A DNA stretch of 62,080 bases, counting the filler, from Candidatus Rokuibacteriota bacterium (GTDB lineage: Bacteria; JAUVQV01; DATDCY01), in NCBI GenBank assembly GCA_031406795.1. It is 8 parts of 8 records of this genome, joined end to end, with 100 filler letters (N's around TTAATTAATTAA, not from the genome) between each part and the next. Parts side by side here need not be neighbours in the genome. Positions count along the whole stretch, not along the records: positions 41,640 to 48,677 come from JANOHV010000185.1; 7 more parts are not named here. The stretch is one strand, 5' to 3'. A model generated the notes under the pieces. The model was not told the DNA's origin. It did no database searches and worked only from the letters and a program-made list of their open reading frames with translations. Shown piece by piece: positions 1 to 62,080 of this stretch (positions are counted from its first letter, which is position 1; the number at the start of each line of letters is the position of its first letter). The position numbers and the translations under genes were made by a program.

Positions 1-1
1 T

Positions 2-145
2 GTGGAGATGGTGATGCCCGGGGACAACGTGGAGATCGTGGGCGAGCTGATTTCGCCGATCGCCATGGAGAAGGAACTGCGCTTCGCGATCCGCGAGGGC
101 GGCCGCACCGTCGGTGCCGGCGTCGTCAGCGAGATCATCGAGTAA
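2..145 (+). CDS. tuf: Elongation factor Tu, C-terminal fragment (5' truncated)
   Basis: Frame 2 reads [47 protein letters not shown], the canonical EF-Tu C-terminus; directly upstream of rpsJ. Confidence 0.97.
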
Positions 146-259
146 GGATACAGTCACGGTCGGGGGGCAGCCGTTGAGGCGGTCCCCTACGAGGCGCGGG
201 AACGAGCGGGGGGCAGCCCCCCGCTAACACCCGCCCCCCAACGGCGAACAGGCTGAGGG

Positions 260-571
260 ATGATGGACACGCAAAAAATTCGGATCCGGCTCAAATCCTA
301 CGACCACCGGTTGCTCGATCAGTCGGTGGTGGAAATCGTCGACACCGCCAAGCGCACCGGCGCCCGTGTGGTCGGCCCGATCCCGCTTCCGGTGCGCATC
401 AACCGCTTCACGGTGCTGCGCTCGCCGCACGTGGACAAGAAGTCCCGGGAGCAGTTCGAGGTGCGGACCCACAAGCGGCTCGTTGACATCATCGACCCCA
501 CGTCGCAGACGGTCGACGCGCTGATGCGCCTCGACCTCGCGGCCGGGGTTGACGTCGAGATCAAGCTCTAG
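260..571 (+). CDS. rpsJ: 30S ribosomal protein S10
   Basis: [36 protein letters not shown] motifs. Confidence 0.99.
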
Positions 572-587
572 GCGAAGGGCGGGAATC

Positions 588-1232
588 GTGGAAAAGGTCG
601 TCGGTAAATCCATCGGTCTGATCGGCCGCAAGGTCGGCATGACCCAGATTTTTTCGGAAAAGGGCGTCTTGGTGCCCGTCACCGTGATCCAGGCCGGGCC
701 CTGCACCGTCGTGCAGAAGCGCGTTCGGACCAAGGACGGCTACGACGCGGTGCAGGTCGGTTTTGATCCGATCGTCAAGAAGCGCGGGCCGAACAAGCCC
801 GCGGCCGGCCACTTCAAGAAGGCCGGCGTGGCGCCGCAGCGCGTGCTGCGGGAGTTCCGGGGCATGGCGCCCGGGGAGTTCGAGCTCGGCCAGGAGATCA
901 AGGCCGACGTCTTCAAGATCGGCGAGACGGTCGACGTGGTCGGCGTCTCCAAGGGCAAGGGCTTCCAGGGCGGCGTCAAGCGTCACGGGTTTCGCGGCGG
1001 CGCCGGCTCGCACGGTTCGATGTTCCATCGCGCCCCCGGCTCGATCGGCGCTTCTTCGTACCCCTCGCGGGTCTTCCCCGGCCAGCGGCTGCCCGGGCAC
1101 ATGGGCGTCGACCGGGTGACGGTGAAGCATCTCGCCGTGGTCGGCGTCGACGAGACCCGCGGCTTGCTCCTCGTGAAGGGCGCCGTCCCCGGCGCTCCCC
1201 GCGGGATCGTTCTCATCACCGCGAAGCGCTAG
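588..1232 (+). CDS. rplC: 50S ribosomal protein L3
   Basis: GRKVGMTQIF, SKGKGFQGGVKRHGF, HRAPGSIG; GTG start at 588 chosen instead of the ORF-track 549. Confidence 0.98.
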   Translation: MEKVVGKSIGLIGRKVGMTQIFSEKGVLVPVTVIQAGPCTVVQKRVRTKDGYDAVQVGFDPIVKKRGPNKPAAGHFKKAGVAPQRVLREFRGMAPGEFELGQEIKADVFKIGETVDVVGVSKGKGFQGGVKRHGFRGGAGSHGSMFHRAPGSIGASSYPSRVFPGQRLPGHMGVDRVTVKHLAVVGVDETRGLLLVKGAVPGAPRGIVLITAKR

Positions 1233-1253
1233 GGACGCAGGGGAGAATACGTC

Positions 1254-1883
1254 ATGGCGAACACTGATTTGTACAACGCGAAAAACGAGAAGGTCGGCCA
1301 GATCGAGTTGCCGGGCGGTCTGTTCGGCGGCCGCATCAGCCAGGCCCTGCTCCACGAGGTTTCGAGCATCACCGCGTCGAACGAGCGCACCGGCACCCGG
1401 GCCACCAAGGGCCGCGGCGCGGTCTCCGGCGGCGGCCGCAAGCCCTGGAAGCAGAAGGGCACCGGCCGCGCGCGCCAGGGGAGCATCCGCTCGCCGCAGT
1501 GGCGGCACGGCGGCATTGTCTTCGGGCCGCTGCCCAAGCTCTACGACGTGCGCCTGCCCCAGTCCAAGCGTCGTGCCGCGATGCGCGCCGCACTGGCCTG
1601 GAAGCTGCGCGACGGGCTGGTCCACGTCATCGAGGAGTTTCCGGAAACCGGCGGCAAGGCCAAGGTCTTTGCGACCTGGCTCGCTCAGACCGGCTGGCGC
1701 GAGGGCGGCGTGCTTGCGCTGCACACGGGCGCGGGTCCGGAGCTGGCGCGCGCCGGCAGCAACCTACCCGACGTCAAAGTCGCGCGGCCCGGCGGCTTCG
1801 CCCTGAACGATCTCGTGGGCTTTCGTCACCTCGTGCTCACGCGCGCGGCCCTGGCCGCGATGGAGGAACAATGGGCAAAGTGA
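1254..1883 (+). CDS. rplD: 50S ribosomal protein L4
   Basis: SGGGRKPWKQKGTGRARQGSIRSPQWRHGG. Confidence 0.98.
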   Translation: MANTDLYNAKNEKVGQIELPGGLFGGRISQALLHEVSSITASNERTGTRATKGRGAVSGGGRKPWKQKGTGRARQGSIRSPQWRHGGIVFGPLPKLYDVRLPQSKRRAAMRAALAWKLRDGLVHVIEEFPETGGKAKVFATWLAQTGWREGGVLALHTGAGPELARAGSNLPDVKVARPGGFALNDLVGFRHLVLTRAALAAMEEQWAK

Positions 1884-2172
1884 ACGATCCGTACCGTATC
1901 ATCCGCAAGCCGCTGCTGACGGAGAAGTGCCACGACCTCAAGGAGAAGCACAACCAGGTCGCGTTCCGGGTTGACCCGAACGCGACCAAGAGCGACATCA
2001 AGGCGGCCGTGGAGCGGATCTTCAAGGCCAAGGTGGCCGCGGTGAACACCGTGAACATCCTCGGCAAGGAGAAGCGCCTCGGCAGAAACGTCGGCCGTCG
2101 CTCGGACTGGAAAAAGGCGATCGTCACGCTGAAGCCGGGCGAGAAGATCGAGATCATCGAAGGGGCTTCATA

Positions 2173-2173
<1 letters not shown>
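1880..2173 (+). CDS. rplW: 50S ribosomal protein L23
   Basis: [10 protein letters not shown]...[13 protein letters not shown]...[12 protein letters not shown] overlap with rplD stop. Confidence 0.97.
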
Positions 2174-3000
<827 letters not shown>

Positions 3001-3021
3001 CCAGGAAGGCGAGAGGGGGCC

Positions 3022-3327
3022 ATGGGTCGTTCATCGCGCAAGGGACCGTTCATCGACCAGCACCTGCTGGACAAGATCGAAGCGCTCAACCGCTCCGGCG
3101 AGAAGAAGGTCGTCAAGACCTGGTCGCGCCGGTCGGTGATCGCCCCGGAGTTCATCGGGCACACCGTAGCGGTTCACAACGGGAAGAAGTTCATCCCGGT
3201 CTACCTGACGGAAAACATGGTCGGCCACCGCCTGGGTGAGTTCTCCCCGACGCGGACCTTCCGCGGCCACGGCACCAAGGCCGAGCGGTCGGCCGCACCG
3301 ACGCCGGCAGCCGCAGGGCCCAAGTAG
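3022..3327 (+). CDS. rpsS: 30S ribosomal protein S19
   Basis: [26 protein letters not shown]; short Ala/Pro C-terminal tail. Confidence 0.99.
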
Positions 3328-3359
3328 CCTCAGGGCGAGCAGGAAGGGACAAGGAAACG

Positions 3360-3698
3360 ATGGAAGCCAGAGCGATCGCAAAATACATTCGGATGTCCCC
3401 GCAGAAGGTGCGCCTCGTCGCGGACACGGTCCGCGGCAAGAAGGTCGAGGAGGCGCTGGCCACGCTCGAGCACACCGCCAAGGCCGCGGCCAAGGTGGTG
3501 GGCAAGGTGGTCAAGTCGGCGGCGGCCAACGTCGAGCACAATCTGAAGGCTGGCAACGCGGAGGAGTTCCGCGTCGCCGTGATCACCGTCGACGGCGGCC
3601 CGATGCTCAAGCGGCACCGTGCGGTCGCGATGGGACGCGCGGCGAAGATCTGGAAGCGCACGAGCCACATCACCGTCGTCTTGCGCGACGGCGTTTAG
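3360..3698 (+). CDS. rplV: 50S ribosomal protein L22
   Basis: IRMSPQKVRLVAD, KRTSHITV. Confidence 0.98.
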   Translation: MEARAIAKYIRMSPQKVRLVADTVRGKKVEEALATLEHTAKAAAKVVGKVVKSAAANVEHNLKAGNAEEFRVAVITVDGGPMLKRHRAVAMGRAAKIWKRTSHITVVLRDGV

Positions 3699-3719
3699 TC
3701 GGAAGGGGGGGAGCGGGAC

Positions 3720-4379
3720 GTGGGTCAAAAAGTTCATCCTGTCGGGCTGAGGCTCGGCATCGTCAACACCTGGAATTCGCGCTGGTACGCCAACAAGGGG
3801 TATGCCGAGCAACTGCATGAGGACATCAAGGTCCGGGCCTTCATCAAGAAGACCCTGTCCCACGCCGGCGTCTCCTGCGTCGAGATCGAGCGGGCTGCGA
3901 AGCGTTTGCGCATCAACATCCACACGGCGCGCCCCGGGATCATCATCGGGAAGAAGGGCGCCGAGATCGACAAGCTGATGAAGAGCCTGCAGGATCTGAC
4001 CGGCAAGGAAGTTTTCGTCAACATCATGGAAGTGCGCAAGCCCGAAATCGACGCACAGCTGGTTTCGGAGAACATCGCGCTGCAGCTCGAGCGCCGCGTC
4101 TCGTTCCGCCGGGCGATGAAGCGCTCGGTGCTCTCCGCGATGCGGTTCGGCGCCGAGGGTATCAAGGTCATGGCCGCAGGACGCCTCGCCGGGCACGAAA
4201 TCGCCCGCAGCGAGTGGTACCGCGAAGGGCGGGTGCCGCTGCACACCCTGCGTGCCGACATCGAGTATGGTTTCGCCGAGGCCAAGACGACCTACGGCGT
4301 GATCGGCGTCAAGGTCTGGGTCTTCCGGGGGATCAAGGATCTCCTCGGGACCGAGGCCAAGGCGGCCGTGAAGCAGTAG
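3720..4379 (+). CDS. rpsC: 30S ribosomal protein S3
   Basis: [26 protein letters not shown]. Confidence 0.99.
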
Positions 4380-4397
4380 GAAAGAGGACGACACGCC

Positions 4398-4805
4398 ATG
4401 CTGAGCCCAAAGAGGGTAAAATTCCGCAAGATGCATAAGGGCCGCCGCGCCGGGCAGGCGACGCGCGGGGCCGAGGTCGCGTTCGGCGAGTGGGGCCTCC
4501 AGGCCCTCGGCGCGGCCTGGATGACCAACCGCCAGATCGAAGCCGGCCGCGTGGCCATCACCCGCTTCATCAAGCGCGGCGGCAAGGTCTGGATCCGGGT
4601 CTTTCCCGACAAGCCGGTCACGCACAAGCCGGCCGAGACCCGCATGGGCAAGGGCAAGGGCGCCCCGGACGGCTGGGTCTGCGTGATCAAGCCGGGCCGG
4701 ATCCTCTACGAGATCGACGGCGTCGACGCCGCGACCGCGGCCGAGGCCCTGCGACTCGCCAAGCACAAGTTCGGGTTCCCGACCCGGATCGTGGCACGGA
4801 GGTAG
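4398..4805 (+). CDS. rplP: 50S ribosomal protein L16
   Basis: [20 protein letters not shown]. Confidence 0.99.
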
Positions 4806-4810
4806 CGGTC

Positions 4811-5038
4811 GTGAAGAAGGTGAAGGCGGGAAAGATCAGGGAGATGGCGGCCACCGAGTTCGGCAAGCGGGCCGTCGAGATTCGCGAGGAGCTCTTCAAG
4901 CTGCGGTTCCAGCACGCCACGGGCCAGCTCGAAAACCCGGTGCGTATGCGTACGCTGCGCCGGGAGCTGGCCCGGGTGCTCACCGTGCAGCACGAGCAGG
5001 CGGTCGCGGCCGCGAAGCCAGCGGGAAAGGCAGGGTAG
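4811..5038 (+). CDS. rpmC: 50S ribosomal protein L29
   Basis: ELFKLRFQHATGQLENPVRMRTLRRELARVLT; GTG at 4811; position between rplP and rpsQ. Confidence 0.95.
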   Translation: MKKVKAGKIREMAATEFGKRAVEIREELFKLRFQHATGQLENPVRMRTLRRELARVLTVQHEQAVAAAKPAGKAG

Positions 5039-5042
5039 GGGA

Positions 5043-5321
5043 GTGGAGGAACAGGGCAAGGTCGTGGAGGAGCGGGGCCGGAGGAAGACGCGCACCGGGC
5101 TGGTCGTCGGCACCCAGATGGACAAGACGGCGGTGGTGAAGGTTGAGCGTCGGCAGCAGCACCCGAAGTTCAAGCGCTACCTGCTGCGCTCGGCGAAGTA
5201 CCTCGTGCACGACGAGACGAACCAACTCCAGGTGGGGGACAAGGTGCGCATCATCGAGACGCGCCCCTTGAGCAAGCGCAAGTGCTGGCGCCTCCACCAG
5301 GTCATCGAGAAGACCAAGTAG
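5043..5321 (+). CDS. rpsQ: 30S ribosomal protein S17
   Basis: MDKTAVVKV, HDETN, IIETRPLSKRKCW. Confidence 0.98.
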   Translation: MEEQGKVVEERGRRKTRTGLVVGTQMDKTAVVKVERRQQHPKFKRYLLRSAKYLVHDETNQLQVGDKVRIIETRPLSKRKCWRLHQVIEKTK

Positions 5322-5348
5322 CGCGCTGGCGACGGGGGTCAGAAGGCA

Positions 5349-5717
5349 ATGATTCAGGTACAGACCATCCTCGAAGTGGCCGATAACTCCGGGGCCCGCA
5401 AGGTGATGTGCATCAAGGTCCTCGGGGGATCGAAGCGTCGTTACGCGGCGCTCGGCGACACGATCGTCGTTTCGGTCAAGGAGTCGCTTCCGGGCGGCGC
5501 CATCAAGAAGGGCTCGGTGCTCAAGGCGGTGGTGGTTCGTGTCGCCGCCAATCACGGGCGCCCCGACGGCACGTACATCAAGTTCGACCGCAACGCCGCC
5601 GTGGTCATCAACCCTCAGGGCGAACCCCTCGGCAGCCGTATCTTCGGGCCGGTGGCCCGGGAGCTGCGCGCGCGCGGCTACATGAAGATCATCTCCCTCG
5701 CGCCGGAAGTTCTTTAG
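5349..5717 (+). CDS. rplN: 50S ribosomal protein L14
   Basis: [26 protein letters not shown]. Confidence 0.99.
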
Positions 5718-5755
5718 CACGGCGGCGGGGCGGCTGAGAAAGGCACGGGCAGACG

Positions 5756-6070
5756 ATGGCAAGAGCGATCAGGATGAACGACACGGTGGCGGTCATCGCC
5801 GGGAAAGAAAAGGGCAAGCGCGGGCGCGTGCTCATGGTCCTTCCCGACGACAACCGGGTCATCGTTGAAAAGGTGAATTTTATCAAGCGGCACACGAAAC
5901 CCTCGCAGAATCAGCGCCAGGGTGGTATCATAGAACGAGAGGGCCCGATCCATCTCTCGAACGTGCAGCTTTATTGCAAGAAGTGCGCAAAACCGGTGCG
6001 GCTGCGGCGACTGACGGGCACGGACGGCGCGAAGAGCCGGGCCTGCGCGCGCTGCGGCGATCTGCTTTAG
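5756..6070 (+). CDS. rplX: 50S ribosomal protein L24
   Basis: [14 protein letters not shown] motif, GPIHLSNV; two CxxC pairs (CKKC, CARC). Confidence 0.98.
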
Positions 6071-6135
6071 GGACGACGGACGGGGAGGGAGATCCTCCGC
6101 GGGACAACGGAAGACGGGAGCGGAGTAACCCAACT

Positions 6136-6855
6136 ATGGCGAAGGAAAAAGAGAGCGGCAAGAAGAAGGACGCAGGCCAGGCGGCCGGCAAGTCGGCCGG
6201 CAAGCCCGGCGGCAAGGAGGCCAAGCAGGCCAAGGCCGCCAAGTCGGCCAAGCCGGAGGCCGGTGTCGCGGCGCCTGCCGCGCCCAAGGGGCCCAAGGCC
6301 CCGGTCGAGCCGGCGCGGCTCCGGGTCAAGTACCGCGCCGAGGTGGTCCCGGCCCTGATGAAGCAGTTCGGCTACACGAACGTGATGCAGGTTCCGAAGC
6401 TCGTCAAGGTGGTTCTCAACCGCGGCACCGGCGATGCGTCGTCCGAGGCTAAGGTGATGGAGACCTACGTGGACGAACTCCGGGCCATCACCGGGCAGCG
6501 TCCGGTCGTGACGCGCGCGCGCCGCTCGATCGCCGCCTTCAAGCTGCGCGAGGGGATGCCGATCGGGTGCAAGGTGACGCTGCGCGGCGAACGGATGTAC
6601 GAGTTCTTCGACCGACTGGTCAGCCTGACGCTCCCCCGGGTGCGCGACTTCCGCGGCGTCTCGCCCAAGGGCTTCGACGGACGGGGCAACTTCAACCTCG
6701 GGCTCGACGAGCAGATCATTTTCCCCGAAATCGAATACGACAAGATCGTCCGGGTCAAGGGCGTGAGCATCTCGGTCAGCACGACCGCCGCCACGGACGA
6801 CGAGGGGCGGGCCCTGCTCAAGGCGCTCGGTTTCCCCTTCCGCGAGCAGGCGTAG
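6136..6855 (+). CDS. rplE: 50S ribosomal protein L5 with 59-aa Lys/Ala/Pro N-terminal extension
   Basis: [36 protein letters not shown] at 6136 after GGAG, no start codon near the usual start. Confidence 0.97.
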
Positions 6856-6883
6856 CGTAGGACCGGCGAAAAGGAGCACGAAC

Positions 6884-7069
6884 GTGGCGAAGACATCACT
6901 CATGGTCAAGGCGCGCCGGAAGCCCAAGTTCCCGGTGCGGAAATACAACCGTTGCCCCCTGTGCGGGCGGCCGCGGGCGTTTCTGCGCAAGTTCCAGATG
7001 TGCCGCATATGTTTCCGCTCCCTGGCCCTGAAGGGTGATATCCCCGGGGTCGTCAAGGCGAGCTGGTAG
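6884..7069 (+). CDS. rpsN: 30S ribosomal protein S14, type Z (short zinc-binding form)
   Basis: 61 aa, RCPLCGRPR...[16 protein letters not shown]. Confidence 0.98.
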
Positions 7070-7091
7070 CCAGGGGGAGGGAGAACAGGCG

Positions 7092-7490
7092 ATGTCGATG
7101 ACGGACCCCATCGCGGATCTGCTGACGCGGATCCGCAACGCGAACCAAAAGGCCTTCGAGAAGCTTGAGGTGCCGCACTCCAAGTTCAAGGAGGAGATCG
7201 TGAAGATCCTCCGCGACGAGGGCTATCTGAAGGATTACCGCATCCTCAAGGATCAGGGGCGCAGCCTGATCAAGATTTCGATGAAGTACGGGGACCGCGA
7301 GAAGCGGGTCATCACGCGCATCGAGCGCGTGAGCAAGCCGAGCAAGCGCGTCTACGTCGGCCACGACGAGATCCCGCGCGTCCAGGGCGGCTTCGGTGTG
7401 GCGATCCTCTCCACGCCGAACGGCGTGATGACGGACCGTCAGGCGCGGACGGCGCGCGTCGGCGGCGAAGTTCTCGCCTACATCTGGTAG
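7092..7490 (+). CDS. rpsH: 30S ribosomal protein S8
   Basis: [31 protein letters not shown]. Confidence 0.99.
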
Positions 7491-7516
7491 CGGCGAGCGA
7501 GCGAGGGACGCGGACG

Positions 7517-8053
7517 ATGTCGAGAATCGGGAAGAAGATCAAGGCCATCCCCAAGGGGGTGGAGTTGAAGATTGCGGGGGAGTACCTCGAGGTCAAGGGG
7601 CCGAAGGGCGCCCTGCGCGAGAAGATTCACCCGGCGGTGAAGTTCGAGATCGCCGACGGCGTGCTCACGGTCGTCAAGATCCGTGAGGAGAAGGGCGACG
7701 ACGCGGTGCATGGGCTGATGCGCAGCCTTGCGGTGAACATGATCACCGGCGTCACCGAGGGCTATCAGCGGGTGCTGGAGATCGTCGGCGTCGGCTATCG
7801 GGCCCAGGTGCAGGGGGCGGTGCTGACGTTGAACGTAGGGTACTCCAGCCCGGTCAACTACCCGGTGCCCAAGGGCATCGAGGTCGATGCGTCGGGCAAG
7901 GGTCAGGTCGTCATCAAGGGAATCGACAAGCGGCTGGTCGGCACGGTCGCGGCCGAGGTCCGGGCCATCCGCCCGCCCGAGCCCTACAAGGGCAAGGGGA
8001 TCAAGTATTCCGACGAGCGGATCCGCCGCAAGGTCGGCAAGACCGGCGCCTAA
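7517..8053 (+). CDS. rplF: 50S ribosomal protein L6
   Basis: [20 protein letters not shown]. Confidence 0.99.
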
Positions 8054-8066
8054 GGAGGATGCGAGC

Positions 8067-8429
8067 GTGAAGATGGGTTCCGAGGACGCGAGAAAGAAGC
8101 GTCATGCCAGGATACGCCGGCGGCTCAGCGGTTCGGCCGAGCGCCCGCGGATGTGCGTGTTCCGCAGCGATCGGCACATTTCCGTGCAGATCATCGACGA
8201 TACGACCGGCCGGGTCCTCGTGAGCGCCTCGTCGCTCTCGAAGGAGTTCCGTGAGCAGGGCCTCAAGGGGTCCGGGGTGCCCGCGGCGAAAGCCGTCGGC
8301 GCGCTGATCGCCGGCAAGGCCGTCGCGCAGTCGATCGAAAAGGTGGTCTTCGACCGCTGCGGCTTCATCTACCACGGCCGCGTCAAGGCCCTGGCCGACG
8401 CCGCGCGCGAAAAAGGTCTGAAGTTCTAA
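8067..8429 (+). CDS. rplR: 50S ribosomal protein L18
   Basis: [40 protein letters not shown] 8 nt before GTG 8067. Confidence 0.97.
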
Positions 8430-8448
8430 GGCAGCCAGGAGGCGTGAT

Positions 8449-8964
8449 GTGAGAATGTCCTTTGATCAGAAACGGGGCGAGGAGTCCGAGTTCCTCGAGA
8501 AGGTGGTCACCATCAACCGCGTGGCCAAGGTCGTCAAGGGCGGCCGCCGCTTCTCCTTCAGCGCGCTGGTTGTCGTCGGTGACGGCAAGGGCAAGGTCGG
8601 CTGGGGCATGGGCAAGGCCAACGAGGTTCCGGCGGCGATAAAGAAGGGCGTCGAGAAGGCGAAGAAGGGCTTCATCACGGTCCCGCTCGTGCAAGCCACG
8701 ATTCCCCACCCGGTGGTCGGACGCTACGGGGCCGGGCACGTCATCCTGAAGCCGGCCTCGCAGGGCACGGGCGTCATCGCGGGCGGCGCGGTGCGCGCGG
8801 TCATGGAGACGATGGGGGTGCACGACATCCTCACCAAGTCGCTCGGCACCGGCAACGCGCACAACGTCTTGCGCGCGGTCTTCGAAGGTCTGCGCTCCGT
8901 GCGCAGCGCCGAGGAAGTCGCCAAGAGCAGGGGCAAGAACGTCGAGGAAATCCTCGCGCGCTGA
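8449..8964 (+). CDS. rpsE: 30S ribosomal protein S5
   Basis: [31 protein letters not shown]. Confidence 0.99.
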
Positions 8965-8995
8965 GGCGCGGCGCGCGGGTGGAGGGCTACGAACG

Positions 8996-9481
8996 ATGAG
9001 TGAGGCAAAGATGACATCGGCAGGACCGGTCGGCGAGCTTGCGGCGCACCGGCTCTCTCCGGCGCCCGGCGCGAAGAAGCGCAACAAGCGCGTCGGCCGC
9101 GGCGTCGGCTCCGGCCACGGCAAGACCAGCTGCCGCGGCGGCAAGGGGCAGACGGCGCGTTCCGGCGGCAGCATCGCTCCGGGGTTCGAGGGCGGGCAGA
9201 TGCCGCTGCAGCGGCGGCTGCCGAAGCGCGGCTTTCACAACCCGTTCCGGGTCGCGTACGAAGTGGTGAACGTCGGACAGCTCGAGGCCTTCGAGGCCGG
9301 CGTTGAGGTCACGCCAGCCACGCTGCGCGACCGTCGGCTGCTGCGGCGGGGCAAGTCGCTGCTCAAGGTGCTCGGCGACGGGACGCTCACACGCGGTCTG
9401 ACCGTGCACGCCCACGCGGTGAGCACGGCCGCGCGCCAGAAGATCGAAGCGGCCGGCGGCCGCGTCGAGATCATCGCGTAG
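8996..9481 (+). CDS. rplO: 50S ribosomal protein L15
   Basis: RVGRGVGSGHGKT, GFEGGQMPLQRRLPKRGF; exact start uncertain. Confidence 0.98.
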   Translation: MSEAKMTSAGPVGELAAHRLSPAPGAKKRNKRVGRGVGSGHGKTSCRGGKGQTARSGGSIAPGFEGGQMPLQRRLPKRGFHNPFRVAYEVVNVGQLEAFEAGVEVTPATLRDRRLLRRGKSLLKVLGDGTLTRGLTVHAHAVSTAARQKIEAAGGRVEIIA

Positions 9482-9503
9482 CCAGCGGGGAACCGGGAAG
9501 CCG

Positions 9504-10790
9504 ATGATCCAGATCATCCGAAGCATATTCGCGATACCGGAGCTGCGCAAGCGGATCCTGTTCACGTTCGGTCTGCTCGTGGTCTATCGCATCGGGGCGC
9601 ACATCCCGACGCCGGGCATCGACCTCGCGGCGCTCGACGCGTTCTTCGAAGCCTCGAAGGGGACCCTGCTCGGGTTCTTCGACATGTTCTCGGGCGGCGC
9701 GCTGCGGCGTTTGACCATTTTCGCGCTCGGCATCATGCCCTACATCGACGCGGCGATCATCCTCGAACTGCTCAAGGTGGTCATCCCGCACCTGGCCCGC
9801 CTGGCCAAGGAGGGCGAGGCGGGGCGCAAGAAACTGACCCAGTACACCCGGTACGGGACGATCGTGATCGGCATCGTCCAGGCGCTCGGGATCTCGATCG
9901 GCCTCGAGAGCATGCAGGCGCCGGACGGCGCGGCGATCGTGCCCAACCCGGGCCTGGCGTTCCGGCTGCTGACGATCATCACGCTGACCTCGGGCACGGC
10001 CTTCATCATGTGGCTCGGCGAACAGATCACCGAGCGCGGGATCGGCAACGGCATCTCGCTGATCATCATGGCCGGCATCGTCGTCCGGCTGCCGATGGCC
10101 ATCGCCAACACGTTCTCGCTCTACAACTCGGGCAACATCTCGCTGGTGATGATCATCTTCCTCGCGGTGATGATGGTCGCGGTCGTCGCGCTCATCGTCT
10201 TCGCGGAGAGCGGCCAGCGGAAAATCCCGGTGCAGTACGCGCGGCGGGTGGTCGGCCGCAAGATGCTCGGCGGCCAGAGCACCTACATCCCGCTGAAAAT
10301 CAACACCGCCGGGGTCATCCCGCCGATCTTCGCCTCGGCGATCATCATGTTCCCGGCGACGATCCTGCAGTTCATCAACGTACCGGCACTCCAGAACCTC
10401 TCGACCTATCTCTCGCCGGGTTCCGCGCTGTACGAGGTGCTCTTCGTCTTCTTCATCCTCTTCTTCTGTTACTTCTACACCGCGGTGGTCTTCAACCCCG
10501 AGGATCTCGCCGAGAATCTGAAGAAGTACGGCGGGTTCATCCCGGGCGTCCGTCCGGGGAAGAAAACCGCGGAGTTCATCGACAAGGTGGTCACCCGCAT
10601 CACGCTGGGCGGCGCCATCTACGTGGCTTCCATCTGCGTGCTGCCGGACCTGCTGATCTCGAAGCTCAACGTGCCCTACTACTTCGGCGGAACGTCGCTG
10701 ATGATCGTGGTGGTCACGGCGCGCGACACCATGACGCAGATCGAGTCGCACCTGTTGACACGTCACTACAAGGGTTTCCTGAAGAAGTAG
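9504..10790 (+). CDS. secY: Preprotein translocase subunit SecY
   Basis: IFALGIMPYI, WLGEQITERGIGNGISL, GVIPPIFA, GGFIPGVRPG. Confidence 0.99.
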   Translation: MIQIIRSIFAIPELRKRILFTFGLLVVYRIGAHIPTPGIDLAALDAFFEASKGTLLGFFDMFSGGALRRLTIFALGIMPYIDAAIILELLKVVIPHLARLAKEGEAGRKKLTQYTRYGTIVIGIVQALGISIGLESMQAPDGAAIVPNPGLAFRLLTIITLTSGTAFIMWLGEQITERGIGNGISLIIMAGIVVRLPMAIANTFSLYNSGNISLVMIIFLAVMMVAVVALIVFAESGQRKIPVQYARRVVGRKMLGGQSTYIPLKINTAGVIPPIFASAIIMFPATILQFINVPALQNLSTYLSPGSALYEVLFVFFILFFCYFYTAVVFNPEDLAENLKKYGGFIPGVRPGKKTAEFIDKVVTRITLGGAIYVASICVLPDLLISKLNVPYYFGGTSLMIVVVTARDTMTQIESHLLTRHYKGFLKK

Positions 10791-10791
10791 C

Positions 10792-11547
10792 ATGATCCAA
10801 ATCAAGACGGCAGGGGAGATCGAGCGGATGCGGCAGGCGGGGCAGGCGGTGGCGGAAACCCTGGGAGGGATGCGCGACATGGTGCGCCCGGGACTGACCA
10901 CGCGCGAGTTGGACCGCTACGCCGAAGATGCGCTGCGCTCCCGCGGGATGCGCCCGGCCTTCAAGGGGTACCGCGGTTTCCCGGCGAGCATCTGCGCCTC
11001 CCCGAACGAGGTGGTTGTCCACGGGTTCCCTTCGGACCGCCCCCTCGTCGAGGGCGACATCCTCAGTCTGGACCTGGGTGCGGAGTATCAGGGGTACTTC
11101 GGCGACGCGGCGCTGACGGTCCCCGTCGGGCGGGTCTTGCCCGAGGCGGAGCGTCTGCTGCGCGTGACCGAGGAGGCGTTGCGCCGCGGGCTGGAGCAGG
11201 CGCGGCCGGGCAACCGGCTCCACGACATTTCGTGGGCGATCCAGAGTTTCGCCGAGGAGGCCGGGTTCGGGGTGGTTCGCGAGTACGTGGGTCACGGCAT
11301 CGGGCGGTCCATGCACGAGGACCCGCAGGTCCCGAATTTCGGCCGGGCGGGCAGCGGACCGCGGCTGCAGGCCGGCATGGTTCTGGCCATCGAGCCGATG
11401 ATCAACGCCGGCACGGCGGCGGTCGAGCTCCTTGAGGACGGTTGGACGGTAGTGACCGCCGATCGGCGTCTCTCGGCGCATTTCGAGCACACAGTGGCGA
11501 TCCGGGAGGAGGGTCCGGAGATCCTGACCCTCCCGTCACGGTCGTAG
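10792..11547 (+). CDS. map: Methionine aminopeptidase type I
   Basis: NEVVVHG, GHGIG..HEDP, AIEPM, SAHFEHT. Confidence 0.98.
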   Translation: MIQIKTAGEIERMRQAGQAVAETLGGMRDMVRPGLTTRELDRYAEDALRSRGMRPAFKGYRGFPASICASPNEVVVHGFPSDRPLVEGDILSLDLGAEYQGYFGDAALTVPVGRVLPEAERLLRVTEEALRRGLEQARPGNRLHDISWAIQSFAEEAGFGVVREYVGHGIGRSMHEDPQVPNFGRAGSGPRLQAGMVLAIEPMINAGTAAVELLEDGWTVVTADRRLSAHFEHTVAIREEGPEILTLPSRS

Positions 11548-11562
11548 GAAGAAGGCAAGAGC

Positions 11563-11781
11563 ATGGCGAAGGAAGAACCGATCGAGGTCGAGGGCACCAT
11601 CGTCGAGCCGCTCCCGAATGCGATGTTTCGGGTCGAGCTCGAGGGGGGGCACCGGATTCTTGCCTATATTTCTGGTAAGATGCGGATGCACTATATCCGG
11701 ATCCTCCCCGGGGACAAAGTCAAGATGGAGCTCTCGCCCTACGACTTGAGTCGCGGCCGGATCGTGTTCCGGTACAAATAG
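11563..11781 (+). CDS. infA: Translation initiation factor IF-1
   Basis: [26 protein letters not shown]. Confidence 0.99.
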
Positions 11782-11810
11782 GGCTAGGGCGTCAAGGAGG
11801 CGAGGGACGC

Positions 11811-11924
11811 ATGAAGGTCAGATCGTCGGTGAAGAAGATTTGTGACAAGTGCAAGGTCGTCCGCCGCAAGGGCGTGGTGCGGGTGATCTGCGACAACCCC
11901 AAGCACAAGCAGCGTCAGGGCTAA
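11811..11924 (+). CDS. rpmJ: 50S ribosomal protein L36 (absent from ORF track)
   Basis: Translated by hand: [46 protein letters not shown]. Confidence 0.98.
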
Positions 11925-11961
11925 CGCGGACACGCGTCCCCAGCAAGGAGGGCATTGGACG

Positions 11962-12351
11962 GTGGCTCGTATAGCGGGAGTGGATCTGCCTCGGGAGAAG
12001 CGCGTCGAAATCGCGCTGACTTACATTTTTGGGATCGGACGCACGACGTCCAACAAGATTCTGGCGGCGGCGAACGTCAGCCCGGACATCCGGGTGAAGG
12101 ACCTCTCCGAGGACCAGGTCAGCCGCGTCCGCCTCGTCATCGACCAGAACACCAAGGTCGAGGGCGAGTTGCGCAAAGAGATATCCCTCAACATCAAACG
12201 CCTGATGGACATCGGCAGCTACCGCGGGCTGCGTCACCGGCGCAATCTGCCGGTGCGCGGTCAGCGTACGCATACCAACGCCCGGACCCGCCGCGGGAAG
12301 AAGCGGGCGATCATCCGGAAGAAGCCCACAACCGCGCCGGCCAAGGGCTAG
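11962..12351 (+). CDS. rpsM: 30S ribosomal protein S13
   Basis: [34 protein letters not shown]. Confidence 0.99.
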
Positions 12352-12384
12352 TGCGGCGGCCAACGCGAGCGAGGACGAACGAGC

Positions 12385-12783
12385 ATGTCGAAGGATAGGG
12401 TTCGCAAGAGTACCCGCAAGAAGAAGGAAAAGAAGAACGTTCCGACCGGCCTGGCCCACGTCCAGTCGACGTTCAACAACACCATCATCACGATCACCGA
12501 CCTCGAGGGCCGCGTGGTCTCATGGTCGAGTTCCGGCGCCATGGGCTTCAAGGGTTCCCGCAAGGGCACCCCGTTCGCGGCGCAGGTCGCGGGCGAGGAC
12601 TCGGCGCGCAAGGCCAAGGAGCACGGCGTCAAGCGCGTCGAGGTCTACGTGAAGGGCCCGGGTTCGGGTCGCGAGGCCGCGATTCGCTCGCTGCAGGCCG
12701 CCGGATTGCAGGTGAGCATCATCAAGGACGTGACACCGATCCCCCACAACGGCTGCCGCCCGCCCAAGCGCCGTCGGGTCTAG
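12385..12783 (+). CDS. rpsK: 30S ribosomal protein S11
   Basis: [38 protein letters not shown]. Confidence 0.99.
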
Positions 12784-12840
12784 GGCGCGGGGCTGTCCAG
12801 GGCGGGTTCGAACGGGAACGGGAGCCGAGAGGAGGAACAG

Positions 12841-13467
12841 ATGGCGAGATATCGTGGAGCGGTCTGCAGAATTTGCCGCCGCGAGGGTATGAAGCTCTTT
12901 CTCAAGGGAGAGCGGTGTTACGGGACGAAGTGCTCGATCGAGCGGCGCGCGTACGCGCCGGGGCAGCACGGTCAGCGGCAGCGCAAGGTGTCCGATTACG
13001 GGCTGCGCCTGCGCGAGAAGCAGAAGGTCAAGCACATGTACGGGCTGCAGGAGACGCAGTTCCGCAACTACTTCATCAAGGCGGCGGCCTCGCGCGGGAT
13101 CACCGGCGAGGTGCTGATCCAGTCGCTCGAACGGCGACTGGACAACGTGGCCTACCGCTGCGGCTACGCCGGATCGCGGCGTGAGGCCCGCCAGCTCGTG
13201 CTGCACGGGACGCTGCTCGTCAACGGCAAGGCGGTGAACATCCCGTCGTATCTCGTCCGCAAGGACGACCGCGTCGAGCCGGTTTCCGGCCACAAGCGGA
13301 CGGCCGCGATGAAGGAAGCAGTCGAAGTGGCGCAGCACCGCGGGATGCCGTCCTGGATCGAGTTCGACCGGGACAAGCTCGTCGGCCGGATCATCGGCCT
13401 GCCGAGCCGCGACGGGGTCGGGCTGGTCGTGAAGGAACAGCTCATTGTCGAGCTTTACTCCAAGTAG
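12841..13467 (+). CDS. rpsD: 30S ribosomal protein S4 (Cys-containing form)
   Basis: CRICRREG..LFLKGERC, LREKQK, ERRLDNV, IVELYSK. Confidence 0.99.
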   Translation: MARYRGAVCRICRREGMKLFLKGERCYGTKCSIERRAYAPGQHGQRQRKVSDYGLRLREKQKVKHMYGLQETQFRNYFIKAAASRGITGEVLIQSLERRLDNVAYRCGYAGSRREARQLVLHGTLLVNGKAVNIPSYLVRKDDRVEPVSGHKRTAAMKEAVEVAQHRGMPSWIEFDRDKLVGRIIGLPSRDGVGLVVKEQLIVELYSK

Positions 13468-13494
13468 CCGCTGCACCGGCAAGGAGCGAACGAT

Positions 13495-14493
13495 ATGGAA
13501 AAAGGCGTGATCACCAAACCGAAGCGGCTCGAGGTCGATTCCGAGACTCTCACCGCCTCCTACGGCAAGTTTACCGCCGAGCCCCTGGAACGCGGGTTCG
13601 GCACGACCATCGGCAACAGCCTGCGCCGTGTGCTGCTCTCCTCGATCCAGGGTGCGGCAGTCACGAGCATGCGGATCGACGGGGTCTCGCACGAGTTCTC
13701 GTCGCTGCCGGGCATGAAGGAGGACATCGCGGATTTCGTCCTCAATGTCAAGCAGCTGCGCGTCAAACTGCACGGCAGCGAGCCGCGGGTCATCCGGATC
13801 GACGCGACCGGTCCGCGGGAAGTCAAGGCCGGGGACATCACCACCGACCCGCACGTCGAGGTGCTCAACAAGGGTCTGCACCTCGCGACCCTCAACGGCG
13901 ACGGCAAGCTCAAGGTCGAGCTGACCGTCAAGCCCGGCCGCGGCTTCTCCGTCGCCGAGCGCAACAAGGAGGAGTCGCAGCCGCTCGGGGTGATCGTCAT
14001 CGACGCCTTCTTCACGCCTATCGAGCGCGTGAACTATCGTGTCGAGAACGCCCGCGTCGGCCAGGCCACCGACTACGATCGTCTCGTGATCGAGGTCTGG
14101 ACCAACGGCGGCGTGGGCCCCGAGGAGGCGCTCGCGCACGCCGGCCGCATCCTGCGCGAGCACCTGGCGATCTTCGTCGGCGACGAGGAGGAGTTCGTCT
14201 CGGAGGACCGCAGCGGTGAGGTCATCGGCGAGGACGCGCTGCGGAACCTTGACCGCAGCGTCAACGAGCTCGAACTCTCGGTGCGCGCCGCCAACTGCCT
14301 GAAGAACGTCGAACTGCAGACGATTCGCGACTTGGTGCTCAAGAGCGAGAACGAGATGCTCAAGACCAAGAACTTCGGGCGCAAGTCACTCAACGAGATC
14401 AAGGAAGTCCTGGAGCAGATGGGGCTGCGCCTCGGCATGAAGCCCGAGGACCTTGAGCCACGCGGCGAGAAGGAAGTCGAGGACGCCGAGTAG
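13495..14493 (+). CDS. rpoA: RNA polymerase subunit alpha
   Basis: EPLERGFGTTIGNSLRRVLLSS, ELSVRAANCL, NFGRKSLNEIK. Confidence 0.99.
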   Translation: MEKGVITKPKRLEVDSETLTASYGKFTAEPLERGFGTTIGNSLRRVLLSSIQGAAVTSMRIDGVSHEFSSLPGMKEDIADFVLNVKQLRVKLHGSEPRVIRIDATGPREVKAGDITTDPHVEVLNKGLHLATLNGDGKLKVELTVKPGRGFSVAERNKEESQPLGVIVIDAFFTPIERVNYRVENARVGQATDYDRLVIEVWTNGGVGPEEALAHAGRILREHLAIFVGDEEEFVSEDRSGEVIGEDALRNLDRSVNELELSVRAANCLKNVELQTIRDLVLKSENEMLKTKNFGRKSLNEIKEVLEQMGLRLGMKPEDLEPRGEKEVEDAE

Positions 14494-14524
14494 GGCGCCG
14501 TCGGCAACCCGGTAAGGAGCAAGC

Positions 14525-14728
14525 ATGCGACATCGTATCGAAACAAGGAAGCTCGGGCGCTCGTCGAGTCATCGCGACGCGATGCTGCGGAACATGGTGA
14601 CCTCCCTGATCGACAAGGGCCGGATCACCACGACCCTCGAGAAGGCCAAGGTGCTGCGCCGGGTGGCCGACCGGTTGGTGACGCTCGGCAAGCTGGGTGA
14701 CTTGGCCGCGCGCCGGCGCGCCGGCTCG
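14525..14728 (+). CDS. rplQ: 50S ribosomal protein L17 (3' truncated at contig end)
   Basis: [27 protein letters not shown]. Confidence 0.97.
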
Positions 14729-14828
14729 NNNNNNNNNNNNNNNNNNNNNNNNNNNNNNNNNNNNNNNNNNNNTTAATTAATTAANNNNNNNNNNNNNNNN
14801 NNNNNNNNNNNNNNNNNNNNNNNNNNNN
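14729..14828. other. Artificial contig-joining spacer
   Basis: 100 nt: N-run, TTAATTAATTAA (stops in all six frames), N-run; identical design recurs 7 times. Confidence 0.98.
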
Positions 14829-15233
14829 GAGCCGGTCGAAGGGCAGGGGACTGCGACGGTGCTGGTCGGCGAAAAGCGCTTCACGGTCCCGCTGAAGGAC
14901 CTTGCGCGTCGCGCGGAGACCCCGGCCGGCGGGGTCGTCAAACGTGCTGCGGCAAGGGGACGCTACAGCTACGCGGTCCCGGAGATCGCGACGACGACCC
15001 TCGATCTTCGCGGGCAGCGCGCCGAGGCGGCGCTCGCCGAACTCGAACGCTTCCTCGATGCCGCGGTGCTCAACGGCATCGCGCGGGTTTCGATCCTGCA
15101 CGGGAAGGGGACGGGACGGCTTGCCGATGCCGTGCGCAAAGTCCTGGGCGAAGACCGTCGGGTGACCTCGTTCGCGTTCGCGCCGCTCGAGCAGGGCGGC
15201 GCCGGTATCACCGAGGTGACCTTGTCGGCCTGA
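14829..15233 (+). CDS. mutS2: MutS2 family protein C-terminus (KOW + Smr domain), 5' truncated
   Basis: Frame open from the contig edge; LDLRGQR..A..LE.FLD, ILHGKGTGRL, GGAGIT Smr motifs. Confidence 0.85.
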   Translation, partial: EPVEGQGTATVLVGEKRFTVPLKDLARRAETPAGGVVKRAAARGRYSYAVPEIATTTLDLRGQRAEAALAELERFLDAAVLNGIARVSILHGKGTGRLADAVRKVLGEDRRVTSFAFAPLEQGGAGITEVTLSA

Positions 15234-15285
15234 GAGAGTACTGCTGCGGTGCCCGAGGTCTCAGCCTCCGATCTGCCACGCGCGA

Positions 15286-15393
15286 CCGCACCTTGATCGT
15301 CTTCCTCTTGTGCTCGTCGGTGAGGTGTATGTACCTCTTGAGCTAGGTCTCGTTGCCCAGCATCTCGCCGACCGTGGACAGTTCAACGTCAAC
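15286..15393 (-). pseudogene. Degraded C-terminal fragment of a tyrosine recombinase/integrase
   Basis: Minus strand reads VDVELSTVGEMLGNET*LKRYIHLTDEHKRKTIKVR, resembling integrase box II (L.TV.ELLGH...T.RY.H); in-frame TAG at 15343-15345. Confidence 0.6.
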
Positions 15394-15488
15394 AGGTAGG
15401 CTTTCACGGTCTTCGCCTCTCCAATGAGAAAAGTGTGACTTCCTGAGGATGTCAGATGGCCGGCAGTCTGTGCAGGAGTTCTCGAACG

Positions 15489-15998
15489 CTATTCACGCCT
15501 CATGACACGTGCCACAAAACGCTCGACGATCTCCCGGGTGATGTGCGTGGGATTCGTCCCGTGAATCTTTTCAGCGACGGCGACCGCCCGTTTCGGACTG
15601 AGACCGTGGGATGTTACGAGCTCCACCATCAGCTCCAGCCCCCACACGGCCCTGATACCGGCGGTCGCGCACGCTTTCCGGAGGGCCCGGTCGTTGGTGG
15701 CGCACTCCCAGCCTTCCTTCTTCGCGATGAGGAGGCAGAGGTGATCCTTGAACGAAAGTTGTCCTCCAGCGGCTGTAGCTTCCATGACTTGATCCAGATC
15801 CGGTTCGACAATCTGGAGGCCAAGCCGCGTACATTCAGCCGGGTCAAGCCCCTTGACCTCCTCAGCCACGGTGACGCTTGTGACGTGCAGGACACCGACA
15901 TGGCGGCCGGCCAGCTGGAGAATTGATTCGTCGGTCTTCAGGTAGTCGATGAGGACGTCGGCGTCGACCAGCAGATGACGCTTCGGCCGCGGAGCCAC
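15489..15998 (-). CDS. PIN-domain protein (putative RNase toxin)
   Basis: LLVDADVLIDY, V.EEV, LSFKDHLCL, ATNDRALRK: PIN-fold acidic residues; GTG start 4 nt after the upstream stop. Confidence 0.8.
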   Translation of the reverse strand: MAPRPKRHLLVDADVLIDYLKTDESILQLAGRHVGVLHVTSVTVAEEVKGLDPAECTRLGLQIVEPDLDQVMEATAAGGQLSFKDHLCLLIAKKEGWECATNDRALRKACATAGIRAVWGLELMVELVTSHGLSPKRAVAVAEKIHGTNPTHITREIVERFVARVMRRE

Positions 15999-16002
15999 AG
16001 GC

Positions 16003-17151
16003 TCACCCGGCCCACGACGCCGCAAGCTCCCGCATGTCCTCAGGGGGACAACGCAGGATCTCGCCACCGCGGGACAGGCTGATCACTCCGCGCTCAACGC
16101 CGACCCGCACCAGGCGCTGCAGGCGATCGACCGTGAAGTCGATCTTCAAGAGGTGCTCCGGCTCCTGAGATGCAAGACCCTCCGGAAAGCTAGCCCGGAA
16201 GGCGTCGCCCACCAGCGCGTTTGGCTCATCATCGCGCAAGAGGGTCTTTCCGTAGCGCCGACGATGGTCCGCCTGGAAACGCATCCATACCCCGCGGTCA
16301 CCCTGCTGGGAAAGGCGATAGAGAACCGTCCGGTAGCTCACGAGGAACATGCGCTTGATCTTGAGTACCCTGTCGACGAACGCCAATCCGCTGGTTTCCG
16401 CCCACTCTTTGTCAAAGACCCGGTGCGGCATCAGGAAGGCGCTAGCGAACGCGTTGGCCTCGACCTCATGCTCTTCTGACTCGTCGGTTTTCCCGACATC
16501 GTAGTCCGCAAGGTGCAGCACGAGATGTCCGAGTTCGTGCGCTGCAGTGAAGATCCACCGCTCGACGGAGATACGATCCCAGGTGTTCACGACGATCGCC
16601 GGGCCGCCGTCGGAGGGGGCGACCGATAAGCCGAAGAAGTGCGGTGATGCGACGGGCACCCCCCGCACCTTGATCCCGCGTGCCTCGAGCAGTCCGCAGA
16701 TGTCACGAATCGGCTCGTCCTCACCCAAGTCGATAGCTTCACGGATTCGGGAAGCGGTCCGACCAGGAAGATCTTTCGCTTTTCGGTCGCGAACGACGAT
16801 TTCACGAAGGGAATAGGGAACACGGTCGCCGAGGAGTCCCTCAAGAGTGTTGAAATCTTCAAGCCACCGGCCGGCATCGGCGAGAATCTGACCGCGGTTA
16901 CGCAACTTCTTCAGCGACCGGAATCTAACAGCCTTGAGTTCGCGGACCGGGGCCGCGAGATCCTGGATTCCGACGCCGAGCGCCTCAGCAAGAGACTGAA
17001 GGGTGTTAACCCGCGGCACCGATACGCCGCTCTCAATCTTGCGGTAGGCAGCGAGAGAGAGACCGGCCCCCTCCGCGACGGCCGTCATGGTGAGCGATCC
17101 GGCCGACCGTAACCGGCGGATGTTGGCAGATATGGCGTCGATGTTTTTCAT
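16003..17151 (-). CDS. XRE-family HTH fused to ImmA/IrrE (M78) metallopeptidase
   Basis: N-terminal HTH (NIRRLR..LT..VAE..GLS..YRKIESG); RWIFTAAHELGHL HExxH, EVEANAFASAFLMP. Confidence 0.92.
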   Translation of the reverse strand: MKNIDAISANIRRLRSAGSLTMTAVAEGAGLSLAAYRKIESGVSVPRVNTLQSLAEALGVGIQDLAAPVRELKAVRFRSLKKLRNRGQILADAGRWLEDFNTLEGLLGDRVPYSLREIVVRDRKAKDLPGRTASRIREAIDLGEDEPIRDICGLLEARGIKVRGVPVASPHFFGLSVAPSDGGPAIVVNTWDRISVERWIFTAAHELGHLVLHLADYDVGKTDESEEHEVEANAFASAFLMPHRVFDKEWAETSGLAFVDRVLKIKRMFLVSYRTVLYRLSQQGDRGVWMRFQADHRRRYGKTLLRDDEPNALVGDAFRASFPEGLASQEPEHLLKIDFTVDRLQRLVRVGVERGVISLSRGGEILRCPPEDMRELAASWAG

Positions 17152-17161
17152 GGTGCTGTAC

Positions 17162-17206
17162 CTAAAGTATGCTTCGAGTCAGTTATTGTCAACATGGATA
17201 CTTTAG
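17162..17206 (-). promoter_or_regulatory. Sigma70-type promoter with overlapping 9-bp inverted-repeat operator
   Basis: Minus strand TTGACA (17192-17187), 17 nt, TACTTT (17169-17164); perfect IR CTAAAGTAT (17162-17170) / ATACTTTAG (17198-17206). Confidence 0.7.
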
Positions 17207-17356
17207 CTCGCCCTGAACGGATCCTTCTGTCCGGTTTCTGCCTTCACACGTTGACCCTGTGGGTCGGGGCCTTGTTTTCACTTCCTTGGCGCGTTGGGGG
17301 GCTTGTTCAGTTTGCGTTTTTGCCAATCACAAATCACGTATGAACCGTAAGGCACC

Positions 17357-17456
17357 NNNNNNNNNNNNNNNNNNNNNNNNNNNNNNNNNNNNNNNNNNNN
17401 TTAATTAATTAANNNNNNNNNNNNNNNNNNNNNNNNNNNNNNNNNNNNNNNNNNNN
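17357..17456. other. Artificial contig-joining spacer
   Basis: N-run + TTAATTAATTAA + N-run, 100 nt. Confidence 0.98.
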
Positions 17457-17781
17457 GCTCGATGGTCATGATGCGGGTCGGGATCTGGCGGAAGACGGCG
17501 CTCACGCCGTTGGTCTGACGGAAATAGTTGGCGCGGAAGCGGCCGATATCGGCCAGCTCATAGGCGAAATCGACATCCCCCGTCTGCTCGAACTGCTGGA
17601 GCTTGTTCGCCGGGGCGACCTCGGCGAGCATCGCCATCAGCTCGTCGGTGCCGAGCTCCTTGAATTTCACCGGCTCGAGCTCGCCCTGGATGCGCAGGCA
17701 GGGGGCACACCCGGCCGACAGATGCAGGTCGGACGCGTTTTGCGCATGCATCAACCTGAAGAACGCGTCAATCTTCGCCAT
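17457..17781 (-). CDS. pilT: Type IV pilus retraction ATPase PilT/PilU, N-terminal part (3' truncated)
   Basis: MAKIDAFF, ASDLHLSAG..P.LRI.GEL, DVDFAYE, RFRANYFRQ..G.SAVFR.IP. Confidence 0.9.
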
Positions 17782-17793
17782 CGTTTACCGTTC

Positions 17794-17959
17794 GCCCGGG
17801 TCGCTGAGGAGGGCTTTTTGCGCCCTGGCGGCGGTGGTGACGTTGCCCCCTGCGAGCGAAGCGAGTGGGGGGAACGTGCGGCGGGCACCAGCCCGCCTCC
17901 GCGCGCCCATCCCCCCGGCCTTGCCAGGACGCAAAAATCCGCTCCTGATCGACTCGGGC
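17794..17959. repeat. MITE/REP-like element with ~36-bp imperfect terminal inverted repeats
   Basis: GCCCGGGTCGCTGAGGAGGGCTTTTTGCGCCCTGGC (17794-17829) pairs with 17923-17959; internal GCGAGCGAAGCGAG motif. Confidence 0.75.
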
Positions 17960-17994
17960 AGCTTATCCCCTGACAACGGCGTTCGCATGATCAA

Positions 17995-18023
17995 TTCATA
18001 TTCCCCGCGTAGCACTTTGTCAA
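17995..18023 (-). promoter_or_regulatory. Possible sigma70 promoter for pilT
   Basis: Minus strand TTGACA (18023-18018), 17 nt, TATGAA (18000-17995); the -10 is imperfect. Confidence 0.4.
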
Positions 18024-18045
18024 AGGGGACGAGGCGCACGCCGCA

Positions 18046-18214
18046 TATCCCTTCAATGAACGGTGGCCCAATCAGTACCGTTCGCCCTGAGCCGTGAGCT
18101 TGTCGAACGGTCGAAGGGCGCTTGTATGAAGACTTCCCGTTCGTGGTTAGACCGTTCGTCAAGCTCACGGCTCACCACGAACGGGAAAAGTTACCGCACT
18201 TCACTGAAGGGTTA
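18046..18214. repeat. MITE/REP-like hairpin element, copy 1
   Basis: Ends TATCCCTTCAATGA ... TCACTGAAGGGTTA; colinear with 22892-23036. Confidence 0.85.
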
Positions 18215-18232
18215 CCACGCCGCATCGAGACG

Positions 18233-19066
18233 TTACCGCAGGGGTGCCAGTTCCACCGTTTCGGACTTGATCGGGTGACCCATGAAGATTTCCGCGAGGT
18301 GATCGAAATGCTCGCTCGCGTCGGTGGTCAGGTAGCGGCAGCGGCCGGTTCGCGCGAGGCGTGCGTCCATCTCCGGATGGCGCTCCAGGTAATCCGCGAG
18401 CCGGGGAGCGACCAGGTCATCCTGCGAGAGCACCCGCACCCCGGGCGGCAGCAGCGCCTCGATGCGGCGGCGGATCAGCGGATAGTGCGTGCACCCCAGC
18501 AGCAGCGTGTCGACCGCCCCGCCCTGCCGTCGCGTCAGCTCCCAGTACTTGCCGATGAAGTGGTCGAGACCCGGCCCCGCCAATTCGCCGGCCTCGATCA
18601 GCGGCACCAGCAGCGGGCAGGCCTGCTGGGTCAGGGACACACGCGGCGCGTGCTTGCGCAACTCGATCGCGAAGCTGCCCGACTGCACCGTCCCCTGCGT
18701 CGCCCAGAGGGCCACCGCGCCGGTGGTGGAGTGGGCGTCGACGGCCTCGACCGTCGGGCGGATCACGCCGAGGACGCGCCGGTCCGGGCAGACCGCCGGC
18801 AGGTACTGCTGCTGGATCGAGCGCAACGCCTTGGCCGACGCCGTATTGCAGGCGATGACGACGAGCGGGCAGCCGAGGCCGAAGAGGTGGGCGACTCCCT
18901 CGAGGGTGAAGCGCAGCACCGTCTCGAAGGAGCGATTGCCATACGGCGTGCGCGCATTGTCGCCGAGGTAGACGTAGTCGTGATCCGGCAGCACCTGCCG
19001 GATGCCTTTGAAGATGGTCAGGCCGCCGAAGCCGGAGTCGAAGATGCCGATCGGGCCGCGCGTCAT
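18233..19066 (-). CDS. murI: Glutamate racemase
   Basis: IGIFDSGFGGLT, GDNARTPYG, IACNTAS, LGCTHYP. Confidence 0.97.
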   Translation of the reverse strand: MTRGPIGIFDSGFGGLTIFKGIRQVLPDHDYVYLGDNARTPYGNRSFETVLRFTLEGVAHLFGLGCPLVVIACNTASAKALRSIQQQYLPAVCPDRRVLGVIRPTVEAVDAHSTTGAVALWATQGTVQSGSFAIELRKHAPRVSLTQQACPLLVPLIEAGELAGPGLDHFIGKYWELTRRQGGAVDTLLLGCTHYPLIRRRIEALLPPGVRVLSQDDLVAPRLADYLERHPEMDARLARTGRCRYLTTDASEHFDHLAEIFMGHPIKSETVELAPLR

Positions 19067-19227
19067 ATGATCTCTCGTTTCCGTGCAGGCTGCGGGGTCC
19101 TGTCGCTACGGACCTCCGTCGTGTTTATGCCCCCCGAGCGGGCACTCGCTGCGCTCCGCCGACGGAGACCTCCCCTCCGCGCCACCCCTCCGCCCAGTGA
19201 ATTCTCCATCTCAGTGATTCTTATACC

Positions 19228-19287
19228 GCAGGCCGCTCAAACAGGTCCAGATGCAACGCCGCAGGTGGGCCTGTTTCAGCGGCCTGC
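19228..19287. repeat. Short inverted-repeat (mini-MITE-like) element overlapping the AcpS stop codon
   Basis: GCAGGCCGCTCAAACAGGTCC ... GGGCCTGTTTCAGCGGCCTGC (19/21 paired). Confidence 0.7.
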
Positions 19288-20025
19288 GGCCGCCAGGCCG
19301 TAGGCCCATTTGCGGGTGTGCGAGATCGAGATGCGGACGTTCGCGAGCACGACGCCCTCCGGCGCCGCCACGAGCCGCGGCGCGCCGCTGGCATGGTGCC
19401 CGAGATGGAAATCCCGGGGAGCGGCCGGAGCGGCCGCGCCCGCATCGGACCACAACCCGACCAGCGCGCGCTTGAGCGCCAGAAATCCCGCGAGACTCTG
19501 CACCCGGCGACTGCCGAGATCGGCGATCTCCGGGCGCGAGAAGTGCTCCTCCTCGATCCGTTCACGGCCGGCCGACACCGCCGCGACCTCGAGTGCCTCG
19601 CGCCGCGAACCGCCGAGGCGCACCAGGTACGCCTCGACCACGATCTCGCCGCGCCCGGGGAGGAACCGCTCGTCGAAAACCACCCGCACCGCCTCGATGC
19701 CGTGCCGCTCCTCGAACCCCGGGGTCAGAACGATCTGCTGCTCGGGGGCTCCCGAGCGGTACAGGCATTCGACTTCCGGGAAGGAATACGCCGCGCCGAG
19801 CGCCTTGCAGAAGGCCTCCTTGCAGCAGAAGGCGGCGCAGAACGCCTGCGCAGCCTGCGGCTGGGCCGCGAGGTGCCCGGCTTCGCGCGCGGAGTAGACG
19901 TGCCGCCAGGGCTTGTCGCCGGCCGCGAGCTTCTCGAAACGCGCCACCTGTTCGGCGTCCAGGCCGATCCCGGGCAGCACGCGCGCCGGGGGGGCCTCGT
20001 CGTTGCGGCAGGGCACTGCCGTCAT
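19276..20025 (-). CDS. 4'-phosphopantetheinyl transferase with two tandem AcpS-like domains
   Basis: Domain 1 GIGLDAE..RF...FCCKEAFCKALG; domain 2 FS..EI...SLAGFLALKRAL...SGAPRL...ISISH. Confidence 0.75.
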   Translation of the reverse strand: MTAVPCRNDEAPPARVLPGIGLDAEQVARFEKLAAGDKPWRHVYSAREAGHLAAQPQAAQAFCAAFCCKEAFCKALGAAYSFPEVECLYRSGAPEQQIVLTPGFEERHGIEAVRVVFDERFLPGRGEIVVEAYLVRLGGSRREALEVAAVSAGRERIEEEHFSRPEIADLGSRRVQSLAGFLALKRALVGLWSDAGAAAPAAPRDFHLGHHASGAPRLVAAPEGVVLANVRISISHTRKWAYGLAAAGR

Positions 20026-20210
20026 TTCACGCCACCGTCAACCCGCACCTCGCACCCCTCGCCTCTGTTCGGCCCGCATATCATAGCCGATCGGGCCGGG
20101 GCGAATCCGCCCCGGCGGGTGAAACCGTCGATGTCATCCGCCCCAAATCCGCGAGTAACGCGCGGATCAGTTGAGGCAGGCTTGTTGGCTGGTCTTGTTT
20201 TTCGGGTCTG

Positions 20211-20354
20211 GCAGGCTGCTGAAAAATGGTCAAGGAACGTCATTGCGAGCGTAGCGAAGCAATCTGATCACTTGTAAAACGCCTGGTATTCATCAGATTC
20301 CCGCTTCGCTTCGCTCCTCGCAATGACAGCAGTCAGGGTTTTTCATCATCCTGC
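20211..20354. repeat. MITE-like nested palindromic element
   Basis: TIR GCAGGCTGCTGAAAAA / TTTTTCATCATCCTGC (14/16); inner perfect GTCATTGCGAG (20239-20249) / CTCGCAATGAC (20317-20327). Confidence 0.8.
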
Positions 20355-20433
20355 TCGTACTACTGTGTCATACCGGCCTGTGCTGCCCGCTGCACGCCTT
20401 GCTTGACCGCTGCTGTGATAGCATAAGCGCACT

Positions 20434-21426
20434 TTGAACGATCGGAAGCAGACCGCATTTCACGACCTGACCCCGGACAGGGTGATCGCCCTGGTCGAGA
20501 CGGCCCTCGAGATCCGCTGCACCAACTTGTTCCGTCCCCTCAACAGCTACATCAACCGCGTCTACGAACTGGAACGCGAAGACGGCGCCGGCCTGGTGGC
20601 CAAGTTCTACCGCCCGGGGCGCTGGTCGAAGGACGCCCTGCAGGACGAGCACGATTTCATGCGCCGGCTGGTGGAGGCGGAGGTTCCCGTCATCGCCCCG
20701 CTGCCCTTGCGGGGCGGCGGGACGCTCGGAAGCCACGACGGCATGCACTTCGCCGTCTACCCGAAGAAGAGCGGCCGCACGTTCGACGAATACACCGATG
20801 GGCAGTGGCTGGAACTGGGGCGGCTGCTCGGCCGCGTCCACGCCGTGGGGGCCGCACTGCACCCGCGGGACAGAATCACGATGGCGCCGGACCGATCGAC
20901 GAGGAGCCAGACCGACTACATCCTCGCGGGCACTTTCATCCCGGAGGAACTGACGGGACGGTTCCGCGACCTGACGAGCACCCTCATCGAGGAGATCGCC
21001 CCGATGTTCCGCGACGCCGAGATGATCTGCATCCACGGCGACTGCCACATCTCCAATCTCATCCACCGCCCCGGCGAGTCCTTCTTCATCATCGACTTCG
21101 ACGACATGGCGGTCGGCCCGCCGGTCCAGGACTTCTGGATGCTGCTGCCGGGCTACCGGGGCGAATCGCTCGCCGAAATCGACATCTTCCTGGAAGGCTA
21201 CGAGACGTTCAGGCCGTTCGACCGGCGCACCCTGCGGCTGATCGGGCCGCTGCGGGCGATGCGCTTCATCCACTACATGGCCTGGTGCGCGCACCAGGTC
21301 GCCGAGGACGGACACTCCCGCGTCGCCCCGGACTTCGGGACCCGCGACTACTGGCTGCGCGAGCTGGGGGATCTGGAAACGCAGCGGGAGCGGATCAGGA
21401 CGAGCTTGCGCCGAAACGAGGAATAG
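20434..21426 (+). CDS. srkA: Stress response Ser/Thr kinase SrkA (RdoA/YihE)
   Basis: LNSYINRVY, KFYRPGRWS, IHGDCHISN, IDFDD, GPPVQDFWMLL. Confidence 0.92.
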   Translation: MNDRKQTAFHDLTPDRVIALVETALEIRCTNLFRPLNSYINRVYELEREDGAGLVAKFYRPGRWSKDALQDEHDFMRRLVEAEVPVIAPLPLRGGGTLGSHDGMHFAVYPKKSGRTFDEYTDGQWLELGRLLGRVHAVGAALHPRDRITMAPDRSTRSQTDYILAGTFIPEELTGRFRDLTSTLIEEIAPMFRDAEMICIHGDCHISNLIHRPGESFFIIDFDDMAVGPPVQDFWMLLPGYRGESLAEIDIFLEGYETFRPFDRRTLRLIGPLRAMRFIHYMAWCAHQVAEDGHSRVAPDFGTRDYWLRELGDLETQRERIRTSLRRNEE

Positions 21427-22717
21427 CGGCGGCGTTCAGGGTGAAGCGGAAGGTGGCACCCTGGCCTTCGCCGGCGGATTCCACCCAGATCCTGCCGCCG
21501 TGCACCTCCACGATCCGCTTGACCAGCGCCAGCCCAAGGCCCGTTCCCGAGGTGCCCGGATCGAGTTTCTCGAACGAATCGAAGATCTTCGTCTGGTGCC
21601 GCGAGTCGATCCCGCCGCCGTTGTCGCGCACGAAGATCACCGTCTCGCCCCCGTCGCGTTCGAAGCCGATCTCCACGCGCGGCGCGCGCTGATCGCCCAT
21701 GAACTTGACGGCGTTGTCCACCAGGTTCTGAAAGACCTCCACCAGGCGCGGACGGTCGCCGTGGAGCACCAGCGGTTCCAAGGCGACTTTGATCACGACG
21801 CCCCGTCCGGCGACAGACCCGGCAACCGCGTCGAGGGCCTCCCGCACGACGTCCTGGAACGGCGCATCCACGTGCGGGTTGTTCTGGTGCCCGACGCGCA
21901 ACAGGCCGCTCAGCTCAGCCAGCAGCCGGAACATCTTGTCCGCCGCCTTGCGGATGGCTTCCAGGTTGTTGCCGATCGCTCCGGCGTCCTGCTTGCGGAT
22001 GTCCCCGACCAGAAAGCCGAGGTAGGTGGAGATCGTGCACAGGGGGCTTTTCAGGTCATGCGACACCGCGGAGGTGAAGCGCTCGAGCACGGCGTTTTTT
22101 TCCGCCAACTCGCGTTCGTGATCCTGCAGCACCTCCTCCACCCGCTTGAGTGCGCTGATGTCGATCAGCACCGCGCGACACACCGGAACGCCGCTCCCGG
22201 GATCCCGCCGCATCGTTGCGTCGATCCGCGCCCAGAACGGGGCGGCCGCCGCGCACCGCAGGCGCAACTCGCACCCCTGCGGCGCGCCCGTGGCGAGGAG
22301 CCTCGTCCGGTGCGCGTGGTAGAGGCCCTGATCTTCGGGGAGGACGTAACGGGCGAGCGGCTGCTCCAGCAGGGCGCCTCTTGCCACGCCCAGCATGGCG
22401 CTCGCGGTGAGATTGGCCTCCAGGATCAGGCCTTGCTCGCTGAGCGTGCAATAGCCGACGGGTGCCAGATCGTACAGGTCGAAATACCGCGCGCGCGAGG
22501 CTTCGAGTTCCTCGTGCGTCCGGCGCAGCTCCTCGTTCTGCATCTCCAGTTCGATCTGGTGCACCTGCAGCTCATGAAGCAACTTCGGATCTTCCTCGGG
22601 GGAAACCGCCGCCAGGTTTTCCGGGCTCCGCGTGCTTTTGCCCCGGATCTTGTCCTCTGCCCGCCGGCGGAGATCCCCCGGTTTCGCCTCATCCACGGTC
22701 GACACGTGAGCCCTCAC
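21395..22717 (-). CDS. Cytoplasmic PAS sensor histidine kinase
   Basis: HELQVHQIELEMQNEELR coil, PAS, VSHDLKSPL H-box, NLVDNAVKF, DNGGGI, GTGLGL; 3' end overlaps srkA. Confidence 0.93.
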   Translation of the reverse strand: MRAHVSTVDEAKPGDLRRRAEDKIRGKSTRSPENLAAVSPEEDPKLLHELQVHQIELEMQNEELRRTHEELEASRARYFDLYDLAPVGYCTLSEQGLILEANLTASAMLGVARGALLEQPLARYVLPEDQGLYHAHRTRLLATGAPQGCELRLRCAAAAPFWARIDATMRRDPGSGVPVCRAVLIDISALKRVEEVLQDHERELAEKNAVLERFTSAVSHDLKSPLCTISTYLGFLVGDIRKQDAGAIGNNLEAIRKAADKMFRLLAELSGLLRVGHQNNPHVDAPFQDVVREALDAVAGSVAGRGVVIKVALEPLVLHGDRPRLVEVFQNLVDNAVKFMGDQRAPRVEIGFERDGGETVIFVRDNGGGIDSRHQTKIFDSFEKLDPGTSGTGLGLALVKRIVEVHGGRIWVESAGEGQGATFRFTLNAAAIPRFGASSS

Positions 22718-22891
22718 CCCCGGTATTCATGCTGGCGCTCGCCATCCGCAATGGCTGGTGTCCCGCCGGTGACCAGACGGGCATGTTCACCGATGCACAC
22801 GACTTGAGGTCTCCCGCAGTCGCGTTATTCCTTGATTCCGCGGATCATCCTACCGTCGATCGAGGAAGTCAATGTTCGGTATTCGTGGCGA

Positions 22892-23036
22892 GTAACCCTT
22901 CAATGAGCGGTGGCCCGATGAGTACCGTTCGCCCAGAGCCCGTCGAAGGGCGCTTGTGGATAGGGCAAATTTCCGTTCATGGTTCGACAAGCTCACCATG
23001 AACGGAAAGAGTTTCCGCGCTTCACTGAAGGATTAC
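22892..23036. repeat. MITE/REP-like hairpin element, copy 2
   Basis: GTAACCCTTCAATGA ... TCACTGAAGGATTAC; internal hairpin CCGTTCATGG-TTCGACAAGCTCA-CCATGAACGG. Confidence 0.85.
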
Positions 23037-23237
23037 CTTGCCAGCTCGAGCCTTGACGGTAACTGAAGCCGACTGCTATAGATACGTTGATCGTGTGTAG
23101 TGCCGTGTGGCGGTGGAAGCCCATGGTTTGATGCTCTCACTCCCGACATGGGGGAAGGACGCGGCAATGGACTTTCCGAAGAGCGGCGATCTTAGCGGAG
23201 GCACTCCGCCCCTCCACGCCGTCTCCGGGAGCCGAAT

Positions 23238-25870
23238 GTGAAGAAGAGCACGAAGATCGCGAGCCGTGATCGCGGGGCGCCGGAGATTTCGCCCGCCAAC
23301 AGCCAGCAGGCGGCGGGCGCCGCCGCCTTCCCGATCGTCGGCATCGGCGCCTCGGCCGGCGGACTCGAGGCGCTGGAACAATTCCTCGGCCAGGTGCCGG
23401 CCGGCAGCGGGATGGCCTTCGTCATCGTCCAGCACCTGGACCCGACGCACAAGGGAATCATGCCCGAGCTGCTCCAGCGCCGCACGCCGATGGCGGTCGC
23501 GCAGGTCAGGGATCGGATGCGGATCAAGCCGGACAGCGTCTATGTGATTCCGCCCAACAAGGACATGACCATCCTGCACGGGGTGCTGCATCTTTTCGAG
23601 CCGTCAGCTCCCCGCGGCCTGCGGCTCCCGATCGATTCCTTCTTCCGCTCTCTGGCCGACGACCTGCAGGGATCGAGCATCGGCGTGATCCTCTCGGGCA
23701 TGGGCTCCGATGGCACGCAGGGGGTGCGGGCCATCAAGGAGAAGGGCGGGCTGGTGCTCGTGCAGGACCCCGCCTCGGCCAAGTTCGACAGCATGCCGCG
23801 CAGCGCCATCGACCTCGGGCTCGCCGACGTGGTGGCCCCGGTGGCGGAACTGCCGGAGAAGCTCATCGCCTGGCTCCGGCGCGGCCCGCACCCGACCGAG
23901 GGCGAACCCGCCGTGGCGACGCGGGACCAGGGCGCCCTCGAGAAGATCGTGATCCTGCTGCGGGCGCGCACCGGCCAGGACTTCTCCCCGTACAAGAAAC
24001 AGACCTTGTACCGCCGTGTCGAGCGGCGGATGGGCATCCACCGGATCGACAGGATCGCCTCCTACGCGCGCTACCTGCAGGAGAACCCCCAGGAGGTCGA
24101 CCTGCTCGCCCGAGAACTGCTCATCGGCGTAACCAGCTTCTTCCGCGACCCGGCGGCCTGGGACCTGCTCCGGGAAAAGGCCATCCCCGCGCTGCTCTCG
24201 GGTCTTCCGAACGGGGGGACGCTGCGCGCCTGGTCGGCGGGTTGTTCGACGGGGGAGGAAGCTTATTCGCTGGCCATCGTCTTCAGGGAGGCCCTGGAAC
24301 AGCTTAAGCTCAAAGGGCGGTTCTCCCTGCAGATCTTCGCCACCGACCTGGACCGGGATGCCGTTGACAAGGCGCGTCAGGGATTCTGGCCCGCCGCCAT
24401 CGCCACGGATGTTCCCGCGGAGCGCCTGCAGCGTTTCTTCACCCGGCAGGAGGGCGGCTTCCGGGCCGTCAAGGAGATCCGGGAAATGGTGACTTTCGCC
24501 ACGCAGAACGTGACCATGGACCCCCCGTTTACCAAACTGGATATCCTGATCTGTCGAAACCTGCTGATCTACCTGACGCCCGAAGCGCAAAAGCGGCTGA
24601 TCTCGCTCTTCCGTTACTCCTTGAACGCAGGGGGGTATCTGTTTCTGGGGAACTCGGAAACGATAGGCAACGCCGCAGGTCTCTTCACACCGCTGGATGC
24701 GCGGTCCCGCATCTACCGGCGGCGTGAGAGCGCGCCGCAGTTCGAGCCGGCGGCGCTTCCCGATTGGTATCGCCGCCCCGCTCCGGGGGTGTTGCCCGAG
24801 GCGGGGCAGCCCGAACCGCCGTCCAACCTGCAATCGCTCACCGAGCAGGTGCTGCTGCACCAGTATTCCCCCCCCGCCGTGCTGGTCAGCGACAAGGGGG
24901 ACATCCTCTATATCAGTGGGCGCACGGGCGCGTATCTGGAACCGGCGGCCGGCAAGGCCAACTGGAACGTCTTCGCCATGGTCCGTGAAGAGCTGCGCTT
25001 CGAGCTCTCGGACGCCTTCCAGAAGGCAACCCGGGACAGAATTCCCGTCACGCGCTCCGGCGCCCGGGTCGCGCAGGACGGGAGGCCGCACGCGGTGGAG
25101 GTCACGGTCCAGCTGCTCGAGAAACCCGAGGCGTTGCGCGGTCTGGCGCTGATCGTCTTCAGGGATCTGCCGACGCCCCCCGAGAAGAAGCCACCGGGAC
25201 ACGCCGGAGCCGGAGCGGCCGGCGGTGCCAGGGTCGCGGAGCTGGAGCAGAAACTCCGGATGGCCCGCGACGAGCTGCTCTCCACCCGCGAGGAGATGCA
25301 GACCGCGCTGGAAGAGCTCAAGTCCGCGAACGAGGAGTTGCAGTCCACCAACGAGGAGCTGCAGTCCACCAACGAGGAGCTGACCACCTCGCGGGAGGAG
25401 ATGCAATCCCTGAACGAAGAGCTCCAGACGGTGAACGTCGAACAGCAGGCCCGACTCGACGAGTTCCAGCGGCTGAGCAACGACATGAAGAACCTCCTCG
25501 AGAGCACGGAAATAGTCACGTTGTTCCTGGACAACGAGTTACGCGTGCGGCGCTTCACCAGCGGGGCGAACAAGATCTTCAAGCTGCTTCCGGGCGACGT
25601 CGGGCGGCCGCTGACCGACCTCACCGGCGTGCTGGTCTACCCCGAGCTGCCCGAGGATGCGCGCGAGGTGCTGCGGACGCTCATCTTCTCCGAAAAGTCG
25701 GTCGCCGCGAGCGACGGGCGCTGGTTCACGGCGCGGATCATGCCCTACCGCACGGTGGAAAACGTGATCGACGGCGTGGTGTTCACGTTCGTCGACATCA
25801 CCCTCGCCAAGACGCTGGAAGCGCAGCTGCGCGCGGCGGCGGCGCCCCCGCCGGCTGCCGGGAGCGCGCG

Positions 25871-25874
<4 letters not shown>
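23238..25874 (+). CDS. CheB methylesterase-CheR methyltransferase fusion with coiled coil and PAS
   Basis: IGASAGGLEA, VQHLDP, LSGMGSDG (CheB); IGVTSFFRD, WSAGCSTGEEAYS, CRNLLIY (CheR); EELQSTNEEL repeats; C-terminal PAS. Confidence 0.95.
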
Positions 25875-27787
<1,913 letters not shown>

Positions 27788-27952
27788 CTCCGGAATTGCA
27801 CAATCAGACAGCATCCGGCCCCGATCACCGCCGGTCGTCTCGAAATGCAGCCGGCGGTCCAACGCCTCCACCACCCGTCCAACAGACCTGAGACTGAATA
27901 TCGCCCAACATTTCCGGCAGTTGCGTGATGGCTCGGCATGCGAGTGCCCAGC

Positions 27953-27968
27953 AGGCACAGTTGATGCA
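27953..27968 (+). promoter_or_regulatory. Sigma54 (-24/-12) promoter candidate
   Basis: AGGCACAGTTGATGCA, GG-N10-GC spacing; 14/16 identical to the 29629 site. Confidence 0.65.
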
Positions 27969-28130
27969 AATCGATCCCAATAGCAACTCAGGCACTTGGC
28001 ACCGGGTTCGACGTGGGGAGGGATTTCGCAAAGCAGGTCTTTGAGCTGGCCTATGATCCAAGAAATGGAGTAAACTGGAACCATACCCTGGACTTCGGCC
28101 GTCGGCGAAGCCACGAACAAGGAGGAGACG

Positions 28131-29252
28131 ATGTTGAAACGAAAGTTTATTCTGGTATTGGTCGCCTGTCTCGCAGTAGGCTTTTCAACCTCGGCTTCCG
28201 CGGCCACAAGCTGGAAGCGGCTTGGCGCAAACCCGTTCAACCGTCCGCCGCTGAGTTCCGAGGCCGACCTCAAGCTCCTGGTGAAGAATCGAAGCGTCGA
28301 CCTCAAGACCGGTTTCACCAAGGCGGGTTCCCCTGAGCTCTACCCGGCGTTCATGGAGCAGTTCCCCACGGCAAGAATCGACTCCGTCACCGTGGCGCCC
28401 GGGGACACGTTTGTGTGGATCGTCTTCAAGAAGAAGGCCACCGGGAGGGTCTCGGTGCTCAAGGACGCGACCTGGAAGGGTAGCGCCCCTTTCGACGCGT
28501 ACCGTTTCACCATCGACAAAGACGGCAAGCGACATGAATTCGTGGTTCCGCTTGCCTGCGGCAATGTCGCGTTGAGAAACGTGACCCCCATTCCTCCGCC
28601 CCCGGTGGCCGCTGCTCCGAGACCGCCCGCGCCCCCGGCGCCAGCCCCGGTTGCCCCCGCGCCGGTTGCGCCGCCGCCGCCAGTCGCAGCGCCTGCGGCA
28701 GTCGTCGCCGCGCCGGCCCCCGTTGCGCCGCCGCCGCCGGCGCCCGTCGTGCCGAAACCGATCGCGGCCCCCCCGGCGCCAGTTGCGACGGCCGCGGTTG
28801 CCCCTGCTCCGCCGCCGCCTCCTCCCCCGCCGCCTCCCGTGAAGCCCCCGTGCGGGCTGCTCTTCGATGTGGGTTTTGCCCGCCAGCCTGATCCGGCAAA
28901 CTATGCGTTTGCGCGCGTCGGCTATGAGTTGCCCCTCTTCGACCGGCTCTATCTGATGGGGCTCCTCGGCGGTTCCGTTCGCTGGATGGGCAACGATGGC
29001 GGGAGCGCCTTTACCGCAGACCTGCTGCTCGACTACCACTGGTTGGGCGGGTTCTCCTTCGGCCTGGGTGCCGGGTTCTGGTCCGGCAACGATGGCCAGA
29101 TCGACCTGTTGGCCGATGTCGGCTATCTGCTGACCGGGAGCCCGGACAGCAGGAACATGTCCTTGCTGCTGGAAGCGCGGCAACCGGCTGACGAACTGGG
29201 AAGCTTCAACGAATTCGGCCGGATTGGCCTTGGCCTGAGATTCAGGTTCTAG
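28131..29252 (+). CDS. Exported protein: N-terminal domain, Pro/Ala linker, C-terminal beta-barrel-like domain
   Basis: Signal peptide (ASA-A), long P/A/V low-complexity tract, amphipathic strands ending GLGLRFRF; AAGGAGGAG SD. Confidence 0.7.
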   Translation: MLKRKFILVLVACLAVGFSTSASAATSWKRLGANPFNRPPLSSEADLKLLVKNRSVDLKTGFTKAGSPELYPAFMEQFPTARIDSVTVAPGDTFVWIVFKKKATGRVSVLKDATWKGSAPFDAYRFTIDKDGKRHEFVVPLACGNVALRNVTPIPPPPVAAAPRPPAPPAPAPVAPAPVAPPPPVAAPAAVVAAPAPVAPPPPAPVVPKPIAAPPAPVATAAVAPAPPPPPPPPPPVKPPCGLLFDVGFARQPDPANYAFARVGYELPLFDRLYLMGLLGGSVRWMGNDGGSAFTADLLLDYHWLGGFSFGLGAGFWSGNDGQIDLLADVGYLLTGSPDSRNMSLLLEARQPADELGSFNEFGRIGLGLRFRF

Positions 29253-29261
29253 CACTCCAGC

Positions 29262-29298
29262 AACCGGCTCACCCGGCGGACGCCCGGGTGAGCCGGTT
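29262..29298 (+). terminator. Stem-loop, probable terminator
   Basis: Perfect 15-bp stem AACCGGCTCACCCGG / CCGGGTGAGCCGGTT, 7-nt loop, 9 nt after the stop; weak U-tract. Confidence 0.6.
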
Positions 29299-29628
29299 CT
29301 CCCCCTCCGGCATTTCTCGACAGACGCGATCGGGTCCCGAACCTGCGGCAGGTCTTTCACCAACGTTGCAAAGACTGGTTCGTTGTAGCAAATGTTTCGA
29401 AATTGCATTACGAGACAGCCACGGCCGTTCTTGAAGGCGAAGCGCCGCGGGAAGACCGGAGTTCCAGCGCATTATTGCCGCGGGAGACCGGAAGCGACAG
29501 ACCCGCCCGCCCGTCTCATCGCACCGCTGAAAAACGCACCACTCCTCCAGTTGCATCCTACGGAAAATCTCATATCAGTCGGCAGTTCCAGTAGATGTGC
29601 GATCTCTCGGCTCCGTCGAACCGGCGAG

Positions 29629-29644
29629 TGGCACATTTGATGCA
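29629..29644 (+). promoter_or_regulatory. Sigma54 (-24/-12) promoter
   Basis: TGGCACATTTGATGCA matches TGGCAC-N5-(T)TGCA; AAGGAGG SD and start codon follow within 35 nt. Confidence 0.8.
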
Positions 29645-29677
29645 ATCTCTACCTAGGCAAGGAGGTCAGAGAAAGAA

Positions 29678-29887
29678 TTGACGAGCGAATTCGAAGTTCA
29701 GATTGGCTCAATTCTGGAAATGGCCGAAAGAATGATCGTCATTTCGGAGCAGGGGTTCGCGACCTGCAATGACGATGGCTGTCTGCTGCTCAACGGCCTG
29801 GTTCGCGAGTGCGCCTACCGGCTCAGGGATGCCGCCGAGCGGGAGCGAGCCGTTCATGCCACGAAAGCGAAGGGAGGCCACGCATGA
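29678..29887 (+). CDS. Small hypothetical protein with C-x-DDGC...CAY motif
   Basis: 69 aa, AAGGAGG SD, TTG start, first gene after the sigma54 promoter. Confidence 0.65.
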   Translation: MTSEFEVQIGSILEMAERMIVISEQGFATCNDDGCLLLNGLVRECAYRLRDAAERERAVHATKAKGGHA

Positions 29888-29928
29888 CCCTGGGAACGAT
29901 CCTGCTGGTCCTCATGGGAAGGTTGTAG
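29884..29928 (+). pseudogene. Internally deleted DUF3309-like membrane peptide (14 aa)
   Basis: MTLGTILLVLMGRL*: matches from memory the start (M.LGTILL) and end (L.LMGR.) of DUF3309 proteins; GGAGG SD and ATGA coupling. Confidence 0.55.
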
Positions 29929-30013
29929 GGCCGGAAGGACCCGATGGACTTAAAACCATGTGCGCAATCCCGTGCACGCTTACGAACAACAACGTCACCA
30001 AAGGAGTCAGACC

Positions 30014-30595
30014 ATGCGTAAGATACTTGTTCTCGCGGCTTTCACGTTCACGCTCGCGTGTCTCATGCCGGTTCCGGCAGTCCTTGCCGCCGAGGCTGAA
30101 GGGGGAGTCGTTCTCGCCGATCCCGGACCTCCGGGTCCGCCCCTGGTCATGGGCAGAGGCATGCACCGCATCGGCCTCGGGGTGAACTACTGGAAGACGA
30201 TCGACAATCTCGATCAGGACGTCACCTCCGACGGCTTCTCCTACATCCTCAGCTACCAGTACGCCCCCGTCTGGTTCGTGAAGGTCGGGACCAACCTGGA
30301 ACTCTTCCCCGACCTGGCCGCCTCGACGGACCCCGTGATCGCACCTGAGCTCTTCGTGACCTTCGGCGGGCTCTTCTACGGCGGCGTGGGGATCGGCATC
30401 TACTATCACGACGGCAACTGGGGCAATGCGCCCTTCTACATGTTCCGCGCCGGTCTCGACCTGCCGATTCTCCCCCGGCTGTTCCTGGACATCAACGCCA
30501 ACTACCGCTTCAACGACTGGGACACCCTCAATTTCGCGAAGGACATCGGCACCGACACCATCCGCCTCGGCGCCGCCGTCCGCTTCGTTCTGTAG
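30014..30595 (+). CDS. Outer-membrane beta-barrel protein
   Basis: Signal peptide MRKILVLAAF, aromatic amphipathic strands, ends IRLGAAVRFVL; AAGGAG SD. Confidence 0.75.
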   Translation: MRKILVLAAFTFTLACLMPVPAVLAAEAEGGVVLADPGPPGPPLVMGRGMHRIGLGVNYWKTIDNLDQDVTSDGFSYILSYQYAPVWFVKVGTNLELFPDLAASTDPVIAPELFVTFGGLFYGGVGIGIYYHDGNWGNAPFYMFRAGLDLPILPRLFLDINANYRFNDWDTLNFAKDIGTDTIRLGAAVRFVL

Positions 30596-30607
30596 CAGGG
30601 GGACGCG

Positions 30608-30898
30608 ATGAGCGAGAAGGAACTGTACCGGCAGAAGTACCAGGCGCAGCTGGACGAGTGGCAGGCGGATCTCGCCAAGCTCAAGGCCCGGGCAGCCGGG
30701 GCCAAGGCCGACGCGCAGATCGAGATGAACAAGCACCTCAAGGAACTCGACCACCGGATGCATGACGCGAGCGCCAAACTCGCCGATCTCGCCGCGACGA
30801 GCGAGGCGGGGTGGGACGCCGTCCGCAAGAACGTGGAAACCACCTGGGATGCGCTGAAGGCCGGCGTCAGCGCCGCTCGTGCGAAGTTCAAGGAATAA
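30608..30898 (+). CDS. Small coiled-coil stress protein (sll1863-like)
   Basis: KELY..K..AQLDEW.A....LKARA, W..V...VE..W..LK pattern. Confidence 0.65.
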   Translation: MSEKELYRQKYQAQLDEWQADLAKLKARAAGAKADAQIEMNKHLKELDHRMHDASAKLADLAATSEAGWDAVRKNVETTWDALKAGVSAARAKFKE

Positions 30899-30909
30899 GG
30901 AGAAACAAC

Positions 30910-31689
30910 ATGAATCCGATGCGCTTGATCGCGGTAGCGGCGGCATTCGCTGCGCTGGCACTGACCGGCGGGCCCGTGTCCGCCTCCGAGACAGACGAGC
31001 AGATCGAAAGAACCGCCAAGAATTCGTTCGTCTTCAGGACCTATCTGAAGAACGATGACATCAGAATCAAGTCCAAGGACGGCGTCGTCACGTTGACGGG
31101 GACTGTTTCCGAAGAACCCAGCATCTTTATGGCGCAGGAGGCCGTTTCGAGCCAGCGCGGCGTCAAGAGCGTGGACAACAAGCTGGAAATCAAGGGTCTG
31201 CGCCCTGCCGAGAACTCGGATGGGTGGATTGCCGCGCGCGTGAAGACCGTGCTCTTCTTCCACCGCAGCGTCAGCGGCATCAAGACCGAGGTTTCCGTGA
31301 AGGACGGCGTCGTCACCCTGGGCGGCGAGGCGCAAACCCAGGCGCAGCGGGAATTGACGACCGAGTATGCCAGGGATGTCGAAGGGGTCAAGGACGTCAG
31401 GAACCAGATGACGGTTTCGAAGGCGCCGAAGGCAGGCAAGGAAACAATCGGCGACAAGATCGACGATGCTTCCATCACCTCCCAGGTCAAGCTGTCGCTG
31501 CTGTTTCATCGCTCGACCAAAGTCCTCAAAACCCACGTCGAGACCGACAACGGCGTCGTCGTGCTGACAGGGACCGCCGGGAGCACCGCGGAAAAGGATC
31601 TGGTGAGCAAACTCGTCGAGGACATCAACGGTGTGACGAAGGTCGACAACCGGATGACCGTGTCGGATTCCAAGTCAAAGGCGAAATGA
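30910..31689 (+). CDS. Periplasmic protein with three BON domains (OsmY-like)
   Basis: Signal peptide; three repeats of D..I..-DGVVTL.G-GVK.V.N. Confidence 0.92.
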   Translation: MNPMRLIAVAAAFAALALTGGPVSASETDEQIERTAKNSFVFRTYLKNDDIRIKSKDGVVTLTGTVSEEPSIFMAQEAVSSQRGVKSVDNKLEIKGLRPAENSDGWIAARVKTVLFFHRSVSGIKTEVSVKDGVVTLGGEAQTQAQRELTTEYARDVEGVKDVRNQMTVSKAPKAGKETIGDKIDDASITSQVKLSLLFHRSTKVLKTHVETDNGVVVLTGTAGSTAEKDLVSKLVEDINGVTKVDNRMTVSDSKSKAK

Positions 31690-31792
31690 GCGAATTGCTC
31701 CCGCACCCGATGAACGATACCAGGAGCACCGGGGAGTCCTGGCCGAAAGCGGCTGATTCGGCCCGCCCCGAACTTGCGGAAGGAGTGACGTC

Positions 31793-31984
31793 ATGCCTTT
31801 GATCAACCTGGTCGTGGTCCTGGTTGTCGTCGGGGTCATTCTGTGGGTCATCAACAGCTACATCCCGATGCAGTCGACCATCAAGCGGATATTGAACGTG
31901 GTCGTGGTCCTGGTCGTGATCTTCTGGCTGCTGAGTGTCTTCGGGCTCATCGGGGACATCTCGAGTATTCGCGTCGGTAAGTGA
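31793..31984 (+). CDS. Small membrane protein (Thivi_2564-like)
   Basis: MPLINLVVVLVVVGVILWVINSYIPMQSTIKRILNVVV; AAGGAG SD. Confidence 0.8.
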   Translation: MPLINLVVVLVVVGVILWVINSYIPMQSTIKRILNVVVVLVVIFWLLSVFGLIGDISSIRVGK

Positions 31985-32024
31985 GCGGTCGGGAACCACA
32001 TTACTCACCTGAAAGGAGAACGCC

Positions 32025-32171
32025 ATGTTGTGGACTATTGCGGTGATCCTGATCGTTCTGTGGTTGCTCGGGATGGTGAGCAGTTACACGATGGGGGGGT
32101 TCATTCACATCCTGGTCGTGGTAGCCGTGGTGATGGTGCTGGTCAACATCATCGGCGGACGCCGAGGCTAG
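32025..32171 (+). CDS. lmo0937-family membrane peptide (absent from ORF track)
   Basis: MLWTIAVILIVLWLLGMVSSYTMGGFIHILVVVAVVMVLVNIIGGRRG*; AAAGGAG SD. Confidence 0.88.
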   Translation: MLWTIAVILIVLWLLGMVSSYTMGGFIHILVVVAVVMVLVNIIGGRRG

Positions 32172-32220
32172 CTGCGGAAGGTTCTCGCCCCGCAGGGCGG
32201 CAACGGAAAGGCGGAGCACC

Positions 32221-32433
32221 ATGAAAATTCTGGGCATCCTGCTGATCGTGATCGGCATCGTCGCCTTCGCGTATCAGGGAATCAACTACACGACCCGGGA
32301 GAAGGTCGTCGACATCGGGCCCATCCACATGAGTGCCGACAAGACGAGGACTCTGCCTCTGGGACCGATAGTCGGGGTTGCCGCGCTCGCGGGCGGTATT
32401 GCATTGCTGGTCCTGGGGAACAGGAAGAGTTGA
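32221..32433 (+). CDS. Small two-TM protein (DUF3185-like)
   Basis: GILLIVIGIVAFAYQGINYTTREKVVDIGP...PIVG. Confidence 0.75.
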   Translation: MKILGILLIVIGIVAFAYQGINYTTREKVVDIGPIHMSADKTRTLPLGPIVGVAALAGGIALLVLGNRKS

Positions 32434-32471
32434 CGGGAAGCCCTTCACCGGGCCGAAAGGAACGATTCGCG

Positions 32472-34226
32472 ATGAAGCTGAAATTTGCTTTGCCCTTGTT
32501 CGCGTGCCTGGCACTCACGCTCAACGCCCCTGCCGCGAGCGGCCAGTACATCTCCCGCGACGGGGCGCAGAGCAGCGCACAGAGCGGAACCGCCGGCAAC
32601 CCCGGGGGCCTCGGGCTGGCGTTCGTGACCTACTTGAGCGGCGAGTCGCTGCTCATGAGCGAGGAGGACGAGGACTGGGTCGCCCTGTCGACGAATCTCT
32701 CGCTGCGGATCGGCGACCGGGTCTGGGCCCAGGATGACGCCAAGATCGAGATCCGTTTCCCTCTGGGCGCGACGGCCTGGGTGAACTACCAGTCCGAACT
32801 CGACCTGACCCGGATGGAGCGGGGCAGCCGGGGCGAGATCGTGCAACTGGCCCTCGTCTCCGGCGAAGCCGCCTTCGACGTGAAGGGATTCGGCCGGTCC
32901 GGCTCCGTCTTCCAGGTGGATCTGCCGAATGCCTCGATCCGCGCCACCCGTGCGGCCCGCTTCCGGGTCAACACGCTGCCCGACGGCACCGCCCAGATCG
33001 GCGTCATCAGCGGTTCGCTCGTGCTCGAAACCCCGGACGGCCTCACCGATGTGAGCGGGGGCCATCTGGCCGAGGTCCAGCCCGATCAGCGGGTGCTTCT
33101 GGATTTCCTGCCGGTCGAAGACGAGTGGGACGACTGGGTGCGGTCGCGAGCGGCAATCTACGACCGGCCGGCCGCCAGCAAGCGCTATCTCCCGGCCGAT
33201 CTGTCTTCGTACGCCCACGAGTTTGACGCCTCCGGGCGCTGGGTCGCCGACCGGACCCATGGCTCCGTCTGGGTACCGGCTGTCGAGCGGGGCTGGTCGC
33301 CGTATTCCAACGGCCGCTGGGTCTGGCAGGCGAATGACTACGTCTGGTTGTCGTATGACCCCTGGTACGCCCCGTTCCATTTCGGCAGGTGGAGTTGGGG
33401 CGCTTCCATCGGCTGGTTCTGGATCGTCCCGCAGGGAAGAGCCTACTGGTCGCCGGGTTACGTCGGCTGGTCGGTCGTCGAGGACGAAGTCTCCTGGGTT
33501 CCCCTCGGGCACAACGAGGTCTACTACGGGTACGGGAACTTCGGTCCCCGCAGCGTGAACGTGTCGGCGACGACCAACGTCAACGTGACCACGGTCTATG
33601 TCAACAGCAGGGTGACCAATGGTGTCGTGGCGGTCAGGAAGGACAATTTTCTGCGCGGCAGGATCAGGGAGGAGCGAATCGCCCCGGCGCGAAACCCGTT
33701 CGATCGACCTGGTTCAAGAGAGGTGAGCATCATCGGCCGGCCGCCGGTTCGGGAAATCAAGCCGATTCGGGAAACCCGCCAGCCGCGGCCGGAAGTCCAG
33801 ATCAAGCCCAGCTCATTGCCGCCGGTGCGACTCCAGAGGGAGTCCCTCGCCATCAGAAAAAGGGTCGTCGCCCCGACCAGGGAGAGGTCGGTTTTCAAAC
33901 CCGGCAACAAGCCGTCGGTCCTCCGGAACATCGTGAAGGAGAAGGAACTGGAGCAGTGGGTTGCGCCCGGGAAGCGCAAGACGCCTCGGAGCCCGGTCGC
34001 TCCTCAGTCGACGGAAGCCCTGAAAAAGGTCCGGTCGCCCGAGAAGCCGGCGGTGCCGGCCGGCAAGCGCCAGTTCAAACGGCTGCCCGAGCCGCGGGGA
34101 GAGGAAAATGTGACTCCCGCCTCAGCGCGAGAACCCGAGGAGCGACCGAATCGCGAAAAGGACAAGCGGGGCTCCGACGAGTCGCGCAAGAACGAAGACA
34201 AACGGGGCGGCAAGGGCAAGAAGTGA
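32472..34226 (+). CDS. Exported FecR-domain protein with Trp-rich DUF6600-like region and charged tail
   Basis: Signal peptide, FecR-like beta region, DEWDDW, WSPYSNGRW, WYAPFHFGRW, VSWVPLG. Confidence 0.75.
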   Translation: MKLKFALPLFACLALTLNAPAASGQYISRDGAQSSAQSGTAGNPGGLGLAFVTYLSGESLLMSEEDEDWVALSTNLSLRIGDRVWAQDDAKIEIRFPLGATAWVNYQSELDLTRMERGSRGEIVQLALVSGEAAFDVKGFGRSGSVFQVDLPNASIRATRAARFRVNTLPDGTAQIGVISGSLVLETPDGLTDVSGGHLAEVQPDQRVLLDFLPVEDEWDDWVRSRAAIYDRPAASKRYLPADLSSYAHEFDASGRWVADRTHGSVWVPAVERGWSPYSNGRWVWQANDYVWLSYDPWYAPFHFGRWSWGASIGWFWIVPQGRAYWSPGYVGWSVVEDEVSWVPLGHNEVYYGYGNFGPRSVNVSATTNVNVTTVYVNSRVTNGVVAVRKDNFLRGRIREERIAPARNPFDRPGSREVSIIGRPPVREIKPIRETRQPRPEVQIKPSSLPPVRLQRESLAIRKRVVAPTRERSVFKPGNKPSVLRNIVKEKELEQWVAPGKRKTPRSPVAPQSTEALKKVRSPEKPAVPAGKRQFKRLPEPRGEENVTPASAREPEERPNREKDKRGSDESRKNEDKRGGKGKK

Positions 34227-34254
34227 TCGAGGGTGTGGAGAGACCTGGACCGTA

Positions 34255-34962
34255 ATGTCGCCGACGTTCGAGCGGGACAAGACCGTGCGGATCGAGGCGT
34301 TCAGCGATGGTGTTTTCGCAATCGCGATCACGTTGCTGGTCCTCGGGATCACCATCCCGAGGACCAGCGACCTCGATGCCGGCGGCAGTCTCGGCTCGAT
34401 GCTGATGAAACTGTGGCCCCACTACCTGGCTTTCGTGACGAGTTTCATCACCATCCTCGCCCAATGGGTCAACCATCACCGGATCTTCAGTTTCATCCAG
34501 AGAACCGACCACCAATTCCTCTACTGGAACGGCTCGTTGCTGCTCTTCATCACCTTCATGCCGTTTCCGACCGCCCTGCTGGCGGAATTCCTGCTGCACT
34601 CCGAGGCTCGGATTGCCGGCTCGGTATTTGCGGGCACCTACGTCGCGACTGCGTTCGCGTTCAAGGGGCTGTGGCACCACGCTTCGAAAAACGGCAGACT
34701 TCTGGCGCAAAACGTCGACGGCAATGAAATCCGGCGGATTACCCAACAATACCGGTTCGGACCGTTGTTGTACCTTGCGGCATTTGCGCTGTCGTTCCTG
34801 TCGGTCTATCTGAGCTTCGGAGTGTGTTTGTACCTGTCGGTGTTCTTCGCCCTCAAGGGCTGGCCGACAATCCGTGCCGCCAGGTGCCGCGCCGAGCGGT
34901 CCGTGACGGACCCGGTCGACCGGCAGTCCGGGGCGGCACCGAACCCAGGGGAACGGGGATAA
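34255..34962 (+). CDS. TMEM175-family (DUF1211) potassium channel
   Basis: RIEAFSDGVFAIAITLLVL, W.NHH.IF, FMPFPT. Confidence 0.92.
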   Translation: MSPTFERDKTVRIEAFSDGVFAIAITLLVLGITIPRTSDLDAGGSLGSMLMKLWPHYLAFVTSFITILAQWVNHHRIFSFIQRTDHQFLYWNGSLLLFITFMPFPTALLAEFLLHSEARIAGSVFAGTYVATAFAFKGLWHHASKNGRLLAQNVDGNEIRRITQQYRFGPLLYLAAFALSFLSVYLSFGVCLYLSVFFALKGWPTIRAARCRAERSVTDPVDRQSGAAPNPGERG

Positions 34963-35073
34963 GCAGCGGAACATTCGCAGGCACCGGCTCCACAGTTCCC
35001 GAGTCCGGCCCGCACTTTGTTATGGTACATTCGACCGGGTCCGCCGACGGGCAGGCGGGGAAACGGGGGGCAC

Positions 35074-37885
35074 ATGGGTAGAAGAACGATTACGGTCGAC
35101 GGGTGCGCAGCCTGCGCGCACGTCGTGCACGCCACGAACGAGATCATCACGATCTATCCGATCACCCCTTCCACGCCGATCGCGGAGATCTGCGACGCCT
35201 GGAGTTCCGCCGGCCGCAAGAACATCTGGGGAAGCGTCCCCCGGGTCAGCCAGATGCAGTCCGAGGGGGGCGTGGCCGGCGCGGTGCACGGCTCGCTGAG
35301 CACCGGCGCGCTGGCAACGACGGTCTCCGCCTCCCAGGGACTGTTGCTGATCATCCCCGCGATGTACAAGATCGCCGGCGAACTGACCCCGGCCGTTTTC
35401 CACGTCACGGCCCGCTCACTGGCCTGTCAGGGCCTCTCGATCTTCGGCGACCACTCCGATGTCATGGCCGCCCGCGGCACCGGCTTCGCGATGCTCTGCT
35501 CGCGCAGCGTCCAGGAGACCATGGACTTCGCGCTGATCGCGCAGGCCGCGACGCTCGAGGCGCGCATCCCGTTCCTGCACTTTTTCGACGGCTTCCGGAC
35601 GTCACACGAGATCCGCAAGATCGAAGAACTGACTTTCGACGACATGCGGGCGATGATCGACGACGCGCTGGTGATCGCCCACCGGACGCGGGGGCTCTCC
35701 CCCGACCGTCCGATGATCCGGGGGACGGCGCAGAACCCCGATGTCTACTTCCAGGGGCGGGAGACCGTGAACCCCTGGTACCAGGCCGCCCCCGGGATCG
35801 TCGCCCGGGCCATGGAACGGTTCGCCGGCATCACCGGCAGGCGCTACGGGCTCTTCGATTACGCCGGCGATCCCGAGGCCCGGCGGGTGATCGTGCTGAT
35901 GGGCTCCGCCGCGGAGACGGCGATCGCCACCGCCGAGGCGCTGAACGCCACGGGCGCGCGGGTCGGCGTCCTCACCGTGCGTCTCTTCCGCCCCTTCAGC
36001 GTCGAGGCTTTCGCGGCGGCCCTGCCCGCCTCGGTTCGCGCGATCGGGGTGCTCGACCGCACGAAGGAGCCGGGCGCCGCCGGGGAGCCATTGTACCTCG
36101 ACGTGTGCGCCGCGGCCGGCGAGGCCTTCGCGAGGGGTTTCGCGCCCTTCGGCGCGCTCCCGCGCATCGTTGGCGGCCGTTACGGCCTGGGTTCGAAGGA
36201 TTTCACTCCCGCGATGGTCAAGGCCGTCTTCGACACCCTCGCGGCCGAGGAGCCTCGCCGCCACTTTACGGTCGGGATCACCGACGACGTGAGCGGCACG
36301 AGCCTGCCCGTCGACCCGGGCTTCGTTCTCGAGGAGCCGGGCGCCTTCCGCGCGTTGTTCTTCGGCCTCGGCGCCGACGGGACCGTCGGCGCGAATAAGA
36401 GCACGATCAAGATCATCGGCTCCAAGACCGCGAACGCCGCACAGGGCTACTTCGTCTACGACTCGAAGAAATCCGGCGCGATGACCGTCTCGCACCTGCG
36501 CTTCGGCACCGAGGAGATCCGCCACCCCTACCTGGTCCCGCAGGCGAACTTCGTCGCCTGCCACAACCCGAGCTTTCTCGAGCGGTACGACATGCTCGCC
36601 GGCGCCGCCGCGGGCGGGGTGTTCCTGCTGACGACGGCGCATGGCAAGGACGAGGTCTGGGACACGCTGCCGCGCGAGGTCCAAGAGGGGCTGATCGCGA
36701 AGCGGATGCGCTTTTTCATCATCGACGCTATCGCCCTCGCCGAGGAGCTCGGCCTTGGCGCGCGCATCAACATCATCATGCAGACCGCGTTCTTCCTGAT
36801 CTCGGGAATCCTGCCGAAGGAGGAGGCCCTCGCGGCGATCAAGCAGCAGATCGGCGCGACGTACGGCAACAAGGGCCAGCGGATCGTCGACATGAATTAT
36901 GCCGCCGCCGAGCGCGCGCTCGAGCGGCTCGTCGAGGTGCCGGTGCCGCCGGCAGCGACGAGCACGCGGCGCCTGCGGCAACCCGTTCCCGACGACGCCC
37001 CGGAGTTCGTGCGCGCGGTCACGGGCCGCATGATCGCCGGCGAGGGGGATCTGCTGCCCGTCTCGGCGATGCCTCCCGACGGCACCTGGCCGACCGGGAC
37101 CACGCAGTACGAAAAGCGCAACATCGCCGTCCAGATCCCGGTCTGGGAACCGGGGATCTGCATCCAGTGCGGCCAGTGCTCGTTCGTCTGCCCCCACGCG
37201 ACGATCCGGATCAAGGCCTACGCGCCCGAGTCTCTGGCGCAGGCGCCGCCGACTTTCAAGTCCGTGGAGGCGAAGGGCAAGGCGCTCGCCGGGCTGCGCT
37301 TCACGGTCCAGGTCGCGCCGGAGGACTGCACCGGCTGCGGCCAGTGCGTCGACATCTGCCCGGCACACGGCAAGGACGCCGCCGGGGCGAAAGACCCGGC
37401 GTTCAAGGCGATCAACATGCGGCCCCAGGAGCCGCTGCGGGAGTCCGAGGCTGAGAATCTGCGTTTTTTCCTCGCGCTGCCCGAAACCGACCCGGCGCGC
37501 TTCGAACTGCTCACCGTCAAGGGCAGCCAGCTCGTCCGGCCGCTCTTCGAGTATCACGGCGCCTGCGCCGGCTGCGGCGAGACCCCGTACATCCGCCTGC
37601 TGACCCAGCTCTTCGGCGACCGGCTGCTGATCGGCAACGCCACGGGCTGCTCCTCGATCTACGGCGGCAATCTGCCCACGACGCCCTACACGAAGCGCGC
37701 GGACGGACGCGGCCCCGCCTGGTCGAACTCGCTCTTCGAGGACAACGCGGAGTTCGCCCTCGGCATGCGCCAGACGGTGGACCGCTTCCGCATCCAGGCG
37801 CTGGAGGCGCTCGAGCGCCTCGTCGCGGGCGGCGGCGGCGGCGCCGACCTCGAGGAGCTCGCGCGCGCGATCCGCGCGGCCGACC
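35074..37885 (+). CDS. nifJ: Pyruvate:ferredoxin (flavodoxin) oxidoreductase, single-chain type (3' truncated)
   Basis: IYPITPS, MQSEGG, FFDGFRTSHE, GLGADGTVGANK, CIQCGQCSFVCP, CTGCGQCVDICP, GACAGCGETPY, NATGCSSIYGG. Confidence 0.97.
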
Positions 37886-37985
37886 NNNNNNNNNNNNNNN
37901 NNNNNNNNNNNNNNNNNNNNNNNNNNNNNTTAATTAATTAANNNNNNNNNNNNNNNNNNNNNNNNNNNNNNNNNNNNNNNNNNNN
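37886..37985. other. Artificial contig-joining spacer
   Basis: N-run + TTAATTAATTAA + N-run, 100 nt. Confidence 0.98.
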
Positions 37986-38013
37986 CCCCGCGACTGTTTT
38001 GTAATATTCGGTG

Positions 38014-38152
38014 CCGGGGGCATTCTGGTGCGTAAGGATGCGTTCGGGCAAGGCGGCGAAATCGGCGCGGGGTGGCGATATCGGTGTGCGCCGAACATGC
38101 GACGCGCGGAGCAACGCCGCCGGGGCGCATCAGGGCCTCCTGAATGCCCCGG
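38014..38152. repeat. MITE/REP-like inverted-repeat element upstream of ftsW
   Basis: CCGGGGGCATTC (38014-38025) / GAATGCCCCGG (38142-38152) plus inner imperfect arms GATGCG..GGCGGC / GCCGCC..CGCATC. Confidence 0.55.
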
Positions 38153-38173
38153 GCGTCCACGGGGAGCGCGCCG

Positions 38174-39292
38174 ATGCCTAGGCAGGCGCGGACGGACATC
38201 TGGCTGGTGCTGCCGGTGACGCTGCTGGTCATCCTCGGGATCGTGATGATCTACAGCGCCAGCGCGTTCGTCGCGGTGAAAAAGAACCAGCCGCAGTACT
38301 ACTTCCTCGTGCGCCAGCTCCTCTGGACCGCGATCGGCGCTGCGGCTCTGGCGCTGGTCAACCGCGTGGACTACCGCTCCTACCAGCGTTGGGCCCGGCT
38401 CTCGGCCGCCGGGGTCGTCCTGCTGCTGGTGGGCGTGCTCGTGCCCTTCATCGGACACTTCAAGGGCGGGGTGCGCCGCTGGATCGGGCTCGGCCCGGTC
38501 GACTTCCAGCCCTCCGAACTGGCCAAGATCGGGCTGATGATCTTTCTCGCGGCGGTGCTCTCCGCCAAACGCGAATCCTTCCTGAAAAAGGGCTGGAAGG
38601 CGATCCTCCCGGAGCTGGGGGTCGTCGGGCTCTGCCTCGTGCTGATCATGTTCGAGCCGGACCTCGGCACGACCATCACCCTCGCCGCCTCGCTCGGCGC
38701 GTTGCTTTTCGTCGGCGGGCTGCGTCTGCGCCCGCTGCTGCTCTGTGGGGGGGGCGGGCTGCTCGCGGTCGGCCTTTCGCTTTATTTCAACGCCTACCAG
38801 CGCGCCCGGGTCAGCACTTTCCTCGACCCGTGGAGCGTGGCGCAGGGCAAGGGTTACCAGACGGTGCAGGCCTTCCTCGCGCTCGGCCGCGGCGGCCTCT
38901 CCGGCACCGGGCCCGCGGGCAGCCGGCAGAAACTCTTCTTCCTGCCGGCCCCGCACACGGATTTCATTCTCGCGGTGATCGGCGAGGAACTCGGTTTCAT
39001 CGGGCTGGTGCTCGTCGTCGGGCTCTTCGGCGTCATCCTCTGGCGCGGGATGCGCATCGCGCTGCGGGCGCCGGACCTGTTCGGCACCTACCTGGCGTTT
39101 GGTCTGACGTTCTGTCTCTTTCTCCAGGCCGTGATCAACATCATGGTCGTCGCCGGTCTGATGCCGACCAAGGGGTTGACGCTGCCGTTCCTGAGTTACG
39201 GCGGAACCTCGCTGGTGGCGAGTCTGGTTTCCGTCGGCATCCTGCTGAACATTTCTCAGCACGGCGTGTCGGTCAAATCGGACGCAGCGTGA
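38174..39292 (+). CDS. ftsW: Peptidoglycan glycosyltransferase FtsW
   Basis: IYSAS, RRWI.LG..FQPSELAK, EPDLGT, LPAPHTDFILAVIGEELG, PTKGLTLPFLSYGG. Confidence 0.97.
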   Translation: MPRQARTDIWLVLPVTLLVILGIVMIYSASAFVAVKKNQPQYYFLVRQLLWTAIGAAALALVNRVDYRSYQRWARLSAAGVVLLLVGVLVPFIGHFKGGVRRWIGLGPVDFQPSELAKIGLMIFLAAVLSAKRESFLKKGWKAILPELGVVGLCLVLIMFEPDLGTTITLAASLGALLFVGGLRLRPLLLCGGGGLLAVGLSLYFNAYQRARVSTFLDPWSVAQGKGYQTVQAFLALGRGGLSGTGPAGSRQKLFFLPAPHTDFILAVIGEELGFIGLVLVVGLFGVILWRGMRIALRAPDLFGTYLAFGLTFCLFLQAVINIMVVAGLMPTKGLTLPFLSYGGTSLVASLVSVGILLNISQHGVSVKSDAA

Positions 39293-40398
39293 TGCAGACG
39301 CAACGGACCTTCGGGCTGGCGGTGGCCGGCGGCGGGACGGGGGGACACATCTTCCCCGGCCTCGCGGTGGCCCGCGAATTCCGCCGTCGCGAACCGGGAG
39401 CCCGGGTGCTCTACCTCGGCGCGGCTGGCCGACTCGAGGAGCGGGTCGTGCCGCGCGAGGGGCCGGCCGTGCGTTTTCACGGCCTGCGGGTGCGTGGTCT
39501 GAAGGGGCAGGGTCCGTTGGGGGCCGTCACGGCTCTGGTGCTCGCTGCTCGCGCCGTCGCGGAGTGCCGCCGCGAAATCGCCGCGTTCGGCGCCGACCTG
39601 CTGCTCGGCACCGGCGGCTACTCCTCGGGGCCTGCGGCAGTTGCCGCCCGCACGCTGGGCATTCCCGTGGTGCTGCAGGAGCAGAACGCCGTCCCGGGGT
39701 TGACCAACCGTCTTCTCGGCCGAATCGCCCGGAAGGTCTTCATTGCCTTCGAACCGGCGCGGCGCTTTTTCCCCGCAGGCCGCACGATCCTGGCCGGCAA
39801 CCCTGTCCGCGAGGAAGCGCTGGGCGCGAGAACCGAAATCGGTCGCGGTGCCGGCCTGCGCCTGCTGGTGCTCGGCGGGAGCCAGGGGGCCCGGGGCGTG
39901 AACCGGCTGGTGGCCGGCGCGCTGCCGTCGCTGGCGGCCGCGGGGCTGGATCTCTCCTTTGTCCACCAGAGCGGCGAACCCGAGCGCGAGTCTGTGGCGG
40001 CCGCCTACCGGGCGGCCGGTCTGTCCGCCGAGGTCGCTTCGTTCTTCGACATGATGGGCGAGCGCTACGGCGCGGCCGACCTGGTTATCGCGCGGGCCGG
40101 CGCCGGGACGATCGCCGAGATCGCGGCCAACGGTCGTCCGGCGATTCTCATCCCTTACCCGCACGCGGCCGGGGATCACCAGCGCGTCAACGCCCGCTGG
40201 CTCGCGGATCGCGGCGGGGCGCTGCTGGTCGAGGAGCAGGCCGCCGACGCACCGGCTGAACTGGCCCGGGCGATCAGCGTGCTGGCAGGCGACCGGGAGC
40301 GGCTGCGCCTGATGGCGGGCGCGAGCGCCGCGGTCGGTGTGCGCGACGCCGCGGCGCGAATCGTCGACGAATGTCGGCGCCTGCTCGGGCGAACGTAG
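39292..40398 (+). CDS. murG: Lipid I N-acetylglucosamine transferase MurG
   Basis: AGGGTGGHIFPG, GTGGY, EQNAVPG.TN, GGSQGA, RAGAGT.AE, HQRVNA. Confidence 0.97.
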   Translation: MQTQRTFGLAVAGGGTGGHIFPGLAVAREFRRREPGARVLYLGAAGRLEERVVPREGPAVRFHGLRVRGLKGQGPLGAVTALVLAARAVAECRREIAAFGADLLLGTGGYSSGPAAVAARTLGIPVVLQEQNAVPGLTNRLLGRIARKVFIAFEPARRFFPAGRTILAGNPVREEALGARTEIGRGAGLRLLVLGGSQGARGVNRLVAGALPSLAAAGLDLSFVHQSGEPERESVAAAYRAAGLSAEVASFFDMMGERYGAADLVIARAGAGTIAEIAANGRPAILIPYPHAAGDHQRVNARWLADRGGALLVEEQAADAPAELARAISVLAGDRERLRLMAGASAAVGVRDAAARIVDECRRLLGRT

Positions 40399-40411
40399 AG
40401 GGGAACGGGAC

Positions 40412-41539
<1,128 letters not shown>

Positions 41540-41639
41540 NNNNNNNNNNNNNNNNNNNNNNNNNNNNNNNNNNNNNNNNNNNNTTAATTAATTAANNNNN
41601 NNNNNNNNNNNNNNNNNNNNNNNNNNNNNNNNNNNNNNN
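41540..41639. other. Artificial contig-joining spacer
   Basis: N-run + TTAATTAATTAA + N-run, 100 nt. Confidence 0.98.
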
Positions 41640-41640
41640 G

Positions 41641-42108
41641 CTCAAGGGCGCGATCTCCGACGACGTGGCGGCCTGGGGCATCGTCGTCAAGACCGTCGAG
41701 ATCCAGGACATCAAGCCCTCGCCGACGATGCAGATGGCGATGGAGCAGCAGGCCGCGGCCGAGCGCACCCGCCGCGCCGCGATCACGGAGGCCGAGGGCA
41801 AGAAGTCCGCGGCGATCCTGATGGCGGAGGGCGCGAAGGAGGCGGCGATCCGCGAGGCCGAGGGGAAGCTCGAGGCCTCGCGCCGCGACGCGGAGGCCAA
41901 GATCATCATGGCCGAGGCCAACCGCGAGGCGATCGCGCGGGTGACGACGGCGTTCGGAGACAAGGAATTGCCGGCTCTGTACCTGCTCGGGGAACGCTAC
42001 ATCGACGCGGTGCGCCTGCTGGCGAATTCGCCGAACGCCAAGACCCTGATGCTGCCCGCCGACGTGCTGCACGCGGTGCAGGGCCTGCTGGGGCGCGCGA
42101 AAACGTAG
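41641..42108 (+). CDS. SPFH/band-7 (QmcA/paraslipin-like) protein C-terminus, 5' truncated
   Basis: WGI.V..VEIQDI.P...AME.Q..AER.RRA.I.EAEG, YI.A...LA.SPN.K..LP. Confidence 0.88.
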   Translation, partial: LKGAISDDVAAWGIVVKTVEIQDIKPSPTMQMAMEQQAAAERTRRAAITEAEGKKSAAILMAEGAKEAAIREAEGKLEASRRDAEAKIIMAEANREAIARVTTAFGDKELPALYLLGERYIDAVRLLANSPNAKTLMLPADVLHAVQGLLGRAKT

Positions 42109-42114
42109 GAGTAG

Positions 42115-43143
42115 TTACTTCTGGCGCGTCGGCGCTCCCGGGACGGGCGGGAACTCGATGCCTTCCGCTCGAAAGCGCTCGACGATGCGGGCGCGCAGTT
42201 CGCTGATCACGGCAAGCTGCTCGGCGAAGGCCGCGACCTGGCAGTGCAGCGTGAAATCGAGCGAGGTCGGGCCGAACCCGGGGGCGAAGCGGACGACGGG
42301 CGGAGGATCGGCCAGCAGACCGGGCACTTCGGACGCCGCCCGCACGACGAGATCGAGCAGCACCCGCTCGACCTGTCGCGGGTCGCTCGCGTGGTCGACG
42401 CCGACGGGAATCTGCACCGTGAGCCGCGGCTCGGGGAGCGAGTAGTTCGTCACCACGCTCTGCGAGAGCTTGTTGTTCGGGATGATCACGATGTTGTTCT
42501 GGAGCGTGCGGATGCGCGTCGTGCGCCAGGTGATGTCGAGTACGGCGCCCTCCTGGCCGGACTCCAGACGCAGCGTGTCGCCGACACGGACGGACTTCTC
42601 GACCAGGATGTGGATCCCGGCGAAGAGGTTCGCGAGCGTGTCCTGCAGCGCGAGCGCCACGGCCAGGCCGCCGACGCCGAGGGCGGTCAGCAGCGGGGCG
42701 ATCGCGATCCCCAACTGGGAAAGGATGATCACGAAGCCGATGGCGAGGATCGTGCCCTTGATGACCCCGTAGGCCAGGCCGGTGGTCGGCAGCGGCAGAT
42801 CGGTGCGCTGGACGGACTGGCGCACGATCTTCCCGGCGATCGTCGAGGCCGCCATGGTGATCGAGAAGGTGACGAGCACGCGAATGGTGCGCACCAGATA
42901 GAGCAGGTACTTGTCGGGGAGGTCCGACATCGAAAGGGCCAGATGCAGGCCGATCGCCAGGCACCAGACGATGGAGGGGCGGCTGAGCGCGCGCACGACG
43001 ATGTCGTCGATCGGCGAGGACGTGCGTTCCGACCAGCGGTGCAGCAGGCGCAGCGAGACGCTGCGCAGCAGCAGCAGCGCGAGGCTGGTGCCGATGAAGA
43101 TGCCGAGCGGCAGCGTAACCCTGGTCAGGAGATCGGCGGGCAT
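42115..43143 (-). CDS. Small-conductance mechanosensitive channel (MscS family)
   Basis: LGVGGLAVALALQDTLANLFAG, VGD, ITWRTTRIRT, IIPN, F..EGIEFP. Confidence 0.93.
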   Translation of the reverse strand: MPADLLTRVTLPLGIFIGTSLALLLLRSVSLRLLHRWSERTSSPIDDIVVRALSRPSIVWCLAIGLHLALSMSDLPDKYLLYLVRTIRVLVTFSITMAASTIAGKIVRQSVQRTDLPLPTTGLAYGVIKGTILAIGFVIILSQLGIAIAPLLTALGVGGLAVALALQDTLANLFAGIHILVEKSVRVGDTLRLESGQEGAVLDITWRTTRIRTLQNNIVIIPNNKLSQSVVTNYSLPEPRLTVQIPVGVDHASDPRQVERVLLDLVVRAASEVPGLLADPPPVVRFAPGFGPTSLDFTLHCQVAAFAEQLAVISELRARIVERFRAEGIEFPPVPGAPTRQK

Positions 43144-43166
43144 GGGGGATTATACCGCGGAAGACT

Positions 43167-43685
43167 TCAGTTCAGCGCGCGCCCGGCGCGAAGCCTGCGC
43201 CAGCGCGGGACCACGCGGTGGGAGAGCAGACGAAAGAGCCGGGGCGAGCGGTAACTGATCATGGCCAGCAGGAGGCGCAGTGCCGGCCGAAAGAAGCCGT
43301 CGGGAACCGCATGGTGCGTCCGGACGCGGCGCCCGGGTCCGGAGGCGGCGACGACCTTCGCCAGAACGCGATCGCTCGTGATCCGTTCGTCCGGCGCTGC
43401 GCAGGCGTCTCCCTTGACCAGCAGCCACGGGGTGCCATCAGCGCAGCGCTCGCGGCGGATCAAGCGATGGAGCACCGGGTATCCCGCGCGGGTCAGGAAC
43501 AGGACGATGTCGCCCGGTGCGAGCGTCGAGGCACCGACCCGGCGCAGCGTCACGACGGCGCCGTCCTCGAGCCAGGGCGACATGCTGCGTCCCGTCACGC
43601 GCAGCCGCACGTCGTGACCGCGGCACAACAACTCGTCAACCAGCGTCACCAACTCCCGGCCGTCCCCGCTCGTGCTTGCAATCAT
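43167..43685 (-). CDS. S24/S26-family peptidase (RiPP-cassette associated)
   Basis: RVTGRSMSPWL.DG (Ser), GDIVLF, VLHRL (His), VKGDA; ATG at 43685 in ATGA overlap; no N-terminal TM. Confidence 0.8.
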   Translation of the reverse strand: MIASTSGDGRELVTLVDELLCRGHDVRLRVTGRSMSPWLEDGAVVTLRRVGASTLAPGDIVLFLTRAGYPVLHRLIRRERCADGTPWLLVKGDACAAPDERITSDRVLAKVVAASGPGRRVRTHHAVPDGFFRPALRLLLAMISYRSPRLFRLLSHRVVPRWRRLRAGRALN

Positions 43686-44608
43686 CGAGCCTCCGGGAGG
43701 CCGTCGATCGTCTGCAGCAGCGCCTGCACGGCGCCGGCCGCCGGACGAAACGTCAGTTCGTACGCGGGGCAGCTGGCAATCAGGCCCTGGGAGAAATCGA
43801 CGGCGCGCTCGGTGAGTTCCCGATCGAAGAGCGGCGTCGACAGCACGGGCAGCAGCCTCTTCAGCGCAGCGGCGGGCGCGAGGGGGGAGATGCCGTCCGC
43901 GTCGCCCTTGGTCAGAAAAACCAGGGCGGCGAGCGGCAGGCTCCGGTTCGCGGCAAAACGGCCTTCCCCCGGCCAGGGGCTGCCGGCGATGCGCAGGCCC
44001 TCGACCGAACGGCGGACAATCACCCGGTCGTCGCTCAGCACGGTGATCCCGGCCGCGTCGCAGAGGCGGGAGATGGTCGTCTTGCCGGCGCGGGAGGGAC
44101 CCGCGAGGATCACGCCCCTGCCGCCTATGTCGACGCCGGCCGCGTGAACGATCGTCCCTTCGCCGGCAAGCGCGAGCATCAGCACCATCTGGTCCAGCGG
44201 ATAGTGAAACGGGCTTGCGAGCCACGTGACACCGGCGCGATCGACGAGCAGTTCACGGCCGCAGATCACGCGAGCCGTCCGCCGCCGCCGGTCGATCTCG
44301 GCCTCCCACGCGGGGGCGGCGCCGGCCGGAGTCGCCTGGGGGACGATGACGAATTTGCCCCCGAGTTCCCGCAGCGTCCACGAACGGCCCGCCTCGAACA
44401 GCAGTCGTCCGCGGGGGGACGCGGGCACTTCGCCGACGAGCAACTCGATGCTGATCGAGTCCGCCGACGCGGAACCGCCCTCGTCGAGGAAGGGAAGATA
44501 CTCGGGATTCGTTTCCGGGAGCAGCGGGTAGTCGCGACAGATGATCGAAATCGGCAGACCGCCGAACCGGAACCGACAGCCGCCGGGAGCAGCCCTTTCA
44601 AGTGCCAC
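43682..44608 (-). CDS. HPr-kinase-like P-loop protein (ScmC-like)
   Basis: VHAAGV, GPSRAGKTTISRL Walker A, LSDDRVIV, GSPWPGEG, YELTF. Confidence 0.82.
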   Translation of the reverse strand: MALERAAPGGCRFRFGGLPISIICRDYPLLPETNPEYLPFLDEGGSASADSISIELLVGEVPASPRGRLLFEAGRSWTLRELGGKFVIVPQATPAGAAPAWEAEIDRRRRTARVICGRELLVDRAGVTWLASPFHYPLDQMVLMLALAGEGTIVHAAGVDIGGRGVILAGPSRAGKTTISRLCDAAGITVLSDDRVIVRRSVEGLRIAGSPWPGEGRFAANRSLPLAALVFLTKGDADGISPLAPAAALKRLLPVLSTPLFDRELTERAVDFSQGLIASCPAYELTFRPAAGAVQALLQTIDGLPEAR

Positions 44609-44626
44609 GGGGAGGCACCCGCAGGC

Positions 44627-44797
44627 TCACGACCCGAAGTCGAAACAGGCGCTGATCAGGCAGCCCCCGCCGGGCTGCTTGCTGGATCCGCTTCCCGAGC
44701 TCGACTTGCACCCCACGACCATGACTTCCTCGGCGGCGAAGTCGATCACGGTCAGTTCCGGCTTCTCGTACGGCCGCTTGTCCTGCGCATCAGCCAT
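44627..44797 (-). CDS. Putative RiPP precursor peptide (56 aa)
   Basis: MADAQDKRPYEKPELTVIDFAAEEVMVVGCKSSSGSGSSKQPGGGCLISACFDFGS; YxxPxL leader motif, 3 Cys; GGAGG SD 7 nt upstream; lies between rSAM and kinase genes. Confidence 0.85.
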   Translation of the reverse strand: MADAQDKRPYEKPELTVIDFAAEEVMVVGCKSSSGSGSSKQPGGGCLISACFDFGS

Positions 44798-45890
44798 CTT
44801 CATGCCTCCAAGCATAGATTCTTTCCCGACGTTTGTCACCCAGCGCGCAGAGATACGCGGAAGGCCGCTCCCGGGAACCGCCTTCGAACTCCATGAACGG
44901 CGGGCACAGACCGCAGATATTGCGTCTGTCGCAGGCGTTGCAGCGGTCGTCGTGCGCGACCGTCATCCCGGCGATCTCCTCGACGATTTGCGCCCACGCG
45001 GATCTGAAATCCTGCACGCGCAGGTCGCGCGCCGGCCGTCGGGAGAGCAGGCAGGGGCGGAGCGACCCGCGCGGGTCGATGTGGAAGTTGGTGACCCCCG
45101 CGCCGCAGGTGTAGAGTCGGCGGGAAGGCGGCTCTGCGGCGCCGCGCTCGTAGCAGTCGCGCCAGTGCGCGGCGCTCTCCCGGTTCGGGATATCTCGAAG
45201 AGCGGCCTCCTCGGGGGAGATGCGCAACGCGACCGGGCCGGGGTCTCCATCAAGCCGGGGGAAGATGGCCGGGTCGAACCGCCACCGCGCGCCGTGGTCG
45301 GCGGCCAGTCGCGCCATATCCTCGAACTCGCTCAGGTTGAGGTTCATCAGGACGGTCTTGACGGTCAGCGGCAGCCCGGCGCTCCGGAACCGATCGATGC
45401 CCGAAAGAAACGACCGGAACGACCCCGGAACGCCGGTGATGTTCTCGTGTGTCATCGCGGTTGAACCGTACACGCTCGCCTCGATCATGGCCGGCGGGAG
45501 TTCCCGGAGGAGGGCGACGAGCTCCGCGGAGACTGCGGTCGCATTGGTGAAGAGCGTGACGCGCATGCCGCTGCGCCGGGCCCGGGTGTACAACTCGCCG
45601 AAGTCGGGGCGCAGCAGCGGCTCGCCGCCCGTGAAAACGAGGTCGAGGCAACCGGCGGCGACCAGGCTGTCGATCAGGCCAAGCCAGGTTGCGGTGTCCA
45701 GCTCCTCCGCGCCGCCCGCCGCCGCGCGCTCCTCGCCGAGATAGCAGTGAATGCACTTGAGATTGCAGCGCCTCGTGATCTCGATGCCCCCGGCGACCGG
45801 GACGGCGGCCTCGCGGAACCTGCGGCGCAGGGCCAGGATGCGCGCGGCGTTCCCGGTGCTCCCGGCGCAGACGGCGGCGACGGCGCTCAC
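44790..45890 (-). CDS. Radical SAM enzyme with SPASM domain
   Basis: CNLKCIHC, FTGGEPLLRPDF, FTNAT; C-terminal CGAG...PC...CNAC.....CGLC...LC (7 Cys). Confidence 0.95.
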   Translation of the reverse strand: MSAVAAVCAGSTGNAARILALRRRFREAAVPVAGGIEITRRCNLKCIHCYLGEERAAAGGAEELDTATWLGLIDSLVAAGCLDLVFTGGEPLLRPDFGELYTRARRSGMRVTLFTNATAVSAELVALLRELPPAMIEASVYGSTAMTHENITGVPGSFRSFLSGIDRFRSAGLPLTVKTVLMNLNLSEFEDMARLAADHGARWRFDPAIFPRLDGDPGPVALRISPEEAALRDIPNRESAAHWRDCYERGAAEPPSRRLYTCGAGVTNFHIDPRGSLRPCLLSRRPARDLRVQDFRSAWAQIVEEIAGMTVAHDDRCNACDRRNICGLCPPFMEFEGGSRERPSAYLCALGDKRRERIYAWRHEDG

Positions 45891-46189
45891 GGGACATCCT
45901 CCACCAGGCCGCGCGAGCGGGCCTCCGCGATAAAAGCTTCCAGGTGCTCGCGCGCCTCGTCGCGGCCGACCTCGAAGGCTCCCACGGTTTCCTCGAGAAT
46001 GCGGCCGAGATTCCGCTCGCCGTCGATTCGCTCCCAGATGAAGGCGGCGGTCTGGTTGAGCGCGAAGAGGCTCTGCATGTCGGCGGTCCGTCCCCGAATC
46101 GGCACGAGAATGGTTTCGCCGGCAATCTCCCGGCGCACAATCTCCCCCCTGGGCCGGATGACGCGCCCGGGTTCGAACGTGCTGGTCAT
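45887..46189 (-). CDS. PqqD-family RiPP recognition element (RRE)
   Basis: IVRREIAGETILVP, LFALNQTAAFIWERIDG, FEV....A......FI......GLV. Confidence 0.92.
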   Translation of the reverse strand: MTSTFEPGRVIRPRGEIVRREIAGETILVPIRGRTADMQSLFALNQTAAFIWERIDGERNLGRILEETVGAFEVGRDEAREHLEAFIAEARSRGLVEDVP

Positions 46190-46201
46190 CGTTCCGCCAA
46201 C

Positions 46202-48676
46202 CTAGTGCAGGACCAGGGCCGGGTCACCCAGGATACCGTAGATGCCCAGGGTGTAGTCGGGGCCGTACGCCTCCCCGTAGGAGCGCAGGGCCGCGAGGAA
46301 CAGATCCCCGAGGCGGGGTGCGCCCCCGGAATGGCGGAGCAGGGTGAACTCCCGGGCCAGGCGTCGCGAGCGATCATGGAGCGACAGTCCGCTGGACGAA
46401 AGGAGGGCCGCGGCCCCGCCGTCGCTCCTGAGCAGCAGCGCCTCGCCGAGATTGACGTAGCCGGGGTCGGAATAGCTGCCCGCCAGACACGTGAAAAGCG
46501 TGAACAGCGGCAGGGGGGCCCCGCTGCCGAGCGACGGCACGTCGGCGGCGAGCAACAGCCCTTCGTCCGCCAGTCGGTCATAGCCGGCGTGTCCGAAGTA
46601 GTTGACCTGGGAGACCCCGCCGACGATGCCGGCTGCCAGTGTGCCTCTGGCGGCCGCGAGACCCTGTTCGCCGAGGTACACGGTCGTCCGCCCGTAACCC
46701 GGAGGCAGCAGGTCCATCAGCGCGTTACTGTCGGTGACGTAGTCCCCGCCCTGATCCGGCTGGTCCGCGGCGAACAGCACCCCGGGTGTCGGCGGCTGCG
46801 GCGCCGCTTCGTAGGCGATGATCTTGTCGACCACCGCGTCCAGTTCGGCCGCTGTTTTCGCCGGTATGCGGCCGATCGCCAGGCTGGGGATGGAATCATC
46901 GTCGTCGTCGGCGTACCAGTTGTCGGACGCGAACAGGCCGCGCGGGGTGGAGACCATGGCGGGCGGCACCACGCACTCGTCATGGCCCAGGAAGTTCCGG
47001 TAGTCGTAGCTGCCGTCCCCGGCCAGCAGGACATACCGCGGCGGCGTCGCCCAGGAGTCTCGCGCGTAGGCGAGGAATTTCCGGATGGCGTCCGGGCTGT
47101 AGACACCGTCGTTGAACTCGTCCATGACCGAATCAACCGTCACCACCCTGGCGCTCAGTCCTTCGGAGCGGCGGTAGGCGGCAAGCCGCTCGGCAGCGCC
47201 CAGCATCTCCCCGGCGGTAATGATCAGGTAGTCGGCGGCGTTCGCCGGGTTGAGCAGTCCCGCGGAAACCCACGGCGAGAGAGCGGCGACACCGGCGATC
47301 GCGGTGTCGGCGACGAGAAGATACGGGATGTCGGTCCCGGCCGGTGAGAACGTCGCCTGGTAGCTGCCGGCGGCGCCGTCGATCCTGGCGCCCGTGACGA
47401 GTTTCGGCGCCCGCGGGTCGGCAATGTTGAAGATCCGGATCGCCGGCGTCGTGAAGCCGGAGACAGCTACGGATGCGTTCCCGTCGCCCCGGATCGTGAT
47501 CCGGTCGCCGACGGCCTGGTAGTCACGGTAATAGGCGATGTCCATGGCGTCGAGATAGAAGACGCTGTAGGGAATCCCGGCATCGCGCACGGCTTCGATT
47601 TCAACGGCGTTGTCGCCGTCGGCGAGAAGGCGCTGATCGAAACCGAGCGTGACGACGAGCGGATCGAGTCCGTTCCATCGGCCTTCTCCGATCATGGTCC
47701 CGTTCATGCGGACGATGACGTGGTGCTCCGGGTCCGCGATGGTGTCGGTCGCGCCCCGCAAGGAGACCGCCAGGCTGGCAGTGCCGGCCCCCGACGAACC
47801 GGGAGTGGTGAGCGGGAAGGTCTTCCGGCCGAGCGTCACATTTCCGGCTACCAGATAATCCCAAAGCCAGTAGTCGGCGCGGGGGTCGACGGCGCCGCCG
47901 GTCAGGGTCATGCGGTTCTCTTCGGCGTGTGCGCCATTGAGGAACAAAGCCCCGGCCGCTGCCGGAAGCGCCGGCGCGGCGCGCAGACTCCGGACGAGCC
48001 GTCCGTGACCGGGGGCGATCCAGTAGGCGCTTTCGCCGGAGAATACGGTGTCGGTGCCTTGGCCGTAGAAGAGCAGGCTCTCTCCCCCGTCGACGGGAAG
48101 ATAGGCGACGCTCGAGGACATGGCGGTGAGATCGATTCTGCCGGTGGCGATCATCGTCCGGGCCTTCTTGAGGCTGATCCCGAGCAGCGGGGCGATCTCG
48201 GCCGCGCCGATGCGGTAGATGCCGTCCCGGAGCACCGTGACGCGGATGTCGCTGCCGACGATGCCGGCCGGCGCCAGCGCACGCGCGCGAATGGATCCCG
48301 CCGGCCTCGCCGGGGGCAGCCCCGCCTTGCGCTTCGAGGACTGGCGCGGCTTGCGGGAAAAGATCTCCCCCGCGCGAGAGAAGGCGGTGGCCGACGCGGC
48401 CTGGGCGGCCGCGGGCCGATCGTCCAGTTGCACACGGAAGGGTCCGTAGGCGATCGGCGCTCCCTGGGTCACGATCTCGACGAGTTTATAGCGCAGCTCG
48501 GGGCCGAACGCGCCGGCATCGATTACCGTGTAGGTGCCCCCCGAAGAGGACTCGAGCAGGGCGGGGACGATCTCCGTCGTGACCGGGATTTCGGCCCCGC
48601 GATCAAGTCGATACAGGTAGAAGCCGGCAGTCCCGGATTCAGCGGCGGTCTCCCAGGTCACGAGCGCTCCTTCCGC
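46202..48676 (-). CDS. Large protein with C-terminal C25 (gingipain-family) cysteine peptidase domain, probably 5' truncated
   Basis: ADYLII, I.DEF-like MDEFNDG, YVLLAGDGSYD, SDNWY, AIGRIPA, VNYFGHAG (His), FTCLAG (Cys), GILGDPAL; frame open to the contig edge. Confidence 0.88.
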   Translation of the reverse strand, partial: AEGALVTWETAAESGTAGFYLYRLDRGAEIPVTTEIVPALLESSSGGTYTVIDAGAFGPELRYKLVEIVTQGAPIAYGPFRVQLDDRPAAAQAASATAFSRAGEIFSRKPRQSSKRKAGLPPARPAGSIRARALAPAGIVGSDIRVTVLRDGIYRIGAAEIAPLLGISLKKARTMIATGRIDLTAMSSSVAYLPVDGGESLLFYGQGTDTVFSGESAYWIAPGHGRLVRSLRAAPALPAAAGALFLNGAHAEENRMTLTGGAVDPRADYWLWDYLVAGNVTLGRKTFPLTTPGSSGAGTASLAVSLRGATDTIADPEHHVIVRMNGTMIGEGRWNGLDPLVVTLGFDQRLLADGDNAVEIEAVRDAGIPYSVFYLDAMDIAYYRDYQAVGDRITIRGDGNASVAVSGFTTPAIRIFNIADPRAPKLVTGARIDGAAGSYQATFSPAGTDIPYLLVADTAIAGVAALSPWVSAGLLNPANAADYLIITAGEMLGAAERLAAYRRSEGLSARVVTVDSVMDEFNDGVYSPDAIRKFLAYARDSWATPPRYVLLAGDGSYDYRNFLGHDECVVPPAMVSTPRGLFASDNWYADDDDDSIPSLAIGRIPAKTAAELDAVVDKIIAYEAAPQPPTPGVLFAADQPDQGGDYVTDSNALMDLLPPGYGRTTVYLGEQGLAAARGTLAAGIVGGVSQVNYFGHAGYDRLADEGLLLAADVPSLGSGAPLPLFTLFTCLAGSYSDPGYVNLGEALLLRSDGGAAALLSSSGLSLHDRSRRLAREFTLLRHSGGAPRLGDLFLAALRSYGEAYGPDYTLGIYGILGDPALVLH

Positions 48677-48677
48677 C

Positions 48678-48777
48678 NNNNNNNNNNNNNNNNNNNNNNN
48701 NNNNNNNNNNNNNNNNNNNNNTTAATTAATTAANNNNNNNNNNNNNNNNNNNNNNNNNNNNNNNNNNNNNNNNNNNN
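48678..48777. other. Artificial contig-joining spacer
   Basis: N-run + TTAATTAATTAA + N-run, 100 nt. Confidence 0.98.
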
Positions 48778-48778
48778 T

Positions 48779-49150
48779 TTCCTCGCGCGCACCCGCAACC
48801 GGGGCCGCCTTGTCGTGGTCTCGGACTTCTTCCAGGAAGAGCCGCTCGCCCCGCAGCTCGGGGCGCTGCGGGAGCGCGCGGGGCTCCTGCACCTGGCCCG
48901 GATCCTCGACGAGCGGGATCTCGAGCCCCGGCTGCGGGGGAACTGTCTGGTCGAAGACCCCGAGAGCGAGCGCCGCATCCGCCTCGTGGCCGGCTCTGGG
49001 CTGCAGGAGCAGCTGCGGGCGCTCGTGCGCGCCCACGTCGAAGAAATCGCGCGCTCCTGCCGCGAACTCGGGGTCAGCCACGGGGTGATCCGGACCGCGG
49101 ACCGCTTCGACGACGCGCTCGTGCGCCACCTCCTCGAGCTGGCGCGCTAA
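48779..49150 (+). CDS. DUF58-like protein C-terminus, 5' truncated
   Basis: RGRLVVVSDFF, LD..D..P...G...VEDPE, CRELGV; upstream of BatA/vWA genes. Confidence 0.7.
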   Translation, partial: FLARTRNRGRLVVVSDFFQEEPLAPQLGALRERAGLLHLARILDERDLEPRLRGNCLVEDPESERRIRLVAGSGLQEQLRALVRAHVEEIARSCRELGVSHGVIRTADRFDDALVRHLLELAR

Positions 49151-49199
49151 GGAAGCGTCAGCGCATGTTGGCTCGTCACACTTCTGAGGCGGGGGCGGG

Positions 49200-51063
49200 A
49201 TGCTGACGCTGCAGGACCCGCGCGGGTGGCTGCTCGTGGCGCTCGCGCTGCTGCTGCTGCTCTCGTTCGCCTGGCGTTTGCGCACCCGCCGCGTGGTGCT
49301 CGCCCCCTTCTTCCTGCTCCGGCGTCTCGCGGAGAGCCTCCCCGCCGCTCCCCGGGGTTTTCGCCTGCGGCGCCGGCTCCAGTGGCTGTTGCTGGCCGCC
49401 GCGGTCTTCGCCGTGGCCTTCGCCGGTCTGCGGCCGAAATACTCGTCGGGCGCCGCCGCGGTCCGGGACCTGGTCATCGTCGATCTCTCGCCCAGCCTCG
49501 GCGTGCTCGAGGATGGACGGCCCCGGCTCCGGGCGCTCCGGGAGCGGCTGGAGGACTACGCGGCCCTGCTCCAGGAGCAGGACGCGGTCGTCTTCGTGAC
49601 CGCCGGCCCGCGGGCGGCGGCCAGCACGCCGCTCGCCGGCGGGCGCGAGGCCGGCTCCTGGGGTCGGCGGGCTCGATTACGCTGACGCCCGGGCGGACGT
49701 CGCGGGCGCGGCGCGTCTCGCGGCCAGCCTGGCTGCAGCCGACCGTTACGACCATGTCCTGCTTTTCACCGACCGGGCGTCGCGGTGGCACGAGCAGGCG
49801 AAAGACGAGATCACCGCGCTCTCCCCGCGCGTGATCACCTTCGGCGAGGCGACGGCGAACGCGGGGGTCGAAGCCTTCGACGTCCAGCCGGCGAGCGCCG
49901 GCCGGCCGGGGTACGACCTGTACCTGCGCGTCTCCTGCCGCGGAGGCGGGGCGCCCGGCGACGAGCGTCCGCTCGCGCTCGATCTGTCCAACAACGGTCG
50001 GAAATTCCGCCGGATCGAGCGCCCCTGCGCCCCCGAGTCGCCGGTGGAATTGCTGCTCGAATCGGTTGCGCTGGAAAAAGGCGAGGCGGAAGTGGCGCTC
50101 GCCCCCGGCGACGCCTATCCGGCCGACGACCGGGCGTCCGCCGGCGTCGGCGAGGGCGCGTCGGCGAAGGTCGTCCTGGTCACCGACGGCAACAGTTTCC
50201 TGGAGACAGCGGTCCGCGCCGCCGCGCCCCGCGAGCTGGTCATCGCGCGCCCCGACGCGGAGCTGCCGCGCGACCCCGCGGCGGTCTATCTCTTCGACGG
50301 CCGGGTCCCCGCGGGCGAGCTGCCGGCGCGCGCCCTCTTCATCATGCCGGACCGTCCCCCCGAGGGGATTGTCCTCCAGACGTATCTCTCCTTCCCCTCC
50401 CGGGTGGAGTGGGACCGGGGCGACCCGCTGCTGCGACACGCCGACCTCAGCGGGCTCGCCGTCCGCGGCTATTACGCCTACGCCGCCGACCCGGTCTACC
50501 GGGTCCCCGTCCTCGCCGACGGGAGGCCGCTGCTGCTGCGGCGAGGCGAGGGCGGCCGCCGCTGGATCGTCCTGGCCTTCGATCCCTCGGAGACGAGCCT
50601 CGTCTACGCGCCCGCCTACCCGATCCTGATCGCCAACGCGCTGCGCTGGCTCTCCCTGCTGGGACCGGAGGAGCAGGCCGCCCTGCGCGTCGGGGCGCCG
50701 GTCTTCCTGGACGCGGCCGCCTGCGGCGGCGAGATCCGCACACCCGCCGGCGACGCGATCCCCCTGAAGCCGCCCTGCAACCCGCGCCTGCCGTTTCAGG
50801 GGGTGTTCCACCCGGGCCGCTACCGTGTCGTCTCCGGCTCCGGCGGGGAGCTGGGCGTCTTCCACGCCAACGTCGACGACCCCGTGGTCACCGCCGACAT
50901 CGCCGCCGCCGGCTATGGGCGTGACGGTGCCGAACTGCCGGAAGACCTGGACCGGGGACCGCTGAGCCTGGACCTCGCGCCCTGGCTCGCGATCGCGGCG
51001 CTCGCCCTCCTCGCGGCCGAACGTGCGCTGGCCCCGCGCCGCTCGAGCGTGCTGCTGCCATGA
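49200..51063 (+). pseudogene. BatA-like N-terminal + vWA membrane protein, split by a 1-nt frameshift near 49660
   Basis: BatA-type N-term and VDLSPS MIDAS in frame of 49200; vWA continues (VLLFTD, ITFG) in frame of 49831; removing one G from GGGG 49660-49663 joins them. Confidence 0.7.
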
Positions 51064-52700
51064 CCCCCGACGCCGTGCCGGTCGATGCCCGCACCGTCCT
51101 CGCGATCGTCCTCGCGGCGGCGGCCGTCCTGGCCGGCCTTCGCGCTCCGTCCTTTCCGCCGGGCCGCCGGGCCGCCCGCTGGCTGCTCCGCCTCGTCGCC
51201 GCGACCGCGTTGGCGGCCGTCGCGATGTACGCCGCGCCCGTGCGCGGCCCCGAGATGCCGCTTCGAGTGATCGTCCTCGAAGAGCATGGCCCGCAGGGGG
51301 CGCCGACTCCGGCGATCGTCCCGGAGATCGAGCAGGCGCTCCGCCGCGCGTCGCCGCTCGCGCGGATCGAGGTGCGCCCCTTCTCGAGCGCCACCGCGCC
51401 CGCACCCGCCGTCCCCAACCTCCCCGAGGCCCTCGGCGCGGCACTCGCGCGGCACTCCCCCGGCGCGCGCACGGTCGTGCTGATCGCGGGACGCGCGGCC
51501 GCCCGCGACACGGACGCTCTGCTCGGGCAGGCCGTCGCGCTGGGCCGCGCAGGAGTACCGGTGCTGGCGCTCGCGCCCCCCGCCGACCAGGCCGACCCGG
51601 CGATCCGGCAGGCGCTGTCGGCGCCGCGCCGGGTCTTTCCGGGGGAACGCTACGACGTCCGGCTCCTGGCGACCGCGGGGCGCTCCGGCCCGGTCAGCGT
51701 CGAACTCTTCCGCGGCGACGCCCTCGAGCAGAGCCGCGCCGTGAGCCTCGCCGCCGGGGTGGAGCAGGAGGCGACGTTCGCCCAGACGGCCCCCGCCTCG
51801 GGGCCGCTGCGCTACCGCACCCTGCTGCGGGGCGAAGACGGCGCCGCGATCCCCGGCGGGGAGCGCCTCGTTGCGGTCGAGGTCGCCCCGCCGCTCGCGG
51901 TGGCGTACGTGACGGCATCGCCGTCCGACGCGGGGCCGCTGCCCGGCCTGCTCGAGCGCGCCGGGATGCGGGTCCGCGTGCTGGGCCCGGAGGAGTGGCT
52001 GCGTGGGGCCGACGGCCCGCCCGGCGTGATCGTCCTCGACGACGTCCCGGTGGAGGCGCTCGGCGAGGAGGGGATGGAGCGGCTCGAGCGGCTCGTCCGG
52101 GGCGGCCCCGCCGGGCTGCTCGTCGTCGGCGGGACGCGCGGCCTCGGCTCCGGGGAGTACCGCGACACGCTGCTCGAGCGCGTCCTCCCCGTCACCGCCG
52201 GCCCGCCCCCGGGGGGACCGGACGCGGACGTCGGGCTCGCGATCGTGCTCGACACCTCGCTTTCGATGTATTTTCGCAGTCGCGGGGCAGGGGACGCCAG
52301 CGGGAGCCCGCGCAAGATCGAGGTCGCCCGGCTCGCAATCCTCGAAGTCGTGCGGGCCCTGCGCCCGAACGACCGGATCGGACTGCTGGCCAGCGCGGAT
52401 CGACTGACCTGGATCCGGCGGCCGGCGCTGCTCGACGACCGGGAGGCGTTCGAGGCCCGCGTCATGTCGGTCCACGCGATCGGGGGCGGGATCAACTTCT
52501 ACTCCTCGATCCGGGAAGCCGCCGCGGCGCTCAGGGAGGTGCCGACCCGGCTGCGCCACGTGATGGTGGTCGCGGACTCCGACGACATCGACCAGATCGA
52601 GGTCCAGGACGAGGGCCGCAGCGAAGAACTGGTCCGCGCGCTGGCGGAGCAGGGGGTCACGCTGTCGATCTTCGCGATCGGCTACCCGAGCGACAAGGAC
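51060..52700 (+). CDS. Membrane-anchored vWA protein with glutamine-amidotransferase-like domain (3' truncated)
   Basis: Two N-terminal TM, VIVLDDVP, GLLVVGG..LGSGEY..TLLERVLPV, IVLDTSLSM MIDAS. Confidence 0.78.
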
Positions 52701-52800
52701 NNNNNNNNNNNNNNNNNNNNNNNNNNNNNNNNNNNNNNNNNNNNTTAATTAATTAANNNNNNNNNNNNNNNNNNNNNNNNNNNNNNNNNNNNNNNNNNNN
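52701..52800. other. Artificial contig-joining spacer
   Basis: N-run + TTAATTAATTAA + N-run, 100 nt. Confidence 0.98.
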
Positions 52801-54537
52801 GCTCCGCCTTCGACCGGCCTCGACGGTGCGCGGCACACCAAGCACGACGCCAGCCTCTGGGTGCCGAACGACTGCGGCAACTGCCACGCGGCGCAGAGCA
52901 ACAAGACCTCGATGGCCACCTACACGACCCACATCAACGGCACCGTGAACATGGGCGGCACCTCGACCGTCGCCTACCTCGGCGGCGGCGACTGCACCAA
53001 CGCCTGCCACGACGTGATCCCGGCGTCGGCCGGCGACTGGCTCGACGTAGCCGTCCTGGCCTGCGCCGACTGCCACAGCGGCGCGTACATCGGCACTGCG
53101 CCGACCTCGGGGCTGCACGGTCCGATGACCAACGCGATGGCGCACGACGTCCAGTTCAAGCTGACGCCGGTCGAAGTGCTGCCGGGGACGGCGACCTGCA
53201 CGCACTGCCACACGGCGGCCGGCCCATCCAACACCCATCTGACGGGTCCGAACCTCGCTGCGCCCCAGACTTCCGTACAGACCACCTACAGCTGGGTGGC
53301 TGCAAACGTCGTCACCTACGTGCAGGCGACGGGCTGCCAGGCGACCTGCCACACCGACTACAAGCTCACCGACGCGGCCGGTCTCTGGCGGCGCAAGTGG
53401 ATGAGCGTCACCGACGCGGTCCCGGGTGCCGCCAACAGCGCCGGCGACCCGGTCTGCGACAACTGCCACGGCGACTTCAGCGGCTGGCGCTGGAACGAGG
53501 CCAACGCCTCGACCACCGACCACACCGACCCCACGGCGCTGAACCCCGGCGGTAACGCGATGGGCGTCGATCCCTCCCACATCGACTGCCAGACCTGCCA
53601 CGGCTGGGGCAAAGCGGCCTACAACAAAACCTGGGGCGGTGCCGCTCCGGGCCACGGCGATGGTTCGATCACGATGAACGGGCCGCAGCCCACGACCGGT
53701 GCCGGTTACATCGACTCGGGCACCGACCAGGGCGGCTGCGCCAAGGCCTGCCACCTCCCGACCTGGGTGATGAACACCAACAGCGGCTGGAACGCCAACT
53801 ACGGCGACTTCGGCGGCGGCACCTGCGAGGGCTGCCACAACGTCGTGACGCCCGGACGCAGCGGGGCTGGCGCCTGGGCGCCGAACGTGATGGGCGACGG
53901 GAACAGCGCGAACGGGACCGGAGGCACGCCCAGGCCCTACGACAACGGCGTGTGGGGCTACAACGTGAACGGCCACGGCGCCAACGGCACGGCGTCGGTG
54001 ACGTCCGACACCGACTTCGGGCCCGGAGTCAGCATCCTTGCCCCGAACCTGGCGTGCTCTGCCTGCCACGCGCTGCAGTCGCACCACTTCGACGGCGTGC
54101 TCGACGGCGGCGCCGCCGGGGGCGCGGGGACCCGCTACCTGAACACCTACCACCTGCGCACCGACCTGACCTACCCCTACGTCAAGGCCGGCGACCCGGA
54201 CACCTCCGCGGTCCAACTCTCGTTCGACGACGCCTGCTACCGCAACTGCCACGAGGGGATCGGCATGGCCCGCGGAACGCACGGGTCGAACCCGACCGCC
54301 GGTGTGGTCCAGTTCGGCCGCATCGCTAACGTCATCAGCGACGGCGAGCCTCTGACCTGGCCGGTCGACAGCGACATCACGACGCGGGCCGGGACCGCCG
54401 GCACCGACTACGCGCCCTGTTCGACCTGCCACAGCGCGCACGGCACGAACACCGTCGAGTCGACGCTGCCGTCGAACCGGATGCTGCGGGTGAAATTTTA
54501 TTCGACGAATGACCTGTGCGATACCTGCCACTATTGA
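52801..54537 (+). CDS. Large multiheme c-type cytochrome, 5' truncated
   Basis: 9 CxxCH plus 4 CxxxCH (CTNACH, CQATCH, CAKACH, CYRNCH) in the visible part; G/T/N-rich. Confidence 0.92.
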   Translation, partial: APPSTGLDGARHTKHDASLWVPNDCGNCHAAQSNKTSMATYTTHINGTVNMGGTSTVAYLGGGDCTNACHDVIPASAGDWLDVAVLACADCHSGAYIGTAPTSGLHGPMTNAMAHDVQFKLTPVEVLPGTATCTHCHTAAGPSNTHLTGPNLAAPQTSVQTTYSWVAANVVTYVQATGCQATCHTDYKLTDAAGLWRRKWMSVTDAVPGAANSAGDPVCDNCHGDFSGWRWNEANASTTDHTDPTALNPGGNAMGVDPSHIDCQTCHGWGKAAYNKTWGGAAPGHGDGSITMNGPQPTTGAGYIDSGTDQGGCAKACHLPTWVMNTNSGWNANYGDFGGGTCEGCHNVVTPGRSGAGAWAPNVMGDGNSANGTGGTPRPYDNGVWGYNVNGHGANGTASVTSDTDFGPGVSILAPNLACSACHALQSHHFDGVLDGGAAGGAGTRYLNTYHLRTDLTYPYVKAGDPDTSAVQLSFDDACYRNCHEGIGMARGTHGSNPTAGVVQFGRIANVISDGEPLTWPVDSDITTRAGTAGTDYAPCSTCHSAHGTNTVESTLPSNRMLRVKFYSTNDLCDTCHY

Positions 54538-55283
54538 TGAAGAACTCCCGGCGTTTTGTGCCGCGGTTCCCCATCCTCGCGGCAGCGATCGCGGTCGCGG
54601 CGCTGTTGGGCGTCGGGCGTCTCGACGCCCAGGTGCCGGCCCCGCAGCCTGATTCCGCAGAGAAGCCGAAGGGTGACGCGGAGATCACCGTGGCGACCGC
54701 CGACGGCAGGAAATTCGCGACCTGCACCGTCTACGCCCGCAACCGCTCTTTCCAGCTGGCCACGGCGGACGAGAAGAGCCTCGCGACGGGGCTCCCCGCG
54801 GAGGAGCGCATCGCTTTCACCGCCGACGCCCGGGTCGGGGACGGCGAATCCGCGGTGCGGTACGTCGGGACGGCGGAGGCGAGCGTGGATGTCGGCAAGA
54901 TCAAGAAAGTGAAGATCACGTTGAAACCGATCAAGGACATCGACAGCTACTGCCGGGAGTGCCACCCGACGAAGGGGCAAAAGATCACGCGGGGGCAGAT
55001 CATGCGCGACCTCCACGTCTCCGGGAAACCACTCGAAGGGCGCTACCTCGATCAGGTCAAGGCCCGGAACGCCAAGGTCGAGCAGCTCCGCAGGGAGGGC
55101 AAGCCGGCGGACGAGCCGATTCTCCTCGAGGAACGGATCGTCAAGGTGGCCGGGAAAGGCGTCAAGAAGCAGTTCTACACCTGCGAGAGTTGCCACACGC
55201 TCCACCTCGTCACGCCGTTCAGAAAGTACGCCCGGGCGGAGTACAGCAGCAAAAGCGACCTTTGCCTCGGGTGCCACTATTGA
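54537..55283 (+). CDS. Exported triheme c-type cytochrome
   Basis: Signal peptide; CRECH, CESCH, CLGCH; TGATG coupling to the upstream gene. Confidence 0.85.
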   Translation: MKNSRRFVPRFPILAAAIAVAALLGVGRLDAQVPAPQPDSAEKPKGDAEITVATADGRKFATCTVYARNRSFQLATADEKSLATGLPAEERIAFTADARVGDGESAVRYVGTAEASVDVGKIKKVKITLKPIKDIDSYCRECHPTKGQKITRGQIMRDLHVSGKPLEGRYLDQVKARNAKVEQLRREGKPADEPILLEERIVKVAGKGVKKQFYTCESCHTLHLVTPFRKYARAEYSSKSDLCLGCHY

Positions 55284-55693
55284 TTGGAGTCATTGAAGGT
55301 GATCCCGCTCGAAAAGACGGTCGTGCAAAAGGACGAAAAGGCGCGAGTCCGGGCCTTGTGCGCGACCGTCGGAACAGCCGCTCGGCACCGAGCAGATAAC
55401 GATATGATATGATACAAAAATGTAGTACTGTCGCAGGCTTCTGGCGCCCGAGAAGCCGGTGGGCGGAGAACGGTTGGTGTAACCCATCCCGCAGCGGTGC
55501 GTATAAAAACGGTATATGCGGCAGTTTCGGCAGCGAAGATGGCGAATGAGGGTCCATGTGGCCGACACTGCGATCATAGTGAGATATTTTCAGCGGTTCG
55601 GGCCCGAGAGGGGATCAGCGCGGGTGGAAATATTGGCAACAGCGGGATTCCGATGCGAATCACGGTGACAGGATCAGTCGGAGGGGCTGGGTC

Positions 55694-56337
55694 GTGAGCG
55701 ATGGATATGACAGGGGAAGCGCTCGAGTGTCTTGGGTGTTGAGGTCGGTCCACGGTGCCACGGCCGGAGCCGCGGCTGCCCTGCTCGCGGTCGCTTTGCT
55801 GATGTCGCCGGTGCTATTGTTCGCGGCACACAACAACCCGACCGCGTCCGAGGACGGCAGCCTCTGCTCCAATTGCCACAACATGAGTTCGAAACCCGGC
55901 GCGGTGGAAACGGGGACGTCCTTCCTGATCGCGAACTCCCGTGCGCTCTGGGACATCAGGGACGCGAACGGCGGCAGCGCCCCGATCGCGATCGGCTGCG
56001 TCTACTGCCACTTCAACAACAGCGGCACCACGATGAAGGGCGTCGTCAACCACTGGACGGCGTCCTCCCGACACCCGATGGGCGAGACCTTCGACGGCTC
56101 GTTCACCAACCACACCGACACCAAGAACGAGTGGAAGTCTAACTACCTCGGCGACACCAGCGCCGCGAGCGGCGAGCTGGACTGCGTTGACTGCCACGCG
56201 CAGGCCCTGGTAGACGACCCGGCCAACGGGGACCACACCACGCACGTGCCCCGCGCGACCCGCGTCACGGCCGGGAACCTCCACATGCTGATCGGCGTTA
56301 CCGCCGCGGGCCAGTACGATGGCTTCTGCCGCACCTG
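55694..56337 (+). CDS. Multiheme c-type cytochrome, N-terminal part (3' truncated)
   Basis: Hydrophobic leader; CSNCH, CVYCH, CVDCH, fourth motif cut at FCRT; start uncertain. Confidence 0.85.
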
Positions 56338-56437
56338 NNNNNNNNNNNNNNNNNNNNNNNNNNNNNNNNNNNNNNNNNNNNTTAATTAATTAANNNNNNN
56401 NNNNNNNNNNNNNNNNNNNNNNNNNNNNNNNNNNNNN
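56338..56437. other. Artificial contig-joining spacer
   Basis: N-run + TTAATTAATTAA + N-run, 100 nt. Confidence 0.98.
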
Positions 56438-56731
56438 GTCGGCGGAAACGACGGCACGCTGGCGCTCAGCTGGCCGGCCGTCGCCCCGGAGTCGGGGCTC
56501 TGCGTGCCGGCGCGGATCAGGATCGACGTCCGGAACCATTTCGTGTATGTGCTGGATTCCGGCAACGACCTGCTCATGCTCTATAGCGAGGACGGGATGT
56601 ACCGCTGGGCGCTGCGCGGAGCGGACCGGCCGTTCTCAAAGCCGCTCGGGGTCGCGGTGGATGACGAAGGCGAAGAGTTCCTGATCGCCGATACGGAGAA
56701 CAACTTCGTGCAGAAGTTCACCCTGCGCTGA
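56438..56731 (+). CDS. NHL-repeat beta-propeller protein C-terminus, 5' truncated
   Basis: VYVLDSGND, FSKPLGVAVD, IADTENNFVQKF. Confidence 0.8.
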   Translation, partial: VGGNDGTLALSWPAVAPESGLCVPARIRIDVRNHFVYVLDSGNDLLMLYSEDGMYRWALRGADRPFSKPLGVAVDDEGEEFLIADTENNFVQKFTLR

Positions 56732-56785
56732 GCGGTGGCCTGTCCACGCGGGCCCGAGGCCTCAGGACACTCCCAAGGAGGAACG

Positions 56786-57373
56786 ATGAACAAGGGATTC
56801 GGAATCGCTGCTGCTCTGCTCGGCGGGGTCTTCGGAGCGTTTCTCGCGGCTGCGCCGCCCGTTGAGGCTCAGGAGCAGACCTTCACTCCCATCCCGGTGA
56901 TCAAGGGCGTCAAGTCCATCGAGGTCGGGTTGCCGGCTCCCGATTTCACCGTGAAGGACCTGGACGGGAAGCCCTTCGTTTTCGGCGACGTGCGCACGAA
57001 GCGGGCCCATCTGCTGGTGTTCTGGTCCATCTTCTGCGAACCGTGCCGCGAGGAGATGCCGGTCATCCAGCGGATCTCCGACGAGTTCAAGGCCGCCGGT
57101 TTGCTCGACGTGCTTGCCGTGAACATGGACGGGGATCCGTTCATCGACGGCATCAAGGGCTTCCTCCGGCAGTACAAGTACAGCGTGCGGGTCATCCTCG
57201 ACGAACTCGACGCCAAGGGGGAGCAGTTCGCGATCGCGGATCCCTTTCAGGTCGCCGGCACGCCGGTGATCTACCTGGTCGACGCTGAAGGAAAGATCGC
57301 CGGGAGCCACCTCGGACGGATCGGCGAGGCCGATCTTCGGGCGATGATCACCCGAATGCTCGCGGCGAAGTAG
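56786..57373 (+). CDS. TlpA/ResA-family thiol-disulfide oxidoreductase
   Basis: Signal/TM, APDFTVKDLDG, FWSIFCEPCREEMP, GTPVIYLVD; AAGGAGG SD. Confidence 0.92.
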   Translation: MNKGFGIAAALLGGVFGAFLAAAPPVEAQEQTFTPIPVIKGVKSIEVGLPAPDFTVKDLDGKPFVFGDVRTKRAHLLVFWSIFCEPCREEMPVIQRISDEFKAAGLLDVLAVNMDGDPFIDGIKGFLRQYKYSVRVILDELDAKGEQFAIADPFQVAGTPVIYLVDAEGKIAGSHLGRIGEADLRAMITRMLAAK

Positions 57374-57382
57374 GCGTCCTCG

Positions 57383-59050
57383 ATGCCCTTGCCCAGCGCG
57401 CCGTTGCACCGGATGCGGGGAGGAGCCGCGCTCCTGGCCGCGGCGGCGTTGATCCTCGGCGTCCTCGCCCCGGCGAGCGCCGCGAAGATCGAGGAGGGGC
57501 AGAAGGCAGTCGGTATCAAGGGCACGGATTTTCTCACGGGCCTGCCGCTGAATCTCGAGCAGTCGCTCGGCAAGCGCGTGATCCTGCTGGATTTCGGCTC
57601 GATCTACTGCAGCTCCTGCATGGTCACCGTGCCGAACCTCATCAAGTTGCGGAAGAAGTACCCCGAAGAGAACCTGGCGATCTTCAACATCTACCTGGAT
57701 ATCTACAATCCCCAGCGCGTGATCAAGTTTTTCCGCGGCTTCGCCAAGGACATCAGCCTGAGCCTGCTCATCGACGATAAGCTGGCGATCAGCCGCGAGT
57801 ACGGCGTGGACACCCTGCCGACGACCGTGATCATCGATCGCGGCGGGATCGTCCGCCGACGGATCGTCGGCTACACCGAAGCCGACGAGAAGGAGATCGA
57901 TGCCGTCATCGAGAAGCTGGTCAACGAACTGCCGGTGACCGGAAGCGTGGGTGAGAAGCGCGGCGAGGAGCCCTTCACGGTCTTCGTCCCCGAGAGCTTC
58001 ACGAAAACCTCGCAGGACCGCGTCGCGCTGGTCGGTTACTCCGGCGGCGCCGGCGCCCAGGATGTTTCGCTGAAGCTCAACAACCTGCCCGAACGCACCG
58101 TCACCGCCAAGGACAACGTCTTTCACTTCCAGACCCCGCTCTCGCTGGCGATGAATCTGATCGAGATCAGGGGGCAGGGCGCCGAGGGCGCGAATCAGAG
58201 TCAGTCCCTCGTCCTCTTCCGCGAGACGCTGATCGGCGGCGACATCACCTCGGACTTGCCGGAATACAAGTTCCACCGCGACGAGGAGAAGAAGCCCTGC
58301 ACGAAGTGCCACAAGCTGGAGGTGCCGCTGCAGGACAAGTCCGGCATGGGCCAGAGCAACATCTGCGCGGCGTGCCACACCGCGCTGTCGAAGCGGATCT
58401 TCACCCACGGGCCGATCACCGTTGGCGGCTGCCTGCCCTGCCACGACTACCAGAGCTTCCCGAACAAGTACGAGCTGCGCGCGCAGGGCGCGGAATTGTG
58501 CTACTCCTGCCACGACCGGGTGCGCGAGCAGGTCGCCGGCGCCACGTTCATCCACGGCCCCGTCGCGGCGGGTTACTGCGTGGTCTGCCACGACCCCCAC
58601 GGCGCGAACGAGCGGTTTCTGCTGGTCAAGAAGGCGGACCGGCTGTGCGTGAGCTGCCACCAGGACATGCTCTCCGAGCTGGCGAAGCCCTTCCTGCATA
58701 AACCGATCGAACAGGGCAGCTGCACCGGGTGCCACGATCCGCACGGTTCGAAGGAGAGCAAGTTCCTGGTGCAGCCGCGGGCCACGCTGTGCGACCGCTG
58801 CCACGATTTCAGCGGCATTCGACATCTGCACAAGGTCGGCATCAAGGCCAAGACGGAGTTCCCCCCGGGGACCCCGGTGAGCGCGGAAGGCACGACGACC
58901 TGCTACACCTGTCACTTTTTTCATGCGTCGAATCAGGCCAAGCTCTGGCGCGGCACGCAGGAGCAGTGCGGTCTCGGCTGCCACGACGCGCCGGCGCCGG
59001 AGGGCGAAGCGTCCGGGGTTGAAGGCGTGACGGAGGGGAACCCACAGTGA
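57383..59050 (+). CDS. TlpA-like thioredoxin domain fused to a decaheme cytochrome c
   Basis: LLDFGSIYCSSC...LPTTVIID; beta-rich linker; 9 CxxCH plus CGLGCH with HGP/HDPHG repeats. Confidence 0.88.
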   Translation: MPLPSAPLHRMRGGAALLAAAALILGVLAPASAAKIEEGQKAVGIKGTDFLTGLPLNLEQSLGKRVILLDFGSIYCSSCMVTVPNLIKLRKKYPEENLAIFNIYLDIYNPQRVIKFFRGFAKDISLSLLIDDKLAISREYGVDTLPTTVIIDRGGIVRRRIVGYTEADEKEIDAVIEKLVNELPVTGSVGEKRGEEPFTVFVPESFTKTSQDRVALVGYSGGAGAQDVSLKLNNLPERTVTAKDNVFHFQTPLSLAMNLIEIRGQGAEGANQSQSLVLFRETLIGGDITSDLPEYKFHRDEEKKPCTKCHKLEVPLQDKSGMGQSNICAACHTALSKRIFTHGPITVGGCLPCHDYQSFPNKYELRAQGAELCYSCHDRVREQVAGATFIHGPVAAGYCVVCHDPHGANERFLLVKKADRLCVSCHQDMLSELAKPFLHKPIEQGSCTGCHDPHGSKESKFLVQPRATLCDRCHDFSGIRHLHKVGIKAKTEFPPGTPVSAEGTTTCYTCHFFHASNQAKLWRGTQEQCGLGCHDAPAPEGEASGVEGVTEGNPQ

Positions 59051-61377
59051 AAAACATCACGACCAGCCTCGGCTTTCGGCTCACGGTGGCCACCTATCTC
59101 GTCGTGGCGATCTTCATGAGCGTCGCCGGCATCACCGTTTACCGGGTCAGCAAGGACTCGATCAAGATGGGCGCCATGGCGATGGCCACGCGGATGGCCG
59201 AGGAGCTGGCGCTCGTTCCCGCGGCCCCGCCGGAGGAGCTCGGCGACCGGCTCCTGCGGGTCAAGGTGCGCAAGTCCGGGTCGACCTGGATCATGGACAA
59301 GGAGGGCAGCCTCCTGTACAATCCGGATCCGCTCTTCCGCGAGGAGTACATCGTCAAGAAGAAGAACTTCGGTAACGTCCAGGTGGTGCTGCAGGCGGCG
59401 TCGCCCCGTGCCTCGGGGCAGGGTTCGTTCAAGGAGAAGCTCGTCGACCTGCTGAAATACGAGGAGGGCTTCGGGACCTATCGCCAGTTCGGCGAGGAGC
59501 GCATTCTCGCGTTTCGCACCCTGCCGGGACGCGGTCTGCTGATCGGCGTCGACGAGCCGGTCTCCAGCGCAAACTCCGAACTCGAGCGCATCAAGAAATT
59601 CATCTCCTACACCGCGCTGGTGAGCGCGCTGCTGATCATGGCCTTCAACCTGCTCGCGATCCGGATTATCATCAAGCCGTACTATCGCGAAGTGGAGGAC
59701 CTGAACGCTAGTCTGCTGTACTCCAACAACCAACTCGAGGACCTCAACGCCAGGCTCGCCGTCTCCAACCGCAACCTGACGATGCTCTACGACGTCGGGC
59801 TCGGGCTGCGCCACAGTCTCGCGCTGAAGGACATCCTGGCGCTCATCGTCAACGGGGCCCACAAGGTCCTGGACGTCGATCGCATCGCGGTCTTCCTGCC
59901 GGCCGCGGACGGCAAGTCGCTCGAGCTGCGCTCGCTCGCCGGCGACACGCCGCCGGCGGGTACGGTGCTGGTCCCGTTGGGCTCCGCGGGCGGGGGGCTG
60001 GCCGTGGCGTTCCAGCGCAAGGAACTGGTGCGGCTCGACGATGAACAGAAGATTCCGCCGAGCCTGCGTCTCGGACCGCCGGCCTCGAGCGAACGGTTCC
60101 TGCGCTCGCGGGCGTTCGTCGCGGTGCCGCTCGTCGTGAAGGATCGCGCGGTCGGGGTGATCGCCGTCGACAACAAGGCGCGCCGCGGCCCGATCACCGA
60201 GGAACAGGTGAACCTGTTGGGCATCTTCGCCAACCAGGCCGCCGTTGCCGTCGACAACGCCCGTCTCTACGAGCAGCTGCGCCAGAAAATCACCGAGCTC
60301 GACGCGCGGGTCGACCAACTCTCGATTCTGCACCAGATCGGCAACTCGATGCAGCGGGACATCACCCGCCAGGAGGCGCTCGGTTTCATCCTGCGCGGCG
60401 TCCTCGAGGGGATCGGTTTTTCCCAGGTCGCCGTCTCGCTCGTCGATCGCGAGGCCGGCATGCTCCAGGGCGAACTGGGGCTCGGGATGGAGAGCGCCGA
60501 GGTCAAGGCGATCCGGGTGCCGCTCGCCGCGGAGCAGAACCTGCTGAGCATGGCCGCCGCCCGCAAGGCGCCGATCGGCATCGTTCACCTGGCCCACTCC
60601 GGCCTGGGCGCCCTGCTCGGCAGCCCGCTCGTGGAAGGTAGCTGGCGCGAGAGCGTCGGCAGCGAGATCCCCGGCGCCCGGGCCGCGGTCGTGGCCGTCC
60701 CGCTCATTGCGCGCGAGGAGGTGGTCGGCGTCATCGGCGTCGTGCGCACCGAGCCGCCGCTCATCCGCCGCCACGAGGTCGAACTGCTGCTGCTCTACGC
60801 GAACACCGCGGCCCTCACCGTCGAGCGGGCCGAACTCTACGCCCGCATGCACAAGAGCATGGAGAACCTCGAGATCACCGACCACGTCTCCCGCCTCTTC
60901 ACCCTGCAACACGGGCAGCAGAAGACGCGCGAGGAGATCGCCCGGTGCAGCGCGGCCGGTCTCTCCTTCGCGGGATTGATGATCGGCATCGATGCCTTCA
61001 AGAATTACAACGATCGGTTCGGTCACGAGCTCGGCGACCGCGCCCTCGCCGAAATCGCCGAGATGGTCAAGTCATCCCTGCGGGGCGGGGACATCGCCTT
61101 CCGCTACGGCGGCCGGCTGATCGCCGTCGCCTTGCCCGGGGCGTCGCGGGAGCAGGCCCTGATGATCGCCGACGCGATCAGGGAGCGCCTGCAGCGGCAT
61201 CGCTTCGCCGGTGCGGCGGGGCACTCCGATCAGGTGATCACCGTGAGCATCGGCCTCGCGGCCTGGGCCGTGGGGGCGAAGCCCCCCGCTGGAGCGGACC
61301 TGTTCAAGGACGTACTCGGCGGCCTGCACCGGGCGGAGTCCGAAGGCGGCAACCGGGTATCGGCGTTCGAAGGGTAG
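59047..61377 (+). CDS. Membrane sensor with two GAF domains and a degenerate GGDEF domain
   Basis: 2 TM flanking a Cache-like region; two GAF (VPL....[19 protein letters not shown]); [29 protein letters not shown]. Confidence 0.88.
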
Positions 61378-61418
61378 CGTGCCGCCGGCTCGAGCAGCCG
61401 GCACGGACGAGGAGAGTC

Positions 61419-62080
61419 ATGGTAAAGAAAGTGATCGGACACACACTGACCTTCGACGACGTTCTGCTGGTGCCGGCGCACTCCCGGGTGCTCCCGCGGG
61501 AAGTCAGCACGGCGGCGGCGTTCTCGCGCAACATCCGCATCAGTATTCCGATCGTCTCCGCGGCCATGGACACGGTCACCGAGGCCCGGCTGGCGATCGG
61601 GCTCGCGCAGGAGGGCGGGATCGGCATCATCCACAAGAATCTCTCCCCGAGCATGCAGGCGCTCGAAGTCGACAAGGTCAAGCGCTCGGAGAGCGGCATG
61701 ATCATCGACCCGATAACCATCACCCCGGACCGGCCGATCAGCGAGGTCCTGCAGCTGATGCGCGAGTACCGGATCTCGGGAGTTCCGGTCGTCGAAGACG
61801 CCGGGCGCCGCCTGGTCGGCATTCTCACCAACCGTGACCTGCGCTTCGAGCACGATCTCGATCGCCCGGTCTCGTTGCTGATGACCAAGGACAACCTGGT
61901 GACGGTCAGCGGCAGGGTGACGCTCGAAAAGGCCAAGGCCATCCTGCACCAGCACCGGATCGAGAAGCTGCCCGTCGTCGACAAGGACGGCAGGCTCAAG
62001 GGACTCATCACGGTCAAGGATATTCACAAGCGCCGGCAGTTCCCGGACGCGAGCAAGGATGAGCACGGCCGCCTCCGCGC
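61419..62080 (+). CDS. guaB: IMP dehydrogenase (3' truncated; absent from ORF track)
   Basis: [40 protein letters not shown] domains ([25 protein letters not shown]). Confidence 0.97.

Follow-up and report, generated by a model that had tools for sequence, protein, structure and literature searches.

A widely conserved candidate RiPP precursor with three cysteines and a C-terminal Gly-Ser, encoded beside radical SAM, HPr-kinase-like and signal-peptidase-like proteins

Introduction

The linear polyphosphorylated peptides (LPP; LppA/K/B/S/D/N) of Bacillota were described by Popov et al. (Nat Commun 2026, PMC13381572), where they are called Bacillota-restricted. Their precursors carry a leader of the form YxxPxVLxHQxIxFET followed by xxS, and, according to the excerpted text of that article, LppK phosphorylates Ser3 of the core and not the terminal Ser, while LppS requires LppB. 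In the phosphorylated lasso peptides paeninodin and pseudomycoidin the precursor also ends in Ser, and there this residue is the phospho-acceptor: the HPr-kinase homologues of such clusters recognise the C-terminal Ser, and the rest of the peptide matters little to them (PMC8498205, excerpt).

Sactipeptide and ranthipeptide systems (SkfB, CteB, AlbA, PapB, StsB) combine a full set of SPASM cysteines in the radical SAM enzyme with an RRE-dependent leader and a Cys-bearing core. The SynChlorMet (SCM) cassette, which is a bioinformatic definition only, includes an HprK-like protein (ScmC), a PqqD-like protein (ScmD) and two radical SAM/SPASM proteins (ScmE and ScmF); SynChlorMet was not mentioned in the full-text literature searched.

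Here we describe a locus from a Candidatus Rokuibacteriota genome (GenBank assembly GCA_031406795.1) that shares components with each of these systems. An earlier note on the same DNA had read one of its genes as a precursor peptide with a lasso-type leader, three Cys and a C-terminal Ser, and had suggested thioether or other radical cross-links together with phosphorylation of the terminal Ser.

Results

The window, that is, the whole stretch of DNA analysed, is 62,080 nt long, and the locus lies on the minus strand of the part derived from JANOHV010000185.1 (positions 41,640 to 48,677). The operon includes, in this order, genes for a giant C25 peptidase (46202..48661), a discrete PqqD-type RiPP recognition element (RRE; 100 aa, 45887..46189), a radical SAM/SPASM maturase (366 aa, 44790..45890), the precursor peptide (44627..44797), an HPr-kinase-like P-loop protein (308 aa, 43682..44608) and an archaeal/ER-type signal-peptidase-I-like protein (172 aa, 43167..43685). 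The PqqD gene is thus two genes upstream of the precursor with the radical SAM gene in between. The operon is translationally coupled. The precursor gene overlaps the radical SAM stop codon (44790-44792), and the ATG of the signal-peptidase-like gene overlaps the kinase stop (ATGA).

The order PqqD, radical SAM, precursor, kinase is common to the window and to five other loci (L001, L002, L085, L086 and L137); L138 and L139 contain the same genes with their order resolved in part only, and L088 and L093 are fragments of this arrangement. The C25 gene adjoins in all eight close-family loci with enough flanking sequence. A motif scan of 26 metagenome loci found a Cys-bearing YxxP precursor in nine (L085, L086, L088, L089, L091, L093, L094, L097 and L098) and no Cys-bearing YxxP ORF in 16 others, which are short or represent distant kinase matches. 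The one other locus, L105, carries a Cys-free YTKPRL ORF.

Translation of 44627..44797 on the minus strand gave MADAQDKRPYEKPELTVIDFAAEEVMVVGCKSSSGSGSSKQPGGGCLISACFDFGS, a peptide of 56 aa followed by a stop codon, with the leader spanning residues 1 to about 25-29 and the core extending to Ser56. Every element listed in the earlier note was present in this translation: YEKPEL (residues 10-15, codons at 44753..44770), a YxxPxL motif of the RRE-binding type, AAEEV (21-25), VGCK (28-31), Cys at positions 30, 46 and 51, and the FDFGS C-terminus. The Cys30 codon (44708..44710) is followed by that of an invariant Lys31, and Tyr10 is located exactly 20 residues before Cys30. The Cys46-x4-Cys51 segment of the core is encoded at 44645..44662 and Gly55-Ser56 at 44630..44635, the C-terminal Ser being a candidate phospho-acceptor. 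Translation is likely to start at the ATG at 44797, which has a GGAGG ribosome-binding site (44805..44809) 7 nt upstream; a GTG at 44839, opening a 70-aa frame, is a less likely start. A sigma-70-like match, GTGACA-17-TATGCT (44811..44839), lies within the 3'-end of the radical SAM gene, immediately before the precursor gene, and may serve as an internal promoter; it is a consensus match only, the single one on the contig against a mean of 0.3 in shuffled sequence. The genome has one copy of the precursor gene.

A word-based search with the single precursor sequence returned nothing but the precursor itself, and relatives surfaced with an alignment-based search. One profile search gave 609 relatives among 1275 candidates and a second gave 1455 representative clusters at E≤1e-3. 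Three Cys were present in all of the best 120 of the 609 relatives, which end in GS (116), GT (3) or GP (1), and the best 150 of the 1455 have a C-terminal Ser (147) or Thr (3) and three Cys in 147 cases. When the sequences were pooled, the Tyr and Pro of the leader motif were kept in 263 of 264, and the distance from Tyr to the first Cys was 20 in 259 of 263, with CK at this Cys in 260. Gly occupies position -2 in 251/263, and the C-terminal residue is Ser in 256 precursors, Thr in 6 and Pro in one; the 34 pooled sequences whose profile match stopped short of the last column still have Ser (31) or Thr (3) at the C-terminus. The gap between the second and third Cys is 4 in 192 and 5 in 51 of 261 precursors, and five residues follow the third Cys in 224 of these. 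The leader signature of the family is K-x-x-Y-E-K-P-x-L-R-x-I-E-L-A-A-E-E-V-L-A-V-G, which is followed by the invariant Cys-Lys, a variable loop of 12-15 residues rich in Gly/Ser/Ala/Pro, and Cys-x4-6-Cys-x3-4-Gly-Ser-COOH.

Loss of the Cys and of the terminal Ser among relatives had been named beforehand as the outcome that would speak against the earlier reading. The opposite was clearly found, with three Cys in 260/263 and a Ser or Thr end in 262/263 pooled precursors, even though the apparent conservation is somewhat inflated since profile searches favour family-like sequences. The near-unchanging three Cys and last Ser would point to radical cross-linking and phosphorylation. The architecture was repeated in 10/10 close homologous loci read, and the system was found in Nitrospirota, Thermodesulfobacteriota, Planctomycetota, Acidobacteriota and other non-Bacillota phyla. 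By these comparisons the ORF is a genuine, widely conserved gene and not a chance feature, and it probably encodes the precursor of a large, uncharacterised RiPP family. Full-text literature searches gave papers on lasso peptides and on radical SAM enzymes in general, and the LPP article, but no description of this family.

The protein encoded at 45887..46189 matches Pfam PqqD (E 9.8e-15), and its profile aligned with that of the corresponding RRE from an LPP locus of Bacilli (hhalign probability 96, E 4.1e-9). The role of YxxPxL as an RRE-binding leader motif, stated in the earlier note, agrees with the published motif to which discrete RREs of lasso systems bind, [Y/W]xxPx[L/V/I/F/A] (PMC13381572). 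The predicted complex of the PqqD protein with the precursor scored 0.49, against 0.03 for the best control, with contact agreement of at least 90% between runs and a partner pLDDT of at least 52. The mark applied to this score is reached in 116/157 solved complexes and in 2/215 mismatched pairs, and at 0.60 or less it is reached in just 18 of the 157 solved complexes and in both passing mismatches. Support from the model is weak; the pass may reflect likeness only, because similar RRE-leader complexes are already solved.

The radical SAM enzyme (Pfam Radical_SAM, E 1.8e-24) contains the CxxxCxxC motif at C42/C46/C49 and seven more Cys (C262, C280, C317, C320, C326, C329 and C348), a set that is invariant in 7 homologues and predicts three [4Fe-4S] sites. 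The nearest solved sequence is the sactisynthase SkfB (E 2.6e-18), which is also top by fold; the closest folds to the model (pLDDT 81) are SkfB, SuiB, PqqE and CteB, and the fold neighbours also include the non-thioether enzymes SuiB, PqqE and anSME. None of the named NCBIfam families matched the enzyme above its cut-off, and the highest scores were those of NirJ2/AhbD and not of sactisynthases. For the maturase models the bit scores were far below the cut-offs (StsB 86 vs 625, SkfB 64 vs 300, AlbA 62 vs 850, PapB 51 vs 340). Alignment of the pooled precursors disclosed no conserved acceptor residue in the core, which fits C-alpha links without proving them. The StsA sactipeptide precursor model matched one of seven members (E 1.4e-3, 18 vs 42 bits), and this match was rejected as an effect of Ser/Gly composition.

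In the protein encoded at 43682..44608, next to the precursor, the fold was recognised as that of PEPCK/HprK, and the motifs of His, P-loop and Asp-Asp type are present. Pfam PF27840 ('ScmC') is listed as a precomputed domain for this exact protein and for 118 of the other 119 relatives listed. Invariant residues in 60 sequences are H155, G170xSxxGK176T (G170-T178) and S192-D193, and the His, the P-loop and SDD align to the His, GxSGxGKS and ADD of Lactobacillus casei HprK/P. The AF2 model (pLDDT 93) matched PEPCK and HprK/P in Foldseek with probability 1.00, at TM-scores of just 0.26-0.56, and a profile search of the PDB aligned the P-loop region only (HprK/P, E 4.6e-3). The kinase aligned over its full length (255 columns, hhalign probability 99.1, E 1.5e-18) with the kinase of the Bacilli locus L133, which was called LPP from its context and precursors (YxxPxVL..FET) and not by name. 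In the wider set of loci with ScmC, PqqD and radical SAM genes, 4/18 precursors lack a C-terminal Ser (L003, L006, L091 and L098), yet a kinase-like gene is kept in each; in the kinase-like proteins of L091 and L098, LGED replaces LSDD.

The signal-peptidase-like protein matched Pfam Peptidase_S24 (E 3.7e-5) and, below cut-off, NCBIfam sigpep_I_arch (E 2.2e-10), and it is similar to the 161-aa ORF that takes the place of the peptidase gene in an LPP locus of Bacilli (BLASTP E 5e-9). Its candidate catalytic residues are S34, H73 and D93/D99, whose spacing we take to be SipW/Sec11-like. When the precursors were aligned with those of LPP, E-E-V of the family occupied the columns of the F-E-T cleavage motif. 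Both segments of the AAEEV..VGCK junction of the earlier note are present; the cut that this alignment predicts lies after EEV, at V25|M26, and not directly before Cys. The first gene of the operon encodes a gingipain/PorU-like peptidase (Pfam Peptidase_C25, E 6.5e-71; PorU model E 8.1e-57, below cut-off), and the contig stops before its 5' end is reached (the N run starts at 48678).

The RRE, the kinase and the signal-peptidase-like protein are homologues of LppB, LppK and LppS of the LPP core, and the LPP pathway is the nearest characterised relative. The two systems have in common the YxxPx[LV] leader, the HprK-like kinase and an SpI-like leader peptidase (archaeal-type signal peptidase I). 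The locus of the window adds the radical SAM/SPASM enzyme, the three invariant Cys, the C-terminal Gly-Ser and the C25 peptidase, whereas it is devoid of the PF14907 NTP transferase and the MsbA-like exporter that are both present in Bacilli LPP loci; no exporter and no LPP nucleotidyltransferase were found in the Pfam/NCBIfam scan of the operon. Of the long LPP leader signature the family shares no more than YxxPx[LV] and a Glu at position -2. There is no conservation of Ser3, the LPP acceptor, whose column is Val/Leu, and the phyla involved are other than the Bacillota.

With sactipeptide and ranthipeptide systems the locus shares the complete SPASM Cys set, the RRE and the Cys-bearing core, although here the RRE is a separate protein and not a fused domain. 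To our knowledge, the kinase, the signal-peptidase-like peptidase and the C25 peptidase are absent from known sacti- and ranthipeptide clusters. The SCM cassette has the same kinds of HprK-like (ScmC; precomputed PF27840 domain in the window protein), PqqD-like and radical SAM/SPASM proteins, but scores against its equivalog models were far below cut-off (ScmC 31 vs 125, ScmD 31 vs 100, ScmE/F 93 vs 400 and 70 vs 400 bits) and the window system has one radical SAM enzyme instead of two.

Discussion

Starting from the gene, family, conservation, operon and homologies observed here, we infer the following chemistry. The discrete PqqD-type RRE would bind the YEKPxL motif, by homology with LppB and lasso B1 proteins, and the radical SAM/SPASM enzyme would modify the core, Cys-derived thioethers being the most likely products. 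The putative ScmC-family kinase, a full-length LppK-type homologue, would O-phosphorylate Ser, most likely the C-terminal one, and the LppS homologue would remove the leader with the help of the RRE, cutting either after E-E-V (V25|M26) or after A-x-G (G29|C30). As a co-transcribed component, the secreted C25 peptidase would also belong to the system, with trimming, target or attachment as candidate roles.

The lasso-type label of the earlier note holds for the leader, in that YEKPEL and a discrete PqqD protein are present as in the paeninodin and pseudomycoidin systems, which likewise combine a YxxP/WxxP leader with an HprK-like kinase; weak matches of the PqqD protein to the lasso chaperones of NCBIfam (E values of 1e-4 and 1.6e-3, below cut-offs) go in the same direction. 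Yet neither an asparagine-synthetase-like cyclase nor a transglutaminase-type B2 peptidase was found by Pfam/NCBIfam in the operon or the homologous loci, core positions 7-9 have no conserved acidic residue that could give the macrolactam signature, and a radical SAM enzyme is present here. Without a lasso cyclase this is not a lasso peptide system, and the chance that the precursor is a lasso precursor is considered negligible. On balance we expect that the three invariant Cys give intramolecular thioether bridges of the sactionine or ranthionine type. It is less probable, though a serious alternative, that the radical SAM enzyme makes no thioethers and instead forms, for example, a C-C or C-N cross-link with the invariant Lys, an epimerised residue or formylglycine, leaving the Cys for disulfides or metal binding. 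The Lys next to the first Cys would suit this, as would the kinship in fold with SuiB (Lys-Trp), PqqE (C-C) and anSME (formylglycine) and the top NCBIfam scores of NirJ2/AhbD, ScmE and PqqE, all below cut-offs. Against it, Cys are the sole core feature common to all precursors found that adjoin a radical SAM gene of this kind (2-3 Cys in 18/18 loci), a thioether synthase, SkfB, ranks first by sequence and fold, neither Trp nor Tyr is conserved, and the absence of a conserved non-Cys partner fits thioethers to C-alpha, which do not depend on the side chain.

Terminal-Ser phosphorylation by paeninodin-type HPr-kinase homologues, on which the earlier note relied, is in accordance with the excerpted text of PMC8498205. 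The acceptor site is not fixed by homology with LppK, because the LPP kinase targets core Ser3. By analogy with the paeninodin-type systems, phosphorylation would most likely take place at the near-invariant C-terminal Ser, a proposal that we regard as evenly poised, and more than one phosphate may be added. It seems fairly unlikely that the kinase has another target, be it a Ser/Thr inside the loop, comparable to core Ser3 for LppK, or a substrate that is not a peptide, with the terminal Gly-Ser kept, for instance, as an acceptor or recognition element for the radical SAM enzyme or the C25 peptidase. The characterised homologue itself sets the precedent (PMC13381572, excerpt), PapB is able to join Cys to a C-terminal residue (PMC12373016, excerpt), the loop has a median of 3 Ser/Thr, and kinase-like genes adjoin the 4/18 precursors that lack a terminal Ser. 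The internal Ser/Thr positions are not conserved, however: Thr/Ser follows Cys-Lys in just 130/263, the column of LPP Ser3 is Val or Leu, and the terminal Ser/Thr is the sole hydroxyl residue kept (262/263). A C-terminal Ser is what the lasso-cluster HprK homologues recognise, with little dependence on the other residues (PMC8498205, excerpt). Quite improbable is a phosphorylation that serves as activation only, with phospho-Ser converted to dehydroalanine and then either to lanthionine with Cys or, by hydrolysis, to a Gly-amide and pyruvate. Such an elimination route would be compatible with the invariant Gly-Ser end and the Cys close to it, and class III/IV lanthipeptides are well known to be made by kinase action followed by elimination; but a lanthionine would need no dedicated radical SAM enzyme, the operon has no lyase or cyclase domain in the Pfam/NCBIfam scan, and the LPP and lasso systems retain and extend the phosphate (PMC13381572 and PMC8498205, excerpts).

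The locus might represent the first member of a new class of RiPPs, namely a thioether-bridged peptide with a (poly)phosphorylated C-terminal Ser, whose leader is removed by a signal-peptidase-type enzyme and which is functionally tied to the giant, secreted PorU-like C25 peptidase of the operon. We put this complete picture forward as a speculative and, taken as a whole, unlikely proposal; within it, the peptide could be a dedicated substrate or inhibitor of the C25 peptidase, or a cargo attached to a surface polymer by this sortase-like peptidase.

The signature Y-x-x-P, 20 residues, C-K, ..., C-x4-C-x3-G-S at the end is directly usable for genome mining. If the proposed chemistry is true, the system would unite radical SAM Cys cross-linking with HPr-kinase-type Ser phosphorylation and signal-peptidase-type leader removal, which were previously separate, and the LPP-type module would extend beyond Bacillota to sediment and soil phyla. 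The hypervariable core loop between fixed Cys and Ser anchors is the pattern expected for a diversifying bioactive or signalling peptide, and its constant association with the gene of a giant surface peptidase of the C25 type provides a testable lead on its biological role.

Precursor gene and operon

Translation of 44627-44797 on the minus strand gives MADAQDKRPYEKPELTVIDFAAEEVMVVGCKSSSGSGSSKQPGGGCLISACFDFGS followed by a stop codon, and the anatomy described in the earlier note is borne out by it: YEKPEL at residues 10-15, AAEEV at 21-25, VGCK at 28-31, cysteines at 30, 46 and 51, and FDFGS at the C-terminus. GGAGG lies 7 nt upstream of the ATG (44797), which overlaps the stop codon of the radical-SAM gene upstream; the longest frame, of 70 aa from a GTG at 44839, has no GGAGG-type site before it. 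The precursor occurs as a single copy within its own metagenome-assembled genome, and it is a real gene, of a real family and with a sound anatomy.

The window consists of contigs of that genome chained by paired N runs, and the operon sits on a contig of 7,038 bases (41640-48677). The precursor and five genes around it form one translationally coupled operon, all on the minus strand: peptidase C25 (48661-46202, E 6.5e-71, truncated at the 5' end by the contig boundary), a PqqD-type RRE (46189-45887, E 9.8e-15), a radical-SAM enzyme (45890-44790, E 1.8e-24), the precursor (44797-44627), a kinase-like P-loop protein with weak HPr-kinase matches (44608-43682) and a 172-aa serine peptidase of the S24/S26 kind (43685-43167), whose ATG overlaps the kinase stop. 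The MscS channel gene that comes next is not kept in homologous loci.

Paired 44-N runs, at 14729-14828, 17357-17456, 37886-37985, 41540-41639, 48678-48777, 52701-52800 and 56338-56437, mark where the window passes from one contig to another of a single draft genome with 278 contigs, and adjacency across them is not evidence of neighbourhood in the organism. Other contigs carry, on the plus strand, an ordinary cell-wall cluster (38144-41587) with an FtsW/RodA-family gene (E 2.8e-106) followed by murG-like and murC-like frames recognized by eye only; a large protein rich in Arg and Ala that has a von Willebrand factor A domain at its C-terminus (49831-52700, E 4.1e-9), adjoined by a 410-aa protein without family match, both unrelated to the precursor operon; and a 558-aa multihaem cytochrome (52861-54537, Cytochrome_C7 E 2.8e-11) with more than 10 CxxCH-type haem-binding motifs.

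Conservation and distribution of the family

Two Nitrospirota loci (L001, L002), found via the radical-SAM protein, have the gene order of the window and clearly homologous precursors. In L003, a WOR-3 locus, the precursor (2184-2309) is divergent, with a C-G-C-G-C core and a P-S-P end, and there is a second rSAM/SPASM-like gene of 430 aa (2485-3777). When metagenomes were scanned with the kinase-like protein, 26 loci were recovered, in 9 of which a Cys-bearing YxxP peptide gene adjoins the kinase gene, and genome searches added L112/L137, L113/L138 (window's genus), L114 and L139.

A profile of seven precursors retrieved 609 peptides among 1275 candidates from a set of 5.8 billion proteins, none with a Pfam domain and all unnamed or "hypothetical protein" at source, and 1455 representatives (E<=1e-3) from a library of 1.84 billion. 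The best 120 of the 609 end in GS (116), GT (3) or GP (1), all with three cysteines past the leader; the best 150 of the 1455 end in Ser (147) or Thr (3) and contain three (147) or four (3) cysteines, with the leader motif in 149. Pooling gave 264 distinct sequences, and statistics refer to the 263 that bear the motif, with cysteines counted after the leader. Three cysteines are present in 260/263 and the ends are Ser in 256, Thr in 6 and Pro in 1, with Ser or Thr last in 262/263. Profile searches favour look-alikes, which raises the apparent conservation somewhat; as a partial control, the 34 sequences whose profile match ended short of the last column were inspected, and 31 of them have Ser and 3 have Thr as last residue. 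The lack of Cys and terminal-Ser conservation that would have spoken against the earlier reading was thus not found. The Tyr-to-Cys1 spacing is 20 in 259/263, Cys-Lys follows in 260/263, the penultimate residue is Gly in 251/263 and the Cys2-Cys3 gap is 4 in 192/261, while the Cys1-Cys2 loop is variable (12-15 residues).

Distribution of the family is patchy: in the search of relatives the kinase profile matched 13 of 41 genomes, window's own included, and the cassette was present in one of three same-genus genomes. The kinase-like gene of the same-genus genome G001 (L138, about 7500-8400; G001:C15:402524-403398) is in three pieces in different frames, matching profile positions 7-112, 110-248 and 238-297, and could be a decaying gene or reflect assembly errors; the L138 precursor is intact and differs in the core loop.

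Relationship to linear polyphosphorylated peptides

Linear polyphosphorylated peptides (LPP) were described from Bacillota by Popov et al. 2026 (PMC13381572). Their leader is YxxPxVLxHQxIxFET, the kinase LppK adds several phosphates to core Ser3, and the peptidase LppS cuts after F-E-T, provided that the leader is presented by LppB (PMC13381572). The window's kinase profile matched strongly in five of 251 Bacilli genomes (E 4e-19 to 4e-25), and four of these loci (L133-L136) were examined. YxxPxVL...FET peptide genes and an ABC exporter occur in L133, L135 and L136, a PF14907 transferase in L133, L134 and L135, and PqqD in L133 and L136; by context, these are LPP loci.

The window kinase family aligned full-length with the L133 kinase (hhalign probability 99.1, E 1.5e-18), the signal-peptidase-like protein matched its L133 counterpart by BLASTP (E 5e-9) and the PqqD profile did so with probability 96; by these matches kinase, peptidase and RRE are homologues of the LPP core. 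The peptidase also matches the NCBIfam archaeal signal peptidase I model, under cut-off (E 2.2e-10), and has Ser34, His73 and Asp93/99, at spacings like those of SipW/Sec11-type enzymes. Compared with LPP, the window operon has in addition the radical-SAM enzyme, a Cys/Ser core and the C25 peptidase, whereas transferase and exporter are absent.

When precursors of the family, of an intermediate type and of LPP were aligned, the family E-E-V (residues 23-25 of the window's precursor) fell in the columns of LPP F-E-T, which are occupied by F-E-T in L089 and L097, F-E-V in L094 and L-E-V in L114. As LppS cuts at this point, cleavage is predicted at V25|M26, giving a 31-residue core starting MVVGCK. 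Cleavage at G29|C30 is the alternative, and it fits the classic small -3/-1 rule, most members having Ala/Gly/Ser at position -3 and Gly at -1; both sites are candidates.

The intermediate precursors (L089:646-822, L097:3961-4113, L094:976-1140), with LPP-like F-E-T or F-E-V leader ends, have only two cysteines (C-G-K ... C) and a terminal Ser. Their loci encode rSAM/SPASM and PqqD in L089 and L097, PqqD only in L094 and an S24-like gene in L097; C25 is absent.

Kinase-like protein and candidate phosphorylation site

Relatives of the kinase-like protein carry PF27840, named ScmC in the Atlas. The AlphaFold2 model of the protein (60 relatives, mean pLDDT 93) has its best fold matches, at probability 1.00 and with modest TM-scores, among ATP-dependent PEP carboxykinases and HPr kinase/phosphorylases. 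Its invariant H155, G170-x-S-x-x-G-K-T178 and S192-D193 correspond in alignment to the His, GDSGVGKS and ADD motifs found in L. casei HprK/P.

In the precursor family the LPP Ser3 column is Val or Leu, Thr or Ser stands right after Cys-Lys in just 130/263 of the pooled set, and the last residue is the sole conserved hydroxyl residue. HprK homologues of lasso clusters phosphorylate the C-terminal Ser, at times repeatedly, and the rest of the peptide matters little (PMC8498205). On these two grounds Ser56 is the best candidate phospho-acceptor; against it, in the wider set of loci that combine ScmC, PqqD and rSAM, 4 of 18 precursors (L003, L006, L091, L098) have no terminal Ser and keep the kinase-like gene. 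The kinase-like proteins of L091 and L098 have LGED where LSDD stands elsewhere.

A 442-aa frame at L094:1154-2479 is, by motifs only (GTSMRP / GDIL / CHR), an apparent fusion of a kinase-like part to a signal-peptidase-like C-terminal part, and Pfam gave no match at E<=1e-3; if true, the fusion would link the two functions.

Radical-SAM enzyme, C25 peptidase and RRE

The radical-SAM enzyme has CxxxCxxC and seven invariant cysteines (C-x12-G-x4-C ... C-x2-C-x5-C-x2-C ... C), a full SPASM set. Among named NCBIfam families it scored under every cut-off (best NirJ2, AhbD, ScmE, TIGR04053 and StsB). By sequence, SkfB, a sactisynthase, is the closest protein of solved structure (E 2.6e-18), and the model (pLDDT 81, only 7 sequences) is nearest SkfB, then SuiB, PqqE, BlsE, CteB and anSME. 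This likeness places it among RiPP-type SPASM maturases and does not fix its chemistry.

The C25 gene is adjacent in 8/8 close-family loci with enough flank (window, L001, L002, L085, L086, L137, L138, L139; L088 and L093 were left out for short flanks) and is also present in L098. The signal-peptidase-like gene adjoins the others in the window and in L001, L002, L086 and L138, and does not in L137; L085, otherwise typical, has in its place an APH-family phosphotransferase (5855-6733, E 1.9e-18). In L139 (G005:C3:121000-137000) a single precursor is surrounded by two C25 genes, of which one is convergent with it, and by two radical-SAM genes.

Complex prediction lends weak support to binding of the precursor by the PqqD-type RRE: the score was 0.49 (best control 0.03), contact agreement between runs was 90% or more and partner pLDDT was at least 52. 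The mark was reached by 116/157 solved complexes and 2/215 mismatched pairs, and at 0.60 or under by just 18/157 solved complexes and both passing mismatches. Because RRE-leader complexes of such kind are already solved, the pass may show likeness only.

Class assignment

The lasso label of the earlier note was rejected, with cyclase, B2 peptidase and ring-forming acidic residue all absent, as was a SynChlorMet cassette equivalog, whose scores are far under cut-offs. LPP in the published sense was likewise rejected, for want of transferase, pump and Ser3 and with rSAM present, and the system fits none of the curated sactipeptide/ranthipeptide families. In the full texts searched, no description of this combination of genes was found. 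The earlier interpretation, thioether or other radical crosslinks and phosphorylation of the terminal Ser, is reasonable and rests on inference. The precursor should be called an LPP-related, radical-SAM-containing RiPP, and by these comparisons its system would work most like an LPP/paeninodin-type phosphopeptide pathway with a sacti/ranthi-type cross-linking step.
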